Part shown: positions 1-51,930 of the stretch, piece by piece
Layout: each line of letters begins with the position of its first letter
Position numbering within the stretch: position 1 is the first letter of the stretch
From: a virus
Lineage: Duplodnaviria > Caudoviricetes
Virus record (IMG/VR): IMGVR_UViG_3300002092_000005
Coordinates: 1 to 51,930 of that record
DNA length: 51,930 nucleotides
Direction: 5' to 3' (one strand)
Made by a program: the position numbers and the translations under genes
Notes under the pieces: model-generated
Seen by the model: the letters and a program-made list of their open reading frames with translations, nothing else
Told to the model about the DNA's origin: nothing
Database searches by the model: none

Positions 1-236
1 AATAGATTTAGATATTCTTATTTCTGAAGAAATTAAAGGCGAAAACGATTTAAAAAGAAAAAAAATAAAGCTTTGTTTAAACAAAAAAAGCCTTGTAATT
101 CACACTTATAAGGTGCAAAGAAAAGGGCCAGGAATGGTAAGAACCAATGTCAATTGGTGTGGACTTCTTATTGATACTTATGAACAGAGAGTTAAAGAAC
201 GAAACGAAAGACGGAAGTTGGAAAGGGCAAAAAAAA

Positions 237-1889
237 ATGCTTAGGAAATATCAACAAGATGCGGTGGATTCGCTATTTCAATTTCAGAATGATCGCCCTG
301 GGCATTCATCTGTGATAGTGATTCCAACTGGTGGCGGGAAAACTAGAGTCATGGCTGAGATAATCAGACGATCATTTGAGGCCAATCCGAATTGCAGGGG
401 AATGATTCTCAGTCATGTTAAAGAATTGCTAGAGCAATCATCAAAAACTTGTACACATTATGCTACCACAACAGGACTTCCTGTTGAGTCAATTGGGGTT
501 TACTCCGCTGCTCTAAAACGCAGAGAAGTAAAACCTTTAACAATTGCTGGTATTCAAAGTGTGTACAGAAAGGGTGCTGACTTTGGCTATCTGGATTTCA
601 TTATGATTGATGAATGCCATTTGATTTCCCAGAACAAAGAAACGATGTATCGAAAGTTTTTGTCTCAGGCAAAGATTTCAAACTCCAGAGTAAAAGTTGT
701 TGGCTTAACTGCAACACCTTACAGACTTCAGAGCGGGATCATCTTTGGGCATAAAGAAAAGACTTTTGACAATTGTTGCTACGCAATTGGAGTGCGAGAT
801 CTGATTGACGAAGGATTTCTTTCTCCGTTAGTAACTATGGGTACAAGCGATTCACCTGACCTAAAAAATGTCAGAATTAGAGCGGGTGAATACTTCTCCA
901 AGGATCTTGATGCGATTCTTGAAAACGCTGACCTTGTTCAATCCAGCGTTAAAGAAGCCATCGTAAAAGCTTCTTCAAGAAAATCTGTCTTAGTGTTTGC
1001 CTCATCGATTAAACACGCTGAAATGATTCTTAATGAATTAAAGAAGCAGGGCCAATCGGCAAACATGATAACAGGCGAAACCCATTCAACGATCAGAGAC
1101 TTTTTGATCAACGGATTTCGGGCTAACAGTTTCAAATGGTTAGTAAATGTAGCTGTTCTTACCACAGGTTTTGATGCCCCTGGGATTGATTGCGTTGTGG
1201 TGATGAGGCCTACAATGAGCAAAGGTCTTTGGTATCAGATGGTAGGTAGGGGTTTCAGACTTGCTCCAGATAAAGAGAACTGTTTGATTCTTGATTTCGG
1301 TGATAACGCTCTCAGGCATGGTTGCATCGATCAGATCGTTGTTGATGCTCAAGGCATTGAACTTCCCGCAGCTAAAGTAAAGCGTTGTCCTTCTTGCAAT
1401 CTCATACACAGGATTGGCAATATCATTTGCCCTTCTTGCGGATACTTTAAGCCAAAGGAAGAAGAATCTTTATTCCCTGAGAAACTTTCTGCAAGCCAAA
1501 CCAATGGAGAAATACTTGCTGGAAGGCAACCCAAACAGTATGAAATAGTTGCTACTGGATACACGATCTATCGTAAAACTCCAGCATCTGATCCTTGCAT
1601 ACTCGAAACACACGAAACGCTCGAAGGCAAGCTAATTAGATGCTACCACTCTCTTAAGCATGGTTTGGAATTTATAGTTTGGAAATGGCTTAAGTCGATT
1701 GGTGCAAAAGGTTTACCAGACAAGCATTGGAATATGAATAAAGAAGGCTTGCAATCTCAGGAATGGTTAGATACTATTCCCAAACCAACTGCTATAAAAG
1801 CACACTTGAACGAAAAGGGGTACTATCAAATCGATAGTTACACCTTTCAAAGTACTAGAGTAATAAGCGGAGGAGTGGCGAAAGGGTGA
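237..1889 (+). CDS. Superfamily 2 DEAD/DEAH-box helicase (YejH/RadD-like) with C-terminal Zn ribbon
   Basis: Q motif LRKYQ, Walker A PTGGGKT, DECH, TATP, LTTGFDAP, QMVGRGFR and CxxC..CxxC. Start moved to ATG 237 (MLRKYQ), which overlaps the upstream gene stop. Confidence 0.92.
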   Translation: MLRKYQQDAVDSLFQFQNDRPGHSSVIVIPTGGGKTRVMAEIIRRSFEANPNCRGMILSHVKELLEQSSKTCTHYATTTGLPVESIGVYSAALKRREVKPLTIAGIQSVYRKGADFGYLDFIMIDECHLISQNKETMYRKFLSQAKISNSRVKVVGLTATPYRLQSGIIFGHKEKTFDNCCYAIGVRDLIDEGFLSPLVTMGTSDSPDLKNVRIRAGEYFSKDLDAILENADLVQSSVKEAIVKASSRKSVLVFASSIKHAEMILNELKKQGQSANMITGETHSTIRDFLINGFRANSFKWLVNVAVLTTGFDAPGIDCVVVMRPTMSKGLWYQMVGRGFRLAPDKENCLILDFGDNALRHGCIDQIVVDAQGIELPAAKVKRCPSCNLIHRIGNIICPSCGYFKPKEEESLFPEKLSASQTNGEILAGRQPKQYEIVATGYTIYRKTPASDPCILETHETLEGKLIRCYHSLKHGLEFIVWKWLKSIGAKGLPDKHWNMNKEGLQSQEWLDTIPKPTAIKAHLNEKGYYQIDSYTFQSTRVISGGVAKG

Positions 1890-1926
1890 AACCACTCCCC
1901 CTGTGCTGGGAGGAAGCGGCCCAGCA
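1872..1926 (+). other. Tandem hairpins between helicase and primase
   Basis: ggagtgg(1872-1878)/ccactcc(1892-1898) and tgctggg(1904-1910)/cccagca(1920-1926); no U tract follows. Confidence 0.45.
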
Positions 1927-1974
1927 TCATTATCTTAACTAATTTAACCACAAAATCAAAGGAATAGGTGTGCC

Positions 1975-4485
1975 TTGGAAGAAATTAAAAAACAGGCTTT
2001 GCGGGTTCGTGGACAGGGGTTATCGGTGTTCTCAACCAAGGTTGATAAAACACCAGTAATTAAGCGAACTAATCGAATAGTTGAACTTCGAGCTAACCCA
2101 CTATCTGAACTTGAAATTGAGATAGATTTCAGCCATGCAAATGTAGCAGGGATAGCTATAAATTGTGGCCCAGTTGTGGGCAAAGAAAAGGACTTGGAAT
2201 GCCTTGATATCGACTGCCCAAAAGTGGCATTAGATTTCCTTCCTGACTTGGAAGCAACCAGTAAGGAACTACACGATAAACTTTGTGGATGCGTTGAAAC
2301 CACACCATCTGAAGGTTTACACATCTTCTATTACCTTCCATTGGGTAAATCAAAGTGTCGTGAACTAGCGGTAATGTCTACGGATAATGGCAAGAAGTGG
2401 TTAGCCGAAGCAAAGGCTAAAGGATCTACCAAAAAGGTTGCCCCACCATTGATTGAAACAAGGGGTGCGGGTGGATATGTGGTTGGATTCTATTCTCAGG
2501 CAGTCTCAAAAATTGATGGATTAGTTAAGCCATATAAAATGTTGCATGGTGATGTTTCAACTATCCCAATGCTTACCGCTGATGAGCATGAATTTCTAAT
2601 GTCATTTGCTCAGTCATATGATCAGAAAGCAGCAAAGAGATTCATCGAACTTAACAAAGAACCTTACCAGCATAAAGAAATAGGAAAGAAGACAGCGTTG
2701 GATCAATGGCGAGCGGAAACTTCATGGCCCGAAATTCTTCCAGACTCTTACCGAGTGGTTGAAGTCAGGCATGATTACTTCATGGTATGGCATCCAGATT
2801 CGTCAGGCAGAGAACCTAACGCAATTGCAGGGTGCAAAAATGGTGGCATGGATCGCTATTGGAATTTCAGTCCATTGGACTGGAGATTAAGTCCAAACAT
2901 ACCTTTGACTAAAGATTATGTTTACTGCATGAGTCGAGGTTGGCAACCAGGGAGTAGAGAATGGAAAACATTTTACGCACAGGTGTTTGCTAAGTATTCG
3001 ATAGATAAAATTGAAGATGAACCTGTGAATGAATCTAGGTGGGATTTCCTTGAAACAACAAAGTCAGGCAAAGTTAAACAAGTCAGAACTGTAGACATTG
3101 TTCCTGACGATGCCATTTCATTTCCTGGTTGGATCGACACATACATTGACTACTGCATGAGGAACGCATTGTATCCAGAGAAGCGAATTGCTGCTGCATC
3201 TGCATTAGGTATGTTTTCCGCTCTGGTGGGAAGATCCATCATGGGGCCGAATGAACTCAAGCTTAACCTATACATTGTGGTGCTTGGCTTGACAGCTTCG
3301 GGCAAAGATTTCCCACGAAAATTGAACGCTAGAATCTGTATGGAAATTGATAACGCAAGCTTGCTAATGACGAAGGTAGGTTCAAGAGAAGGTCTTGAAG
3401 AGAAGGTGATTCAAGGCCCGAAATTCCTTATGGCAGACGAAGGTGCATTTGATCTTGAGAAAGCTAAATCGGGTGATACAAGGTTCAACGATGTAATGGG
3501 AACGATGCTAGAACTGTTTACATCGAACTACATTAAGAGAAGAGCTAAAGCGGGTGATGCGGATTCAGAAAACTTTATTCGCTATCCATTCCTTTCCATT
3601 ATGACTTCATCAACTCCCGAAGAATATTTCAAGGCACTATCACCTAAGATGCTTCGGTCAGGTTTCTACAATCGCTTGCTAATTCTCCAATCTGCAATCA
3701 GAGGCAGAATGAATCTTCGGGGAATGTCAGTATCAGAACCAATTCCAGAATACTTGGTAGAGGTTGCTGCACGATTGATTGCCATGAATGAAAACCTTGT
3801 GCCTGGGGTGATTAAGGAATTTATGGCAGATACTAAGCTTGATGCACTTGGAAATGCTCCACTTAATCAGATTGAAAGGGATTCAAAAATACTTCTTCTT
3901 GATGAAGATGCGTTAGAGTTTTTTCAAACCCAAGTGTGGGAAAACGATGACCTTTATTCTAAATATCAGAAGAACAGCGAAGAAGAAAAAGCATCTTCAT
4001 GTGCCAGACTTCCTGAGTTAGCTTTGAAAATAGCTTGCCTGTGGGAACTTAGCCAAGACATAAACGCTGACACAATTTCTCTAGCTGGTGTAATGGCTGG
4101 ATTTAAATTTGTTCGTGAGGTTAACAAAAGACAAACTGCTAATACAGTTATGGTGAGCGATACTAAGTTCGGTGAAATCACGGATAAGCTACTAAACATG
4201 ATCAAGGATTCACTAAACGAAATCGAACCAGATGTGTATGGTGTAAAGATGATTGATGCTAAAAGGCATCTCAGGAAGATCGTACACAGCGGGCAATCGG
4301 TTGATGATGCAATCCGATATCTTCAAGATTGCGGTGAAATTTCAATCAGAAAAAGCCGAGATGCTAATGGTGCTGGCTCAATGTATATTGTTATAAATGA
4401 GCAAACACCACAGAGCATGATTGAAACAGTTATCGAAAAAAGGATTCCTAAAGATGGCCAATCACCTTCTCAATCCCAATCCTAG
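1975..4485 (+). CDS. Bifunctional primase-polymerase with C-terminal DUF3987-like helicase domain
   Basis: N-terminal prim-pol motifs (GIAINCG, LDIDC, TPSEGLHIFY, IETRGAGGYVV). C-terminal NLYIVVLGLTASGKD, DEG and SGFYNRLL. Confidence 0.85.
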   Translation: MEEIKKQALRVRGQGLSVFSTKVDKTPVIKRTNRIVELRANPLSELEIEIDFSHANVAGIAINCGPVVGKEKDLECLDIDCPKVALDFLPDLEATSKELHDKLCGCVETTPSEGLHIFYYLPLGKSKCRELAVMSTDNGKKWLAEAKAKGSTKKVAPPLIETRGAGGYVVGFYSQAVSKIDGLVKPYKMLHGDVSTIPMLTADEHEFLMSFAQSYDQKAAKRFIELNKEPYQHKEIGKKTALDQWRAETSWPEILPDSYRVVEVRHDYFMVWHPDSSGREPNAIAGCKNGGMDRYWNFSPLDWRLSPNIPLTKDYVYCMSRGWQPGSREWKTFYAQVFAKYSIDKIEDEPVNESRWDFLETTKSGKVKQVRTVDIVPDDAISFPGWIDTYIDYCMRNALYPEKRIAAASALGMFSALVGRSIMGPNELKLNLYIVVLGLTASGKDFPRKLNARICMEIDNASLLMTKVGSREGLEEKVIQGPKFLMADEGAFDLEKAKSGDTRFNDVMGTMLELFTSNYIKRRAKAGDADSENFIRYPFLSIMTSSTPEEYFKALSPKMLRSGFYNRLLILQSAIRGRMNLRGMSVSEPIPEYLVEVAARLIAMNENLVPGVIKEFMADTKLDALGNAPLNQIERDSKILLLDEDALEFFQTQVWENDDLYSKYQKNSEEEKASSCARLPELALKIACLWELSQDINADTISLAGVMAGFKFVREVNKRQTANTVMVSDTKFGEITDKLLNMIKDSLNEIEPDVYGVKMIDAKRHLRKIVHSGQSVDDAIRYLQDCGEISIRKSRDANGAGSMYIVINEQTPQSMIETVIEKRIPKDGQSPSQSQS

Positions 4486-6028
4486 GAATCGACATAAGGG
4501 CTAAGTTAAAAGCATCTGCAAGGTCAGGAGAGTGTTTGAGTCTACGCTTCATCATGTCTTTAGACTCGACCACTCTTCTTCCGTTCGTATCCACAATGTA
4601 TACAGGTGTTCTGAGTTCTTCCATCATCCTCTCACGCATATGAAGCGGAAGATGCCCGATTGAAACTTTACCTTCCATAGCTAATTCTGCTGCCTCAAAC
4701 CAGAGAGCGGATCTCATATTCGGGAACTCCCGCCACCTTGGTGCTTCACCAGATGAATTAATGCCATAGAACATATAGTCACCCTTGTTATCGACCACAC
4801 CACCACCAACACCACCCTCATCAATAAGCACAGGGATCTTGTATTGTGATTGCCTTGGGTTCTCATATTTTTGGCAATACTCTTTAATCTTTTCTGCGAA
4901 CTCTTTGGTAGACAATCCACGATACTCCTTCGCATCTATGATGCAGCATCCATGCCTGACAACTAAACAGGATCTATCGTCACCGAACCTTGCAGGGTCA
5001 GCACCGATCTGAACAACCCAATCTTTATTGAGCGGAATTGGATCAAGAATTTGTTTAAGTGCCAAAGCACCCCATACCGAGTTGATCGCCTTACTAGGGT
5101 ATCTTCCCAAAACTTGGATATCAAACAGCGGATCTTCAACCATGTAGTTGTGATCATTGAATGTGAAAAACCCTGGCTCAGATTCTTCACCTTCTCTAGC
5201 GGTTCTGCATTCGTTTTTAATGCGGTTCTCTACATACTCATAGTTAATAGCACCTGGAACAAGATCAGCTTTAAAAGCAACATTAGGATGGTCTAAAGCA
5301 GACAGGTGGAACACTTTCCAGTCAGGAGAATTTTCAGCAAAGTATGCTGGTGATGAAGCATCGTATGGGTTAAATATGCAGAACCATAAACAATTCTCTT
5401 TTGATGCTGAAAGCATCGACTCTGCTCGTTCCCAGAATGTGGGTTCAATACCAGATGCTTCGTCAAACAAGATGCACAAACCACCAGCGGAGTGTCTACC
5501 TTGGAACGCATCAGCCTTTTGAGCAGTAAGTCCTTGAATGTAATGCGAGGGATTCTTTTCCAATCGATTTGCCTTGGGCATCCAATTTGGATCTCTTGGT
5601 CTAACCCTGCGTAGTTCTTTGAACACACCATCTTTAATCTGTTGGGCAACAGGTGCTGATATCAAAACTTCTGATGGGGTAAAGTGATCGTGAAACCAAC
5701 TAGCAATAACAGCACACAAAAAAGTTTTGCCTTGGTTATGTGCTGACCTGACCAAAATTTTTCTTTCACCATTGGCAACGGAATTAAATATCTCCATCTG
5801 TTGCGGAGTCAGGGTTATTCCGAGGTATTCGCAATACTCCCCTGGGTCTTTCGGAATCACTATAGTCTTCTGATTCTCCCGATTCACCCTCTTGACTTCT
5901 TGGATCTCCGAAAGCTTCCCCTGCAACGCTGGACTCGATAAGACCTTTTGCCATTTCTTTTGCAAGTTGTTTGTTGAGAAGTTTTTGGAGTTCTTGCTCA
6001 TCGTTTCGTTCCTTATTATTTCGTTCAA
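4448..6028 (-). CDS. terL: Terminase large subunit (true start uncertain, possibly downstream of 6028)
   Basis: Walker A SAHNQGKT, Walker B ILFDEA, nuclease motifs GADPARFGDD, IDEGGVGGG and ESKDMMKRR..SPDLADAF. Confidence 0.92.
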   Translation of the reverse strand: MNEIIRNETMSKNSKNFSTNNLQKKWQKVLSSPALQGKLSEIQEVKRVNRENQKTIVIPKDPGEYCEYLGITLTPQQMEIFNSVANGERKILVRSAHNQGKTFLCAVIASWFHDHFTPSEVLISAPVAQQIKDGVFKELRRVRPRDPNWMPKANRLEKNPSHYIQGLTAQKADAFQGRHSAGGLCILFDEASGIEPTFWERAESMLSASKENCLWFCIFNPYDASSPAYFAENSPDWKVFHLSALDHPNVAFKADLVPGAINYEYVENRIKNECRTAREGEESEPGFFTFNDHNYMVEDPLFDIQVLGRYPSKAINSVWGALALKQILDPIPLNKDWVVQIGADPARFGDDRSCLVVRHGCCIIDAKEYRGLSTKEFAEKIKEYCQKYENPRQSQYKIPVLIDEGGVGGGVVDNKGDYMFYGINSSGEAPRWREFPNMRSALWFEAAELAMEGKVSIGHLPLHMRERMMEELRTPVYIVDTNGRRVVESKDMMKRRLKHSPDLADAFNLALMSIPRIGIEKVIGHL

Positions 6029-6242
6029 TTATCCATTGCATGGCTCGCCAATCCTCAGCCCCATGTTCATGGATAACCTGTTGCATAGCAATGGTTGCCT
6101 GTGCTTTCGCCTTAATCATCTCCTTCTTGTGCCAAGGCTCAAGATCCCTTTTGGAGATTCCAAAGGCTTTCATTGCTAGTTTGAGGTCAATTCCCCTCTG
6201 GATGTTTTCCAGCATTTCATAGAAACTATCTGAATCTATCAT
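5784..6242 (-). CDS. Probable terminase small subunit
   Basis: Immediately upstream of and overlapping terL. N-terminal HTH-like segment and DWRAMQWIIER motif typical of TerS-like proteins. Confidence 0.6.
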   Translation of the reverse strand: MIDSDSFYEMLENIQRGIDLKLAMKAFGISKRDLEPWHKKEMIKAKAQATIAMQQVIHEHGAEDWRAMQWIIERNNKERNDEQELQKLLNKQLAKEMAKGLIESSVAGEAFGDPRSQEGESGESEDYSDSERPRGVLRIPRNNPDSATDGDI

Positions 6243-6430
6243 GATTTTGGAAACTCCTTGCCCCCTGGAAATTCAACATTTTCGGGTGTTTCTGGGTCGA
6301 TCAGCATTCTCATAAGCTCAAGTGTCTCAGAGATATAGATCAAACTTGCTGCTATTGATTGAGAAGGCTTTCCTTTTTCATAGGCAGCAATGGCTTCTAC
6401 CATCCAATCCGCTCCAGCTTTACTTAACAT
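6239..6430 (-). CDS. Hypothetical protein (63 aa, MLSKAGADW...)
   Basis: ATG at 6430 preceded by GAAAGGA. Its stop overlaps the TerS ATG. The longer 160-aa track call overlaps an opposite-strand gene. Confidence 0.6.
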   Translation of the reverse strand: MLSKAGADWMVEAIAAYEKGKPSQSIAASLIYISETLELMRMLIDPETPENVEFPGGKEFPKS

Positions 6431-6497
6431 ATTGCATCCTTTCAAAAACAAGGTAAAATAGGTAACAGTATTATAGCAAAAAGCAAGAGGAATTTCG

Positions 6498-7013
6498 ATG
6501 GCAGATTTACTTGGAGCTATAGAAAAGCTTAAAAGATTATTGCAAGATAGAACTAGAAGAGTTGCTAGGGCTACTGGCATGAGTCCTGACCCAGATATTA
6601 GCACCACTAGCGAGTCGGTTTTATACACACCTCCTTCTAGGTGGATGAAGTCTCTTGAATATTTTCCAATGGCTAAAGCTCCGTCAGGTTCGGTTATAAT
6701 GAAAGCAAGAGGCCCAGACATTGGATATATTTACCCAAGGGTAGGGAAGGCTACTTTTAATAAATGGGTGGCAAATAACTGGAGAGGTGGCTTCATATAC
6801 TGGTATGCTAGTCCAACATTAAAAGATTATTCTATAATAGCAAGAACAAGCGGTTCAAAAGCTAGGAAATCAACAGGAAGAGCATCTGCATGGGCATTCT
6901 TAAAAAACAAGAGAAGAAAGAATCTTAAAGCAAGGGTTATGAGAGGGCCACAGGCTGGTAATTTACCATCCCATGTTTTATCAAGGGCAAAAAAAGTTTA
7001 CCACACTCCATAG
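6498..7013 (+). CDS. Basic protein with a possible divergent KTSC-like domain
   Basis: SD AGAGG. Segment SRWMKSLEY...YIYPRV....NKW....GGFIY...LKDY follows KTSC spacing by eye; very basic C-terminus. Confidence 0.5.
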   Translation: MADLLGAIEKLKRLLQDRTRRVARATGMSPDPDISTTSESVLYTPPSRWMKSLEYFPMAKAPSGSVIMKARGPDIGYIYPRVGKATFNKWVANNWRGGFIYWYASPTLKDYSIIARTSGSKARKSTGRASAWAFLKNKRRKNLKARVMRGPQAGNLPSHVLSRAKKVYHTP

Positions 7014-7021
7014 GAGAAACA

Positions 7022-7327
7022 ATGTACCTAAATCCATACTATCGCCATATACAAGAGATGAAACGATTTTATGTCGAATCCATTACCAAGGAAGACATGG
7101 CCATTGTAAAGAGTTGCCTAGTAAGAAAAATTCGGGGTGGCAACATGAAAGCGGTAGAACTGTTTATGAAATTCACCGAATGGCAAAAAGAACTTGATGC
7201 AGCAGCAGATGCTAGACATGAAATTCAAACCATCATGGGTTCACCTACGGATGGTCTAATGAAATCGCTTCGCCCTGGGTCGATGGAAATTTCTACTGGG
7301 CAACTTGAACAAAAGAAACAAGCTTGA
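7022..7327 (+). CDS. Hypothetical helical protein
   Basis: SD AGGAG. LVRKIRGGNMKAVELF resembles helical motifs of TerS-associated proteins. Confidence 0.6.
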   Translation: MYLNPYYRHIQEMKRFYVESITKEDMAIVKSCLVRKIRGGNMKAVELFMKFTEWQKELDAAADARHEIQTIMGSPTDGLMKSLRPGSMEISTGQLEQKKQA

Positions 7328-7338
7328 TATATTAACAT

Positions 7339-7432
7339 TGTCCGAGTGGAGCTAGGGCTTGTTTTAGCAATTTCCTGAGACGAATTTCACCCGAAGTAGA
7401 ATTGCGACAGGGTGAAAAGTTTCATTCGGACA
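7339..7432 (+). ncRNA. Candidate structured RNA (three-way junction)
   Basis: 15-bp closing stem 7339-7353/7418-7432 with 3 G-U pairs, imperfect stem 7354-7376, perfect stem 7385-7392/7410-7417, and 8-nt junction GAGACGAA. Confidence 0.5.
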
Positions 7433-7434
7433 TC

Positions 7435-8346
7435 TTAATCTTGAACAATATAAGCAGTAAATTCTGATGATGCTATTGGATCTTTACCTTCTGGTATATA
7501 TCCAGCATTAAAACTAAAAACAACGCTTTGATATGCTTTGACAATTACCGATCCACGAACAAGTCCTGTTCTTCTGTTTGCTGATCCTTGTTGGTAACCA
7601 TTAATTGCCATAGATGCAGTTGCACCAACCTTGTCAGGGTCATTAACTTCGTAATAGTAATAAAGCTTGCCATTACTCCCAGATATAAAATTCATGTATT
7701 TAGTTGTTCCATCACTAAGCATAGTTATTTTCAATCTCGTTGTTTCTCCTTCAAGACCGCTTCCAGTATAAGTTCCAGCATAAGAACCTGTTCCTGTTTG
7801 ATTTAAAAATGAAATTCCAGCGGGTGGAATTGGAGACGGAGTAGGAGTTGGGGTTGGGGTTGGGGTTGGTGCAGAATTTCCAATTGTGTCTACCATTATT
7901 GCTGGAATAGTTTGGTCAGAATCAAAATCAACAAAAAATGTTTCACCAGAAACTAAAGAAACAACTGAGGTGTAATCATAATAACCAATTAATCTGTCGC
8001 TAACACTACTGTTGTAAATTATAAGATATCTGAAAGGGCCAAAGAATTCATGCTCTGGGCAATTAAAAGTAAGGTTTTTAAAAAACAAACTGTATACACC
8101 TTCTTTTACAAAGTACTTTACTTTTTCTAATGTGTATCCTCCATTTGGATAGGAATAACTCCCAAATGGTTCTATAAAATCGGTGCTGTTCCAATTTGTT
8201 TTATTAAGAGGTATAGGTAAATAAACTTGCTCAAGATAATCATATTCGCCAGATGATAAAGCCATCTTTAAAACATCTGTTTCTAGATTATGCAGATTAT
8301 TAGAAAAATCTGTTTCAAAACAAGAAAATGGGATTAATGTTGCCAT
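7435..8346 (-). CDS. Virion/tail-associated protein with Pro-Thr linker and C-terminal beta domain
   Basis: N-terminal domain (HNLETDVLKMAL...GGYTL...GPFRYLIIYN...LIGYYDY...GETF) of a kind common in phage tail regions, followed by a PTPTPT linker. Confidence 0.65.
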   Translation of the reverse strand: MATLIPFSCFETDFSNNLHNLETDVLKMALSSGEYDYLEQVYLPIPLNKTNWNSTDFIEPFGSYSYPNGGYTLEKVKYFVKEGVYSLFFKNLTFNCPEHEFFGPFRYLIIYNSSVSDRLIGYYDYTSVVSLVSGETFFVDFDSDQTIPAIMVDTIGNSAPTPTPTPTPTPSPIPPAGISFLNQTGTGSYAGTYTGSGLEGETTRLKITMLSDGTTKYMNFISGSNGKLYYYYEVNDPDKVGATASMAINGYQQGSANRRTGLVRGSVIVKAYQSVVFSFNAGYIPEGKDPIASSEFTAYIVQD

Positions 8347-8361
8347 AAACAGTACACCTTA

Positions 8362-9825
8362 TTATTCGCCAGAATAGTCAGAACATTTCCAACATAATTG
8401 AACTTTTTCATCATTTCCAGACTGTCTACAAGTTTTGTATATTTTGCATTCGTGTAAAACGCTTCCACCGCACCCACACGAAGCAACTTTTTCTAAAGCC
8501 ATTCCTAGATTGATACAAGGTTTTTGTTTTATTTTTTGTATTTTTCTGACCATCTCTATAGCTTTAGATATATTTTTATCTTCGTTTTCGCTCTCTTTTT
8601 TGCGGTATTCAACTAAAGGATCTTTTAAATTTTCTTCAAAGCTAATAGATTGTACAACTTCTGGAACAGGATTTACTTGGCAATCCTCAATGATAGCTGT
8701 TGGAAATTCCATGCCATAAAATTGAAATACTGGATCATTAGTAAGAAGTCCAGAAAAGTCTGCTTGCATTATAAATGGATTTGCATATTTCAAAACAGTA
8801 ACAGCACCTTTTACCCAAGATCCATCTAAATATTTTGCAGCTACGCAAATAGAACCACCTTTAATAGTTTTTAAAATAACACGATAGCCTTGTGGTGACG
8901 AACCATACTGTATTCTTTGAATGTTTGAAGTAGGAGATTCATCTGGACAACCAACAGTAAGCATGGTTCGATCTGCTCGTTCACCAATGTCTGGCCCAAG
9001 TGCATAACCATCCCAATGTAAACATCCGCAGGTTGCACTATTTTCGCATTCAAACGCATTAACACCCATTTGAAACACGGCTGGAGGAAAAGAATTTTTA
9101 TCTTTAGGAGTAAGCAGACAAACTAAACATGAATATGACCTAGTAAATCCGTTTCTATTTGTAGTAAGATTACAAAGTCCATTTGAGTTTTGATAAGATG
9201 TAGAACAACCAAACACATATTTTTGAAGAGATAGTGTTGCTTTGACATATTTTACTTCTCCACCGCAATCTTCTTGATTAAAAGAAACTGCTGTCAAATC
9301 TGATTCATAACTATTGTAATCCGATTCGCTTGAAAAAACACCAACAGGTTTAAGAAGCATTGTTGTGCTGTTACAACCAACATAAGTAAGGTTTGGCATT
9401 AACCTAGAAGTAGATATAGTTAGACTTATTGCGGATGGAGATATAGCAACAACTGTTGCATCCATCTTTATTTTGTAACCTAAATTTGGGCCAAACTCAC
9501 CAGTATGTGAAGTAACAGTATCAATTGATCCAACCCATGTATTATTTCTTGGACTATCTTCATCGTAATCTGATGGGCAGTTTACTGATATTTGCCACAT
9601 ATTTGGAGCAAACAATCTTGTTCCAATTAGTTCTCCATTACAATCTTCTCTGTACATATTGTATATGACTTGCCCACTCATATACGCATCACCAAGATAG
9701 CAAACTAATGAACAATTTATATCAAAGTTTTTTGCTTCAACTGCATCTGGATCACACAAATTGTAACCAACTGTAGAAACATGATTTTTATGAAGAAGTG
9801 CTGTTCCATTGATTATATAAGCCAT
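8362..9825 (-). CDS. Cys-rich putative tail-tip protein
   Basis: 487-aa ORF in the late operon with a C-terminal Cys cluster (C...SCGCGG...EC...TC...CWKC). Confidence 0.6.
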   Translation of the reverse strand: MAYIINGTALLHKNHVSTVGYNLCDPDAVEAKNFDINCSLVCYLGDAYMSGQVIYNMYREDCNGELIGTRLFAPNMWQISVNCPSDYDEDSPRNNTWVGSIDTVTSHTGEFGPNLGYKIKMDATVVAISPSAISLTISTSRLMPNLTYVGCNSTTMLLKPVGVFSSESDYNSYESDLTAVSFNQEDCGGEVKYVKATLSLQKYVFGCSTSYQNSNGLCNLTTNRNGFTRSYSCLVCLLTPKDKNSFPPAVFQMGVNAFECENSATCGCLHWDGYALGPDIGERADRTMLTVGCPDESPTSNIQRIQYGSSPQGYRVILKTIKGGSICVAAKYLDGSWVKGAVTVLKYANPFIMQADFSGLLTNDPVFQFYGMEFPTAIIEDCQVNPVPEVVQSISFEENLKDPLVEYRKKESENEDKNISKAIEMVRKIQKIKQKPCINLGMALEKVASCGCGGSVLHECKIYKTCRQSGNDEKVQLCWKCSDYSGE

Positions 9826-9827
9826 TA

Positions 9828-10961
9828 CTAAGCACCTACCATAACTTTAAGATTACTAAGAGGAATAAAAGACTGTTGTACTGAATTGTCTTCAGATCCA
9901 AGCTGAGATGGTCTTATTTTAAAATTTATAGGCATAGTTATACTTTTACCAAGGTTCTGCTTAAAATATGTTGTAAAATAATTTTTTGAAGGGTCGTTAT
10001 CTAAAATATATCTATTAACACGATTTTGAAGATACCATCTAACCCTTCCTATTCTTGGACTAGGTATATTTTTTCCAGTAAGAAAAATATTGACTTCTAA
10101 GCCTATGATTTGCCAAGAAGGATTAGTGTATCCAGAATTAGCTTGGGTAAGCTCTGGTATTATTCCTTCATATTCTGGAAGATCAACTACTGGAAGTTTA
10201 AAAGCCATTTCTCCATAAAACAAAACAAAAGCCAATCCGTCAAATTGACCAAGAAATTTCTCACTAATATCGTAAACATTTAGTGGCTCAAGAAACGGAA
10301 GAAAATCCATTTGAGTGGTATCAGCAGTAGACCTATTTATCTTGCTCCCGCTTCCCTCGTAATTTATTTCCGTGTAATAAGGTTCAAGTACATTTCTGTT
10401 TGAATACATCCATCCAGCGGGTTTTCTTATTGTCTCAGAATCGTCAGGGCTATATGGGTAAACACCAGCGTATTCCATTGGGTCAACCAATGGAGAAAGA
10501 ATGTCGGCAGAATTTGCATCTAGAAAATCATAAGCCAATCTGCCTTTTTTTAATTTTGATATGGGATTTATTTTGTGCTGCGTTAAAGGTATAGCAGCAA
10601 AATTATTTTTAAATTTTGGGCCAGAAAAAACAAGACCGCAAACTGTACCAGACCCTTCATTTGTAACGCATTCATACCCACGATTTGACCAAGAGTCAAT
10701 TTCAGATTTATTAAAATAATAATTGTTGAAATCTATAATTGGTTGAGATGAATTACAATTATAAGGAAAACCAGACACAGTTTGATCATATTGAACTTCT
10801 TGAATCCTTTCTGGAGTTCTCCATTGAGTATATCCTTCTTGAAGTTGATTTATGGTTGCATGATCAAATGTTACATAAGCTGTGCAAACATTCATTGGCA
10901 AAAATCTTCTTTGCACTTGCGAACAAGATCCGTTTAATTTTAAACCATATCCATGTTTCAA
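9828..10961 (-). CDS. Hypothetical tail-region protein
   Basis: Long ORF in the late operon. Likely TTG start at 10961, 7 nt after AGGAG and overlapping the upstream TGA. Confidence 0.6.
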   Translation of the reverse strand: MKHGYGLKLNGSCSQVQRRFLPMNVCTAYVTFDHATINQLQEGYTQWRTPERIQEVQYDQTVSGFPYNCNSSQPIIDFNNYYFNKSEIDSWSNRGYECVTNEGSGTVCGLVFSGPKFKNNFAAIPLTQHKINPISKLKKGRLAYDFLDANSADILSPLVDPMEYAGVYPYSPDDSETIRKPAGWMYSNRNVLEPYYTEINYEGSGSKINRSTADTTQMDFLPFLEPLNVYDISEKFLGQFDGLAFVLFYGEMAFKLPVVDLPEYEGIIPELTQANSGYTNPSWQIIGLEVNIFLTGKNIPSPRIGRVRWYLQNRVNRYILDNDPSKNYFTTYFKQNLGKSITMPINFKIRPSQLGSEDNSVQQSFIPLSNLKVMVGA

Positions 10962-11437
10962 AACGATACTCCTGTTATAGCCATTGAAAAAGTGCAAGGC
11001 CCATTGTTCCAATCCATTGACATAGAAAAACTTTCTGAAGAACAATTAGATGAAGTTATAACTCCACCTAAAGCGTAAGCACTTCCTTGAACAACCAATT
11101 GTCTTGCTTGATCTGTTAATGGCATATATTCTGGAACCAATGGGTCAAAAATCGTCAATGTAAACGGAATAGTGTAATTAGGAGTATCCATAGGTGGATT
11201 ATAAATTGCTAAGTCTTCGCAATCTTTTGTTATCCTATTCCAAGTAACTTGCTGTTCTCCACTAGGGAATTGATCGCACAATCCACTTTCAGCAAAATGT
11301 GTTACTCTCCATGTTCCTGTGAAACTTTTTGGTAGTTTACCTTTCCATTCACACATATACATTAACCAATGTGGTGGTGGAGTTTGACCACCTGGATTCG
11401 CATGAGGATCATAACAATTAAAATCTTGATCTGGCAT
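10958..11437 (-). CDS. Hypothetical Cys-containing tail-region protein
   Basis: ORF tightly packed in the operon, with GGAG upstream of the start. Confidence 0.6.
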   Translation of the reverse strand: MPDQDFNCYDPHANPGGQTPPPHWLMYMCEWKGKLPKSFTGTWRVTHFAESGLCDQFPSGEQQVTWNRITKDCEDLAIYNPPMDTPNYTIPFTLTIFDPLVPEYMPLTDQARQLVVQGSAYALGGVITSSNCSSESFSMSMDWNNGPCTFSMAITGVSF

Positions 11438-11442
11438 TTTTG

Positions 11443-11913
11443 TTACTCCGCTGCGTAAGTTACTCTAAGAACATTTCCAACGCATTGAACATTAGTTACT
11501 GCACCAACAGGAGAAGTAGAACCAACAAATTCAAAAATCTCTCTTCCATCAGATTTATCAATACCTCTTGATCTAGTAAGATAAACTAAACCATTCCCTG
11601 TGTAATTACTTCTACTAAAAGAAGCATCTATATTATAAGGTATAGTAACCATTTTTACACAGGTGTGCCTTGTGTTGTAATCAGCAAATAAACCACCAAC
11701 TGATTTTACAAAAGTCGATCCATTCCAATTAACTTCATAAAATTCGTGATATCTGTGATAACCAGCAGAAGCATCATTGATATCTATAGCAATCCTACCT
11801 TTTACAACTGCATATAAAAAAGGGGTATTGCCTTCGTTGCTTATGGTAATGCTACCAGATGCAGCATCAAAGCCAACATTCATCCCAGAACCTTGTACTG
11901 GTTGTATACGCAT
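11443..11913 (-). CDS. Hypothetical tail-tip protein
   Basis: SD GAGGT; C-terminal VTNVQCVGNVLRVTY. Confidence 0.6.
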   Translation of the reverse strand: MRIQPVQGSGMNVGFDAASGSITISNEGNTPFLYAVVKGRIAIDINDASAGYHRYHEFYEVNWNGSTFVKSVGGLFADYNTRHTCVKMVTIPYNIDASFSRSNYTGNGLVYLTRSRGIDKSDGREIFEFVGSTSPVGAVTNVQCVGNVLRVTYAAE

Positions 11914-11924
11914 TAGCTACCTCT

Positions 11925-11958
11925 AAAAAAACAGGACACATTTTTAGGTGTGTCCTGT
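11925..11958 (-). terminator. Rho-independent terminator closing the lysis-position cassette
   Basis: Minus strand reads ACAGGACACA-cctaaaaa-TGTGTCCTGT followed by a T run. Confidence 0.75.
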
Positions 11959-11983
11959 GGTTATCTATATATCTTAGCGAAGA

Positions 11984-12196
11984 CTATCGACCACAGCAAC
12001 TTGATCCACGAAGGCTAAAGCGAAGTTTGCCTCCACGGAAGACCTTTGTATCGGTCTTTACTGTTTCGATCTTAATAGTTTTTTCAACCTTTTTTTCGAT
12101 CTGTACTGCGGGTGCAGAACATTGACCATTCGCACATGAACTCTTGCGAATAGGCAGATCAATTACCATTCCAACCGCCAACACTAAACTAAACAT
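11984..12196 (-). CDS. Small exported Cys-rich peptide (70 aa)
   Basis: ATG at 12196 with SD AGGAGG; hydrophobic N-terminus, CANGQC motif, basic tail ending SSCCGR. Confidence 0.65.
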   Translation of the reverse strand: MFSLVLAVGMVIDLPIRKSSCANGQCSAPAVQIEKKVEKTIKIETVKTDTKVFRGGKLRFSLRGSSCCGR

Positions 12197-12233
12197 AATG
12201 CTTCCTCCTAAAGAAAAAAAGTAACCAAGCACA

Positions 12234-13247
12234 TTATATCGACCAGTCGATAGTTCGTGCAGGGTATCCATCAAAATTCGAGAAAGAAAAAACTTCCTCT
12301 AGACAGATTCTATCCATATCCTTGGCTTTAATCCAGTACGAACCTTTAGGCTCGCCAAAATTTCCTGGTGGTGTTCCGTGAGCGTTACCCCAAGAATTTT
12401 GAATCAAAAATATTAATCCAAAATCTGGATGAGTAGTAAAGCCTAAACACGATTGCTGATGCCCCCATGTTTGATTTCTTGATGCTAATTGAATAGCAGG
12501 GTTTCCAGATGGTTTAATTTTAATGTCGCTAAATCCCCACCAAGATGAAGCGATGGTTACAGGGTATCCATGCGATAAAGCCTGTTTAACCTCGTCACTA
12601 TTTTTAAGCTTTGAGGTGCTTTGAACTTTGAACTTATTAGCAGAATTAGAAAGATCAACAGGTGGCTTGTCACCATTTGACCAAGCAGTTTCTGCTGATG
12701 CCCCAAAAGTCCAAGATCCATCTTGTTCTTTAATGGGTTGTGGGCATCTTTCATCTAATGGTGGGCATCCATCTTCATTCAAAGATTCAGCCATAGAACT
12801 GCCAAAAGAACCTTCTCCAGTACCATGCATCCCGCCCCTAACTCTAGACTGTCCATAATTGTAAAGAATGAACGGAACTCGCCATTCCTCAAATGTCTGT
12901 CTCTGAGTAACGATTTCAACTGCTTGAAGCGTTGCCATGACCGCCAATGCACCATGACCTACACATGAGCCTGTCTTTTGATCCCAAGGAAAAAACTCGT
13001 ATCCAGCAGCTTGATTAACCACCTTGTAAAGAAGCGATTCTTTTAAATCTAATGGAGGGCCAGAGATTTGAAAAGGAACAAGCTTCGCATTGAACTTATC
13101 TTGAAGTTCTTTAGGTTGCGTATCAATTGGCAACCATCCGAATTTCTCTGGTAGCATGGTTGATACCGGAGGAATTACTGGTGGAATTACTAGAGATACT
13201 GGTTTCTTTTTTCTATTGCCAAACCTTGGTTGGTTTTCCATAGCCAT
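12234..13247 (-). CDS. Papain-like (C1 family) cysteine protease
   Basis: Catalytic motifs DQKTGSCVGH (Q,C), WGHQQSCLG (H) and IQNSWG (N); SD TAAGGAG. Confidence 0.85.
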   Translation of the reverse strand: MAMENQPRFGNRKKKPVSLVIPPVIPPVSTMLPEKFGWLPIDTQPKELQDKFNAKLVPFQISGPPLDLKESLLYKVVNQAAGYEFFPWDQKTGSCVGHGALAVMATLQAVEIVTQRQTFEEWRVPFILYNYGQSRVRGGMHGTGEGSFGSSMAESLNEDGCPPLDERCPQPIKEQDGSWTFGASAETAWSNGDKPPVDLSNSANKFKVQSTSKLKNSDEVKQALSHGYPVTIASSWWGFSDIKIKPSGNPAIQLASRNQTWGHQQSCLGFTTHPDFGLIFLIQNSWGNAHGTPPGNFGEPKGSYWIKAKDMDRICLEEVFSFSNFDGYPARTIDWSI

Positions 13248-13258
13248 TCTAAAACTCC

Positions 13259-13360
13259 TTATTGCTTGGGGGGAGCGGGTGGCACTACTGGTGCAACTGG
13301 TTTTGGTACTATTGGTTTCTTTTTTCTATCGCCAAATTGTGGTTGGTTTTCCATGCTCAT
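13259..13360 (-). CDS. Unannotated 33-aa peptide MSMENQPQFGDRKKKPIVPKPVAPVVPPAPPKQ, paralogous to the protease N-terminus
   Basis: Hand translation. The ATG overlaps the upstream TGA (ATGA) and the TAA runs into the protease SD (TAAGGAG). Confidence 0.7.
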   Translation of the reverse strand: MSMENQPQFGDRKKKPIVPKPVAPVVPPAPPKQ

Positions 13361-13995
13361 TGCTTTAACTCCTTAGATATTTGAATAAATTCACTTGTCA
13401 AAAGATCTCTAAGCTTTTGATCCAACTTTAACGCACCATCTTTGGGAAGTTTCTGGTTTAATTTTTTTCCAATTACATCCCTAAGATTTGCAAGTTCATT
13501 TTCCATGAACTGTTTATTGATTGTTGTCTTGGCAGCTTTAAAAATATCTGTAAGAAATTCGTAGTCGTTTTTCTGACATTCTTTCGCAAGCTCATCGTAG
13601 AACATAGACAACCATTTTACTTGGTCTTTGTCTTCTTTCGCTGCTGCTGCTTTGATATCTCCATCTGGATTTACTGGTGGAGCGGGTGGAGTTGGAGCGG
13701 GTTCGTCACCGATCACAACAGATGTAAACGCTGGATCAGATGGGCCAGACTCATTGCCAACATACGCAAATAATCTGTATACACCCTGAGTTTGCGAAGT
13801 TACCACCAAAGTCTTAGAATCTTTTAAAAGATCAACAGGGAAAATGTTCAATCCCTTGTCGATTGAAACCCATTTTACAAGTTTTGACTCAGTCTTTGCT
13901 GGAACGCTTATAAACGCTCCCGGTTGACCAGAAACCTTTAAAGGTAGTTCTATAGTTGGAACTTGAAGAAACACTAAAAATAGAAGGTTTATCAT
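13357..13995 (-). CDS. Exported protein: signal-like N-terminus, Ig-like domain, Pro linker, helical domain
   Basis: MINLLFLVFLQ N-terminus; GVYRLFAY beta motif; PAPTPPAPP linker. Confidence 0.65.
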   Translation of the reverse strand: MINLLFLVFLQVPTIELPLKVSGQPGAFISVPAKTESKLVKWVSIDKGLNIFPVDLLKDSKTLVVTSQTQGVYRLFAYVGNESGPSDPAFTSVVIGDEPAPTPPAPPVNPDGDIKAAAAKEDKDQVKWLSMFYDELAKECQKNDYEFLTDIFKAAKTTINKQFMENELANLRDVIGKKLNQKLPKDGALKLDQKLRDLLTSEFIQISKELKQ

Positions 13996-14282
13996 GGTCT
14001 ATTCCTTATTCTTTCTGCCATTATCCTAGAATCTGACAAACAATGTACATTAACCGAGGCCCATTTTTTTGCGTGACCAAAAAGAAAATGACAAGGTCGG
14101 CATAACGATAGTAAATTTTCTGATTCCATCTCTCTAGACGGATCTACCGAGTATGGTATCAGATGGTGGACTTGAAGCAATTCGGGATCATCTTCAAGGC
14201 AAGCAGAACAGTAAGGATTCTTTTCTAAATGTTCTGCTCTAACCTTGGCCCATTGTGATCCCCGATTATAAAAAAACGGAGA
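13992..14282 (-). CDS. HNH endonuclease; open frame extends to 14282 without a canonical start before the N-terminal motifs
   Basis: Frame reads SPFFYNRGSQWAKVRAEHLEKNPYCSAC...LQVHHLIP...NLLSLCRPCH; an in-frame TGA lies at 14283-14285. Confidence 0.75.
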   Translation of the reverse strand, partial: SPFFYNRGSQWAKVRAEHLEKNPYCSACLEDDPELLQVHHLIPYSVDPSREMESENLLSLCRPCHFLFGHAKKWASVNVHCLSDSRIMAERIRNRP

Positions 14283-14583
14283 TCAATAGCTTTAATGCGG
14301 TCTTCAAAACGATTGCCCAAGGCACAATCCCAATCGTAACTGGGTTGCCGTGAAAGTCACCTTGTGGAATTGCTTGTTCAAGAATTGCAGCAAAATCTTC
14401 AAGAGAAACTTCAGATTCTTGAAAGATTTGCTTATCGTCAGGAATAACTTGATCAGCAGCGTATCCAACGATGTTCCAAAGTGCATTACTAAATTCTTTA
14501 TTACCTACATCTTTTTTGCCACGCACTTTGTCAACAACTAGCATCATGGCATCTGTAGGCATAGCTTGCGGAAAATTAATCAT
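14266..14583 (-). CDS. Hypothetical protein with C-terminal amphipathic/hydrophobic helix
   Basis: ATGA-coupled to the holin-like gene; ends IGIVPWAIVLKTALKLLISVFL. Confidence 0.65.
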   Translation of the reverse strand: MINFPQAMPTDAMMLVVDKVRGKKDVGNKEFSNALWNIVGYAADQVIPDDKQIFQESEVSLEDFAAILEQAIPQGDFHGNPVTIGIVPWAIVLKTALKLLISVFL

Positions 14584-14858
14584 TGCTTCACTTCCTTTTT
14601 TAAAGTCCTAGTATAATTCAAAACTTCCGTCAAAATTCTCAAGCTTTCCGCTTGAGCCTTGGCTACCTCGCCAATCGAGTTTTCTAATCGATCTATGAAC
14701 AGCATATGTCTTTGGTGTAAGGGCAATAATATGTTGCTTCCTAGCCACCCAAAACCTTTATAAGTTGTCCATAGCATAAAAATCAAAAAACTTAAAGAAA
14801 CCCCGAAACGCTCAAAAATGTCGATGATATTGATTTCTGCGAACATCATTTTCATCAT
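14580..14858 (-). CDS. Holin-like membrane protein
   Basis: One N-terminal TM segment (FGVSLSFLIFMLW) plus a coiled, basic C-terminus; first gene of the cassette; clustered starts M-M-K-M-M. Confidence 0.5.
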   Translation of the reverse strand: MMKMMFAEINIIDIFERFGVSLSFLIFMLWTTYKGFGWLGSNILLPLHQRHMLFIDRLENSIGEVAKAQAESLRILTEVLNYTRTLKKEVKQ

Positions 14859-14873
14859 CTCCAATAAATAAGC

Positions 14874-14902
14874 ATTTTATCATTTAAGGCCCAAAATTGG
14901 AA
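14874..14902 (-). promoter_or_regulatory. Candidate sigma70-type promoter for the cassette
   Basis: TTCCAA-17 nt-TAAAAT with extended TGn on the minus strand. Confidence 0.4.
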
Positions 14903-14917
14903 CAGTTTTTTGACCTT

Positions 14918-15571
14918 TTAAACAGAAATATAAATTGATGTTACAGTTAAATAAGTCATCCCTGGATAACCGCCACCAATGCTGAAAAGTATAGCCAAAG
15001 AATCACCAGAAGAAATTCCTATTGTTCCAGTAAAACTCATGCCATTGGCATACAAAACACCTTCTATGTAAGTCCCATTGATCGTAACATAACCCATCGC
15101 ACCAGAACTCATCATGTCATAAAGACTAAAATTATAATAAAGAGTTCCGCTAACCGAAGCTTGGTAATTTATTGTCAGCGAGTCATTTACATAACCAGTT
15201 AATGGAGACATCATCGAACCATCACCAGCAACTGTATGACTACTGCCAGTCTCTGAAATCTTGACTAAATTTGGTGTAGGAGTAGGTGTAGGTGTAGGAG
15301 TAGGAGTAGGGCTAGGTGTTGGTGTTGGAGTCGGAGTAGGAGTAGGTGTAGGTGTAGGTGTAGGAGTAGGGCTAGGAGTAGGAGTAGGAGTTGGTGTAGG
15401 AGTCGGTGTGGGTGTGGGTGTCGGGCTAGGGGATGGAGTGGGTGTAGGAGTGGGGGTAGGAGTAGGAGTAGGACTAGGAGTTGGAGTAGGTGTAGGAGTA
15501 GGACTTGGGCTAGGGGTAGGTGCAACATTTTTGATATTTACCACTCTGTTTGTAAAATTAGTTACTGTCAT
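14918..15571 (-). CDS. Protein with long Pro-Thr/Ser stalk and C-terminal beta domain
   Basis: ATG at 15571 follows GGAG and the upstream stop; about 80 residues of (PT/PS)n. Confidence 0.7.
15272..15520 (-). repeat. Degenerate hexamer tandem repeat encoding (Pro-Thr/Ser)n
   Basis: + strand is a run of ggtgta/ggagta/gggcta units. Confidence 0.9.
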
Positions 15572-15572
15572 G

Positions 15573-15902
15573 TTATGAAATCTCCGCACCGAATAAAGAA
15601 AATCCAACTGAACCAGCAGTAGATTGAACAGCAATAACATCTGTTGCAGAAAGAGTTATTCCTATCGTAAGAAAGATTGAATCAGATGCTGCAATCGGTG
15701 CATCATAAGCAATATACATTTCGTCTGAAATCGATACACCCAACTTTTTTACAGCTATACGAAAAGTTTTAGCAGATGCAGTTTGATTGCAAACAACTAA
15801 TGTTGAAACAATAGTGCTGGTTGCTGCTGGAACTGTATACAGATTAGTCAAGCTTGATGGTGAAGGTATAACCTGACCCAAAACTTTATGGACTTGTGGC
15901 AT
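15573..15902 (-). CDS. Small virion structural protein
   Basis: KVLGQ..P.....[19 protein letters not shown] motif seen in tail regions of aquatic phages; TAATG-coupled. Confidence 0.6.
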
Positions 15903-16591
15903 TACATACCCCCGAATAAAAATGGATGAAATATGTCTTTTGCAAAATTTGGAATTGCAACAGTTGTTGCTTCAGTTATCTGTCCTTTGGAGCTTATTGT
16001 CAAAACAGGAATTGATGCTACTGAACCATATTTTCCAGAAGTAACACCAGTATTTGCAATAGCTAATGTAATTGTTCCAGAATCAGTAATAGGTGAATCG
16101 TAAACCATAAGGTCAGTAGAATCTATTGCTACTGAACTTACGCTTCCAATAATTCCACCAGTAAGAATTTGTAAAGGTGAAGATGGTGTTCCATCTCCAG
16201 TAAGACTCGCATCGTGACTAACTGCTGTAAGATATATGTCAGATAAATCTGGAATGTCATTAGACACTAAATTTCTAAATGAAGGTTCACCAGTAGTGCT
16301 TACTTTACCGCACAAAACTGTATTTTTTGCAACAGTTTCAAAAGCTATGTCTATAACACCGCTGGAAACAATCGGGCTACCAGAAACAGAGAAAATAGAA
16401 GGTGCTGTGATTCCAAACGAACTGGTTGAAGGTGTTGTGCTTTCGTATCTGAAAACAGTCACATAAGTATCGTCAACAGTTATAACTTTTGAAACAGGAT
16501 CAGAAGCCGTTACAACAACCTTTTGATTGTTTACGGAAACCATAAATGGTTCTTCTTGAACAGTCACTTTTGCAAAAATATCTGTTGGCAT
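15902..16591 (-). CDS. Tail fibre-like protein, paralogue of 19441-19926
   Basis: Ser/Thr/Gly-rich fibre motifs SPITDSGTI, TGVTSGKY and KGQITEA. Confidence 0.65.
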   Translation of the reverse strand: MPTDIFAKVTVQEEPFMVSVNNQKVVVTASDPVSKVITVDDTYVTVFRYESTTPSTSSFGITAPSIFSVSGSPIVSSGVIDIAFETVAKNTVLCGKVSTTGEPSFRNLVSNDIPDLSDIYLTAVSHDASLTGDGTPSSPLQILTGGIIGSVSSVAIDSTDLMVYDSPITDSGTITLAIANTGVTSGKYGSVASIPVLTISSKGQITEATTVAIPNFAKDIFHPFLFGGM

Positions 16592-16601
16592 TTTTTTCTC
16601 G

Positions 16602-17165
16602 TTATTGAATTAATTCTAATTCTTCAACAGTTGTTGCCGATTCAACCGCTCTTCGTTTTGCTGCAAAATCTTCTGACATCTGTGATCTTGCTGCACCATA
16701 TCTAAGAAGTAAAATAGTCATTTCAGATATGGTTTCAAAATTAACAACCGAATTATTCATGGCTATGATTGATGGTACAGCAAGGCCCATTGCTGCTGCT
16801 TCTTTAGCCAAAGAAAAAACACCCACTAAAAGAGCAACATCAGAAGAAGTAATACCCAAATTAAAGCCTTGGCCAGAGTTCCAGCCTGTTTGTTCTAAAA
16901 TAAACCATTGGTTATTAATCTGACCTAACTTTTTAGATTTTGCTGCACTTAAAGTATCTAATACAACAGGAGTATAATTCAAAAGAAGATTTTTTAATTC
17001 GTCAAGTTTAATAGATATCTCTTCTGTTGATTTAATTCTGTAAGTATTATTTTTAACTGTTTGATCATCATTTGTTTCAATTACATTTACTTGATACAAA
17101 TATCCAGAATCGCTTAGTTCTGGTGAAATTTTACACAAATTAGAAACTGTAAAATGATCTAACAT
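16602..17165 (-). CDS. Tail fibre assembly/chaperone-like protein (DUF4376-like)
   Basis: Follows the fibre gene; AKSKKLGQIN and C-terminal KRRAVESATTVEELELI pattern. Confidence 0.55.
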   Translation of the reverse strand: MLDHFTVSNLCKISPELSDSGYLYQVNVIETNDDQTVKNNTYRIKSTEEISIKLDELKNLLLNYTPVVLDTLSAAKSKKLGQINNQWFILEQTGWNSGQGFNLGITSSDVALLVGVFSLAKEAAAMGLAVPSIIAMNNSVVNFETISEMTILLLRYGAARSQMSEDFAAKRRAVESATTVEELELIQ

Positions 17166-17174
17166 AAAAAATCC

Positions 17175-18407
17175 TTATGTTTTAATGATGTAATTAATAA
17201 CTATTACTGGTGGCATATTTGTAAAACTTGTAGATGCACCATTGCCATTTCCAGTATTTCCAGCAGTTCCAGTAAACGCATGATTATGTGATGAACCAGC
17301 ACTAGTAGTTCCGTGATTGTGATCTCCAGCAGCGTTCATTACGCTTTCCATGTTGTACCTTTGGAAAGATGAACCCGAAGAAAGCCCCGCACCGCCCCCA
17401 GTTGAAACAAATACCAATGGTTGCCAACCGTTTGTTCCCGTGTGTTGATGACTTCCAGCATTACTCATTGTATGCGTATGTGAAGCATCAGCGGTATTTG
17501 TTCCAGAAGGAGTAAAAGAATGGCTATGTGCTGGCAAATTTGTTTCAGCAAGTGTTGTATTTTCAGAACCTAAAGTATTACCTAAAGTTCTTGCAGTCAA
17601 TCCAGCACCAGTAGAACCCGCCATGATAGGGATTCTTTGAAGCATATTAGGAACATTGAATGTTGTGCTTCCATCACCTAAACCATAAGGGCAATGAAAT
17701 AGTGTGTGTGTTCCAGATTGAGTTCCAGATGTATTAATAGGTGTTGGAACTGCTGCATTTGCTGCTGATGTTGCAAGTCTAAATGTAGTAGTATTTACAT
17801 AGATAACATAATAAAGAGTATTTATTGTCAAGCCAGTTGGCAAAGCACCTGTGGTAGTAAAATATACAATATCTCCTGTTTGAAATCCGTGTGCTGACAA
17901 AGTAACTACTGCTGGAGATGCGATTGTTACTGTAATTGTTCCTCTGCTTGGTGTTATCGTAGAAAACAATGTTGAATATGTAGTTCTAGATACAGCAGAT
18001 CCGTCACATAGTAAATAACCTGTTGGCGGGGAAATTGCTGCAAAAGGCATGATTGCCCCAGTAGGCATTCCAGATGCTGCTGCTGGTGCTGTGCTTTGCC
18101 AAGTTGTACCATTACTGGTAAGAACATTTCCACTTGTACTAGGAGCAACAAAACTTGGGGTACTAGTTCCATTACCAAGAATTACATTGTTCGCTGTTAA
18201 TGTTCCTAATCCTGTTCCACCATTGGCAACAGTTAAAGTTCCAGTATGGTCTGAACGAGCTAAAGACGAAACTAATACATTCGCACTACCAGCAGCATTT
18301 CCAATCCATATCTTACCATCTGCTGCATTAACTCCTACTTCTCCACTCGCTAATGTAGGAGTATTAGAAGCCGTGTAAGATCGTTTTGGTTTAATGGTAT
18401 TAGCCAC
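17175..18407 (-). CDS. Tail fibre with tail-collar domain and HxH metal-binding needle
   Basis: PTGAIMPFA..PPTGYLLCDGSAVSRTTYSTLF and GDGSTTFNVP; five HxH motifs; ends NMPPVIVINYIIKT; GTG start. Confidence 0.85.
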   Translation of the reverse strand: MANTIKPKRSYTASNTPTLASGEVGVNAADGKIWIGNAAGSANVLVSSLARSDHTGTLTVANGGTGLGTLTANNVILGNGTSTPSFVAPSTSGNVLTSNGTTWQSTAPAAASGMPTGAIMPFAAISPPTGYLLCDGSAVSRTTYSTLFSTITPSRGTITVTIASPAVVTLSAHGFQTGDIVYFTTTGALPTGLTINTLYYVIYVNTTTFRLATSAANAAVPTPINTSGTQSGTHTLFHCPYGLGDGSTTFNVPNMLQRIPIMAGSTGAGLTARTLGNTLGSENTTLAETNLPAHSHSFTPSGTNTADASHTHTMSNAGSHQHTGTNGWQPLVFVSTGGGAGLSSGSSFQRYNMESVMNAAGDHNHGTTSAGSSHNHAFTGTAGNTGNGNGASTSFTNMPPVIVINYIIKT

Positions 18408-19429
18408 TAAAAAGTACCCCCATCAACAATCACACCATCAAGAACAGTTGCAGAAAGAACAGTAGTTCCGTTTATTTTAAATGATTTCCCGCTAGCTAGA
18501 TTCACATGATCTGAGAAATCCCAAGAAGTTGTTGCAGCAGTATACAAGATCGTATGATCTGTGGTTGACTTCAAAGTTATACCACCCTGATCTGCCGTGG
18601 ATTCGCTTGGTGTAGTAACTTTTCCAAGCTCAATGTTCTTGTCTGCTACAACTAATGTACTAGAGCTAATTGTAGTGGTAGTACCCTGAACTTCCAATGT
18701 GCCAGTCACAACCACATTACCAGATACTGTACCTCCAGATGTAGACAAATAGCTAAGTGCTGGAATGTCATTTGCAACTAATGCACGAAAAGTTGGTGTT
18801 GCAGCAGATCCAGTTGTTGGGCCTGACCAAACATAATTTGCAGTTTGAGTTGCTAATGCTAATGCAATTGTTCCAGTCGTTGTTACTGGTGTATTAGAAA
18901 CAGAAAGAATTGATGTAGGAACAGAAACACCAACTGAAGTAACTGTGCCAGATCCATATGAGGTAGTATCTAAAGACCATGTATTTGCAGCGGTCTTCTT
19001 TAATAAACCAGTAGTTCCAGACAATGCAGCGATGGCATCAAGATCGCCATCCCATGCTTGAACATTAGTTCCGATTGCTAAGCCCAAAGCGGTTCTTGCA
19101 TCTGATGCTGTTGAACTTCCAGTACCACCTCTGTTAACAGGTAATGTAAATCCAGAAGGAAAAGTAACAGATGTGTTAGTAAAGCTTACAGCGTTGGAAA
19201 AGGTTTTTTCAGCAGTAATAGTTTGGGTTGTTCCAATTGTTACAAATCCACCTGTTCCAGCAATAGCGGTAATAGAAGAAGCAATGCCAGATCCAGCATC
19301 ACCATATCCATAATAAAGAGTATTATCATTTTCGTTATATAACAGTTCTCCGTTATAAATCCCTGTTACACCGCTTACACCCGCTGCACCACTAGAACTT
19401 CTACGCTTAATTCTGATTACATTTGCCAT
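18407..19429 (-). CDS. Tail fibre-like protein with Mtd-N-like N-terminus
   Basis: IRIKR...GELLYNENDNTLYYG; GGTGSSTASDARTALGL; ends DGGTF. Confidence 0.7.
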   Translation of the reverse strand: MANVIRIKRRSSSGAAGVSGVTGIYNGELLYNENDNTLYYGYGDAGSGIASSITAIAGTGGFVTIGTTQTITAEKTFSNAVSFTNTSVTFPSGFTLPVNRGGTGSSTASDARTALGLAIGTNVQAWDGDLDAIAALSGTTGLLKKTAANTWSLDTTSYGSGTVTSVGVSVPTSILSVSNTPVTTTGTIALALATQTANYVWSGPTTGSAATPTFRALVANDIPALSYLSTSGGTVSGNVVVTGTLEVQGTTTTISSSTLVVADKNIELGKVTTPSESTADQGGITLKSTTDHTILYTAATTSWDFSDHVNLASGKSFKINGTTVLSATVLDGVIVDGGTF

Positions 19430-19440
19430 GATAAAAACTC

Positions 19441-19926
19441 CTAAAAAGAACCGCCATCGACCATGTTTTGATTAGTAAATTTACTCGCCCCTAATGACCA
19501 TTTAATAATATCGTCATTAGCTACGCTTGTAATTGCCACATCTGAAAGTCCAGCCAAAGTTCCAGAACCACTAGTTCCATTTGCTGCTGCTGTGACTCTT
19601 CCCTTACTGTCCACAGTTATGTTCGCTGATGTATAGCTTCCAGAGGTAACACCAGTAGTAGAAAGACTTAAATCAATTGTTCCTGAGTCAGTTATCGGTG
19701 AACCAGAAACTTCTAAATCTTCGCTATCTGATGTAACACCAACATAAGTAACTCGTTCAAAAGCACCTGTTGTTGTTTCATATCTAAAAACAGCAACTGA
19801 ATTATCTTGTGCAATTACAACCTGTGAAACAGGATCTGTTGAAGTTGCAACAATTTTTGATTGAGTTACAGCAACCTTAAATGGTTCCTCTTGCACAGTA
19901 ACTTTTGCAAAAACTGGGGATGGCAT
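19441..19926 (-). CDS. Short tail fibre-like protein
   Basis: TGVTSGSYTSANITVDSKGRVTAAANG and LAGLSDV motifs; ends DGGSF. Confidence 0.65.
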   Translation of the reverse strand: MPSPVFAKVTVQEEPFKVAVTQSKIVATSTDPVSQVVIAQDNSVAVFRYETTTGAFERVTYVGVTSDSEDLEVSGSPITDSGTIDLSLSTTGVTSGSYTSANITVDSKGRVTAAANGTSGSGTLAGLSDVAITSVANDDIIKWSLGASKFTNQNMVDGGSF

Positions 19927-19937
19927 AATTGCTCCTA

Positions 19938-20285
19938 TTATGCTGGCCTAGTTACTTCTGGACTAACTTTAAAAGAACCTTGAACTAAACGAATGACTTC
20001 TGCACCAGTCTGTATTTCCAAATCGTATTTGTAAGTTCCAACAGGCAAGTCTGATGTATCTGCTGCTGTGATCGCCAAAGTAAGCGAGTTGTCATCAAGG
20101 GTTATGCCATCGTTTTCTGTGGTCAATTCAATTATAATTGTAGCTGATTCAACTGAAGGCCTAACTTGCATCCTTGCTGTACTTCCCGAATAATCTGGAA
20201 GCGAATCATCAGCGTTAACAACCGATATAATTCTTCGGAATGTTGCACCTTGCTCGCAAATTATGTCGTAAGTTCCAGCTAACAT
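19938..20285 (-). CDS. Tail fibre adaptor/baseplate upper-like protein
   Basis: EQGATF...ARMQVR...YKYDLEI...RLVQG...SPEVTR pattern typical of genes preceding fibres. Confidence 0.65.
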   Translation of the reverse strand: MLAGTYDIICEQGATFRRIISVVNADDSLPDYSGSTARMQVRPSVESATIIIELTTENDGITLDDNSLTLAITAADTSDLPVGTYKYDLEIQTGAEVIRLVQGSFKVSPEVTRPA

Positions 20286-20304
20286 ATGTCACCTCTTGTG
20301 GGGT

Positions 20305-21570
20305 TTATACAGTTGTCATTTTACACGGCAATGCGTTAAATATCAATTCAAAAGGATAGCTATCATATATTGGCTTTTTCTTCAAATTATTAGGAGGTGT
20401 AGGGGAATCCACATCCTCTGATATCACAGGATAATACTTCTTGTTTACATTCGACATGGCTAGATTATGTCCAGCATTAATATAACTTAAATTATCTGGA
20501 TTTATAATTCCAGCTGGTTCACTTGGATAAGGATTACCACTAGTTGTAGTTGAAAACACAGGTATGTAAAGAAAATTTAAAATTATATCAGTATAAAGCA
20601 ATGCTTCCATTTCTGGCAACTTACCTATATCTGATGATGCATAGTCATTAAAATCAAATAGAGCTTTTACTTTTGGAGTATTACTGAATCCAGTAAAAAG
20701 CAATTCTCCAGGTTCAAACCCATACCAATAATGCTGATTAACTCTTCCAAGTGCTTCATAAATGTTTGTAGATGCGTCATTGGTTGGATCTACAAATTCG
20801 TATGGTACTTGAAACCATGTCATTTTAAATACAACTTTTGGAACTAATGTTTTTCCATAAAATCCAACTATTGTCTTACCATTTACTTCAGAAACATCTG
20901 ATGAAAATTTATAAGCTCCACCTTTCATTGTTAAAAATTCGGCAGAAGGTTCTGTAACATATGTAGTATACCTTTTATATTCTCTAATGGGATTTCCAGA
21001 GCAAGCATTTGGACTTCCATCATCCATAGCGTAATCACCATCAGCACCATCAATTCTATATACACCTGGGAATTCTTCATTAAGATCATCGATAGCCTGA
21101 TCACTAACAACAAGATATGGTCTTGAAGAAAACTCAACAACAACCTCATACTTATCATAAATAACATAGTAAGGTGCAACATATTGCCAAGAGTTTGATG
21201 CTGTTGTATCCCACGATAAAATACCAGAATCAAATTGTCCTGTGCTTTTTCTTTCAAGGCCAATTCCTTTGATGCTTGATATTCTTTCTGCATACAACCA
21301 TCGGAATTGAGGATGAGCCATAGGTGGTGTTCTTTTTAAAGAACCATCTACTGTATTTATTTCTGTTTTCCCTAAAACCTGTTGACAAAACAAAGCTAAT
21401 GGATTATCTGATTTTAAATTTTCATCTGGCCCATTTATTATGTATACAAGTGATGCTCTTGATTCACCTTCTAATGCTATAGATGTTGCATTTGGAGATG
21501 TCCCAGAAACTTTTTCTGATATATCTCCATTTTCCCACAACTGAGGTTCATTAAATGGTACTGAAGGCAT
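20305..21570 (-). CDS. Putative distal tail / tail-tip hub protein
   Basis: Directly downstream of the tape measure gene; SD AGGAG; assignment positional only. Confidence 0.55.
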   Translation of the reverse strand: MPSVPFNEPQLWENGDISEKVSGTSPNATSIALEGESRASLVYIINGPDENLKSDNPLALFCQQVLGKTEINTVDGSLKRTPPMAHPQFRWLYAERISSIKGIGLERKSTGQFDSGILSWDTTASNSWQYVAPYYVIYDKYEVVVEFSSRPYLVVSDQAIDDLNEEFPGVYRIDGADGDYAMDDGSPNACSGNPIREYKRYTTYVTEPSAEFLTMKGGAYKFSSDVSEVNGKTIVGFYGKTLVPKVVFKMTWFQVPYEFVDPTNDASTNIYEALGRVNQHYWYGFEPGELLFTGFSNTPKVKALFDFNDYASSDIGKLPEMEALLYTDIILNFLYIPVFSTTTSGNPYPSEPAGIINPDNLSYINAGHNLAMSNVNKKYYPVISEDVDSPTPPNNLKKKPIYDSYPFELIFNALPCKMTTV

Positions 21571-21581
21571 TTTTATTTCTC

Positions 21582-24557
21582 CTATACTGGGTTTTGTGTT
21601 GGAACTGGATTTGGTAATCCTTTGAAAAACGGATTGCTTCCAACCAAATTTCTTACTGATTCTTTCGGGTTCTTTGCAAGGCCATCAGCAAATGCTGCTG
21701 CAAGTTCTTCTTTACTAAGCTTTTTAGATATATCTCCAAGCAGATCTTCTTGGCTTTTTGAGTCAGATGCTGCCATCAATGCATTTTTTCTAATTTCATC
21801 ACCAACACTTGATATAGACATTGATTGAACTTCTCTTACTGCTGCACCAGTTGAAGATCCATTCTTTATTCTATTTGGATCATTAGACCTCATGTTCCTT
21901 CCTGTTTGAAGCAATGTATCTCCACCTTTTGCTATACCTTTACCAATTGAACCCATAAAAGGAATTTTTGATATTAAAACGCCAATACCCTTTATAATCG
22001 CTCCTATTGCAGAAACAAAAAGACTTGCAACAGTAGTAATCATGTCTAATGCTATTCCAAGCACAAGACCAAATGCTTTTAAAACACCACCTACAAAATC
22101 TGCAACAGGTATCCAACCAACTAAAACAGAAACAATATCATTAATAGCACCTATAAGAGTTGCAAAACTCTGTATGAGTGGCTTTATAATTTCTGATATT
22201 CCAAGAAACAATGAAGAAACAAGACTTATTACTGGGTTAAGTATTTCTATTAATACAGAACCAAGATCTAATAATGGCCTTACAATATTATCAAAAGCAA
22301 CTGCAACTTTAGATATCGATGGCCCTATTAATTTCATTCCATGATCAACATAGTCGGAAAATCTTCTTAGCAATGGTGTAAGATATATAAATGCTGGAGC
22401 AACAGCCCTTCCAATAACTCCTTGAAGATCATTGAATATAATTTCCAATTTCTGCATTACCGCTGGATTTGCTTTTGCAACAAATGACCCAAATGTTGCT
22501 ATAGCATCACTAGCTATTTTTACAGCACTAGTAAAACTGTTTATAACAATTCCAGAAATGGTTACCGCTGCACCCAATGCTGCACCTACTGGCCCGCCAG
22601 CAGCATAATAACCAACTCCACTAGAACCTCCTCCTCCAATTGAACCGCCAGAAGAACGATATTCAGTTTTTGGTGCATCTTTTCCTTGTTTGTACTGGCT
22701 AATAACTGACTTTAAAAAACTTCCAGAAATGCTGTCTCCAAGTTTTCTTTTGTTTCCCCCGCTGTTTATTGATTCAAGTTGCTTTTTGTTTTCTGGATCT
22801 TGAGAAGCCTTTTTATTTACAACAAACTCGCCTGGAGTAAGCATTGCTGGTTGAGTATCTGTGCCTTTTGGCTTCATTGGATTAGAAGCATCACCACCAT
22901 CAGCAAGATAAGAAACATCTCCACCTTTAGACAATGTTTGTGGTTGCTTGTATCCAACACCTTTAGCTATCATCTTCAAGCCATAGCTAACTAATGGGCC
23001 TTTAAACAAAGGTGTTAGCCTCTGAAAACCAGCAATCATCGAATCTAATTCTTTTTGGGTTCTTTGATTTGCTTGTTCAAGTTGTCTTGCAGCTTGCTCT
23101 TGCTGCTTAACTAAATCGTTGGCAGCTTTTGCTGATTCTTGTGCTGCTTTTGCTGAATCTGATGCTTCTTTCTCTGCTTTTTTTCTAAAATAATCTCTTA
23201 ATACTTTCTCCGCTTTAGCTGCTTCTTCTTCCGCTTTGTTTTTTCTTTCTAATGCTTTTTTAGCATCATCGGCAGCTTGTTCCGCTGCATCAGCAATTGC
23301 TTGTGCTGCATCAGCAATCGCCTGTGCTGCTGCATCAGCAACAGCCTTTTCGTCATTTTCAAAAAGCTTTTTAGGAGGCCCAACAAAAGATTTTGTTCCT
23401 TCTTTTCCAAGCTTTTTTACTTCTTCTTCGTCTTTTTGCCTTTTTTGATCTGTGTTAAATAAATCTTTTGATGGGCCTACAAACTCTGGGCCACTTGGAA
23501 GAGCTTTTTTTCTTTCGTTTTCTTCAAAGTCTTTTTTTAAAGGCCCAACAAACTTTTTGGATTTTTCATTGCCGGATTCAATTACATTCTTTTCTTCTTG
23601 TTCTTTTATTTTTGCTTGCTGTTCTACTGAATTTTTTACATTAGAAATAACCTTAGACCAAGCATCACCAACTTGGTTTATTCCAGTTATTAAAGACGAT
23701 ACATTTACAGGTTTAAGTTTTCTCTGCCTTTCTTGAACTTCTTTTTCGTATTTATCTTTTTCTTGCTTCTCTTTATTTTGCTGGTTGATAAAAAGTTTTT
23801 GAGGAGGCCCAACAAACTCTTTAGTTCCTTCTTTACCAGTTTTTGCAACTTGCTTTTCTTCTTCTTTTCTAGCGTTATCAATGTCTGCTACAGTATTCCT
23901 AACACCAGAAATCATTTTAGACCAAGCATCTCCTGTTTGATTGATACCTTCAATCAAAGAAGAAATCCTTACTGGCTTAACTTTTTCTTGCCTCTTTTCT
24001 ATTTCTTTTTCTCTGGCTTTTTCTTTTGCTAATCTTTCTTTTTCTTGTGGATCAACAGGTTTGGTTTTTTCTTTTGGAGGTGCTTTCTTTTCTGGTTTAG
24101 GAGTTAACGCTCTTTGTAAACGCAAAGCAGATAACTGTGCATTGTTTCTTTGGGTTTGCAATTTTAATTCAGCAGATTCATCTGCTATTTTGTTTTTCTT
24201 TTCTTTTTTTGCTGCTTCTGCTGGGTCTATTACTTTTTCTATCTTTGGAACTTTAGCTTTTGGTTCTGGCTTTACTTCCGTCTTTGTTTCTTTTTCTTTT
24301 ACAACTTCTTTAGTTGTTGTTTCCTTGACCTTGGTTGGCTGTTTTGCTGTCTTTTCTGGCTTGGCTACTACTTGGACTTTAATTGACTTAATTGCGTTTA
24401 CAAGGGTTGTTTGAAGCCTTTTGATTGCTGTAGTCAAACCATTAAAGCTTTTGGTGAAATCCCTCGAACCCGCCTTAACGCTCTGGGCGATATTTTCTAC
24501 TGCACCAACCAGATCATTTGTCATCTCGTCATCTGATTTTAATGGAATATCTGCCAT
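21582..24557 (-). CDS. Tape measure protein
   Basis: Longest ORF, located after the tail chaperone; amphipathic helical C-terminal half; GTDTQPAMLTPGEFVV motif. Start placed at MADIPLK (TAATG overlap). Confidence 0.8.
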   Translation of the reverse strand: MADIPLKSDDEMTNDLVGAVENIAQSVKAGSRDFTKSFNGLTTAIKRLQTTLVNAIKSIKVQVVAKPEKTAKQPTKVKETTTKEVVKEKETKTEVKPEPKAKVPKIEKVIDPAEAAKKEKKNKIADESAELKLQTQRNNAQLSALRLQRALTPKPEKKAPPKEKTKPVDPQEKERLAKEKAREKEIEKRQEKVKPVRISSLIEGINQTGDAWSKMISGVRNTVADIDNARKEEEKQVAKTGKEGTKEFVGPPQKLFINQQNKEKQEKDKYEKEVQERQRKLKPVNVSSLITGINQVGDAWSKVISNVKNSVEQQAKIKEQEEKNVIESGNEKSKKFVGPLKKDFEENERKKALPSGPEFVGPSKDLFNTDQKRQKDEEEVKKLGKEGTKSFVGPPKKLFENDEKAVADAAAQAIADAAQAIADAAEQAADDAKKALERKNKAEEEAAKAEKVLRDYFRKKAEKEASDSAKAAQESAKAANDLVKQQEQAARQLEQANQRTQKELDSMIAGFQRLTPLFKGPLVSYGLKMIAKGVGYKQPQTLSKGGDVSYLADGGDASNPMKPKGTDTQPAMLTPGEFVVNKKASQDPENKKQLESINSGGNKRKLGDSISGSFLKSVISQYKQGKDAPKTEYRSSGGSIGGGGSSGVGYYAAGGPVGAALGAAVTISGIVINSFTSAVKIASDAIATFGSFVAKANPAVMQKLEIIFNDLQGVIGRAVAPAFIYLTPLLRRFSDYVDHGMKLIGPSISKVAVAFDNIVRPLLDLGSVLIEILNPVISLVSSLFLGISEIIKPLIQSFATLIGAINDIVSVLVGWIPVADFVGGVLKAFGLVLGIALDMITTVASLFVSAIGAIIKGIGVLISKIPFMGSIGKGIAKGGDTLLQTGRNMRSNDPNRIKNGSSTGAAVREVQSMSISSVGDEIRKNALMAASDSKSQEDLLGDISKKLSKEELAAAFADGLAKNPKESVRNLVGSNPFFKGLPNPVPTQNPV

Positions 24558-25332
24558 TATATTATTCCTGGTGGTACGCTTCCAAATTGCTTTATCCAAG
24601 AAGACTTCATCTTGGCTTCATTAACCCCTAGAGATGCTCCCATTTTCATAAAATTAAGGTATTTTTGCAACAGCATATCTTCAACAGGAACGATTTTCTT
24701 TCTAGTATCCCATTCATGCTTTTCGTCAGGAATGGAAACAGGAACACCCTTGTCATCTCTCCTTCGATAATACAACTCAACTATCTGCCTATCGGTTAAC
24801 TGCTCAATCTCCCAAGGCCGAAGGAGATAAGGTTTATCCATCAAATTTACATAGTAGGTTTTTAAATTAGGTGGAGGGATTGGTTCTTTTGGGTTAAAAG
24901 ATCCGTTACCTACACCTTCTTGCCGTTTGGGAATGATTTATCCCTAACGATTTCCATGACTGCTTCAAACCTTTCATTCTCAGCAAGCATGACATCTTGA
25001 ACTTCATTCTCAGGTGCTGAAAACAATATAGATGCAAATGCCAATGCTCCAGATGGAGTTGATAATGCTGCTATAGAATTTTCACTACCAAATGAATAAA
25101 TTCCGCTCGCAATATCTCTAGTTACAGAAGAAATTGCTTCACGGAATTCAACAGGTTCAAGTCTATCTTTCATTGAAAAAACAGAATCGAGAGCTTTCTT
25201 CTCCATTCGCTTTTCAAATTCAGCTTTAACTTTTTGAGTAATTAATCCAGCGGTATATTTTTTTCCATTATATTCAATGGTCAAAGAACCTTCACCGCTG
25301 GAGTTCAACAAATTTCCAACTGTATCTGCCAT
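24557..25332 (-). CDS. Tail assembly chaperone pair: G (25332-24910) and frameshift product GT (to 24557)
   Basis: Located between tail tube and TMP. The -1 frame after C CCA AAC is open (RQEGVGNGSFNPKEPIPPPNLKTYYVNL) and joins the 24844-24557 ORF. Confidence 0.8.
24925..24931 (-). other. -1 programmed ribosomal frameshift heptamer CCCAAAC
   Basis: X XXY YYZ in the correct phase (ttC CCA AAC), followed by four sense codons and then the G stop. Confidence 0.8.
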
Positions 25333-25353
25333 GTTTGCTTCCTTTTAAAAAAA

Positions 25354-25743
25354 CTAATCAAGATTACCGATTTCAAAATCAAAATCACCATAAGTAGCAA
25401 AAGTCAAAGATGTTTTTTGAGCATCTTTAACATCTGAAGTATAATTGACAGCAGTCAATATACATTTAGTTATGGTTATACCTTGACCTGGAGTTCCATC
25501 ACCATCAAAAATTGTTATAGAACCAATTGCACCTTGTCTTAATCCGTATCCACCATAAACTTGAAGAAGGTCTAAGGTTATTTCTGCGGAATAAAGACCA
25601 ATAACATGAGCATCAAATCCTTCATTAATAAATGAAGTAGTATCAATTACTTCTGCTTTTGAGTTAACAGAAACATTGGTGGCTGGAACCCCAGTAAGAT
25701 CACCAACATTTACTGTAGCTCTTCTTCCCGATAGAATAGCCAT
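25354..25743 (-). CDS. Tail tube-like protein 2
   Basis: Aligns by eye with 25768-26268 along its length. Confidence 0.65.
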   Translation of the reverse strand: MAILSGRRATVNVGDLTGVPATNVSVNSKAEVIDTTSFINEGFDAHVIGLYSAEITLDLLQVYGGYGLRQGAIGSITIFDGDGTPGQGITITKCILTAVNYTSDVKDAQKTSLTFATYGDFDFEIGNLD

Positions 25744-25767
25744 TTTTAATTCTCCTATATTGTTTTT

Positions 25768-26268
25768 TTAGAAAGCAAAACTACCAAAATCAACACCAGG
25801 TGCAGATGAAGGAACTAATGTAACTTTGAATTTTTGAACATCTCTTACAGCTACATCGTAAGTTACATTTGTTACTGTGCAGTTTGGAAATTCAAAATAA
25901 ACAGGGGTTGCATCGTATGCTAAATATTCGTGAGTATCTAATGTGGCCTGATTAACAGTTGGTGCTATTGCTGTAAATGGAGACCTTCCACCATCTGGAG
26001 CAAAAACAACATCCATTTTCATGCCAGCAAAAATAATAGGCATTTGAGTTTTATCATAAACAGCATCTGCTGTTATCTCTGCACTTTGAATACCAGCAAC
26101 AAGCTCTACAAATCCTAATGAATTGTAATTACTTGCTTCTGGAGTATCAATTTTTGTTGCAACAGTAACTGATGTACAAGGGATAGATACCGAAGTTCCA
26201 GGTGTATCTGTTCTTGTAAAAATTAGTCTTGCTGTTTTTCCTGTGAGAAAAATATTTTCGACTGCCAT
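25768..26268 (-). CDS. Tail tube (major tail)-like protein 1
   Basis: Position after the tail terminator gene; LTGK...SNYNSLGFVELVAGIQSAEIT pattern of sipho tube proteins. Confidence 0.65.
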   Translation of the reverse strand: MAVENIFLTGKTARLIFTRTDTPGTSVSIPCTSVTVATKIDTPEASNYNSLGFVELVAGIQSAEITADAVYDKTQMPIIFAGMKMDVVFAPDGGRSPFTAIAPTVNQATLDTHEYLAYDATPVYFEFPNCTVTNVTYDVAVRDVQKFKVTLVPSSAPGVDFGSFAF

Positions 26269-26283
26269 TTTTAACTCCTTAAA

Positions 26284-26784
26284 TTAAACTATACCTTGTT
26301 CCATGAAGCCATATGATACCTTAAAACCAGTAACATTGTAAACTGTATTCGGGTTGCTATTGACCGAAAAAGGCTGAATTCCTTTGATGTTTATTCTTGA
26401 TGGACTAAGCGAAGATGGGTATTGGCTTATCTGGTATATTTCTTTTCTTATTTTGTATCTGTCATCAAGATCCGTATACACCAAATCCCTAGAGTATTCT
26501 TGAATATAATAAACCCTGACAGAATATATGTATTCAGATATCCCACCAAAAGTTTCTATTCCTAATTCTTCGCCTTCTTCTGATGGTGCTATTACTACGC
26601 ATGGAAACGCATCAGATTCCCTTATTACAGCACCTTTTCTCTTATATACTGTATAACTTAGAGCGACAAGATTATCTGAAAGTGTGTCCATGATCGTAGT
26701 ATAACGATCATTTACATTAGCAGTCATAATAGGTCTAGGTTTACTAAAAACTCTTTTATTCATATTTAGCTCTGTTGGGTGCAA
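26284..26784 (-). CDS. Putative tail terminator/completion protein (start uncertain)
   Basis: Position before the tail tube genes; FPCVVI motif. Confidence 0.5.
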   Translation of the reverse strand: MHPTELNMNKRVFSKPRPIMTANVNDRYTTIMDTLSDNLVALSYTVYKRKGAVIRESDAFPCVVIAPSEEGEELGIETFGGISEYIYSVRVYYIQEYSRDLVYTDLDDRYKIRKEIYQISQYPSSLSPSRINIKGIQPFSVNSNPNTVYNVTGFKVSYGFMEQGIV

Positions 26785-27086
26785 TCAAGTCCGTAATACT
26801 CTCTGTTTCCAGAGTTGTCTGTACTGTTGACATAATACTTCACCGAACTAGAATCAGTTATTTCGCAGTCCACCATTGGTTTAAATCCGTCAAGGTTTGC
26901 TTTCCAAACTAAAAACCTTGTGATGTTTTCAATCTTTGCTACACCACTTTGATCAGTATAAGCAAGAGTCATTGCTCTTCTAAATCCATAACTTGTTGTG
27001 ACAGTAGTATTGTCTATGTTCTTGAGAATAAGTGTTTCTGGGTTATCAAAAACATAAAATTCCTGAGACAGATTTAGAGTAGGCAT
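26766..27086 (-). CDS. Putative head-closure protein
   Basis: Position and size; SD GAGGTG before MPTLNL. Confidence 0.5.
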   Translation of the reverse strand: MPTLNLSQEFYVFDNPETLILKNIDNTTVTTSYGFRRAMTLAYTDQSGVAKIENITRFLVWKANLDGFKPMVDCEITDSSSVKYYVNSTDNSGNREYYGLDCTQQS

Positions 27087-27095
27087 ACACACCTC

Positions 27096-27308
27096 TTACA
27101 TGAATTGGGTTTTATATGTTTGAGGATTCACATAAGTAAGCAACTTATTTACTTGCGTAATGTGCTGCAATGTTTGCTGTCTCCACTCTGTTCTAGAAAC
27201 AGCAACACCCTCCCATGAATAAGAAGGTTGTGGATTGGTAGAATCATCCACCAATGCGTTTATATAGTTGTTTCGTATAGTCAGGAGGTTTTCGGCTGGA
27301 GTTGGCAT
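27096..27308 (-). CDS. Putative head-tail joining protein (lambda gpW-like)
   Basis: About 70 aa, helix-hairpin-helix pattern PSYSWEGVAVSR; SD GAGGTG. Confidence 0.5.
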   Translation of the reverse strand: MPTPAENLLTIRNNYINALVDDSTNPQPSYSWEGVAVSRTEWRQQTLQHITQVNKLLTYVNPQTYKTQFM

Positions 27309-27319
27309 AATCACCTCTT

Positions 27320-27358
27320 AAAAAGAAAGTCAGGGGTCAAGAACTGACCCCCAACTTT
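27320..27358 (-). terminator. Rho-independent terminator after the major capsid gene
   Basis: Minus strand AAAGTTGGGGGTCA-gttct-TGACCCCTGACTTT followed by CTTTT. Confidence 0.75.
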
Positions 27359-27371
27359 AGGGTAGGTAGGA

Positions 27372-28589
27372 CTAAGCGGGAAGACCTTGAACCACATAGC
27401 GTGGATCAGTAACACCAGCAGAACCCCACCAAGAAGCCTTGATGGCAACTGCAATGTCCTGATTAAATTCTGCCCAGTTGTTAGCGGGAGCTTGAACAAC
27501 TTCCATTGGCTTGGCTTCTCGCCATACAAAAGCCTTTTTGAAGTTGCCCAAGTAAACATACTTGTCTGCTGTAGCAGCAGCAACACCACTGGTTACCAAC
27601 AGGTTTCTCGCATGAGCGGATGTGAGAAGACCATAGTTGTTATCCAATGGGTTAGGACTTTCCAACTGCTCAACATCACCAGAAGTGGCATAAGGCCCAT
27701 TCTTAGTGGTGGTCTGAGGATTGAGAATCCTAGAAGCAGTATATTTTTGGAAAGGCATAACAAGCATCTGCATACCAGGGCCAAAGATGTCGATTGGCTT
27801 ACCAGTATTAGGATCTTTCATTTGGTAGAACAACTGCTCTAGCGTATTAATGCTAGCAAAGTTGCTCAACGCATAAGAAGTCACCTTGTTGATGAACCCA
27901 AAAGTCATGCCAGCTTGAGCGGTTGCTGAATAGGTATTCAGAGTCGCTTCTGCACCAGTAGCAGTACCATAAACATAGCTACCTGTGAGGCCAAGTACTG
28001 TGTTGAGAATTCTCTCTTCACGCACTAGACCGCAATAAGTACCTACGGATTCGGCAGATGCCAAAGCTTGCGAGGTCTTATCCGAGTAAATCATTTCTGC
28101 GGTAATTGCACAGATTCGACCAACCTTTTCAATGGCTGGGAGTCGTACATAGTTACCAGAGAACTGGGTTTGTGGATAAGGCATACCAGGTTGAACAACC
28201 TCTGGCGAAGGACTAATGTCGCTTAACCAAGGGATGATCTCGCTAGCAAGGTTTTGACCAGCAGGGATGGTCGATACAAGTTGATCACCGATAAACGATG
28301 CCAATTTGTATTTTTCTTGAACCGTAGTAATAAGGATCTGACCTGTGATTGCTGCAAAATTACTTGCATCAACCGCTTCGGTGGCTTCCATAAAGGTTCT
28401 CTCAGGCCCATTGAAACGATTAAGCTGTTCGGCCCAATCATCACCAATGATACCTTCGGCAAGCCCTCTAAGGGAGATTCGGTTTACCGAAATATCGCCT
28501 TTGCTGATGGATTCCGAAAAGAACGCTTTGGTTTTCGCCAAACCATTTTGTTGGCCAAATTCCTTCAGCTTTTTACCTAAACTCTTCAT
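27372..28589 (-). CDS. Major capsid protein
   Basis: 405 aa, located after the protease and decoration genes; SD AGGAG; KVGRICAITAEMIYSDKT resembles Mu gpT-like HK97-fold capsids; followed by a terminator. Confidence 0.8.
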   Translation of the reverse strand: MKSLGKKLKEFGQQNGLAKTKAFFSESISKGDISVNRISLRGLAEGIIGDDWAEQLNRFNGPERTFMEATEAVDASNFAAITGQILITTVQEKYKLASFIGDQLVSTIPAGQNLASEIIPWLSDISPSPEVVQPGMPYPQTQFSGNYVRLPAIEKVGRICAITAEMIYSDKTSQALASAESVGTYCGLVREERILNTVLGLTGSYVYGTATGAEATLNTYSATAQAGMTFGFINKVTSYALSNFASINTLEQLFYQMKDPNTGKPIDIFGPGMQMLVMPFQKYTASRILNPQTTTKNGPYATSGDVEQLESPNPLDNNYGLLTSAHARNLLVTSGVAAATADKYVYLGNFKKAFVWREAKPMEVVQAPANNWAEFNQDIAVAIKASWWGSAGVTDPRYVVQGLPA

Positions 28590-28613
28590 GCTATTCTCCT
28601 AAAAAAGTTGTGG

Positions 28614-29084
28614 TTACTTAGCCACAGGGTTTTGACCAGACAACAATTGGAATTTTACAATCCCAGTACCCGCAAGGGCTTCAACAACTCGACCAATAGC
28701 CAAAGCAGCGGAAGCAACTTTAACCAAAGATTGGGGTTGAAGAACAGTACCAGAATTTGTTGGGCCTACGAAATCCCCAACGAGAAGGGCAGAACCAGAG
28801 TAATCGCCTTGGAAAATACCAGAGCAATCAACACGGATCTGATTGGCTACAGAATTGCCGTACACAAGTGCGACATCTGCTTTCTTAGCTTGACCAGAAA
28901 TACCTAACAAAGCACTAGCAAACGCAGTTTGAGTGGTTGCTAAGTTAGTATCCCAAGCGAAATCAGAAGCGGAAATAGCACTACCCGAAGATAAAGCTAC
29001 TAAATCGCCAACTGCAATCGCCTTGTTAGTGGCAACTGGGGCCACCACAGGATTAGTCGCATTGAAACTGTAAGTAATCGCCAT
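28614..29084 (-). CDS. Capsid decoration/cement protein
   Basis: Small Ala/Gly-rich ORF between scaffold and MCP; IAVGDLV and AIGRV motifs. Confidence 0.65.
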   Translation of the reverse strand: MAITYSFNATNPVVAPVATNKAIAVGDLVALSSGSAISASDFAWDTNLATTQTAFASALLGISGQAKKADVALVYGNSVANQIRVDCSGIFQGDYSGSALLVGDFVGPTNSGTVLQPQSLVKVASAALAIGRVVEALAGTGIVKFQLLSGQNPVAK

Positions 29085-29107
29085 TGATAGGACTCCTTAA
29101 TGATGGC

Positions 29108-30190
29108 TTACTTGCCAAGGACATTTTCACGGAACTGTTGATAATTCGACTCGCCTTGGATTGCAGTCGAACTAACTGGCTTAACACTAGACCGAACAAG
29201 AGCAACCTTTTTCCTGTCTTCAATCGCTTCTGCCCACATCGTTTCACCGATAGCGGACAACTGCTTTACAAACACAGGGGTTGCTTCTAACTTACTCTCT
29301 TTAAGCAGAGAGAGTATTTTTTCTTCATTGATTTTTTCAGCCTTCCATTTACGAAGCTCAAGAAGTTCATCAATGGATTCTTTCTTTTCTTCTTCCATCT
29401 CTTCTTCGCCAGGATCTTCGTCACCAAGATTAGCTTGTGCTGGTGTGCCAGAAGTAGGATTGCCTGTTACATCAGATGTTTCAGCGGTCATATCACCACC
29501 GAGGCCAGTTGCAGCAGCGATAAGGTCAAGAATCATCTTGCCTTTTGCCGAGCCTTCACCTGGGCCAACGCAAATTTCCATAATTTTCTTGAGCATATCA
29601 GAAGCCGGTTCTTCCGAAGTCGGTTCAGCAGTTGGTTCTTGTGCGGGTGCAGCATCTGGAACCTCTTCTTTATACATTTCTTTCACAGGGTTTTCTTCGG
29701 TCATCATCTTGTCATTTTTCATTGCGATCTCCTTGGATTCAAAAATGGTGGTGGTCGTTGCAGGGTTTGCAACTAGATCCACCGATCTAACTCTGTCGAT
29801 TCGGACAACTCTTTCTGTTCCATCTTGGTCAGGAATTGATTTGCCACTAACGAGATGGCTAAAGCCTACATCACCGAGGCCATTGTTTTCTGCGAACCAC
29901 AAAAACGAATCAATCCCATCAGCATGGGGGTTGTATCTGAAGTCAGCGTATAAACCTTCTGAGGTAAAACGGACATTTTGAAGCCATCCTAGCCGATCAG
30001 AAAACAAAGGTGCTTCGGTTTTGTGGTCTTTATTGACTGGAGCGTTTTCGTATAGCGGAACTGCATCACGAATTGCTTTTGGATCGTAGATTCTGCCATT
30101 CATTGAGCTAAATCCAAGGACTTTTACACCGTAAACAATACACTTGTTTCGGTCAACTACACCTGGTTTATTTTCAATGACGGCATTCAT
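29108..30190 (-). CDS. Prohead protease-scaffold fusion
   Basis: SMNGRIY, VNKDH, GFSH and RSVDLVANPATT motifs, followed by an acidic scaffold-like C-terminus. Confidence 0.8.
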   Translation of the reverse strand: MNAVIENKPGVVDRNKCIVYGVKVLGFSSMNGRIYDPKAIRDAVPLYENAPVNKDHKTEAPLFSDRLGWLQNVRFTSEGLYADFRYNPHADGIDSFLWFAENNGLGDVGFSHLVSGKSIPDQDGTERVVRIDRVRSVDLVANPATTTTIFESKEIAMKNDKMMTEENPVKEMYKEEVPDAAPAQEPTAEPTSEEPASDMLKKIMEICVGPGEGSAKGKMILDLIAAATGLGGDMTAETSDVTGNPTSGTPAQANLGDEDPGEEEMEEEKKESIDELLELRKWKAEKINEEKILSLLKESKLEATPVFVKQLSAIGETMWAEAIEDRKKVALVRSSVKPVSSTAIQGESNYQQFRENVLGK

Positions 30191-30196
30191 GGTATG

Positions 30197-30226
30197 ATAT
30201 TACATCCAATCGTCTAGTGTTGTCAA
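30197..30226 (-). promoter_or_regulatory. Candidate promoter giving a leaderless protease/capsid transcript
   Basis: TTGACA-18 nt-TAATAT, then 6 nt to the ATG; no SD. Confidence 0.5.
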
Positions 30227-30229
30227 CAA

Positions 30230-32128
30230 TTATCCTGTTACAGTCGATGTTTTTGGTGCTTTTGCAGCGGGAAGGTTTGGCGGTGGTTCAGTCGAGTCAA
30301 GTTTTTCTGCTGAAGAACTTGACACAGGTTGTACTGGTTCTGGTATCTTAACCACTACATCTCTGAACATGAGATCGATGATCTCAGGTGTGATGGCAGG
30401 GAAGGATGCTCTCGCAATAGCCTTGCCACTTTCCATTGGAATCTCACCGATAGAGCATCGATGAATAATATCGACAAGGTTTGCGATCTGCGCCCCATTG
30501 AGTGCGGAATCTTGAACTTGTTCGCCACCACCAATGCCTTGGGTAGCACTTCCAGATTCGATTCTCGATGAAGGATTCATCGGATCAATTTCCGTTGCAC
30601 CCTTCTTCTCATCAACAATTGGTTTAATGAAGTTTGATGATTCAGTATCGTTATCAAGCCCTAATTCGGCCCTAATCGTTTGAATCGACTTCACACCCAT
30701 CGAATGATACACATTGTTCATCTCTGCTTCCTTCTGATGCTCTCTTGATTGAAGAGAATACGCTTCAGAAGTGATTTTAATGTTCTTAAGAATCTCTTTT
30801 GGAATGATTCCGTGTTCGGATGCGAGGTGAATCTGTGACCAAGCTAGTGACTTGTTTGGCTCGAATCGACATTCGGCCAAGGATCTTCCAACGATCCCTT
30901 GCCATCGTTCAAATGTTCTTCGTGCGGGTGCTTCTGCAATAAGTGCTGAACTGTAGTTATTGTTGCTTGCATCACCTGACATGAGGGTTTCGCTGATGCC
31001 GAACCTTGTTGCAAGTGATCGCAAGTTGGCTTGCAATACTTGTATAAGTCCAGCAGCGTCAACATTCGCCCCAGGGAACTCGTAGTCAACATTTGCTGGT
31101 GCTGTGATGATCGATCCATAGCCGAATCTCTCCAGCCCTATGCTTTCGGTTGCACCTAAATTATTGCTTCCACCGAGCGTAGCATCGATCTGAGAGTCTA
31201 CAAGGGAGGACATCGAGTCAGGAGCGACATTATTGATCTTTCGCACCATTGCAATCTTTGCTCTAGCTTTCGCCATCGTGACTGTAGATGCAAGGATATC
31301 TTCGCAATTGGTCAAATTTTGGAACACAGGGTAGAATGTGGTCAATCCCCTCTTCGCATTCGCATTTGTGCCAATCTTGATGTGTATTATGTCTTCAGCA
31401 GGGATAAAGGTTGGTTCTCTTGATTCCGTAGGTTTCAGAATCACTTGATAACCTAAAACGGAGTTAATATCGTCTTCTTCGCACACGATGCCAAATGAGT
31501 CTTTTGGCGAACCAATGTCGGTAGCATACCCTCTGACCAATTCTGGCTCAATAAAGCGAATTACGAGCATTCCATTGGCTTGCGGGAACTTTCTAATGAA
31601 TACCTCTCCATCGACATGAAGTCGGTACACAATTTCATTCTCGACATCCACCATGTTGTTGTATTCTCTGAAGATGTCTAAAGAGGCCTGACATCTCTTC
31701 AATAGATCCTCTGGAACTGGGTTCTTTAGATCAATTGAAGCAACCCGCCATTTAAATCCAGCAGAACCAACAACGAATGACTGAAAGCATTGAACTAACC
31801 CATGAGCAAACTCATTGGTTGCAAATACGAATCTAGCTCTATCTCTAATGCTTTTAAGCTGCCACCAAGACAGATAGATCGGAAGTTGCTCACCTGACAG
31901 GTAATTGTCTCTAACCGCTAATTGAGCGGGATTGACCCAACCACCCATTCCAGCATTAGGAAACTGAAACGCACCATATTCAGACGGATCGTTCCAGAAC
32001 GGCCCCCATCCTGTCTGATAACTTCCAGTATCATACGAAATAGACTCCGTGATCGGTTTTTTCGATCTTGGAGTTCTAGGAGTTGATTTCGGTGCTGGTT
32101 TTTTCTTTGCCATTTTTCGGTGACCCAA
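30230..32128 (-). CDS. Portal protein (lambda family) with C-terminal extension; start probably MAKKK at 32113
   Basis: VDGEVFI, FIEPELV, IIHIK, RGLT and SGDASNNNYSSA motifs. Confidence 0.85.
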   Translation of the reverse strand: MGHRKMAKKKPAPKSTPRTPRSKKPITESISYDTGSYQTGWGPFWNDPSEYGAFQFPNAGMGGWVNPAQLAVRDNYLSGEQLPIYLSWWQLKSIRDRARFVFATNEFAHGLVQCFQSFVVGSAGFKWRVASIDLKNPVPEDLLKRCQASLDIFREYNNMVDVENEIVYRLHVDGEVFIRKFPQANGMLVIRFIEPELVRGYATDIGSPKDSFGIVCEEDDINSVLGYQVILKPTESREPTFIPAEDIIHIKIGTNANAKRGLTTFYPVFQNLTNCEDILASTVTMAKARAKIAMVRKINNVAPDSMSSLVDSQIDATLGGSNNLGATESIGLERFGYGSIITAPANVDYEFPGANVDAAGLIQVLQANLRSLATRFGISETLMSGDASNNNYSSALIAEAPARRTFERWQGIVGRSLAECRFEPNKSLAWSQIHLASEHGIIPKEILKNIKITSEAYSLQSREHQKEAEMNNVYHSMGVKSIQTIRAELGLDNDTESSNFIKPIVDEKKGATEIDPMNPSSRIESGSATQGIGGGEQVQDSALNGAQIANLVDIIHRCSIGEIPMESGKAIARASFPAITPEIIDLMFRDVVVKIPEPVQPVSSSSAEKLDSTEPPPNLPAAKAPKTSTVTG

Positions 32129-32156
32129 TGGTTTATTGAGTAAACATTTGTTGTGT

Positions 32157-32459
32157 TTAGTCTTTGTTTACAGCTACAAAACCATTTAGAGATCCAGAAG
32201 TGTTTCCAGATACTGTTAGCTTTATTCCCGCAGAACTCAGAAGCAAACCACCACCTTGAACTGCACTAGTAAGCGTATCGTACTGAGGAATATGAATTTT
32301 CCCTGTCATTGCGGTTGTTCCATCCGCTTCAAAAAACTGAACATAACAATCACAATCTGGTTGCAATACAAAAGCGTGGACATGGGATGTTCCACTAGCA
32401 GCAAGCGTTATTGTTCCTGGTATGGTTTGTGAAATAGGAATAGACATATCTGATGGCAT
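32157..32459 (-). CDS. Hypothetical beta-rich protein, first gene of the late operon
   Basis: SD GGAGGT; 100-aa ORF. Confidence 0.65.
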   Translation of the reverse strand: MPSDMSIPISQTIPGTITLAASGTSHVHAFVLQPDCDCYVQFFEADGTTAMTGKIHIPQYDTLTSAVQGGGLLLSSAGIKLTVSGNTSGSLNGFVAVNKD

Positions 32460-32484
32460 ATAAACCTCCGGTTAAGATTTCCTT

Positions 32485-32512
32485 ATTGTATTAGTTTATA
32501 TACGGATTGCAA
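32485..32512 (-). promoter_or_regulatory. Candidate late-operon promoter
   Basis: TTGCAA-16 nt-TACAAT on the minus strand, upstream of 32459. Confidence 0.5.
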
Positions 32513-33150
32513 GAGAAAACCAACTTGACGATTTGGGAAAAATAGAAAAATTTTTTGGATGCACTTTTGAATTTAACAAAATGAAACTTGACGGGTCTGA
32601 AAAAAAGTCTCTGAGTTTAGGGTGGGGTGGGGGGTAGAAACCAGGTTTTCAGATATTAATAGGATAAACAACTCTATATATTAATATAATAATATAATTT
32701 TATCTTAATCTATTATTAGTATTCTATCCTATTCGTAAACATATTGGATGCAATAAGCTACAAAGTTTATCTTAATTAATTATGGATTAAATATTAGATA
32801 AATTTTATCTTTAAAATATTATGAATTAAAATGTACTAAATTGGAGTAGTGTATCTAATAATAATAATATAATAATATAATATAATATATATATAATTAT
32901 ATAAGCAGTATATAAGACTTTAAGCATATACCTGCCCCCCATTACAATCTATAAAAGATAAAGATAATACCTAAGCATATCAAATAGAATGAAATAACAA
33001 TTTAAGCATGATAGATACCATGTATGCCTTGATTATTTATTTTTACCCATAGGCTAAAATGAACTAAAATATCAATCTTTTTAAAAGCCATAAGTCTGTA
33101 TAACATAAGGACTTACAACAAATGCATAAAATATTATGGAATATTTGATA
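32513..33150. other. AT-rich non-coding divergence region; candidate packaging site, genome end or origin
   Basis: No ORFs; G tract at about 32620-32635, (AATAT)n tract, repeated TAAGCA and AACTTGACG; transcription diverges here. Confidence 0.5.
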
Positions 33151-33158
33151 CATTGGGG

Positions 33159-33186
33159 TTGATTTATTGCCGATTAAATGCATAAT
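33159..33186 (+). promoter_or_regulatory. Candidate early promoter
   Basis: TTGATT-16 nt-CATAAT upstream of the first early ORF. Confidence 0.4.
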
Positions 33187-33252
33187 TACATTGTAAGGTT
33201 AACCAATGGGGTTAACTGAAAAGTGTAATGAAATGTCAATAAGGGGTTAAAA

Positions 33253-33384
33253 ATGTTCGACTTTGTAGCGATTGTAGTTGGGTTAGTTATTTTCTTTGTT
33301 GTTGCTTCCAATGTATTTGATAATTCCAAGGTATTGCCCAAACTACCTTGCAAGGTAATTGAGTCTAAAACAAGTAAATTTTAA
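33253..33384 (+). CDS. Unannotated 43-aa single-TM peptide (MFDFVAIVVGLVIFFVVASNVF...)
   Basis: Hand translation; preceded by TAAGGGG, like other early genes. Confidence 0.55.
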   Translation: MFDFVAIVVGLVIFFVVASNVFDNSKVLPKLPCKVIESKTSKF

Positions 33385-33457
33385 TTAAGGAAAAAACAAT
33401 GAGTGATATTTGTATTTTGATTGAAAACTGGGATTTAACCGAACTGGGGAGCAAATA

Positions 33458-33649
33458 ATGTATATAACTAAATCGCAATGCTTTGGACATTACATGATTA
33501 TTGGTTGTGGATATCATAGTGAAGTATTTGATATGAATACCGATAAGATGGTATTCGGTGTTGATGCAATGGAAGCTAAAAATCATTGGTTAGCCTGCAA
33601 AAATAAATGTAAAAAGCTAATCAAGGATAATGCAATAACTATTAACTAA
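33458..33649 (+). CDS. Hypothetical early protein
   Basis: SD GGGGAG; 63 aa. Confidence 0.55.
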   Translation: MYITKSQCFGHYMIIGCGYHSEVFDMNTDKMVFGVDAMEAKNHWLACKNKCKKLIKDNAITIN

Positions 33650-33701
33650 TATTGTTTATTAGTTATGTTTTTTCACACAATAATTTTAAAGGGGTTTTGC
33701 A

Positions 33702-34490
33702 ATGGTTATTAATGCGAAAAAAACAGTTAAAAAGAACAATAAACCTAGTGGATACATTATTTACCAGAATAAAGTAATAGTGGTAATAATGATCATTAGG
33801 TCTAGCAACAAGAAAACCGGAAACATGGTGCAAACTTACATTATTCGTAAGGATGTTAACCCCTTGGAAGCATTAAAGAATGGTAAAGATTCTGCAATAT
33901 GTGGTGATTGTATCCATAGGGGACGATTTATTAAAAATGAAAAAACAGGTAAAATTGAATGGAAGCGAACATGTTACGTAAATGTAGGTCAAGGGGTTTT
34001 GCAGGTTTATAAATCTTACATTAAAGGCAATTATCCCAAATACAATCCACATAAACACGATGTTAGATTATTGGATAAGAATGGTAATAAAAGAATGATT
34101 AGACTTGGAACTTATGGAGATCCTGCATTTGTTCCGTTGCGAGTTTGGGAATATTTCTTGCCTAAATTCGATGGCAAAACAGGTTACACTCATCAATGGA
34201 ATAAACCTTGGATTAATCCTAATTTTAAAAATATCGTTATGGCCTCATGTGATAGCAAAACCAATGTATTAGATTCTAATTCTATTGGATATAGATCTTT
34301 TATCGTTGTGCCACATAATGAAAAAATAGCCAAAATAAATGATATGAACGCCATAAATTGTTTATCCGATTCTATTGGCCGTAAATGTGAAGAATGCGGA
34401 TTATGTAACGGAAACGAAAAAAACAAAGGCAAAAATGTATATATCAATGCCCATGGAGCAAGTAAAAGATTTGTTTTGTCATTGGTTTAA
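33702..34490 (+). CDS. Cys-rich, possibly Fe-S, early protein (DUF7227/gp88-like)
   Basis: NKKTGNMVQTYI, CGDCIHR, CYV, IRLGTYGDP, TGYTHQW, MASCD and C..CEECGLC. Confidence 0.65.
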   Translation: MVINAKKTVKKNNKPSGYIIYQNKVIVVIMIIRSSNKKTGNMVQTYIIRKDVNPLEALKNGKDSAICGDCIHRGRFIKNEKTGKIEWKRTCYVNVGQGVLQVYKSYIKGNYPKYNPHKHDVRLLDKNGNKRMIRLGTYGDPAFVPLRVWEYFLPKFDGKTGYTHQWNKPWINPNFKNIVMASCDSKTNVLDSNSIGYRSFIVVPHNEKIAKINDMNAINCLSDSIGRKCEECGLCNGNEKNKGKNVYINAHGASKRFVLSLV

Positions 34491-34555
34491 TTGTACCCAG
34501 TTCGTTTCTTTCTTTGTTTTTTCCCTGTTTTTTAACCTTATTTGGAGCTTATGAA

Positions 34556-34759
34556 ATGATACCAACTATTAGATTAACTATTTGTTTGAATGGCATTTCA
34601 ATTGGTATTTTCGAAATACCCAAAAGTATAGCCAACGAATATCTTCCATGGATTGATACACTAGTAAAACTTAACGATATCCCTGTTTATTACTTGACTA
34701 TTACTAAAAAAGTAATGGAAGATAATCCACTAGTTCGACTTGTTTTTATCGATTTATAA
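34556..34759 (+). CDS. Hypothetical early protein
   Basis: GGAG upstream of ATG 34556. Confidence 0.45.
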   Translation: MIPTIRLTICLNGISIGIFEIPKSIANEYLPWIDTLVKLNDIPVYYLTITKKVMEDNPLVRLVFIDL

Positions 34760-34894
34760 ACCCTATTAACATCATTAAGCCTTATTGCCTATTATCTATC
34801 CATCAAGATAGATAGATAGGCTTAAGGCAATAGGGAAAGCTTATTTCAAGCTTTACAGAATCGGTATTACTTAACCTTATTGGAGTATCTCACA

Positions 34895-35869
34895 ATGAAG
34901 AATAATTGGTTATATGGAAAGCCTAAAACACTATCTGATTTTAAAAAGCTTCCTGTTAAGTATCGGCAAGGTAAAAAGCCTAGTGAACTATTAGACTTGC
35001 ATAATTCAAGAGTCTACAATCCTAGGGTAAAAACATATTCACTAATGAAGTTTATTAAATCTGATTTTAATAATCATTTTAGACCACGGAATTGTATTAC
35101 CATACCAATAGGAACGCAATTGCCTAGTTATATCCCAAGGCTTTACGATTATAGGAAAAAGAATTACACTAACTTACAAGCCTGTTTTAAGCCATCGCAT
35201 TTAAAAACAAATAGCCACGGAAGATATTCAAGTCGATGCAAATATGAGCGTTTTAGCTATACACCTATGATTCAATCTTTCGGTTATTTGATCAATAAAA
35301 ACACCTTGTACTTCCGAACGGATACCGATCAAGGCATTATTTCAAGAACAATTAAAGCCCCTAGGGGTTTCCATTTTGCTATCGATCATTTAGGGTTTAA
35401 GATTCAATCCAATAGCATTAAATCGATGGATTATCATTTTACCGCTTTAGACTTGCTACCATATGCAATAAAGAAAAACGATTATAAATCGGGTCAGCTA
35501 ATGGTTGCTATAGCCAAGAGCAACTATAAGGCACGAAAGCAAGTCAATCTTAAATCTGATATCTTTTCACCCGATCCTAAAAGGGTTAACAAGGTAATCA
35601 AGGAAGCTGAACGGCTACAGGTTCAAATATCTATTGTAGATAGTATCAAGGCGGGCAATTGTTTATCAGGTACACAAGTTTGGGCAATGCGTAACCACCT
35701 AAACACTAGCAACCATTACCAAATACAATCGATTACAGATAAGCTTGATGGAGAAAACAGGGATCGGGTTAAGCTTGTTATCCTTCGTGCAATTGAGCGG
35801 ACTAAAAACGAACTGGAGCGGGGTTATTCATTGTTGCAAGATCATTATCTTGAATACCAAACTAACTAG
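34895..35869 (+). CDS. Hypothetical basic early protein
   Basis: GGAG upstream of ATG 34895; C-terminal DSIKAGNCLSGT motif. Confidence 0.7.
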   Translation: MKNNWLYGKPKTLSDFKKLPVKYRQGKKPSELLDLHNSRVYNPRVKTYSLMKFIKSDFNNHFRPRNCITIPIGTQLPSYIPRLYDYRKKNYTNLQACFKPSHLKTNSHGRYSSRCKYERFSYTPMIQSFGYLINKNTLYFRTDTDQGIISRTIKAPRGFHFAIDHLGFKIQSNSIKSMDYHFTALDLLPYAIKKNDYKSGQLMVAIAKSNYKARKQVNLKSDIFSPDPKRVNKVIKEAERLQVQISIVDSIKAGNCLSGTQVWAMRNHLNTSNHYQIQSITDKLDGENRDRVKLVILRAIERTKNELERGYSLLQDHYLEYQTN

Positions 35870-35887
35870 GGGGCTACCCTAGTTTTC
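35865..35887 (+). terminator. Probable intrinsic terminator
   Basis: ACTAGGG-ggcta-CCCTAGT followed by TTT. Confidence 0.5.
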
Positions 35888-35978
35888 AATGGTGGGTGGG
35901 GCGAATTGTTCAGGTCAAAAATTTTTTTTGGCCCAATTCCTGGCTGCGTACATTAATTTTTTTTGAAAGGGTTTAGCA

Positions 35979-36257
35979 ATGGAAGAAACTTACAACGGTT
36001 GGTCTAATAAAGCTACATGGCAAGTGGTTAACTGGTTCCAACCGGAATCGTTGTCCGATGTTAAAAACGCAATGTATCAAATAGAAGAGGCGGTAAGAAA
36101 CAGCCCTGACTTCCTTCGTGATTTCATTGACACTAACATCAATTGGGATGAACTGGAAGCCAATTTTTCTGATGACGATATCGAAGAAGAGGAAGAGGAA
36201 GAGGAAGACCTCGACCATTACGATATGCGGAAGAATATTAAAGGTTATATCGAATAG
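35979..36257 (+). CDS. Acidic early protein (DUF7249-like)
   Basis: YNGWSNKATWQV and INWDEL motifs; poly-D/E tail. Confidence 0.7.
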   Translation: MEETYNGWSNKATWQVVNWFQPESLSDVKNAMYQIEEAVRNSPDFLRDFIDTNINWDELEANFSDDDIEEEEEEEEDLDHYDMRKNIKGYIE

Positions 36258-36324
36258 GGCAACCCCTATTTGCAACGGGCATAGGGGTAGAATCAGCAGT
36301 TAAAAAACTTTTAAGGGGTTTATT

Positions 36325-36606
36325 ATGCGTACTATTAGCGAAGATAAGTTTGAATCAATGTTTACTATGGTTAAGAACCACATCGATGACAATGCATCAT
36401 TAGATGGGTGTATGTTTGAAACCTATGGCGAAGAATCAGCTTTTATACATAGGATGGAAGACACAAAAACTGTTTGGACTTATCTTGAAGATGATAAGGG
36501 TTTGTTTTTTCAAACAGGAATTGTTCAAAGGCATTACCTTGGCCCTATTGGTTATTTCATTACAGATAAGCCATACACCAAGGAATTAAAAGTAAGATTG
36601 TACTAG
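36325..36606 (+). CDS. Hypothetical early protein
   Basis: SD AAGGGG; MFETYGEE motif. Confidence 0.7.
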   Translation: MRTISEDKFESMFTMVKNHIDDNASLDGCMFETYGEESAFIHRMEDTKTVWTYLEDDKGLFFQTGIVQRHYLGPIGYFITDKPYTKELKVRLY

Positions 36607-36641
36607 GTGGCAACCCTCTTTTTAAATGAAAGTAAAGCAAA

Positions 36642-36947
36642 ATGTTTACGGCTAAAATAGTTATAGGCGGGAATCCTGACCACTTTGAACCACCTATTGT
36701 ATGGCTTAAGAAATCGATCAAGGCTGAATCATATGGGGTATTGGCCAAGTTGATCGACAACTTCCAAAATGAACAGGATATAGGGGGCGGGAATTGGTAT
36801 GAATGCAAGCTATACTACGGCAAAAAGTTGCTGGGGTATATGAGTTACAATTGCAGGGTATGGGATAGTAAGAATAGATCACTTGATGGCAAAGAAGTTA
36901 AGCTTGAAGATATCAACAGATTTTTACCAAAGAAAGAAGGTGTGTAA
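36642..36947 (+). CDS. Hypothetical early protein
   Basis: IGGGNW...GYMSYNCRVW motif; coupled to the next gene. Confidence 0.65.
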   Translation: MFTAKIVIGGNPDHFEPPIVWLKKSIKAESYGVLAKLIDNFQNEQDIGGGNWYECKLYYGKKLLGYMSYNCRVWDSKNRSLDGKEVKLEDINRFLPKKEGV

Positions 36948-37189
36948 TGCTACGAATAAATGAAGCCAAACCGATTGAAGAAATGTCATGCAATAACAAA
37001 TATTCAATTGAGAGCAGGGTTAATAGATTGCATTCTATGGCATCAAATCTATCTGTAATCAGAAAGCTTTGGAACAAGCGGGTACATCATGCCCCCAAAG
37101 CATTAAAGCGGGGTTACATTAAGTGCGTACTTGAAACGCATTTAGCTAACCAAGATTTGTACATTCGTGTTGTAAATGGATTGCTTTAA
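36947..37189 (+). CDS. Hypothetical early protein
   Basis: TAATG overlap with the upstream gene. Confidence 0.6.
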   Translation: MLRINEAKPIEEMSCNNKYSIESRVNRLHSMASNLSVIRKLWNKRVHHAPKALKRGYIKCVLETHLANQDLYIRVVNGLL

Positions 37190-37231
37190 ATATCATCCTA
37201 CCCTGTTTTTTTATGAAAGGAAGTTGAAATC

Positions 37232-37525
37232 ATGTTGAGCAAATACCAATCAGATTTAAAGGCTTCGATAGAATCTGCGATTAATTCAAAGCTTTCGATC
37301 ATATGCTTTGAAGGTTCTGGATCAATGTTTTTTGAGGGTTCTTTACCTAACAAGGCCAAGCACACCATAGGTGTATCAAACGAAGATTCTGGCCTACCAC
37401 AAGACGGGGAAAACATCCTTGTTTGCCACTACGATGATGATCAACCAATTAAAAGCAGGGTGTTCAATAGGTTGCCTGATGTTATTAACTTCATTAGGTC
37501 AATCGTGCTTGAACCTAATGCATAA
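37232..37525 (+). CDS. Hypothetical early protein
   Basis: SD AAAGGA. Confidence 0.6.
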   Translation: MLSKYQSDLKASIESAINSKLSIICFEGSGSMFFEGSLPNKAKHTIGVSNEDSGLPQDGENILVCHYDDDQPIKSRVFNRLPDVINFIRSIVLEPNA

Positions 37526-37658
37526 GACCCTGTTTTTCTTGACACTATGGGCCAAGAAGAACCGCGCGAAAAACTATCATAAAATTTTATGGATTGCTTG
37601 AAATTGTTTTAGGTTGATGGCGAATAGATATTACAACCACAATGAAAGGGGTTTCGAT

Positions 37659-37889
37659 ATGATTGAATTTAATAAGCAGCAGTTAGACATGATTAACTTT
37701 GCAATTTGCGACAAGTTTAGTCAGTTGTACAACAAACTTCAAGAGATTAAGAAGGCAGATCAGACCGGAATAATCGCAAGGATGGCTAACTATCCAAAAC
37801 AAAAAAAGGAGTTAAAGAACGAATTAAAAATACTGGAGCAGGTTTCGGCAATAATCCAAGAAGAAAGAAAAAAGGCCAATGCCAAATAA
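37659..37889 (+). CDS. Hypothetical coiled-coil protein
   Basis: AAGGGG upstream of ATG 37659 (MIEFNK). Confidence 0.6.
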   Translation: MIEFNKQQLDMINFAICDKFSQLYNKLQEIKKADQTGIIARMANYPKQKKELKNELKILEQVSAIIQEERKKANAK

Positions 37890-38220
37890 AGAATTGATTT
37901 CTATTACCACTAACTTAAACAGGGATACGATTAACATGGAAGCAGTTAAGAATATGTACCAAGCCATCAGAATGAACGCTGTTCAAATCTTTGAACACAA
38001 GTCTAAAGCATGGAAGACTGTCAGGCTTTTTGCCCTCGACAAATATGAAGATGCCAAAGAACTTGCTAAGGATCTTATTCAAGAATCAGTCCAGCAAGAC
38101 CCTGACGAAGAAGCATCGTGCGGGATTGTTGCCGAGGTTAATTTGTTACCAGCTTTGCTAGATCGCAAGCTTGTGTATGTGATTGAAGATACCAAAGAAA
38201 TTGTCATGTTAGATATTTAG
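37879..38220 (+). CDS. Hypothetical protein
   Basis: Overlap-coupled ORF, 113 aa. Confidence 0.6.
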   Translation: MPNKELISITTNLNRDTINMEAVKNMYQAIRMNAVQIFEHKSKAWKTVRLFALDKYEDAKELAKDLIQESVQQDPDEEASCGIVAEVNLLPALLDRKLVYVIEDTKEIVMLDI

Positions 38221-38249
38221 AACCCATTTAAAAACGAAAGGATAGTCAG

Positions 38250-38606
38250 ATGAAGATCATCAAAAACACGCTGGAATTAATAACCGAAACCTGGAGCGAT
38301 CCTGGCGATTACCCCAACGCATTAGCAAGAGGGCCACTTCCTTCAACTATTTGTGTCGAGGATATCAAAGGTCATCTTGTCATTCAGATCGAGGAATCAG
38401 ATAAAGATAATGAGGAGTGGGAGCAATGGGGTGCTGAACTTAATATGCATTACCTGATGCAAGATGTAAAGATAAGGCTTCAAGGTGTGCTGATAGAAAT
38501 CTGGCAGTTCTGTCCTGAGACTCATCATAATCCTAATGATGCTGCTAATCTTGATATGTGGACTTTAGTACCATATAAGTGGAATTCAGATAATTTTGAA
38601 TTGTAA
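38250..38606 (+). CDS. Hypothetical acidic protein
   Basis: SD AAAGGA; WSDPGDYPN motif. Confidence 0.65.
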   Translation: MKIIKNTLELITETWSDPGDYPNALARGPLPSTICVEDIKGHLVIQIEESDKDNEEWEQWGAELNMHYLMQDVKIRLQGVLIEIWQFCPETHHNPNDAANLDMWTLVPYKWNSDNFEL

Positions 38607-38679
38607 TGACCCTGTTTTTGAATGGATACACCACCGCTTTGGTGGAGTCCAAAAGTTTTATCCTTGAAGGGGATTAACC

Positions 38680-38946
38680 ATGTCTATTCAATCCGCTTTA
38701 TCTTCCAAGTTTGCTGACAAGGGAGAACCCAATTACGATCCTAATCGAATTGTTACAATCAATTTAAAGGCATCAGAGGCTTATATTCTCAGGTTCATAT
38801 CTGCCATCCTATCTGATGAACGATGTACTGATGATGGTAGGACATCCATTATTAGTGGATGTAATGCTACTACACAGGATATGGCAAAAATTCATAGTAA
38901 AATCTATTGTGATATTATGGGATGGAATCGTGCGGATTTAGATTAA
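38680..38946 (+). CDS. Hypothetical protein
   Basis: SD AAGGGG. Confidence 0.6.
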   Translation: MSIQSALSSKFADKGEPNYDPNRIVTINLKASEAYILRFISAILSDERCTDDGRTSIISGCNATTQDMAKIHSKIYCDIMGWNRADLD

Positions 38947-39013
38947 CAGACCCCTTTTTTCTTCACCCTATAGGCCAAACCTGTAGGGTGAAAAATTCTA
39001 TTAGGAAAGCAAT

Positions 39014-39325
39014 ATGAAAAGACCTATTGAATGCTCTAAATGCGGTAAACATATCATTAAAATGTATGGCTATAAAGATTTGTGTAACATTTGTCACACA
39101 AGAAGTTTAAATCTTAGTGCAAGGGGTGCTGCGGAACTTAAAAGGCTAAAAGACGAACTGAGAAAAGTTAAAGCCCAGCTAAAGTCTTTGCGAACAACTT
39201 TATCAAACCACAAGGTTTCTTTAAAAACCGCAGCAAGAGTTAATGAAAAGCTTAAGCTTGAAAACAATGAGCTTGAAGCGTATTTTGCACACACAATCGC
39301 CTTAAGTAAAAAAGAAAAGGAATAA
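39014..39325 (+). CDS. Zn-finger plus coiled-coil protein
   Basis: CSKC...CNIC followed by heptad repeats. Confidence 0.6.
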   Translation: MKRPIECSKCGKHIIKMYGYKDLCNICHTRSLNLSARGAAELKRLKDELRKVKAQLKSLRTTLSNHKVSLKTAARVNEKLKLENNELEAYFAHTIALSKKEKE

Positions 39326-39327
39326 AC

Positions 39328-39921
39328 ATGAAGGTATTAGTTGCTTGCGAGTACAGCGGGGTTGTCAGGGATGCGTTCACGGCCAGGGGGCATGAAGCAT
39401 GGTCATGCGATTTGCTTCCTACGGATCGGCCCGGTCTTCATCACGAAGGTGACATAATAAAATTTATGCAGGGGAATCTTGGTTGGGATCTTGTTATAGC
39501 ACACCCGCCCTGCACCTACATGACTAACTCAGGAGTGTGCTGGCTTCACAAAGATCCTACTAGATGGGATCGATTAGCCGAAGCAGCAAACTTCTTCAAT
39601 CAACTGCACAACTGCAAAATAGGTAAAATATGTATTGAAAATCCTATTATGCATAAGTATGCAAAGAACTTAATATCTTCTAATTACTCTCAGATAATTC
39701 AACCTTGGATGTTTGGTCACACAGAACAAAAGGCAACTTGTTTATGGCTTCAAGGATTACCACCGCTTAAGCCAACCAAGAATGTAAAGGAAGACATGAT
39801 GAAGTTACCGCACAGAGAGCGAAACAAGATGCATTATCTTCCACCATCAAAGGATCGATGGAAGCTAAGATCAACAACCTATCAAGGTATTGCAGATGCA
39901 ATGGCTGATCAATGGGGATGA
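39328..39921 (+). CDS. Short DNA (cytosine-C5) methyltransferase-like protein
   Basis: VLVACEYSG (motif I-like), CDL, DLVIAHPPCT (catalytic PC), IENP, QPWMFG and KATCLW. Confidence 0.75.
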   Translation: MKVLVACEYSGVVRDAFTARGHEAWSCDLLPTDRPGLHHEGDIIKFMQGNLGWDLVIAHPPCTYMTNSGVCWLHKDPTRWDRLAEAANFFNQLHNCKIGKICIENPIMHKYAKNLISSNYSQIIQPWMFGHTEQKATCLWLQGLPPLKPTKNVKEDMMKLPHRERNKMHYLPPSKDRWKLRSTTYQGIADAMADQWG

Positions 39922-39964
39922 TTCCACTAGCAAAAACACCATGTAATCATGTATACTGTTAGCC

Positions 39965-39993
39965 AAGAGGGTTCGTAAGACCCTCTTTTTTTT
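39965..39993 (+). terminator. Rho-independent terminator
   Basis: AAGAGGGT-tcgtaag-ACCCTCTT followed by a T run. Confidence 0.7.
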
Positions 39994-40010
39994 GGCCACA
40001 GGTACAGATC

Positions 40011-40550
40011 ATGGATGACAAAAACTATTGGTCGTTTACTGATATCGCTGCTGACCTTGACCTCGCTTATACAACCATCAGAAGAAACATCGAAACATTC
40101 ATCAAACAAAAGAAAATGAAACCGCTCACCAGAATGAAAGCGGACAAAGGACATTTCTGTTCGGTCATGGACAGCACTCAATACAGTTTATTTCGAGAGT
40201 TAATGCGAGGAAGAACTGTAGTTAATAAAGAAGACCAAGCGGTTAATGATAAAATTTCTGATGACGGATTCTTTTATCTTATTCTTCTTGTACCTGAGTT
40301 CTCTCAAGGGAGAATCAAAGCTGGATTCACATCCAGACTGGATTCCAGGTTCACAGAACATCTAATGTCAGCACCAACGGCAAAGCTAATCTATTCAACT
40401 CCATGTCAGCGAGCATGGGAAACATTCTTGTTAGCTTATGTACACAGTCATGGGGAGAAAATAAGATCAGAAGTGTTTGATGTTAAAAATACAAAAGAGC
40501 TAATTAAAAACCTTAAGACCCTCTTTAAACAGGTAGGGCAACGAAAATGA
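40011..40550 (+). CDS. HTH fused to a T5orf172/GIY-YIG-like domain
   Basis: FTDIAADLDLAYTTIRR (HTH); GFFYLI...IKAGFTSRLDSRF...E.FDV. Confidence 0.6.
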   Translation: MDDKNYWSFTDIAADLDLAYTTIRRNIETFIKQKKMKPLTRMKADKGHFCSVMDSTQYSLFRELMRGRTVVNKEDQAVNDKISDDGFFYLILLVPEFSQGRIKAGFTSRLDSRFTEHLMSAPTAKLIYSTPCQRAWETFLLAYVHSHGEKIRSEVFDVKNTKELIKNLKTLFKQVGQRK

Positions 40551-40632
40551 ATCACGGCAAAATTTGATTCCGAAACCAATTTCGTGATCATACGGAAATG
40601 GTCATAAAACAAGGCATTTGCCATGCGGTGTT

Positions 40633-40818
40633 TTACAGATTTTTTTTCCAAGAAGAAATCAAATGTTCTTTTAGATTTTCATATTCACGCACCCCTGTTT
40701 CAATTGCAAGTGATGAAACCAAATCAACTTTTACTTTATCTTGTCGCATCGTTATTATTGTTTGTGCAATGGATGAGTTTAAAATTGAAATTTGGTATTC
40801 TGTTAATTCGATAATCAT
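40633..40818 (-). CDS. Hypothetical protein
   Basis: ATGA overlap with the upstream gene; SD GGAGG. Confidence 0.55.
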   Translation of the reverse strand: MIIELTEYQISILNSSIAQTIITMRQDKVKVDLVSSLAIETGVREYENLKEHLISSWKKNL

Positions 40819-41099
40819 TTCTGTTCCTCCAACTCTGTATCCTTAAGCATTTCAGCTAGGGCAATGTAAGCAGCAGCATCCTCAAGGGTATCCTGATGAT
40901 ACCCCTGAGATAATCTAGCCATTTTCAGCATAGCCATCATTACAGCTACTTCATAAGCGGTAACTTCCCGCTTCAAGAAGTTAGTCCAAGAGTCAGCAAT
41001 ACGCTTCAGATTAAGCTCTGGAGCATCGTATTGATTAGCTCGCTCCACAATGTGTTCAGTACAGCGGGAGAAGAATTCAGATAACAAATATCTATCCAT
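40815..41099 (-). CDS. DUF6378-like protein
   Basis: ER..QY....NLKRIADSW...EVAVMMAMLKMAR...DTLEDAAAY. Confidence 0.7.
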   Translation of the reverse strand: MDRYLLSEFFSRCTEHIVERANQYDAPELNLKRIADSWTNFLKREVTAYEVAVMMAMLKMARLSQGYHQDTLEDAAAYIALAEMLKDTELEEQK

Positions 41100-41355
41100 T
41101 TATTTTCCCCTTTAATTCAGATCGTTTTTTAATTGCTGATTCCAACGGAATCAAAAAGGTTTTGTTGTTTTTGTTTTCAAGCGGGTTTTCATGCTGATCA
41201 ATATGTTCAGCAATAATCGATGAATCATCCAAATCAATCACACCTTCCAATTTGTTTCTCATTAGAAAATATCCAATGCGAACCCTGTTAACACCAATTA
41301 TTTTTGCTGCTTCTCTTGCAGTTACATATGTTTGATCGCCTACTTTAATTGCCAT
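41092..41355 (-). CDS. HTH DNA-binding protein (Xis/MerR-like)
   Basis: YVTAREAAKIIGVNRVRI...FLIP; start placed at MAIKVG. Confidence 0.65.
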   Translation of the reverse strand: MAIKVGDQTYVTAREAAKIIGVNRVRIGYFLMRNKLEGVIDLDDSSIIAEHIDQHENPLENKNNKTFLIPLESAIKKRSELKGKING

Positions 41356-41773
41356 TTGAAACACCTTCCATTTCTTTTCTATTGTTAATCTGTTCTAATA
41401 CTGCTGCCCTAATCTTTTCGTCAACAAGTTCACGCTCTTTAGCTTTCTCTTGCTTCCTTAAGGTGGCAGCAAGCTTCTTTTCTTTTGCTGTAATCTTCCT
41501 TGTCTCTCTTCGCATCATCTTATCTAATACTGAAGACATTGGCACAAGAAAATGAGACTTACTTTTCTTGTTAAACTTTTCCAGTTCAACCGGATCTATC
41601 TCAATACCAACCATCCTAATGGCTTGCATTAGTGGCTTTTGATCACTCATGTCTATTACTCCACGGAATTCATTCCTGTAGAAATAATGAGCGATCAGAC
41701 CAGAATTAACACCCATAACTAATTGGGCTTCTGGGCTGGTCAAATACAATTCATCACCGATATATACTGGCAT
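41345..41773 (-). CDS. HTH DNA-binding protein, paralogue of the downstream gene
   Basis: YLTSPEAQLVMGVNSGLI...GVID...FLVP. Confidence 0.65.
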   Translation of the reverse strand: MPVYIGDELYLTSPEAQLVMGVNSGLIAHYFYRNEFRGVIDMSDQKPLMQAIRMVGIEIDPVELEKFNKKSKSHFLVPMSSVLDKMMRRETRKITAKEKKLAATLRKQEKAKERELVDEKIRAAVLEQINNRKEMEGVSNGN

Positions 41774-41775
41774 AA

Positions 41776-42369
41776 CTATTCCCCTTTCTTTCTAACTAAC
41801 TCTTCAGCAATTTCCAAAAGCTTAGAACTGTTCTTAGCTTGAAATTTTAAGATAGGATACAGACTCATGAGCATTACAATTCGCTCGTTCAACTTCTGTG
41901 TCCATCTCCATCCATTAGATTCAATCCCATTGACAGTCACGCTAACACCATCATAGATAGCCTGTTCACACCCTTTTGAAGCCATCAACCCAGGGAACAA
42001 ACCATCTACAATTTCTGCAACTTCTTCTAGAAGGTCAGCGATACGCTTCTTATTAAGCTCATAAGGCTCATTAGAATCAGACTTCTTAACCGATTTGCAC
42101 CATTCGCAACAAGCCATGCAAGCTGCGAAATTAATGTAGGAATCGGGCTTGCGTTTAGCTACTTCGGAATCCTCCCAAAGCATAGATAGATTAGCCAAAG
42201 CTTCGGAGGCAGCAGCAAACATCTCATCAGGCATTATTTCCAGCCCTGTTAGTTCTCGTGCAATAAAACACGCTCTTCTAGCACAGGTTTGGACTGCTGC
42301 AACTTTAGATATTTTTGCCATTTTGTTGTCCTCTGGGCTTCCATTCCCCGAATCTTTATTATGAAACAT
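41776..42369 (-). CDS. Hypothetical helical protein
   Basis: 197-aa ORF with AAAGGT SD, tightly packed in the operon. Confidence 0.65.
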   Translation of the reverse strand: MFHNKDSGNGSPEDNKMAKISKVAAVQTCARRACFIARELTGLEIMPDEMFAAASEALANLSMLWEDSEVAKRKPDSYINFAACMACCEWCKSVKKSDSNEPYELNKKRIADLLEEVAEIVDGLFPGLMASKGCEQAIYDGVSVTVNGIESNGWRWTQKLNERIVMLMSLYPILKFQAKNSSKLLEIAEELVRKKGE

Positions 42370-42383
42370 TATAACCTTTCTGT

Positions 42384-42755
42384 TTAGTTTTTGCTAAGTT
42401 CAATTGCCACATAAGAATCATCCCCATTTTTAAGCTTTGGACATAGTTTAATGGTGATGGATTTAACACAATCAGTATCATCTCCAAGCAAATACCCACA
42501 ATGTTGGAGTTGATCAAGTATCGGCTTGATGCGGTTATCCAGATCAGATTTTCTCCAGTTTTTCCCAGGGTAAACCATGATCAGTACATCCACAGGAAAT
42601 AGGCAAGGTTCAATCTTATTTCTGTCATCGACATGGTGAAGGTTTTCCTCCCGCCATTGCCGATACTTTTCGCTAAGAATAACCCTGCCTTTAAAATTCC
42701 TCCAACAGGCATTAGCTGATGGAGGAAGGGTGAATAAGATTGGATCGACTGGCAT
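42384..42755 (-). CDS. rusA: RusA-like Holliday junction resolvase
   Basis: LPPSANACWR and DLDNRIKPILDQL...GDD catalytic aspartates; start at MPVDP. Confidence 0.8.
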   Translation of the reverse strand: MPVDPILFTLPPSANACWRNFKGRVILSEKYRQWREENLHHVDDRNKIEPCLFPVDVLIMVYPGKNWRKSDLDNRIKPILDQLQHCGYLLGDDTDCVKSITIKLCPKLKNGDDSYVAIELSKN

Positions 42756-42756
42756 A

Positions 42757-43542
42757 TTATCTCCATGACCATGCTGGTGCAGTAATCTTCGGAACAATGC
42801 CATAATACTCAGGTACGAATACCCCAGTCTGATGGGCAGCGAGGTATTTGCGAATCGCTTCAAATACTTGGTTCTCTGCACGATCCAAATCGCTCGAATC
42901 AAACTGGCAGATCATACACGAAGGATACTCATTTTTATCAACAATTATGTGATACACATCGTTGATTGGAATCTGCATCGATCTCAGGCAGAATCGATAT
43001 AAAGCCATCTGACGAAGGTATCCATTGAATACACATTCTTTGGCCCAGTCCATTGGATCATAAGAACCAACTGTTTTTAGATCGACTAGCAAACCTTTTT
43101 CTGGACAGTACATATCAGGAATGAATTTGATTTGCAATGGTTGCCCATCAAATTCAATAGTGGTTAAAATCTCTCGCTCTTTAATAATCGATGGCGAATT
43201 AAAATACTGTGATGCAGAATTTTCTGCAATCGCAGCGATCATTTTATTAGCTTGTTCGACATCATCATGGGTAATGATTTCAACGCCATCTGCTAAAGAT
43301 GTTTTGAAGTTATCCCAAGTCTCTTTGCCAATCTTAGTTCGCTTATCACAAACTGGGGCAACCGCAAAGCGATCACTAATTGTAGCTGGTTCAAGCAACA
43401 TAGCATGAACTAAAGATCCAAGGATCATTGCTGGAGAAGCATCACGAACCACAACCTTGTCTATATAAGTCTTCTTATACAGAGCAGGGTTTTTTCTAAA
43501 CAATTCTAGGCGGGAATGAGACACATATTCTATCGGGTACAT
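42757..43542 (-). CDS. PD-(D/E)XK exonuclease (RecE/exonuclease VIII-like, DUF3799)
   Basis: SHSRL, GSLVHAMLLEP, DKRTK.GK, PD...VDLKT and YLRQMALY. Confidence 0.85.
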   Translation of the reverse strand: MYPIEYVSHSRLELFRKNPALYKKTYIDKVVVRDASPAMILGSLVHAMLLEPATISDRFAVAPVCDKRTKIGKETWDNFKTSLADGVEIITHDDVEQANKMIAAIAENSASQYFNSPSIIKEREILTTIEFDGQPLQIKFIPDMYCPEKGLLVDLKTVGSYDPMDWAKECVFNGYLRQMALYRFCLRSMQIPINDVYHIIVDKNEYPSCMICQFDSSDLDRAENQVFEAIRKYLAAHQTGVFVPEYYGIVPKITAPAWSWR

Positions 43543-43712
43543 TAAACACTCTTTTCTTTAAAAAATTTCTCTAAGATTTCCAGAACCTGACCATTCATAG
43601 TTCTGTTTTGGCTAAGTGCCAAGTAATTCAACTGTTCTTTTAAATCCGAATTAGGCCGAAAAACTACTGTGAGCTTTTGCCTGTCTTTCTTAGACCCGTG
43701 TCTTTTTGGCAT
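43542..43712 (-). CDS. Unannotated Arc-like ribbon-helix-helix regulator (56 aa)
   Basis: Hand translation MPKRHGSKKDRQKLTVVFRPNSDLKEQLNYLALSQNRTMNGQVLEILEKFFKEKSV matches the Arc pattern; TAATG-coupled to the exonuclease. Confidence 0.75.
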   Translation of the reverse strand: MPKRHGSKKDRQKLTVVFRPNSDLKEQLNYLALSQNRTMNGQVLEILEKFFKEKSV

Positions 43713-43884
43713 TTCCCTTCTCCTTCTCTAGTGATGCTTGATATGCATTCCATTCAGCATCATATTTCCAGGGTTTTTCAAAATAGTAAATCAAATTACC
43801 AACACCTCCAGCACCATCCCATTGACCTTCTTCCTTTAGCCATCGAGCTAAAGCGAGAAGATTATCGTGGATTGTGTACCACAT
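43690..43884 (-). CDS. Hypothetical protein
   Basis: SD AAGGGGTG; YYFEKPWKY motif. Confidence 0.6.
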   Translation of the reverse strand: MWYTIHDNLLALARWLKEEGQWDGAGGVGNLIYYFEKPWKYDAEWNAYQASLEKEKGNAKKTRV

Positions 43885-44160
43885 ATAGCACCCCTTTCAA
43901 AAGGTTAAAGAAGGGCTTAGAAGCTGCAAACTTCCAAGCCCCGAATATTCTGCCCCGATCCAATTTTAAGAGACAGATCGGCAGAACACTCATGCTTTTT
44001 ATCAGCACATAATAAATATACCATAAATGTTTTTAATTACCATAGAATCTTTTATTTTCTTTTATTTTCTGTTTTTTTCTGATTTGGGTTTGACTTTTAA
44101 ATTGTTCGCTCGTAGGATAGACGATGTGGTGGGAGTGGAACTGAGTTTGGAGTTGGCAAG

Positions 44161-44403
44161 ATGCCTCGTAAACAAAGACATAAACTGCTTTCGTATGACG
44201 AAGCTGCAAGCTTTTGTCCACATCCCCCTGGAAGCACAGAAAAAATAATTGTTTTGGAAGCTAGGCTTTTTTACGGAATTGATCTGTATCACTCAGGTGA
44301 TAATACGATACCAATAATTCCAAGAGATAAAAAACACGCTTCCAAAACAGAACCACAATCTTATCCAGATGCGGAGATACATCTGGATGATGATGATGAC
44401 TAG
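44161..44403 (+). CDS. Hypothetical protein with PGSxEK motif
   Basis: SD GGAG; PPGSTEKIIVLEAR...LYHSGD. Confidence 0.6.
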   Translation: MPRKQRHKLLSYDEAASFCPHPPGSTEKIIVLEARLFYGIDLYHSGDNTIPIIPRDKKHASKTEPQSYPDAEIHLDDDDD

Positions 44404-44519
44404 CGGTGGTCATATGGGTTGACTTGTTGTTTACCCTAAAAAGACATTGGTTTTTACCGAGGCCAATTAGTAACACACACCGCTAGTTATTTTTACTTTT
44501 TTTAAGAAAGGGGAATGTC

Positions 44520-44972
44520 ATGGAAGATGAAATTGCCATGATTGATCGTGAGTTAAGGCAGATAGTTGTTCCAAGTTTCAGTCCACCATGCAGTCTTAAT
44601 GACGATGCATCTGTAGAACCGCTAACCATAACAGGTATCGTTAATGCTGACGAGCAACTTTTAAAGTTTCTTTTGTTTAATGGCATTAGCACCCATGCTA
44701 TTGGCCAAAATAAGATGATGAGCATTACTTCAATAGATGACATCACTTCTGGCAGGGGATCGTATTCTGACACGATCATTAAAGTGAGAATGAAAATGGG
44801 CGATTTAAACACAGTTGTCTCTATTGAATTATCAAACGAGCAGCTTGAAGAGATTGTAAGGATTGGACTTCGCACCCAATTCGGTGCAAATGTTGAATCG
44901 GTCAAAGTGATATCGTTGTATCACGGCTTGAAGAAGTACGAGCTTGAAGTTACTTTTAAAGGGAGGGGTTAA
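44520..44972 (+). CDS. Hypothetical protein
   Basis: SD AAGGGG; 150 aa. Confidence 0.6.
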   Translation: MEDEIAMIDRELRQIVVPSFSPPCSLNDDASVEPLTITGIVNADEQLLKFLLFNGISTHAIGQNKMMSITSIDDITSGRGSYSDTIIKVRMKMGDLNTVVSIELSNEQLEEIVRIGLRTQFGANVESVKVISLYHGLKKYELEVTFKGRG

Positions 44973-44973
44973 C

Positions 44974-45711
44974 ATGAAGATTGGGAAGCCTGTTGGTTTT
45001 GGCCAGCTTAACAAACCGAAAGCAGTTGTTTTCGGGGCTGAAGGTTCGGGTAAATCTACGATGGGCAGTAAGCTTACCAAAGCTTTGTTCATCGATGTCG
45101 AGGGTGGTATCTCAGGCATAGACATTGATTGTGTGGCAATCAAAACATGGGCAGAATTTGTAGCTACGATTAAAGAAATCGTAACAACAGCAGAATTTGC
45201 CTATGAAAATATTGTCATCGATTCTCTAACCGCTTTGGAAAGATTGTTGCATCAGCACATCTGCCAAACGAGTGGAGCATCGTCAATCGTCTTGGCTTGC
45301 GGTGGGTATGGAAAAGGCTTAGTAGAGTCTGTAACGCAGATGTCTCTGCTGATAAATAGCCTTAATGCTAAGAAGGATCTAGGTGTTTACTTCCTGTGCC
45401 ATTCAACAGTAAAGTCTGTTAATGATCCAACAAGAGGTGAATACGCAAGCTTTGGTGTTCGGGCTGATAAAGCCATGTCTGAATGGGTAACCTCTTGGGC
45501 TGATCTAATCGGATTTATTGAAATCGACCTAATGGTGGGTGACGATGGTAAACCGATTATTAAGAAAGATGGTAATGAGGTTCGCAGAACCATTACTGTT
45601 ACACCAAGGGGCGGTTTGACTGCGAAATCACGGATTCCAGGCGTAACTGGAACGATGACTGTTGATAGTTTTGTTACCAAGATCAATGAGATTTTTAAGA
45701 AAGGTAAGTAG
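44974..45711 (+). CDS. AAA_24-family ATPase (Sak4-like recombination protein)
   Basis: GAEGSGKST, FIDVEGG, IVIDSL, GGYGKG and AKSR; start at MKIGK after GGAGGGG. Confidence 0.8.
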   Translation: MKIGKPVGFGQLNKPKAVVFGAEGSGKSTMGSKLTKALFIDVEGGISGIDIDCVAIKTWAEFVATIKEIVTTAEFAYENIVIDSLTALERLLHQHICQTSGASSIVLACGGYGKGLVESVTQMSLLINSLNAKKDLGVYFLCHSTVKSVNDPTRGEYASFGVRADKAMSEWVTSWADLIGFIEIDLMVGDDGKPIIKKDGNEVRRTITVTPRGGLTAKSRIPGVTGTMTVDSFVTKINEIFKKGK

Positions 45712-45713
45712 CC

Positions 45714-46115
45714 ATGAGTTTATCAGATGATTTTGAAATCTTTGGACAAGATGAAGCGAAGGAACTTCAGAAGTCCGATATCCTCCCTGCGGGAGAATAT
45801 CCAGTTACGATAACCAGAGCGGAAGTCCGCACCAAGGATGACAAAAAATGGTTGTCTCTTGGTTGCCAGATCGATGCTCCACATGATATGCAGGGGCGGT
45901 TCAAAACCTTCACGCTGTATATCAAAGATGGTCATCCTAACCCACAAGTTTGCAATATTCATGCAAAACTGAGGCAGAGTCTTGATGCTGCCTTGGGTCT
46001 TGATCGCATGACCCTGACCAATATCATTGGTCAATCATGTGTGGTTAAAATCAAGAATAGCGAAAAGAACGGATCTACATACGAGAATGTAGAAAAGTTT
46101 TTGAAAGCTATTTAA
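45714..46115 (+). CDS. DUF669-like ssDNA-binding protein 1
   Basis: LPAGEYPVTITRAEVRT...; follows the Sak4-like ATPase. Confidence 0.7.
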   Translation: MSLSDDFEIFGQDEAKELQKSDILPAGEYPVTITRAEVRTKDDKKWLSLGCQIDAPHDMQGRFKTFTLYIKDGHPNPQVCNIHAKLRQSLDAALGLDRMTLTNIIGQSCVVKIKNSEKNGSTYENVEKFLKAI

Positions 46116-46117
46116 TC

Positions 46118-46179
46118 TTTGCTCATGCTGTGCTTGGAAGCAACCGATAAGAAAGGTAAGGAGGTGCAGCATGAGTAAA
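46118..46179 (+). promoter_or_regulatory. Hairpin sequestering the SD and ATG of the lipoprotein gene
   Basis: 46118-46135 pairs with 46162-46179 (18 bp, 4 G-U), covering the AGGT part of AAGGAGGT and the ATG. Confidence 0.6.
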
Positions 46180-46323
46180 CTTTTAATTTTGTTAGTGTGC
46201 TTCTTGACTGGATGTCAGGGAGTAAGAAATTCGATAGAAGCTGGGGCATCGACAACTTTAATGTCTGATTCCCCAGTAATCGAAAAGATGGATGTAAATT
46301 TAAAGCTTAAAAAGGAGTGGTAA
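46171..46323 (+). CDS. Unannotated 50-aa lipoprotein
   Basis: MSKLLILLVCFLTGC lipobox; perfect SD TAAGGAGGT; stop 3 nt before the next ATG. Confidence 0.75.
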   Translation: MSKLLILLVCFLTGCQGVRNSIEAGASTTLMSDSPVIEKMDVNLKLKKEW

Positions 46324-46326
46324 GCT

Positions 46327-46803
46327 ATGGAAGTTATTTCAAACATTTTTGAGTTGCGAGCAGCGGTTACAAATGCCTTTGGTGAAAAAAGTTTTATCGA
46401 AACTTTGGAACGCAGGGGAATGTATCGCTCAAGGATCGCATCAGTTGTAGACACCGATTGGTCTACTGAAGATGGTCAGTTAGTAGGACATCATTGGACA
46501 GTCGATCCAGAACCTATCGTAGAAAAATTCAATTTCCCGCCAACTTGGTCAAACAAAGAAAGTTGGAAAAATACCTTTGATTGCGATTATCCAGATTGCT
46601 TAGAAGATGCATTAGATATCGCTCTGTGGACTCCCAGAACACCATCACGATTAATCATCGAAGACGATAATGGGATTCGGGTTCTTAAATCAATTGAAAC
46701 AGATCCTGTTCAGCGGGTGGAAGAAAGAAAAATCAAGCCTGTGACTTTTCCAATCAAAAGGAAGAAGCCTATTAACAATCAACCAACCCTATTTGGAACT
46801 TAA
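46327..46803 (+). CDS. Hypothetical protein
   Basis: SD AAGGAG; ends QPTLFGT, resembling a sliding-clamp-binding motif. Confidence 0.65.
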   Translation: MEVISNIFELRAAVTNAFGEKSFIETLERRGMYRSRIASVVDTDWSTEDGQLVGHHWTVDPEPIVEKFNFPPTWSNKESWKNTFDCDYPDCLEDALDIALWTPRTPSRLIIEDDNGIRVLKSIETDPVQRVEERKIKPVTFPIKRKKPINNQPTLFGT

Positions 46804-46818
46804 CAGGAGAAAAAAAAT

Positions 46819-47145
46819 ATGAAGTTTATGATCACAAAAACAATGGAAAGCAAAGTGGAGACGGAGACGGGTGTTGATGTTAAGGTCGAAGTCGAAGTTG
46901 AGTTACCGTATTATTTTAATTCAGAGTGGGTTGGTTTCGGAAAAGTCGAGGAGCATAGGTGTACGATAATACAGATAAATCACATAAGAGATTGCGATCA
47001 ATACGAACTAAGGATAAATCACAGACCCGCAGCGTATTATAGCTCTTACATGGCGGATAAATATAAGAGCAGCAAAGAAGAATTTCAGAAGGCTGCGGGC
47101 AAAATGTTGGAATCCTTTACCGATGCAACAGGAGAACAGAGATGA
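46819..47145 (+). CDS. Hypothetical protein
   Basis: SD AGGAG. Confidence 0.6.
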   Translation: MKFMITKTMESKVETETGVDVKVEVEVELPYYFNSEWVGFGKVEEHRCTIIQINHIRDCDQYELRINHRPAAYYSSYMADKYKSSKEEFQKAAGKMLESFTDATGEQR

Positions 47146-47438
47146 GTCGCAAACCCATTTCATGGACATTTAGAAAAAAAGGTAGCTACTGTGACATCGA
47201 CATTTTGTCTGGTGATAAAGTCATTGCTAGAGTCTTTGAACACGGTGAGAACACCGCAGATGCCAACGCTAAGCTCATCGCAGCAGCACCAAGGTTGCTG
47301 GAAGCTCTGCAATTTGCATTGGAAAGACTGAAAATAGTAGAAAGAGAAAGTGATTACGATCACCGTACTTTCCACCAAGGTATAGCCATAGATAAGGCTA
47401 TCGCAGCCATAAACAAAGCAAAAGGAGAAAAGAAATGA
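47142..47438 (+). CDS. Hypothetical phage protein
   Basis: Widespread phage motif ANAKLIAAAPRLLEALQ...AAINKAKGE. Confidence 0.7.
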   Translation: MSRKPISWTFRKKGSYCDIDILSGDKVIARVFEHGENTADANAKLIAAAPRLLEALQFALERLKIVERESDYDHRTFHQGIAIDKAIAAINKAKGEKK

Positions 47439-47668
47439 GTGACCTAGATCAAAGACCAATAAAAGACCAATGGAAAATTGTGACAGACCAAGACGATGCC
47501 AGTTTAATGACATTGTCGCTCAATGGTCAAGAATTTGATGTTCAGGCTTTCGGGCTTGGAAAACAACGAACTGATGGAAAAACGATGATGAAAATACAGG
47601 TTTTGATAGACCTTGACCAGTTAAAAATAGGAGCTCGTAGAAAAACGAAAACAGGAGAACAGCAATGA
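47435..47668 (+). CDS. Hypothetical protein
   Basis: ATGA coupling on both sides. Confidence 0.6.
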   Translation: MSDLDQRPIKDQWKIVTDQDDASLMTLSLNGQEFDVQAFGLGKQRTDGKTMMKIQVLIDLDQLKIGARRKTKTGEQQ

Positions 47669-48042
47669 GTGACGAACCTTTATTTGATCCAGAAGAAACC
47701 AAACCTATTCCCGCTGGAACTTACTCTGCTCGCATCTTGCGAGCGGAGATTAAGACCAGCAGGGCGGGAAATAAGTACCTTGCTTGTGATATGCAGATCA
47801 TTCAAGGATCTCAGCAGGGAAGAGCATTGGATGCAAACTTTCACATATTCTCGACTGACACAAAGTTTAGAGCGGACTCAAGAAGGAAGCTGGCAAGGCT
47901 GGCTTCTTCATGTGGGATTACTACTGTAATGAAACCCGAAGAACTTGTGGACAAACCTTTTCTAGTCGAAATAGGCGAAACAACAGATAACTATGGGGCA
48001 ACGAATTTGATTCTTGGGTATTCAAAATTAGGGATGGCATGA
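47665..48042 (+). CDS. DUF669-like ssDNA-binding protein 2
   Basis: PIPAGTYSARILRAEIKTSRAGNKYL...GR...EELVDKP. Confidence 0.75.
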   Translation: MSDEPLFDPEETKPIPAGTYSARILRAEIKTSRAGNKYLACDMQIIQGSQQGRALDANFHIFSTDTKFRADSRRKLARLASSCGITTVMKPEELVDKPFLVEIGETTDNYGATNLILGYSKLGMA

Positions 48043-48701
48043 TGAATTTTAATCCTTATAGGGCCATGAACATATTTATAGAAGAGTTTGACTTGCTAGA
48101 TTTTTCAAAATTAACAAAAACCTTGTTAATTCTCAAAAAGAAAATGGATAAGCAAAATCAGACAAGCGAAAGTGGTACTAGTGGAAAAATAGATATTAAC
48201 GAAGAAGAATGGGATCAAATTAAATCTGTTTGCTATGAATACGATTACAAAATGTATTTTACAAACTCAATAATAGAAATTATTTTTTACGAAATGTTTT
48301 CTAATAGCGAAGGAGAAGATTACAAATGGATTTCTAGAATAGAATTAGAACGATTGTTTGTAAAAAAAATATTTCCCGATATAGGTAATGGTTTAAACCC
48401 ATTACATTTTGGTGGAACTGGATGTTTTTTTGGCCTTGATCAAATAATAAACCAATTAATAGATTTAGATATTCTTATTTCTGAAGAAATTAAAGGCGAA
48501 AACGATTTAAAAAGAAAAAAAATAAAGCTTTGTTTAAACAAAAAAAGCCTTGTAATTCACACTTATAAGGTGCAAAGAAAAGGGCCAGGAATGGTAAGAA
48601 CCAATGTCAATTGGTGTGGACTTCTTATTGATACTTATGAACAGAGAGTTAAAGAACGAAACGAAAGACGGAAGTTGGAAAGGGCAAAAAAAAATGCTTA
48701 G
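48039..48701 (+). CDS. Hypothetical AT-rich protein (its 3' end is also present at 1-244)
   Basis: 220-aa ORF coupled to both neighbours. Confidence 0.6.
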   Translation: MMNFNPYRAMNIFIEEFDLLDFSKLTKTLLILKKKMDKQNQTSESGTSGKIDINEEEWDQIKSVCYEYDYKMYFTNSIIEIIFYEMFSNSEGEDYKWISRIELERLFVKKIFPDIGNGLNPLHFGGTGCFFGLDQIINQLIDLDILISEEIKGENDLKRKKIKLCLNKKSLVIHTYKVQRKGPGMVRTNVNWCGLLIDTYEQRVKERNERRKLERAKKNA

Positions 48702-50346
48702 GAAATATCAACAAGATGCGGTGGATTCGCTATTTCAATTTCAGAATGATCGCCCTGGGCATTCATCTGTGATAGTGATTCCAACTGGTGGCGGGAAAAC
48801 TAGAGTCATGGCTGAGATAATCAGACGATCATTTGAGGCCAATCCGAATTGCAGGGGAATGATTCTCAGTCATGTTAAAGAATTGCTAGAGCAATCATCA
48901 AAAACTTGTACACATTATGCTACCACAACAGGACTTCCTGTTGAGTCAATTGGGGTTTACTCCGCTGCTCTAAAACGCAGAGAAGTAAAACCTTTAACAA
49001 TTGCTGGTATTCAAAGTGTGTACAGAAAGGGTGCTGACTTTGGCTATCTGGATTTCATTATGATTGATGAATGCCATTTGATTTCCCAGAACAAAGAAAC
49101 GATGTATCGAAAGTTTTTGTCTCAGGCAAAGATTTCAAACTCCAGAGTAAAAGTTGTTGGCTTAACTGCAACACCTTACAGACTTCAGAGCGGGATCATC
49201 TTTGGGCATAAAGAAAAGACTTTTGACAATTGTTGCTACGCAATTGGAGTGCGAGATCTGATTGACGAAGGATTTCTTTCTCCGTTAGTAACTATGGGTA
49301 CAAGCGATTCACCTGACCTAAAAAATGTCAGAATTAGAGCGGGTGAATACTTCTCCAAGGATCTTGATGCGATTCTTGAAAACGCTGACCTTGTTCAATC
49401 CAGCGTTAAAGAAGCCATCGTAAAAGCTTCTTCAAGAAAATCTGTCTTAGTGTTTGCCTCATCGATTAAACACGCTGAAATGATTCTTAATGAATTAAAG
49501 AAGCAGGGCCAATCGGCAAACATGATAACAGGCGAAACCCATTCAACGATCAGAGACTTTTTGATCAACGGATTTCGGGCTAACAGTTTCAAATGGTTAG
49601 TAAATGTAGCTGTTCTTACCACAGGTTTTGATGCCCCTGGGATTGATTGCGTTGTGGTGATGAGGCCTACAATGAGCAAAGGTCTTTGGTATCAGATGGT
49701 AGGTAGGGGTTTCAGACTTGCTCCAGATAAAGAGAACTGTTTGATTCTTGATTTCGGTGATAACGCTCTCAGGCATGGTTGCATCGATCAGATCGTTGTT
49801 GATGCTCAAGGCATTGAACTTCCCGCAGCTAAAGTAAAGCGTTGTCCTTCTTGCAATCTCATACACAGGATTGGCAATATCATTTGCCCTTCTTGCGGAT
49901 ACTTTAAGCCAAAGGAAGAAGAATCTTTATTCCCTGAGAAACTTTCTGCAAGCCAAACCAATGGAGAAATACTTGCTGGAAGGCAACCCAAACAGTATGA
50001 AATAGTTGCTACTGGATACACGATCTATCGTAAAACTCCAGCATCTGATCCTTGCATACTCGAAACACACGAAACGCTCGAAGGCAAGCTAATTAGATGC
50101 TACCACTCTCTTAAGCATGGTTTGGAATTTATAGTTTGGAAATGGCTTAAGTCGATTGGTGCAAAAGGTTTACCAGACAAGCATTGGAATATGAATAAAG
50201 AAGGCTTGCAATCTCAGGAATGGTTAGATACTATTCCCAAACCAACTGCTATAAAAGCACACTTGAACGAAAAGGGGTACTATCAAATCGATAGTTACAC
50301 CTTTCAAAGTACTAGAGTAATAAGCGGAGGAGTGGCGAAAGGGTGA
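48694..50346 (+). CDS. SF2 helicase (repeat copy)
   Basis: Translation identical to 237-1889. Confidence 0.9.
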   Translation: MLRKYQQDAVDSLFQFQNDRPGHSSVIVIPTGGGKTRVMAEIIRRSFEANPNCRGMILSHVKELLEQSSKTCTHYATTTGLPVESIGVYSAALKRREVKPLTIAGIQSVYRKGADFGYLDFIMIDECHLISQNKETMYRKFLSQAKISNSRVKVVGLTATPYRLQSGIIFGHKEKTFDNCCYAIGVRDLIDEGFLSPLVTMGTSDSPDLKNVRIRAGEYFSKDLDAILENADLVQSSVKEAIVKASSRKSVLVFASSIKHAEMILNELKKQGQSANMITGETHSTIRDFLINGFRANSFKWLVNVAVLTTGFDAPGIDCVVVMRPTMSKGLWYQMVGRGFRLAPDKENCLILDFGDNALRHGCIDQIVVDAQGIELPAAKVKRCPSCNLIHRIGNIICPSCGYFKPKEEESLFPEKLSASQTNGEILAGRQPKQYEIVATGYTIYRKTPASDPCILETHETLEGKLIRCYHSLKHGLEFIVWKWLKSIGAKGLPDKHWNMNKEGLQSQEWLDTIPKPTAIKAHLNEKGYYQIDSYTFQSTRVISGGVAKG

Positions 50347-50431
50347 AACCACTCCCCCTGTGCTGGGAGGAAGCGGCCCAGCATCATTATCTTAACTAAT
50401 TTAACCACAAAATCAAAGGAATAGGTGTGCC

Positions 50432-51930
50432 TTGGAAGAAATTAAAAAACAGGCTTTGCGGGTTCGTGGACAGGGGTTATCGGTGTTCTCAACCAAGGTT
50501 GATAAAACACCAGTAATTAAGCGAACTAATCGAATAGTTGAACTTCGAGCTAACCCACTATCTGAACTTGAAATTGAGATAGATTTCAGCCATGCAAATG
50601 TAGCAGGGATAGCTATAAATTGTGGCCCAGTTGTGGGCAAAGAAAAGGACTTGGAATGCCTTGATATCGACTGCCCAAAAGTGGCATTAGATTTCCTTCC
50701 TGACTTGGAAGCAACCAGTAAGGAACTACACGATAAACTTTGTGGATGCGTTGAAACCACACCATCTGAAGGTTTACACATCTTCTATTACCTTCCATTG
50801 GGTAAATCAAAGTGTCGTGAACTAGCGGTAATGTCTACGGATAATGGCAAGAAGTGGTTAGCCGAAGCAAAGGCTAAAGGATCTACCAAAAAGGTTGCCC
50901 CACCATTGATTGAAACAAGGGGTGCGGGTGGATATGTGGTTGGATTCTATTCTCAGGCAGTCTCAAAAATTGATGGATTAGTTAAGCCATATAAAATGTT
51001 GCATGGTGATGTTTCAACTATCCCAATGCTTACCGCTGATGAGCATGAATTTCTAATGTCATTTGCTCAGTCATATGATCAGAAAGCAGCAAAGAGATTC
51101 ATCGAACTTAACAAAGAACCTTACCAGCATAAAGAAATAGGAAAGAAGACAGCGTTGGATCAATGGCGAGCGGAAACTTCATGGCCCGAAATTCTTCCAG
51201 ACTCTTACCGAGTGGTTGAAGTCAGGCATGATTACTTCATGGTATGGCATCCAGATTCGTCAGGCAGAGAACCTAACGCAATTGCAGGGTGCAAAAATGG
51301 TGGCATGGATCGCTATTGGAATTTCAGTCCATTGGACTGGAGATTAAGTCCAAACATACCTTTGACTAAAGATTATGTTTACTGCATGAGTCGAGGTTGG
51401 CAACCAGGGAGTAGAGAATGGAAAACATTTTACGCACAGGTGTTTGCTAAGTATTCGATAGATAAAATTGAAGATGAACCTGTGAATGAATCTAGGTGGG
51501 ATTTCCTTGAAACAACAAAGTCAGGCAAAGTTAAACAAGTCAGAACTGTAGACATTGTTCCTGACGATGCCATTTCATTTCCTGGTTGGATCGACACATA
51601 CATTGACTACTGCATGAGGAACGCATTGTATCCAGAGAAGCGAATTGCTGCTGCATCTGCATTAGGTATGTTTTCCGCTCTGGTGGGAAGATCCATCATG
51701 GGGCCGAATGAACTCAAGCTTAACCTATACATTGTGGTGCTTGGCTTGACAGCTTCGGGCAAAGATTTCCCACGAAAATTGAACGCTAGAATCTGTATGG
51801 AAATTGATAACGCAAGCTTGCTAATGACGAAGGTAGGTTCAAGAGAAGGTCTTGAAGAGAAGGTGATTCAAGGCCCGAAATTCCTTATGGCAGACGAAGG
51901 TGCATTTGATCTTGAGAAAGCTAAATCGGG
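50432..51930 (+). CDS. Primase-polymerase (repeat copy, truncated by the window end)
   Basis: Matches 1975-3473. Confidence 0.85.
   Translation, partial: MEEIKKQALRVRGQGLSVFSTKVDKTPVIKRTNRIVELRANPLSELEIEIDFSHANVAGIAINCGPVVGKEKDLECLDIDCPKVALDFLPDLEATSKELHDKLCGCVETTPSEGLHIFYYLPLGKSKCRELAVMSTDNGKKWLAEAKAKGSTKKVAPPLIETRGAGGYVVGFYSQAVSKIDGLVKPYKMLHGDVSTIPMLTADEHEFLMSFAQSYDQKAAKRFIELNKEPYQHKEIGKKTALDQWRAETSWPEILPDSYRVVEVRHDYFMVWHPDSSGREPNAIAGCKNGGMDRYWNFSPLDWRLSPNIPLTKDYVYCMSRGWQPGSREWKTFYAQVFAKYSIDKIEDEPVNESRWDFLETTKSGKVKQVRTVDIVPDDAISFPGWIDTYIDYCMRNALYPEKRIAAASALGMFSALVGRSIMGPNELKLNLYIVVLGLTASGKDFPRKLNARICMEIDNASLLMTKVGSREGLEEKVIQGPKFLMADEGAFDLEKAKS

What the first reader, a model, noticed from the sequence alone, without database searches (positions are those of the whole stretch)
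11925..14902. Self-contained lysis-position cassette built on a papain-like protease instead of a classical endolysin
Seen: seven tightly coupled genes (holin-like TM protein, C-terminally hydrophobic protein, HNH, exported Ig-like/Pro-linker protein, 33-aa peptide, C1 protease with intact Q/C/H/N residues, exported Cys-rich peptide). They are bounded by a candidate promoter and a strong terminator and interrupt the tail genes. I recognised no lysozyme, amidase, M15/M23 peptidase or transglycosylase anywhere in the complete genome. Known: tailed phages normally need a holin plus a muralytic endolysin. Inference: this is a non-canonical lysis system that proteolyses a protein-rich, disulfide-linked envelope or peptidoglycan peptides, as would suit a planctomycete host.
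Basis: partly seen in the sequence, partly recalled or inferred. Interest (0 to 1): 0.85.

Follow-up and report, generated by a model that had tools for sequence, protein, structure and literature searches.

The report
Phage papain-type protease lysis module
A freshwater-type tailed phage with no recognisable wall-cutting enzyme carries a genuine papain-family protease that always travels with an exported helper protein and a cysteine-rich peptide, and this trio is the best candidate for how the phage bursts its host.

Summary
The genes are there, on the minus strand. The 337-aa protein has a real C1A (papain/xylellain-type) fold with conserved Gln90, Cys95, His263 and Asn284. The terminator is real; the promoter is not supported. 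hmmscan with Pfam, PHROGs and NCBIfam finds no muralytic family in this complete 48,457-bp genome, nor does Pfam in two unrelated complete phages that carry the same protease.

The "seven-gene cassette" is composite:
- **Core module:** exported Ig-plus-helical-bundle protein, then the protease, then a Cys-rich peptide. It is conserved at 30-40% identity, and natural fusions join these parts.
- **105-aa ORF and HNH:** one recoded nuclease gene, joined at a conserved T7 run.
- **33-aa ORF:** a local duplicate of the protease's 5' end.
- **"Holin":** a conserved 1-TM protein in no known holin family, unlinked from the protease in a 142-kb relative.

Some homologues carry signal anchors or a thioredoxin domain, so the enzyme acts in the envelope. 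A lysis role is the best reading (about 0.5) but is unproven. Nothing supports a planctomycete host. 35 of 173 homologues carry large inserts at the catalytic Cys or His; the inserts scanned with Pfam are inteins.

The parts
14580..14864 (-). 94-aa protein with one hydrophobic segment (about residues 20-45) and a conserved ..P(L/I)HQRH..F(I/L)DRLE.. motif followed by a helical tail. Candidate holin, or an i-spanin-like membrane protein.
   Evidence: ORF. No Pfam or PHROG family. Alignment A4 of 17 homologues has 7 invariant columns. The Atlas gives only a weak lead: 0.87 to a cluster in which 10% of members carry Holin_BhlA. It lies next to the protease module in many loci, but beside the tail-fibre genes and far from the protease in G011.
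14266..14583 (-). 105-aa ORF with a hydrophobic C-terminal helix. Most likely the N-terminal part of a recoded two-part HNH protein, not a lysis gene.
   Evidence: ORF. It always sits immediately upstream of the HNH ORF in relatives. G011 has one 238-aa ORF with a hydrophobic segment at residue 113 plus an HNH match.
14270..14276 (-). Run of seven T at the end of the 105-aa ORF. The HNH reading frame (+1 relative to that ORF) opens exactly here. Candidate site of a programmed frameshift or of transcriptional slippage.
   Evidence: Sequence. The run is at the same position in the window and 8 of 9 relatives examined.
13992..14180 (-). HNH endonuclease, C-terminal part as listed (62 aa from a TTG). 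The frame stays open upstream to the T7 run and there encodes the first CxxC.
   Evidence: Pfam HNH at E 2e-5, 25.1 bits against a cut-off of 21.4, covering profile positions 14-41 of 47. PHROG HNH families down to E 5.2e-7. Full-length homologues of 102-145 aa occur in distant relatives. Frame analysis.
13357..13995 (-). 212-aa exported partner: a short signal-like N-terminus, an Ig-like domain (residues 8-96), a Pro-rich linker and a C-terminal helical bundle of four long helices (residues 123-211, after a short helix at 114-119).
   Evidence: AF2 model and VIA-align search. The partner lies directly upstream of the protease for 65 of 72 distinct protease sequences and is fused in 1 more. 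Its helical domain is fused to the protease in P0158 (E 1.4e-13) and in L201:7281-8936 (E 1.6e-11). Complex prediction gave weak support: 0.46 against a best control of 0.00.
13259..13360 (-). 33-aa ORF: a tandem duplicate of the protease's ribosome-binding site and its Lys/Pro-rich N-terminal extension. Probably a duplication remnant.
   Evidence: Direct repeat D1: 52 nt at 85% identity, spacing 113 nt. Absent from L003. In the window's nearest relative (L001, L091 and L112, one contig) the partner is likewise not directly adjacent to the protease, which fits a copy there; I did not read that copy.
12234..13247 (-). 337-aa C1A (papain / xylellain-type) cysteine peptidase with a disordered 34-residue N-terminal extension, no signal peptide, and Gln90 / Cys95 / His263 / Asn284 / Trp286.
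   Evidence: 888 cluster representatives match at E<=0.001. No match in 50,697 GenBank phage records.
11984..12195 (-). 70-aa Cys-rich peptide (6 Cys) with a short hydrophobic N-terminus and a C-A-N-G-Q-C motif. It is the counterpart of the TM plus Cys-rich / thioredoxin extension that is fused to the protease in other lineages.
   Evidence: Sequence and RBS. A 78-aa homologue with an N-terminal hydrophobic segment sits in the same place in relatives. The same motif ends the ORF downstream of the protease in L201. Fused forms are shown; the thioredoxin match of P0087 is.
11931..11958 (-). Intrinsic terminator closing the module.
   Evidence: Stem of 10-12 pairs with 5 G-C pairs, followed by T7. 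Sequence.

Best explanation
The core of the finding is a three-gene envelope-protease module: an exported Ig-plus-helical-bundle partner (13357-13995), a C1A cysteine endopeptidase (12234-13247) and a Cys-rich peptide (11984-12195). I propose that it is this phage's lysis effector, the functional stand-in for an endolysin.

Proposed course:
1. Late in infection the partner is exported. Its Ig-like domain sits on an envelope component.
2. The protease has no signal peptide in this clade. It reaches the envelope when the membrane is breached; the 1-TM protein at 14580-14864 is the candidate for that step.
3. The protease docks on the partner's helical domain.
4. It then cuts peptide bonds that hold the wall together: peptidoglycan stem or cross-link peptides, or protein tethers.
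5. The Cys-rich peptide (a thioredoxin domain in fused homologues) controls the redox state of catalytic Cys95 in an oxidising compartment.

Shown here: the fold and catalytic residues, the conserved gene pairing, the natural fusions, the signal anchors in homologues, and the lack of any recognisable muralytic domain. Inferred: the substrate, the timing, the holin role and the redox control.

The 105-aa ORF and the HNH ORF are a separate recoded nuclease gene. The 33-aa ORF is a duplication remnant.
For: **Enzyme**
- C1 fold and conserved Q/C/H/N/W residues.
- The nearest Atlas cluster carries PF00112 in 44% of its members.

**Module**
- The partner is adjacent upstream for 65 of 72 distinct protease sequences and fused in 1 more.
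- At 50% identity, 6 of 10 evaluable clusters have the partner.
- The helical domain of the partner is fused to the protease in P0158 and in L201.
- Protease plus TM plus Cys-rich/CxxC fusions occur in 10 long homologues. P0087 residues 486-566 match thioredoxin 2vim_A at E 2.4e-6.
- Complex prediction gave weak support. The median score was 0.46 (runs 0.00, 0.46, 0.50) against a best control of 0.00. The partner's pLDDT was at least 70 and the runs agreed in at least 0% of contacts. The tool's calibration: the mark was reached by 58 of 80 solved complexes and 2 of 110 mismatched pairs, but at 0.60 or under by only 7 of those 80 and by both mismatches.

**Envelope site of action**
- N-terminal signal anchors in P0158, P0162, P0024 and P0073.
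- A lipoprotein-like signal on the L201 fusion.

**Lysis context**
- In distant relatives the order is tail genes, partner, protease, small TM protein, 1-TM protein, 105-aa ORF, HNH. In L046 the pair lies directly before large ORFs whose sizes suggest terminase and portal.
- On the MAG contig the 1-TM homologue (E 1.5e-7) sits directly upstream of the fusion.

**No other lysin found by hmmscan**
- Window: Pfam on 78 ORFs gave 27 families, of which 25 are shown, none muralytic. NCBIfam gave 24 families, all shown. PHROGs.
- G007 (complete, 44,987 bp, first 20 kb at 52% GC): all 19 Pfam families shown, none muralytic.
- G004 (complete, 81,752 bp, first 20 kb at 61% GC): 25 of 30 families shown, none muralytic.

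**Lead from names only**
- BFVD holds phage proteins with a similar fold named "Peptidoglycan binding-like" and "N acetylmuramidase (Fragment)".
Against: - No activity, substrate or expression data exist.
- C1 enzymes normally cut L-peptide bonds in proteins. I know of no C1 member shown to cut peptidoglycan. My searches turned up none, and the review passages I read place the peptidoglycan hydrolases in the NlpC/P60-CHAP cluster.
- Failure to detect an endolysin is not absence. Two Pfam families in the window, two PHROG families, and five Pfam families in G004 were not listed. A novel muralytic fold could hide among the unannotated ORFs.
- The six-frame family searches over 37 records are weak evidence. 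T4 lysozyme was found, but lambda R was missed.
- The 1-TM protein belongs to no holin family. In G011 it is about 75 kb from the protease, and ORFs next to it in that phage group show no lysin.
- An exported partner is not part of classical holin-endolysin systems.
- Four evaluable loci (L045, L109, L110, L198) show no detectable partner homologue.
- The complex prediction is weak, and one of its three runs scored 0.00.
Confidence: 0.5

Rival explanations
1. The protease is an accessory lysis factor, not the endolysin. It works in the periplasm or on the surface and cuts protein tethers (lipoprotein or OmpA-type links between outer membrane and wall, or an S-layer). That would make it a spanin-like last step. 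An unrecognised muralytic enzyme elsewhere in the genome would degrade the peptidoglycan.
For: C1 enzymes are protein endopeptidases by family habit (established knowledge of MEROPS family C1). The envelope location is supported by signal-anchored homologues. No spanin pair is recognisable, and the Cys-rich peptide has no lipobox. Many ORFs remain without any family.
Against: It needs an undetected endolysin in at least three unrelated complete genomes whose sampled stretches have GC of about 38%, 52% and 61%. What these phages share is the protease module, not a lineage in which a novel lysin could hide.
Confidence: 0.2
2. The module has an envelope function unrelated to lysis. It could be superinfection exclusion or receptor destruction: an exported Ig-like protein plus a protease that removes or blocks a surface receptor, or degrades proteins of incoming phages.
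For: Exported or lipoprotein-type phage proteins encoded beside tail-fibre genes are a known pattern for exclusion (recalled: T5 Llp, Cor). In this clade the module lies between tail-fibre-like genes. The module also occurs on a 340-kb MAG contig, possibly as a prophage.
Against: The window protease has no export signal of its own. The genes sit in the late structural operon of a phage with no integrase among the Pfam families listed (25 of 27). This reading leaves the phage with no lysis enzyme at all.
Confidence: 0.15
3. The protease is a virion or assembly protease: prohead or tail-fibre maturation, or a tail-tip enzyme used at entry.
For: Its position is among tail genes in this clade. Ig-like domains are common on virion proteins, and the best match of the partner's Ig domain is a phage tail protein (7z47_G). 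No Pfam prohead-protease family was listed for the window.
Against: Homologues carry N-terminal signal anchors, lipoprotein-like signals, TM segments and a thioredoxin domain. These do not fit a cytoplasmic assembly enzyme. The gene is not between the portal and capsid genes. The 360-aa ORF that does lie there (29108-30190) looks like a protease-scaffold protein by motifs I recall, which is unverified.
Confidence: 0.05

Closest known systems
Xylellain-type short bacterial C1A peptidases (xylellain 3ois; Legionella Lpg2622)
   Same: Best structural matches: 3ois_A at E 1.3e-12 (TM-score 0.52 normalised to the model, 0.64 to the chain) and 6a0n at E 1.6e-8. The catalytic residues come in the same order. 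A paper states that xylellain-type C1A peptidases were acquired by Myoviridae and Siphoviridae (PMC10380794, passage seen).
   Different: Only 14-18% identity. The window protein has no Pfam PF00112 hit. It has a fixed exported partner and a Cys-rich or thioredoxin companion. Homologues carry inserts at the catalytic residues; those scanned are inteins. The passage I read assigns the phage copies no function; its Supplementary File S2 could not be seen.
CHAP and NlpC/P60 cysteine peptidase domains of endolysins
   Same: Clan CA (papain-like) Cys-His enzymes that phages use to cut peptidoglycan peptides (review PMC10318531, passages seen). This is the same job I propose here.
   Different: A different family and topology. 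The model matches C1 enzymes, and no NLPC_P60 or CHAP hit was found. Those domains are usually fused to wall-binding domains within one protein.
Mycobacteriophage Lysin A N5 domain (papain-family / C39-like cysteine protease)
   Same: A papain-superfamily domain predicted inside phage endolysins (PMC3314691, passages and Table 1 seen).
   Different: N5 is one module of a multi-domain lysin that also carries an amidase or glycosidase and a wall-binding domain. That paper reports no inteins in 224 Lysin A genes. Here the protease stands alone, with separate partner genes.
SAR or secreted endolysins with thiol control (phage P1 Lyz), recalled rather than read
   Same: An envelope-located lysin whose catalytic Cys is controlled by disulfide exchange. 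Signal-anchored forms exist in this family.
   Different: P1 Lyz is a lysozyme whose switch lies within one chain. Here the enzyme is a protease, and the putative redox part is a separate peptide or a fused thioredoxin domain. Nothing about redox control was tested here.
HNH endonucleases encoded next to terminase genes in HK97-like phages, recalled
   Same: A small HNH gene at the end of the late operon, near the putative terminase genes, in distant relatives.
   Different: In this clade the gene is split from its upstream ORF by a conserved T7 run and has no start codon of its own for the first CxxC.

Membership tests
Peptidase family C1 (papain; Pfam PF00112) | Papain-like two-lobe fold | tested here: met
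   AF2 model with pLDDT 89.7. Foldseek PDB: 259 matches at E<=0.001, and every listed row is a C1 enzyme (xylellain, cathepsins B/K/L/S, Der p 1, Lpg2622).
Peptidase family C1 (papain; Pfam PF00112) | Gln (oxyanion hole), Cys, His, Asn (and Trp) in papain order | tested here: met
   Q90 and N284 are at least 90% conserved; C95, H263 and W286 are invariant in 80 sequences. I assigned these residues to roles by order and motif, not by residue-level superposition.
Peptidase family C1 (papain; Pfam PF00112) | Match to the family HMM above the gathering score | tested here: not met
   The window protein has no Pfam hit at E<=1. Homologue P0073 scores 18.0 bits against a cut-off of 20.7. The nearest Atlas cluster has PF00112 in 44% of its members. 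It is a distant member by fold, not by the HMM.
Peptidase family C1 (papain; Pfam PF00112) | Peptidase activity | not testable with these tools
   Needs an enzyme assay.
Phage endolysin (functional class) | A recognised muralytic domain (lysozyme, transglycosylase, amidase, M15/M23, CHAP/NlpC-P60) | tested here: not met
   None in the protease or in any other ORF by hmmscan.
Phage endolysin (functional class) | Degrades the host wall from within at the end of infection | not testable with these tools
   Needs expression, sacculus digestion and a catalytic mutant.
Phage endolysin (functional class) | Genetic linkage to a holin or other membrane lysis proteins | tested here: inconclusive
   A 1-TM gene lies within 3 kb for 60 of 72 distinct protease sequences, but in only 3 of 12 clusters at 50% identity. 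It is unlinked in G011.
Holins | Small protein with at least one TM segment and a charged C-terminus | tested here: met
   94 aa, one hydrophobic segment, Lys/Glu-rich end.
Holins | Membership of a described holin family | tested here: not met
   No Pfam or PHROG hit. The Atlas lead of 0.87 to a cluster with 10% Holin_BhlA is below the tool's own trust level.
HNH endonuclease (PF01844) | HMM match above cut-off | tested here: met
   25.1 bits against 21.4, E 2e-5.
HNH endonuclease (PF01844) | Complete motif within one ordinary ORF | tested here: not met
   Only profile positions 14-41 of 47 lie in the listed ORF. The first CxxC lies upstream with no start codon and is reachable from the 105-aa ORF through the T7 run.
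Spanins (o-spanin / u-spanin) | Lipoprotein signal with a lipobox Cys | tested here: not met
   In the Cys-rich peptide the first Cys is preceded by K-S-S, not a lipobox (read by eye). Some partner homologues do have lipobox-like ends.
Chagasin-type (I42) inhibitors of C1 peptidases, considered for the partner's Ig domain | Structural match to chagasin | tested here: inconclusive
   Not among the 50 rows listed by VIA-align. Absence from that list excludes nothing.

The most novel reading that the evidence does not exclude
A widespread and so far undescribed kind of phage lysis system. A xylellain-type C1A cysteine endopeptidase, docked by an exported Ig-plus-helical-bundle partner and switched by thiol chemistry (a Cys-rich peptide or a fused thioredoxin), replaces muralytic endolysins in phages of very different hosts. 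The enzyme is conserved enough for inteins to have settled on both of its catalytic residues.
Probability: 0.35. Interest if true: 0.85.

Novelty: new variant of a known kind. Interest (0 to 1): 0.7.

Why it matters
**A possible new lysin class.** Lysis by tailed phages is textbook holin plus muralytic endolysin. Here a large family of phages known only from metagenomes carries a C1A protease module. There are 888 cluster representatives at E<=0.001, and none of 50,697 GenBank phage records holds a match. In the three complete genomes that were scanned by hmmscan, no recognisable endolysin turned up. If the protease is the lysin, it adds a new catalytic family and a two- or three-component, possibly redox-gated design to the endolysin repertoire. 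It would also explain some of the "no endolysin found" phage genomes.

**It can be tested directly.** Express the genes, mutate Cys95 and digest sacculi.

**By-products.** The family hosts inteins exactly at the catalytic Cys and next to the catalytic His. A conserved T7 recoding site joins two ORFs into an HNH nuclease.

Tried and rejected
**Searches on the protease that found nothing**
- PDB by sequence: only a chance hit at E 0.3.
- tblastn against 50,697 GenBank phage records: no match.

The narrower alignments A3 (for viral contigs) and A8 (for genome contigs) worked.

**Six-frame family searches: negatives I count as weak**
- I searched 11 muralytic Pfam families over 37 protease-bearing viral records, 16 of them at least 90% complete (smaller sets). 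No match exceeded a cut-off.
- My phage controls gave one success and one failure. T4 e and gp5 were found. Lambda R, which I recall to be a PF00959 member, was missed.
- GH19 and GH108 rang in none of the tool's 14 control genomes.
- The single sub-threshold hit (Peptidase_M15_4, 13.9 bits, E 0.0024, in G037) falls in the homologue of window ORF 7022-7327. That sequence shows no metal-binding motif by eye, so I treat the hit as noise.

**Positional replacement test**
- A second phage group has tail fibre, 186-aa protein, then the 1-TM protein, without the protease nearby. Ten ORFs downstream showed no muralytic Pfam family. This gave no evidence that a classical lysin sits where the protease would be.
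- The complete member of that group, G011, carries the protease elsewhere.

**Rejected candidates and untestable points**
- ORF 16602-17165 as a hidden lysin: it has no PDB or PHROG hit. It looks like a tail-fibre assembly protein by recall only.
- Host: the TerL gene's nearest GenBank phages are below 30% identity. Of three genome hits, two are short MAG contigs whose binning I do not trust. A check for rpoB in the third MAG found nothing and says nothing about the contig.
- Literature: searches turned up no paper that assigns a lysis role to a phage C1 peptidase or reports inteins in one. I read only listings, plus passages of three papers.

Full report
**1. What is in the sequence**

The window is a complete phage genome. 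It is a 48,457-bp unit followed by an exact 3,473-bp repeat of its start, with 0 mismatches. The record's ends are classed as direct terminal repeats and its completeness estimate is 100%.

The late genes run on the minus strand:
- portal, 30230-32128;
- capsid gene, 27372-28589 (assigned by position and size; Pfam Phage_capsid_4 is in the aggregate list);
- a 1005-aa tape-measure-sized gene;
- a tail fibre with a collar domain, 17175-18407;
- terminase large subunit, 4448-6028.

All seven ORFs of the finding exist on the minus strand at the stated places. Three junctions are 4-nt overlaps.

The terminator after the last gene is strong: 11958-11931, a 10-12-bp stem followed by T7. The claimed promoter is not supported. 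No promoter-like site lies between 14865 and 14960, and the 12 sites found in the region match the shuffled expectation of 10.9 +/- 3.3.

**2. The protease is a real C1 enzyme**

The 337-aa protein has no Pfam hit at E<=1, only a faint PHROG "peptidase" hit (E 0.042), and no PDB sequence relative. Its family is nevertheless large. A full HMMER scan found 888 cluster representatives at E<=0.001 and 450 at E<=1e-10.

In 80 aligned homologues C95, R135, G146, H263 and W286 are invariant. Q90 and N284 are at least 90% conserved. This is the papain order Gln-Cys-His-Asn-Trp.

The AF2 model is confident: pLDDT 89.7, pTM 0.88, with residues 1-34 disordered. Foldseek finds only C1 enzymes. Xylellain 3ois_A is best at E 1.3e-12, followed by cathepsin B zymogens and Legionella Lpg2622. 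Among predicted viral structures the best matches are C1 proteins of uncultured tailed phages and giant viruses. Two of the phage entries are named "Peptidoglycan binding-like" and "N acetylmuramidase (Fragment)". These are names only, and I could not check them. The nearest Atlas cluster carries PF00112 in 44% of its members.

A paper on papain-family evolution states that xylellain-type C1A peptidases were acquired by Myoviridae and Siphoviridae (PMC10380794, passage seen). Their presence in phages is therefore in print. The passage I read assigns them no function. No GenBank phage record matches this protein (0 of 50,697).

**3. The cassette is composite**

I compared neighbourhoods in 186 fetched loci. 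Many of them are repeat fetches of the same contigs, so I counted distinct protease sequences.

*(a) The core is a pair.* A homologue of the 212-aa protein lies directly upstream of the protease for 65 of 72 distinct protease sequences and is fused to it in one more. The remaining 6 have no detectable partner; 4 of those are evaluable (L045, L109, L110, L198). By clusters, 28 of 32 evaluable clusters at 90% identity have the partner, and 6 of 10 at 50% identity. In L109 and in G011 the gene just upstream of the protease is still a 236-259-aa protein with an N-terminal hydrophobic segment.

*(b) The 1-TM protein, the 105-aa ORF and the HNH ORF travel as a trio.* The trio lies downstream of the protease in distant relatives and upstream of it in the window's clade. 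The 1-TM gene lies downstream for 31 of the 72 distinct protease sequences, upstream for 29, and not within 3 kb for 12.

*(c) The 105-aa ORF and the HNH ORF are one gene system.* The listed 62-aa HNH ORF holds only profile positions 14-41 of 47. The same frame is open upstream and encodes the first CxxC, but it has no ATG, GTG or TTG there. That frame opens exactly at a run of seven T (14270-14276), which is also the end of the 105-aa ORF, and it is +1 relative to that ORF. The run is at the same position in the window and in 8 of 9 relatives examined. The ninth, L022, has its own start codon instead. Distant relatives have full-length HNH genes of 102-145 aa that overlap the upstream ORF. 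The 142-kb phage G011 has a single 238-aa ORF with a hydrophobic segment at residue 113 followed by the HNH match. I read this as a +1 frameshift or as slippage at the T7 run that joins the two ORFs. No product has been shown.

*(d) The 33-aa ORF is a duplicate.* It copies the protease's ribosome-binding site and its Lys/Pro-rich N-terminal extension: 52 nt at 85% identity, spacing 113 nt. It is missing from L003.

*(e) "Interrupting the tail genes" is clade-specific.* Upstream lie tail-fibre genes. Downstream, the longer homologue of 11443-11913 (L003:7598-8998) hits virion structural and baseplate families at E 4.5e-9 and weaker. In distant relatives the pair follows the last tail genes. In L046 it lies directly before large ORFs of 547 and 525 aa whose sizes suggest terminase and portal; I did not scan them.

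**4. The partner and the Cys-rich peptide belong to the protease**

The partner model (pLDDT 84.8) has three parts: an Ig-like domain (residues 8-96), a Pro-rich linker with low confidence, and a helical C-terminal domain of four long helices (residues 123-211) after a short helix at 114-119. The Ig domain matches a tail protein of phage SU10 (7z47_G: Z 10.8, rmsd 1.8, 77 residues aligned), then intimin, S-layer and adhesin domains. Across the family the N-terminus is a short signal-like or lipoprotein-like segment.

Two natural fusions link the helical domain to the protease:
- P0158 has an N-terminal TM segment, then the partner's helical domain (residues 35-144, E 1.4e-13), then the protease.
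- L201:7281-8936 has a lipoprotein-like signal, a Pro-rich linker, the helical domain (residues 115-223, E 1.6e-11) and the protease (residues 239-550) in a single ORF.

Complex prediction gave weak support. The median score was 0.46 (runs 0.00, 0.46, 0.50) against a best control of 0.00. The partner's pLDDT was at least 70, and the runs agreed in at least 0% of contacts. By the tool's calibration the mark was reached by 58 of 80 solved complexes and 2 of 110 mismatched pairs. At 0.60 or under, however, it was reached by only 7 of those 80 and by both mismatches.

Ten long homologues carry, after the protease, a TM segment, a second signal-like TM segment and a Cys-rich or CxxC region. In P0087 this region matches thioredoxins (2vim_A, E 2.4e-6). 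In P0171 the match is only faint (E 0.42).

The window's 70-aa peptide has a hydrophobic N-terminus and 6 Cys. It shares its C-A-N-G-Q-C motif with the end of the ORF that follows the protease in L201. P0024, P0162 and P0073 have an N-terminal TM segment in front of the protease. The enzyme therefore works outside the cytoplasmic membrane in at least part of the family.

**5. Is there another lysin?**

hmmscan of 78 window ORFs:
- Pfam at E<=0.01: 27 families, 25 shown, none muralytic.
- NCBIfam: 24 families, all shown, none muralytic.
- PHROGs: 24 of the 78 ORFs (plus the 33-aa ORF) scanned one by one. A further 49 gave 27 families, 25 shown. The remaining 5 are covered only by the aggregate list (68 families, 25 shown). 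No lysin family appeared in any of these.

Two unrelated complete phages with the protease give the same picture:
- G007 (44,987 bp, first 20 kb at 52% GC): all 19 Pfam families shown, none muralytic.
- G004 (81,752 bp, first 20 kb at 61% GC): 25 of 30 families shown, none muralytic.

I also ran six-frame searches of 11 muralytic families over 37 protease-bearing records. No match exceeded a cut-off. I give these little weight, because my own controls found T4 lysozyme but missed lambda R.

**6. The "holin"**

The 94-aa protein has one hydrophobic segment and a conserved polar motif just after it. It belongs to no Pfam or PHROG family. The Atlas gives only a sub-threshold lead.

It is linked to the protease module in many loci. 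That includes the MAG contig L201, where it sits directly upstream of the fusion (E 1.5e-7). In a second phage group, however, it follows the tail fibre and a 186-aa protein with no protease nearby. Ten neighbouring ORFs there show no lysin family. The complete member of that group, G011, has the protease about 75 kb away. Holin, i-spanin-like protein or something else: this remains open.

**7. Host**

Nothing indicates a planctomycete. The genes in the cassette have Shine-Dalgarno sites and a bacterial-type terminator. The protease family occurs in phages with sampled GC of about 31% (G011 region), 38% (window), 52% and 61%. In cellular genome bins it was found three times. Only one of those is on a long contig: 339,667 bp, labelled "uncultured proteobacterium". 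The nearest GenBank phages by terminase are below 30% identity.

**8. Reading**

The best-supported explanation is that the exported partner, the C1A protease and the Cys-rich peptide form an envelope-acting protease module that serves as the phage's lysis enzyme. I put this at about 0.5.

The rivals are:
- an accessory lysis protease alongside an undetected muralytic enzyme (0.2);
- an envelope function unrelated to lysis, such as exclusion or receptor destruction (0.15);
- a virion or maturation protease (0.05). The signal anchors and the thioredoxin fusions argue against this one.

The substrate, the timing, the membrane step and the redox idea are inferences.

**9. Inteins**

Of 173 stored homologues, 35 have the protease domain split by an insert of more than 100 aa. 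In 33 the insert sits between the Ser and the catalytic Cys, so that Cys95 is the residue that follows the insert. In 6 it sits two residues after the catalytic His. Some proteins have both. Pfam found Hint, intein-splicing or LAGLIDADG domains in 6 of the 10 long homologues scanned. My literature searches turned up no report of this. I read only listings and passages, and supplements were closed.

Noticed in passing
window 14266-14320 (T7 run at 14270-14276), minus strand: The HNH gene is recoded. The 105-aa ORF ends in a run of seven T, and the HNH frame (+1) opens exactly there, with its first CxxC but no start codon. The run is conserved in the window and 8 of 9 relatives. A third frame holds a short ORF (14225-14320) whose start resembles the N-terminus of the full-length HNH of L022.
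   Followed up: partly
homologues P0025-P0169 (stored proteins); corresponds to window protease residues 94/95 and about 265/266: Large inserts of 114-403 aa split the protease in 35 of 173 homologues, exactly before the catalytic Cys and two residues after the catalytic His. Three proteins of about 1,090 aa (P0040, P0058, P0098) carry both. The six inserts that Pfam could place are inteins.
   Followed up: partly
window 13197-13361: Tandem duplication of the protease's RBS and N-terminal extension (52 nt, 85% identity). It creates the 33-aa ORF.
   Followed up: yes
window 14918-15640, minus strand: 240-aa protein with about 100 residues of Pro-Thr / Pro-Ser repeats, followed by a beta-rich C-terminal part. 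It hits PHROG 15511, of unknown function, at E 1.5e-9. The repeat also produces long artefactual ORFs on the opposite strand and in another frame.
   Followed up: no
window 1-3473 and 48458-51930: Exact 3,473-bp terminal repeat covering the helicase gene and the start of the 836-aa gene at 1975-4485 (assigned as the primase by elimination). The data cannot say whether it is a physical terminal repeat or an assembly wrap-around of a circular or permuted genome.
   Followed up: no
window 29108-30190, minus strand: 360-aa ORF between the portal and capsid genes, with an acidic, helical C-terminal half. By motifs I recall, it looks like a prohead protease fused to a scaffold. It has no Pfam or PDB support and hits only PHROG 29592, of unknown function.
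   Followed up: partly
window 7022-7327 (+) and its homologue L202:1345-1650: The homologue in a relative gives a sub-threshold Peptidase_M15_4 match (13.9 bits, E 0.0024). The sequence shows no metal-binding motif by eye. Probably noise, but it was the only muralytic-family signal seen anywhere.
   Followed up: partly
L190-L194 (virus record G004, 81,752 bp): This protease-bearing phage also encodes a 5-hmdU DNA kinase, an amino-acid:DNA transferase, thymidylate synthase, an ADP-ribosyltransferase and an intein. That gene set fits a thymidine hypermodification pathway.
   Followed up: no
L198:16211-16927 (virus record G011): 238-aa ORF that joins a hydrophobic segment at residue 113 to an HNH domain (39.7% identity to the window HNH, E 1.4e-13). 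It looks like the unsplit form of the window's 105-aa / HNH pair.
   Followed up: partly
tool behaviour: The six-frame family search of the genome search found T4 lysozyme but produced no candidate for lambda R with PF00959. Negatives from that route should not be read as absence.
   Followed up: yes

Follow-up and report, generated by a model that had tools for sequence, protein, structure and literature searches.

A stand-alone copy of a protease N-terminal extension as a candidate micro-gene in a lake phage

In the lake phage analysed here the 5′ end of a papain-fold protease gene is duplicated, and the first copy is a stand-alone mini-ORF of 33 codons located between a gene for a 212-aa protein (upstream) and the gene of the 337-aa protease itself (downstream). 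Where the mini-ORF is present, the one pairwise comparison of its codons suggests purifying selection of the coding type, and the mini-ORF is probably translated and selected as a peptide. On this basis we tentatively prefer to regard it as a young, lineage-specific micro-gene, which would have been born by duplication, would be translated and selected, and whose peptide might compete with the protease's own N-terminal tail.

The duplicated start of the protease gene

The window, i.e. the whole stretch of DNA that was analysed, corresponds to one IMG/VR virus record in its entirety (51,930 bp) and has a terminal direct repeat of 3,473 bp (0 mismatches). The phage is tailed and siphovirus-like, with the following assigned genes:

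4448-6028: large terminase
17175-19429: tail-collar and fibre proteins
21582-24599: tape-measure protein
27372-28589: capsid protein
30230-32128: lambda-type portal

The mini-ORF lies between the tail fibres and the terminase, within a minus-strand block of genes without assigned functions. The features of this locus are listed below.

13369-13374, minus strand: AAGGAG Shine-Dalgarno sequence of the mini-ORF, 8 nt before its ATG and within the last codons of the upstream gene
13357-13995, minus strand: upstream gene (212 aa), modelled by AlphaFold2 as an Ig-like beta-sandwich, a Pro-rich linker and a four-helix C-terminal domain
13310-13361, no strand assigned: direct-repeat copy at the mini-ORF start (repeat search), 85% identical to 13197-13248
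13259-13360, minus strand: mini-ORF, 33 aa and TAA, MSMENQPQFGDRKKKPIVPKPVAPVVPPAPPKQ; copy 1 of the protease 5′ end
13255-13260, minus strand: AAGGAG Shine-Dalgarno sequence of the protease, 7 nt before its ATG and overlapping the mini-ORF stop
13197-13248, no strand assigned: direct-repeat copy at the protease start (repeat search), partner of 13310-13361
13143-13247, minus strand: protease codons 1-35, the predicted disordered N-terminal extension with the MENQPxFGxRKK motif and a Pro/Val-rich spacer
12234-13247, minus strand: xylellain-type papain-fold cysteine peptidase, 337 aa, starting with MAMENQPRFGNRKKKPVSLVIPPVIPP
11984-12274, minus strand: ORF of 96 aa that overlaps the protease 3′ end, with a single hydrophobic segment and a tail rich in Cys
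11931-11958, minus strand: terminator-like hairpin (stem of 10-12 bp followed by a T-run), closing the mini-ORF/protease gene block

The 96-aa ORF is the final gene ahead of the hairpin, and no family match was obtained for it in Pfam or PHROGs. The 212-aa upstream protein is likewise without a Pfam or PHROG match; its AlphaFold2 model (pLDDT 78) places strands at residues 20-95 and helices at residues 114-211. A chagasin-like inhibitor was considered for this protein and rejected, as the fold search returned generic Ig-like matches only.

The stand-alone 33-aa ORF, which an earlier note on this DNA had described as a copy of the N-terminal start of the protease directly before the protease gene, was recovered from the ORF list and by two further searches. 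At the DNA level the duplication is evident as a direct repeat of 52 nt (85% identical, spacing 113), which takes in the ribosome-binding site, the start codon and the first ~16 codons of the protease gene, so that AAGGAGTT ahead of each ATG is part of the repeat. Over the first 48 coding nucleotides, mini-ORF and protease are identical at 41 positions. Furthermore, when all six frames of the complete genome (51,930 bp) were searched with the protease as the query, the mini-ORF was the sole second match (E 1.3e-6, 49% over 39 residues). An assembly artefact as the source of the duplication was ruled out, because independent IMG/VR and Logan contigs carry it as well: two IMG/VR contigs of other samples (L001 and L014, mutually identical with 0 mismatches over 3,934 nt), a 391-nt contig from Logan run X4, which covers 13113-13503 with 0 differences, and a 3,083-nt contig from Logan run X6, which crosses the duplication.

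Both ends of the mini-ORF overlap signals of its neighbors. Its ATG and the TGA of the upstream gene share the sequence ATGA at 13357-13360 (tcat on the plus strand), as the earlier note had read it. At the other end, the note had the stop form the Shine-Dalgarno sequence of the protease; the overlap indeed exists as TAAGGAG at 13261-13255, in which the TAA (13261-13259) overlaps the AAGGAG (13260-13255) rather than making up the whole hexamer. In L001, the protease Shine-Dalgarno sequence is weakened to TGGAG and the spacer measures 13 nt vs 11 in the window.

The phage uses Shine-Dalgarno starts: a core of at least 4 nt was found at -20 to -4 of 29 out of 66 gene starts, compared with 7.8% of random positions. 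The full AAGGAG hexamer occurs at just six of the 66 genes, two of them being the mini-ORF and the protease, and with this hexamer and the stop/start overlap the mini-ORF has a start signal of the strongest class in the phage, which agrees with the earlier impression of a translated frame. A fusion of mini-ORF and protease by read-through or frameshifting was rejected, given that the starts are separated by 113 nt in the window and by 124 nt in L001, so that their frame relation differs. One metatranscriptome run, X12, yielded two Logan contigs from a relative with a different N-terminal tail; they show a loose end behind 13136, and positions 13137-13414 are uncovered.

The protease and its N-terminal extension

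For the 337-aa protein encoded downstream, neither a Pfam family at E ≤ 0.01 (Peptidase_C1 included) nor a PHROG was returned. In the alignment of 21 sequences (the protease and 20 homologues) the residues Q90, C95 (in TGSCVG), H263 and W286 are invariant and N284 is conserved in at least 90%. The protein carries a Gly-Ser-Cys motif with the catalytic C95 and, upstream of it, the Gln of the oxyanion hole (Q90), and in the profile match the segment with H263, N284 and W286 aligns with GH...NSWG of xylellain. The profile match to xylellain (3ois) has an E value of 7.5e-6 and spans the catalytic residues. The AlphaFold2 model of the protease (pLDDT 81) was compared with known structures by Foldseek, resulting in 3ois as the top match (E 5e-12), followed by cathepsins B, S, K and L and chymopapain, with 251 chains at E ≤ 0.001. 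Fold and catalytic residues support the assignment of the protein as a C1-type (xylellain/cathepsin-like) papain-fold peptidase with predicted activity, and the C1-like protease named in the earlier note is thereby borne out. According to the cited account, xylellain-type C1A peptidases have been acquired by Myoviridae and Siphoviridae (PMC10380794). The phage enzyme resembles this group in that 3ois is its best match by profile and by fold, and differs from it in that it stays below the Pfam threshold for Peptidase_C1 (E 0.01).

No recognisable lysozyme, amidase or CHAP enzyme was detected by Pfam among the 67 plus 7 ORFs scanned. Since the genome is without a recognisable lysin and the protease gene is positioned after the tail-fibre genes, the protease may be considered a candidate lysis enzyme.

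The N-terminal extension is the only long unstructured stretch in the protease model: residues 1-35 have pLDDT values below 50 and are not docked onto the core. In close relatives the extension begins with a conserved motif (M-E-x-x-P-x-F-G-[DE]-R-basic) and ends with a conserved K-F-G-W-L-P-I, and the spacer between both anchors is rich in Pro, Val and Glu and ranges in length from nearly zero up to about 25 residues, so that the whole extension has a length of about 15 to 45 residues. For example, L004, L005, L016 and L035 differ in the copy number of a VVPP unit in the spacer. In homologues with 32-41% identity the protein begins at the FGW anchor, and the tail is missing.

The mini-ORF matches residues 1 to about 31 of this extension, i.e. 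the motif and part of the spacer, and leaves out the FGW anchor as well as the structured stretch (residues 36-90) ahead of the catalytic Cys95. Because the structured residues were not copied, the copied segment is not a propeptide of the I29 type; as judged by alignment and model, it is a hypervariable, predicted-disordered extension. In the earlier note the leader had been taken for a C1 propeptide, and this view was not sustained, as the extension is modelled with pLDDT < 50, varies among relatives, is missing in distant homologues and has no I29 or other Pfam match, the latter applying to the mini-ORF as well. According to the model, residues 36-90 are a better candidate for a xylellain-like pro-region than the duplicated part. 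A loose regular-expression search for the N-terminal motif as a signal common to other proteins of the phage returned the two copies and one unrelated site at 43354.

Distribution, origin and codon changes of the mini-ORF

For comparison, the locus was collected from relatives, comprising 31 viral loci, 22 metagenome loci (many on contigs already counted among the viral loci) and a single contig of a MAG. As a pointer to the host, this one MAG match is weak. The catalytic motif was assigned in 54 loci, with L029 and L050 falling short of it. The loci reduce to 35 distinct junction sequences including the window, and to 36 after addition of L073, the one relative that was retrieved when genome contigs were scanned for further carriers and which is without the duplication. 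The mini-ORF is present in two of the 36 distinct junctions, the window and L001, the latter being the same sequence as L014, L032, L056 and L057. In L001 it encodes 36 aa (MSMENQPQFGDRKKKPIVPKPVAPVVPPTPPEPPKQ). In the other 34 junctions the stop of the upstream gene directly overlaps the ATG of the protease, as TAATG in 25 cases, as ATGA in eight cases and again as TAATG in L053, where an in-frame stop within the protease had given a false gap of 269 nt.

Two scans of IMG/VR were performed for additional carriers. A degenerate DNA pattern for PIVPKPVAPV returned the two known contigs, and a junction pattern returned 15 loci, 13 of which are unrelated chance matches; neither scan added a carrier. 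The Logan contig from X6 spans 12234-13935 with 120 differences from the window, and across these 1,702 nt the alignment has one gap, due to 9 nt inserted behind 13271; read on the coding strand, the insertion changes PPAPP to PPAPPAPP. Judged by these differences, the X6 contig is a third mini-ORF lineage, independent of the window and of L001. The search in homologous cassettes that the earlier note had proposed therefore gave a divided answer: the mini-ORF recurs in L001 and in one Logan lineage in addition to the window, and it is absent from 34 of the 36 junctions. It follows from this absence that the protease does not need the mini-ORF. The same conclusion, that the mini-ORF is dispensable, is reached from L002, whose protease core is sister to that of L001 and which is without the mini-ORF.

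The relationships around the junction differ from gene to gene. In the tree of the upstream gene, the window and L001 are sisters (SH-aLRT 84), whereas the tree of the protease core pairs L001 with L002 (SH-aLRT 100) within a clade of window, L001 and L002 (96). L002 lacks the duplication, carries another tail and does not group with L001 for the upstream gene, and it shows that the same protease core occurs without the mini-ORF. Owing to the conflict between both trees, the junction is regarded as a recombination hot spot. The mini-ORF itself aligns with the protease 5′ tail of L035 at 80 of 97 nt and with its own downstream copy at 70 of 96 nt, and over its full length it is nearer to the protease tails of L035, L004, L005 and L016 than to the tail directly behind it. 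Furthermore, the ATGA junction of the mini-ORF and an upstream protein ending in ...KELKQ are the form found in this same group. As far as these alignments and trees indicate, the most likely origin of the duplication is not simple slippage but an unequal exchange between the diverged genomes of co-infecting phages.

We propose a tandem duplication of a segment that comprised the final ~17 nt of the upstream gene, from which the AAGGAG stems, together with the protease start codon and the ~31-34 codons at the head of the protease gene, probably through unequal recombination of co-infecting relatives that carried different alleles of the N-terminal tail. Copy 1 would have kept the ancestral stop/start overlap and become a cistron of 33-36 codons, and copy 2 would head the intact protease gene, which would now start from the AAGGAG overlapping the mini-ORF stop.

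The comparison of synonymous and non-synonymous change that the earlier note had suggested favours a selected coding sequence. It was carried out codon by codon on one pair, the window and L001; within the mini-ORF of X6 only the gap was read, and an internal stop may be present there. The protease genes of the pair share 91.6% nucleotide identity. For the mini-ORF, the method of Nei and Gojobori gave pS 0.415 and pN 0.026 in this single pair; the corresponding values were pS 0.367 and pN 0.022 for the upstream gene and pS 0.280 and pN 0.030 for the protease. In its pattern the mini-ORF equals the two flanking genes, and codons 1-36 of the protease tail, with pN 0.084, are less constrained than the mini-ORF.

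The most parsimonious alignment of codons leaves eight differing positions between the two mini-ORFs, of which seven are synonymous third positions (in D11, V18, V26, P27, P28, codon 29 and P33) and one is a non-synonymous first position (A29T). In 200,000 simulations, eight random substitutions led to at most one amino-acid change with P = 4.7e-4. A run of 28 consecutive residues is identical in both mini-ORFs despite five synonymous changes. Moreover, a neutral stretch of 99 nt would be expected to show roughly 30 differing sites at the divergence of window and L001 (pS about 0.3-0.4), against the eight observed. The residues Q8 and D11 as well as KKK and PKPVAP are specific to the mini-ORF and common to both lineages, which places the constraint on the mini-ORF copy and argues against its import from protease alleles.

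The difference in length between the mini-ORFs of the window and L001 is a single in-frame indel of 9 nt, and the insertion in X6 is a different one, likewise of 9 nt and in frame; both are to be read with the caveat that they sit in a Pro-codon repeat of 9-nt periodicity, in which slippage is in-frame by construction. In the adjacent spacer, the 11-13 nt from the mini-ORF stop to the protease ATG, the window and L001 differ by two indels of one base each.

Readings of the peptide and related systems

The preferred reading, a translated peptide maintained by purifying selection, would make the product of the mini-ORF a free copy of the tethered N-terminal motif MENQPxFGxRKKKP together with a Pro-rich spacer. 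Such a peptide would compete with the protease tail for the binding site of the motif, be it the substrate cleft or another partner, and the competition would delay, redirect or tune when and where the protease acts. The conservation of the motif across close relatives, with a hypervariable spacer behind it, was counted in favour of this competition. The Phe-Gly pair of the motif would suit the S2-S1 site of a papain-type enzyme. We infer both the translation of the mini-ORF and any activity in trans, and a role of the peptide as a competitor or decoy in trans is plausible. The more specific version, in which the free copy of 33-36 residues acts as a pseudo-substrate or decoy that times a late activation of the protease, possibly the lysis enzyme of the phage, is clearly improbable in our estimation.

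Alternatively, the mini-ORF could be a neutral scar, i.e. the undecayed by-product of a protease 5′ end that is prone to recombination and slippage, with an inert peptide. Such an origin would fit its occurrence in just two of 36 distinct junctions, the hypervariable N-terminal tail with its VVPP repeat-number variants, the recombination at the junction, seen in L002 joining L001 for the protease core and not for the upstream gene, and the greater similarity to the L035 tail than to its own copy, which is what a crossover between genomes predicts. A scar, however, should have accumulated its roughly 30 differences over all codon positions and not eight with seven in third positions, and the frame is free of frameshifts in three lineages next to a spacer with two 1-nt indels; we therefore consider a neutral scar unlikely. 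Similar weight is given to a purely cis-acting translational relay, in which ribosomes would end on the ribosome-binding site of the protease and the peptide would be a by-product. Overlaps such as TAATG and ATGA are classic signs of translational coupling. The ancestral overlap, in one of these two forms, is universal in the relatives without duplication, the mini-ORF keeps it, its stop overlaps or abuts the next Shine-Dalgarno sequence with a spacer of 11-13 nt, and the window and L001 agree in its frame and end-point. For a relay an open frame would suffice, whatever the peptide, yet the residues are held constant through synonymous change, and in the window the protease has a strong AAGGAG of its own. 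Furthermore, RNA structure beyond chance was detected neither at the mini-ORF stop and protease start nor at the ancestral junction (z -0.66, -0.77, +1.24 and +0.60), and the values of -0.66 and -0.77 indicate a protease start that is not hidden by structure. Accordingly, a relay without a role for the peptide appears rather doubtful.

A true inhibitor of the I29 propeptide type, which would block the active-site cleft in trans and represents the strongest form of the proposal in the earlier note, was also weighed and is the least credible of these readings, being very unlikely. The papain fold of the enzyme speaks for it, as does the Phe-Gly pair mentioned above. I29 propeptide-like inhibitors are generally helical and comprise about 60-110 aa, the animal examples named below about 70-110 aa. 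At 33 aa the mini-ORF product would lack their folded helical domain, as the homologous residues 1-35 of the protease are modelled with pLDDT < 50; moreover, the segment has no I29 or Pfam match, it does not contain the conserved structured residues 36-90 before the catalytic Cys, and the distant homologues are tail-less. In animals, stand-alone inhibitors of this kind do exist for papain-type enzymes: CTLA-2alpha, crammer of Drosophila and BCPI of Bombyx are, in the cited description, encoded by separate small genes, resemble the N-terminal region of papain-family enzymes and act in trans (PMC4089206). As far as that description goes, the phage mini-ORF shares with the I29 inhibitors of MEROPS the separate small gene that resembles the N-terminal region of a papain-family enzyme. 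The animal proteins are folded and homologous to the cathepsin-L propeptide, whereas the phage copy corresponds to a disordered extension and is confined to a few very close genomes.

In a non-exhaustive search of the open-access literature, we found neither a description of a mini-ORF ahead of a xylellain-type gene nor a phage mini-ORF of this kind. Within this scope, what is new is the stand-alone copy of a protease N-terminal region in a phage, putatively a duplication-born micro-gene; xylellain-type phage proteases as such are already known. If the preferred reading of a selected peptide holds and the peptide is functional, the locus would represent a dated birth of a micro-gene by partial tandem duplication, with the ancestral state preserved in dozens of sister genomes and coding constraint already in place, and it would offer a handle on the uncharacterised xylellain-type cysteine proteases of phages. 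That the motif is conserved and its tether hypervariable points to a role in regulation or docking, for which the free copy could serve as a probe. Should the pseudo-substrate or decoy version be true, the peptide would stand as a viral and disordered analogue of the I29 inhibitors of animals, observed when its sequence had diverged by no more than a few percent since its birth. If the peptide is not functional, the locus would show how phage genes with overlapping stop and start tolerate a duplication, namely by way of a ribosome-binding site supplied by the duplicated gene end. The weight of the case is limited by the tiny number of lineages and by a peptide that is itself inferred.

Two further systems are comparable in their arrangement. 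Coupled leader or bridging ORFs resemble the mini-ORF in the ATGA start overlap and in a stop inside the ribosome-binding site of the next gene, and differ from it in that its amino acids are conserved through synonymous change, which a relay does not require. In mycobacteriophage Ms6, Gp1 is encoded immediately upstream of the lytic enzyme LysA and, in the cited account, affects the export and stability of LysA via its first 60 residues (PMC6116114). Within the scope of that account the likeness is a small protein gene directly upstream of a phage enzyme whose N-terminal region is involved; Gp1 is not a copy of the LysA N-terminus, whereas the mini-ORF is a paralogue of the tail, and its enzyme is a putative lysin at most.

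Mosaic structure at the upstream gene/protease junction

The 212-aa protein encoded upstream of the protease gene (13357-13995, − strand) is strongly conserved, with a mean column identity of 80% across 18 relatives. Its predicted model comprises an Ig-like sandwich and a four-helix bundle, which would be connected by a Pro-rich linker. In the relatives the stop/start overlap between this gene and the protease gene was always present. In the phylogenetic tree the protease core of L002, a related locus without the mini-ORF, was placed as sister to the core of L001, which carries the mini-ORF (SH-aLRT 100), whereas the upstream gene and the N-tail (the N-terminal extension of the protease) of L002 group elsewhere than with L001 and the window, revealing a mosaic at the gene junction. 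Judged from these sequences, a recombination hot spot appears to lie at the stop/start overlap. Contigs of the metatranscriptome library X12 carry the protease and the upstream gene in a related version of ~93% similarity (matching 12234-13136 and 13415-13995). The source of this version may be either RNA or carried-over DNA, and its N-tail differs from that of the window.

Variation of the protease frame in relatives

Within the first ~45 protease codons the N-terminal spacers of four related loci (L004, L005, L016 and L035) differ in the copy number of a VVPP/VEPP unit, the protease lengths being 339, 339, 343 and 347 aa, respectively. On the basis of the compared sequences, this difference in spacer length is slippage-type variation of a Pro-codon repeat. 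In two further loci the protease frame is interrupted: the ORF of L047 (L047:1204-1860) stops after 218 aa, and L053 has a TAA stop in frame near codon 70 (L053:1204-1413). Both broken frames could represent pseudogenes or assembly errors.

The sole bacterial-genome match to the protease family was L073, an 8,520-bp contig of a GTDB MAG titled Flavipsychrobacter stenotrophus, which shows 78% identity and carries the same upstream gene without the duplication. The binning of this contig is at best a weak pointer to the phage host. The phage genome shows clear Shine-Dalgarno usage, which would be unusual for a Bacteroidota host.

Neighbouring genes and genome ends

The genes surrounding the protease cassette include the following:

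13992-14180, − strand: 62-aa ORF matching part of the HNH endonuclease profile PF01844 (positions 14-41 of 47, E 2e-5)
14918-15640, − strand: 240-aa protein with Pro-Thr/Pro-Ser repeats in a run of about 110 residues
8362-9825, − strand: Cys-rich 487-aa protein, downstream of a terminator-like hairpin
9828-11045, − strand: 405-aa protein, likewise downstream of the hairpin

The 62-aa ORF adjoins the 212-aa gene just upstream. It is probably either a relic or a homing-endonuclease-like gene of very small size. The gene for the 240-aa protein is placed between the tail-fibre genes and small membrane protein genes. Pfam and PHROG searches with the 487-aa and 405-aa proteins gave no match.

At its two ends the window carries a terminal repeat in direct orientation, 3,473 bp long and without mismatches (1-3473 and 48458-51930), and each copy contains a complete helicase gene:

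147-1889 and 48604-50346: 580-aa helicase, one copy per terminal repeat

Since the repeat stands at both ends, the unique genome amounts to 48,457 bp.
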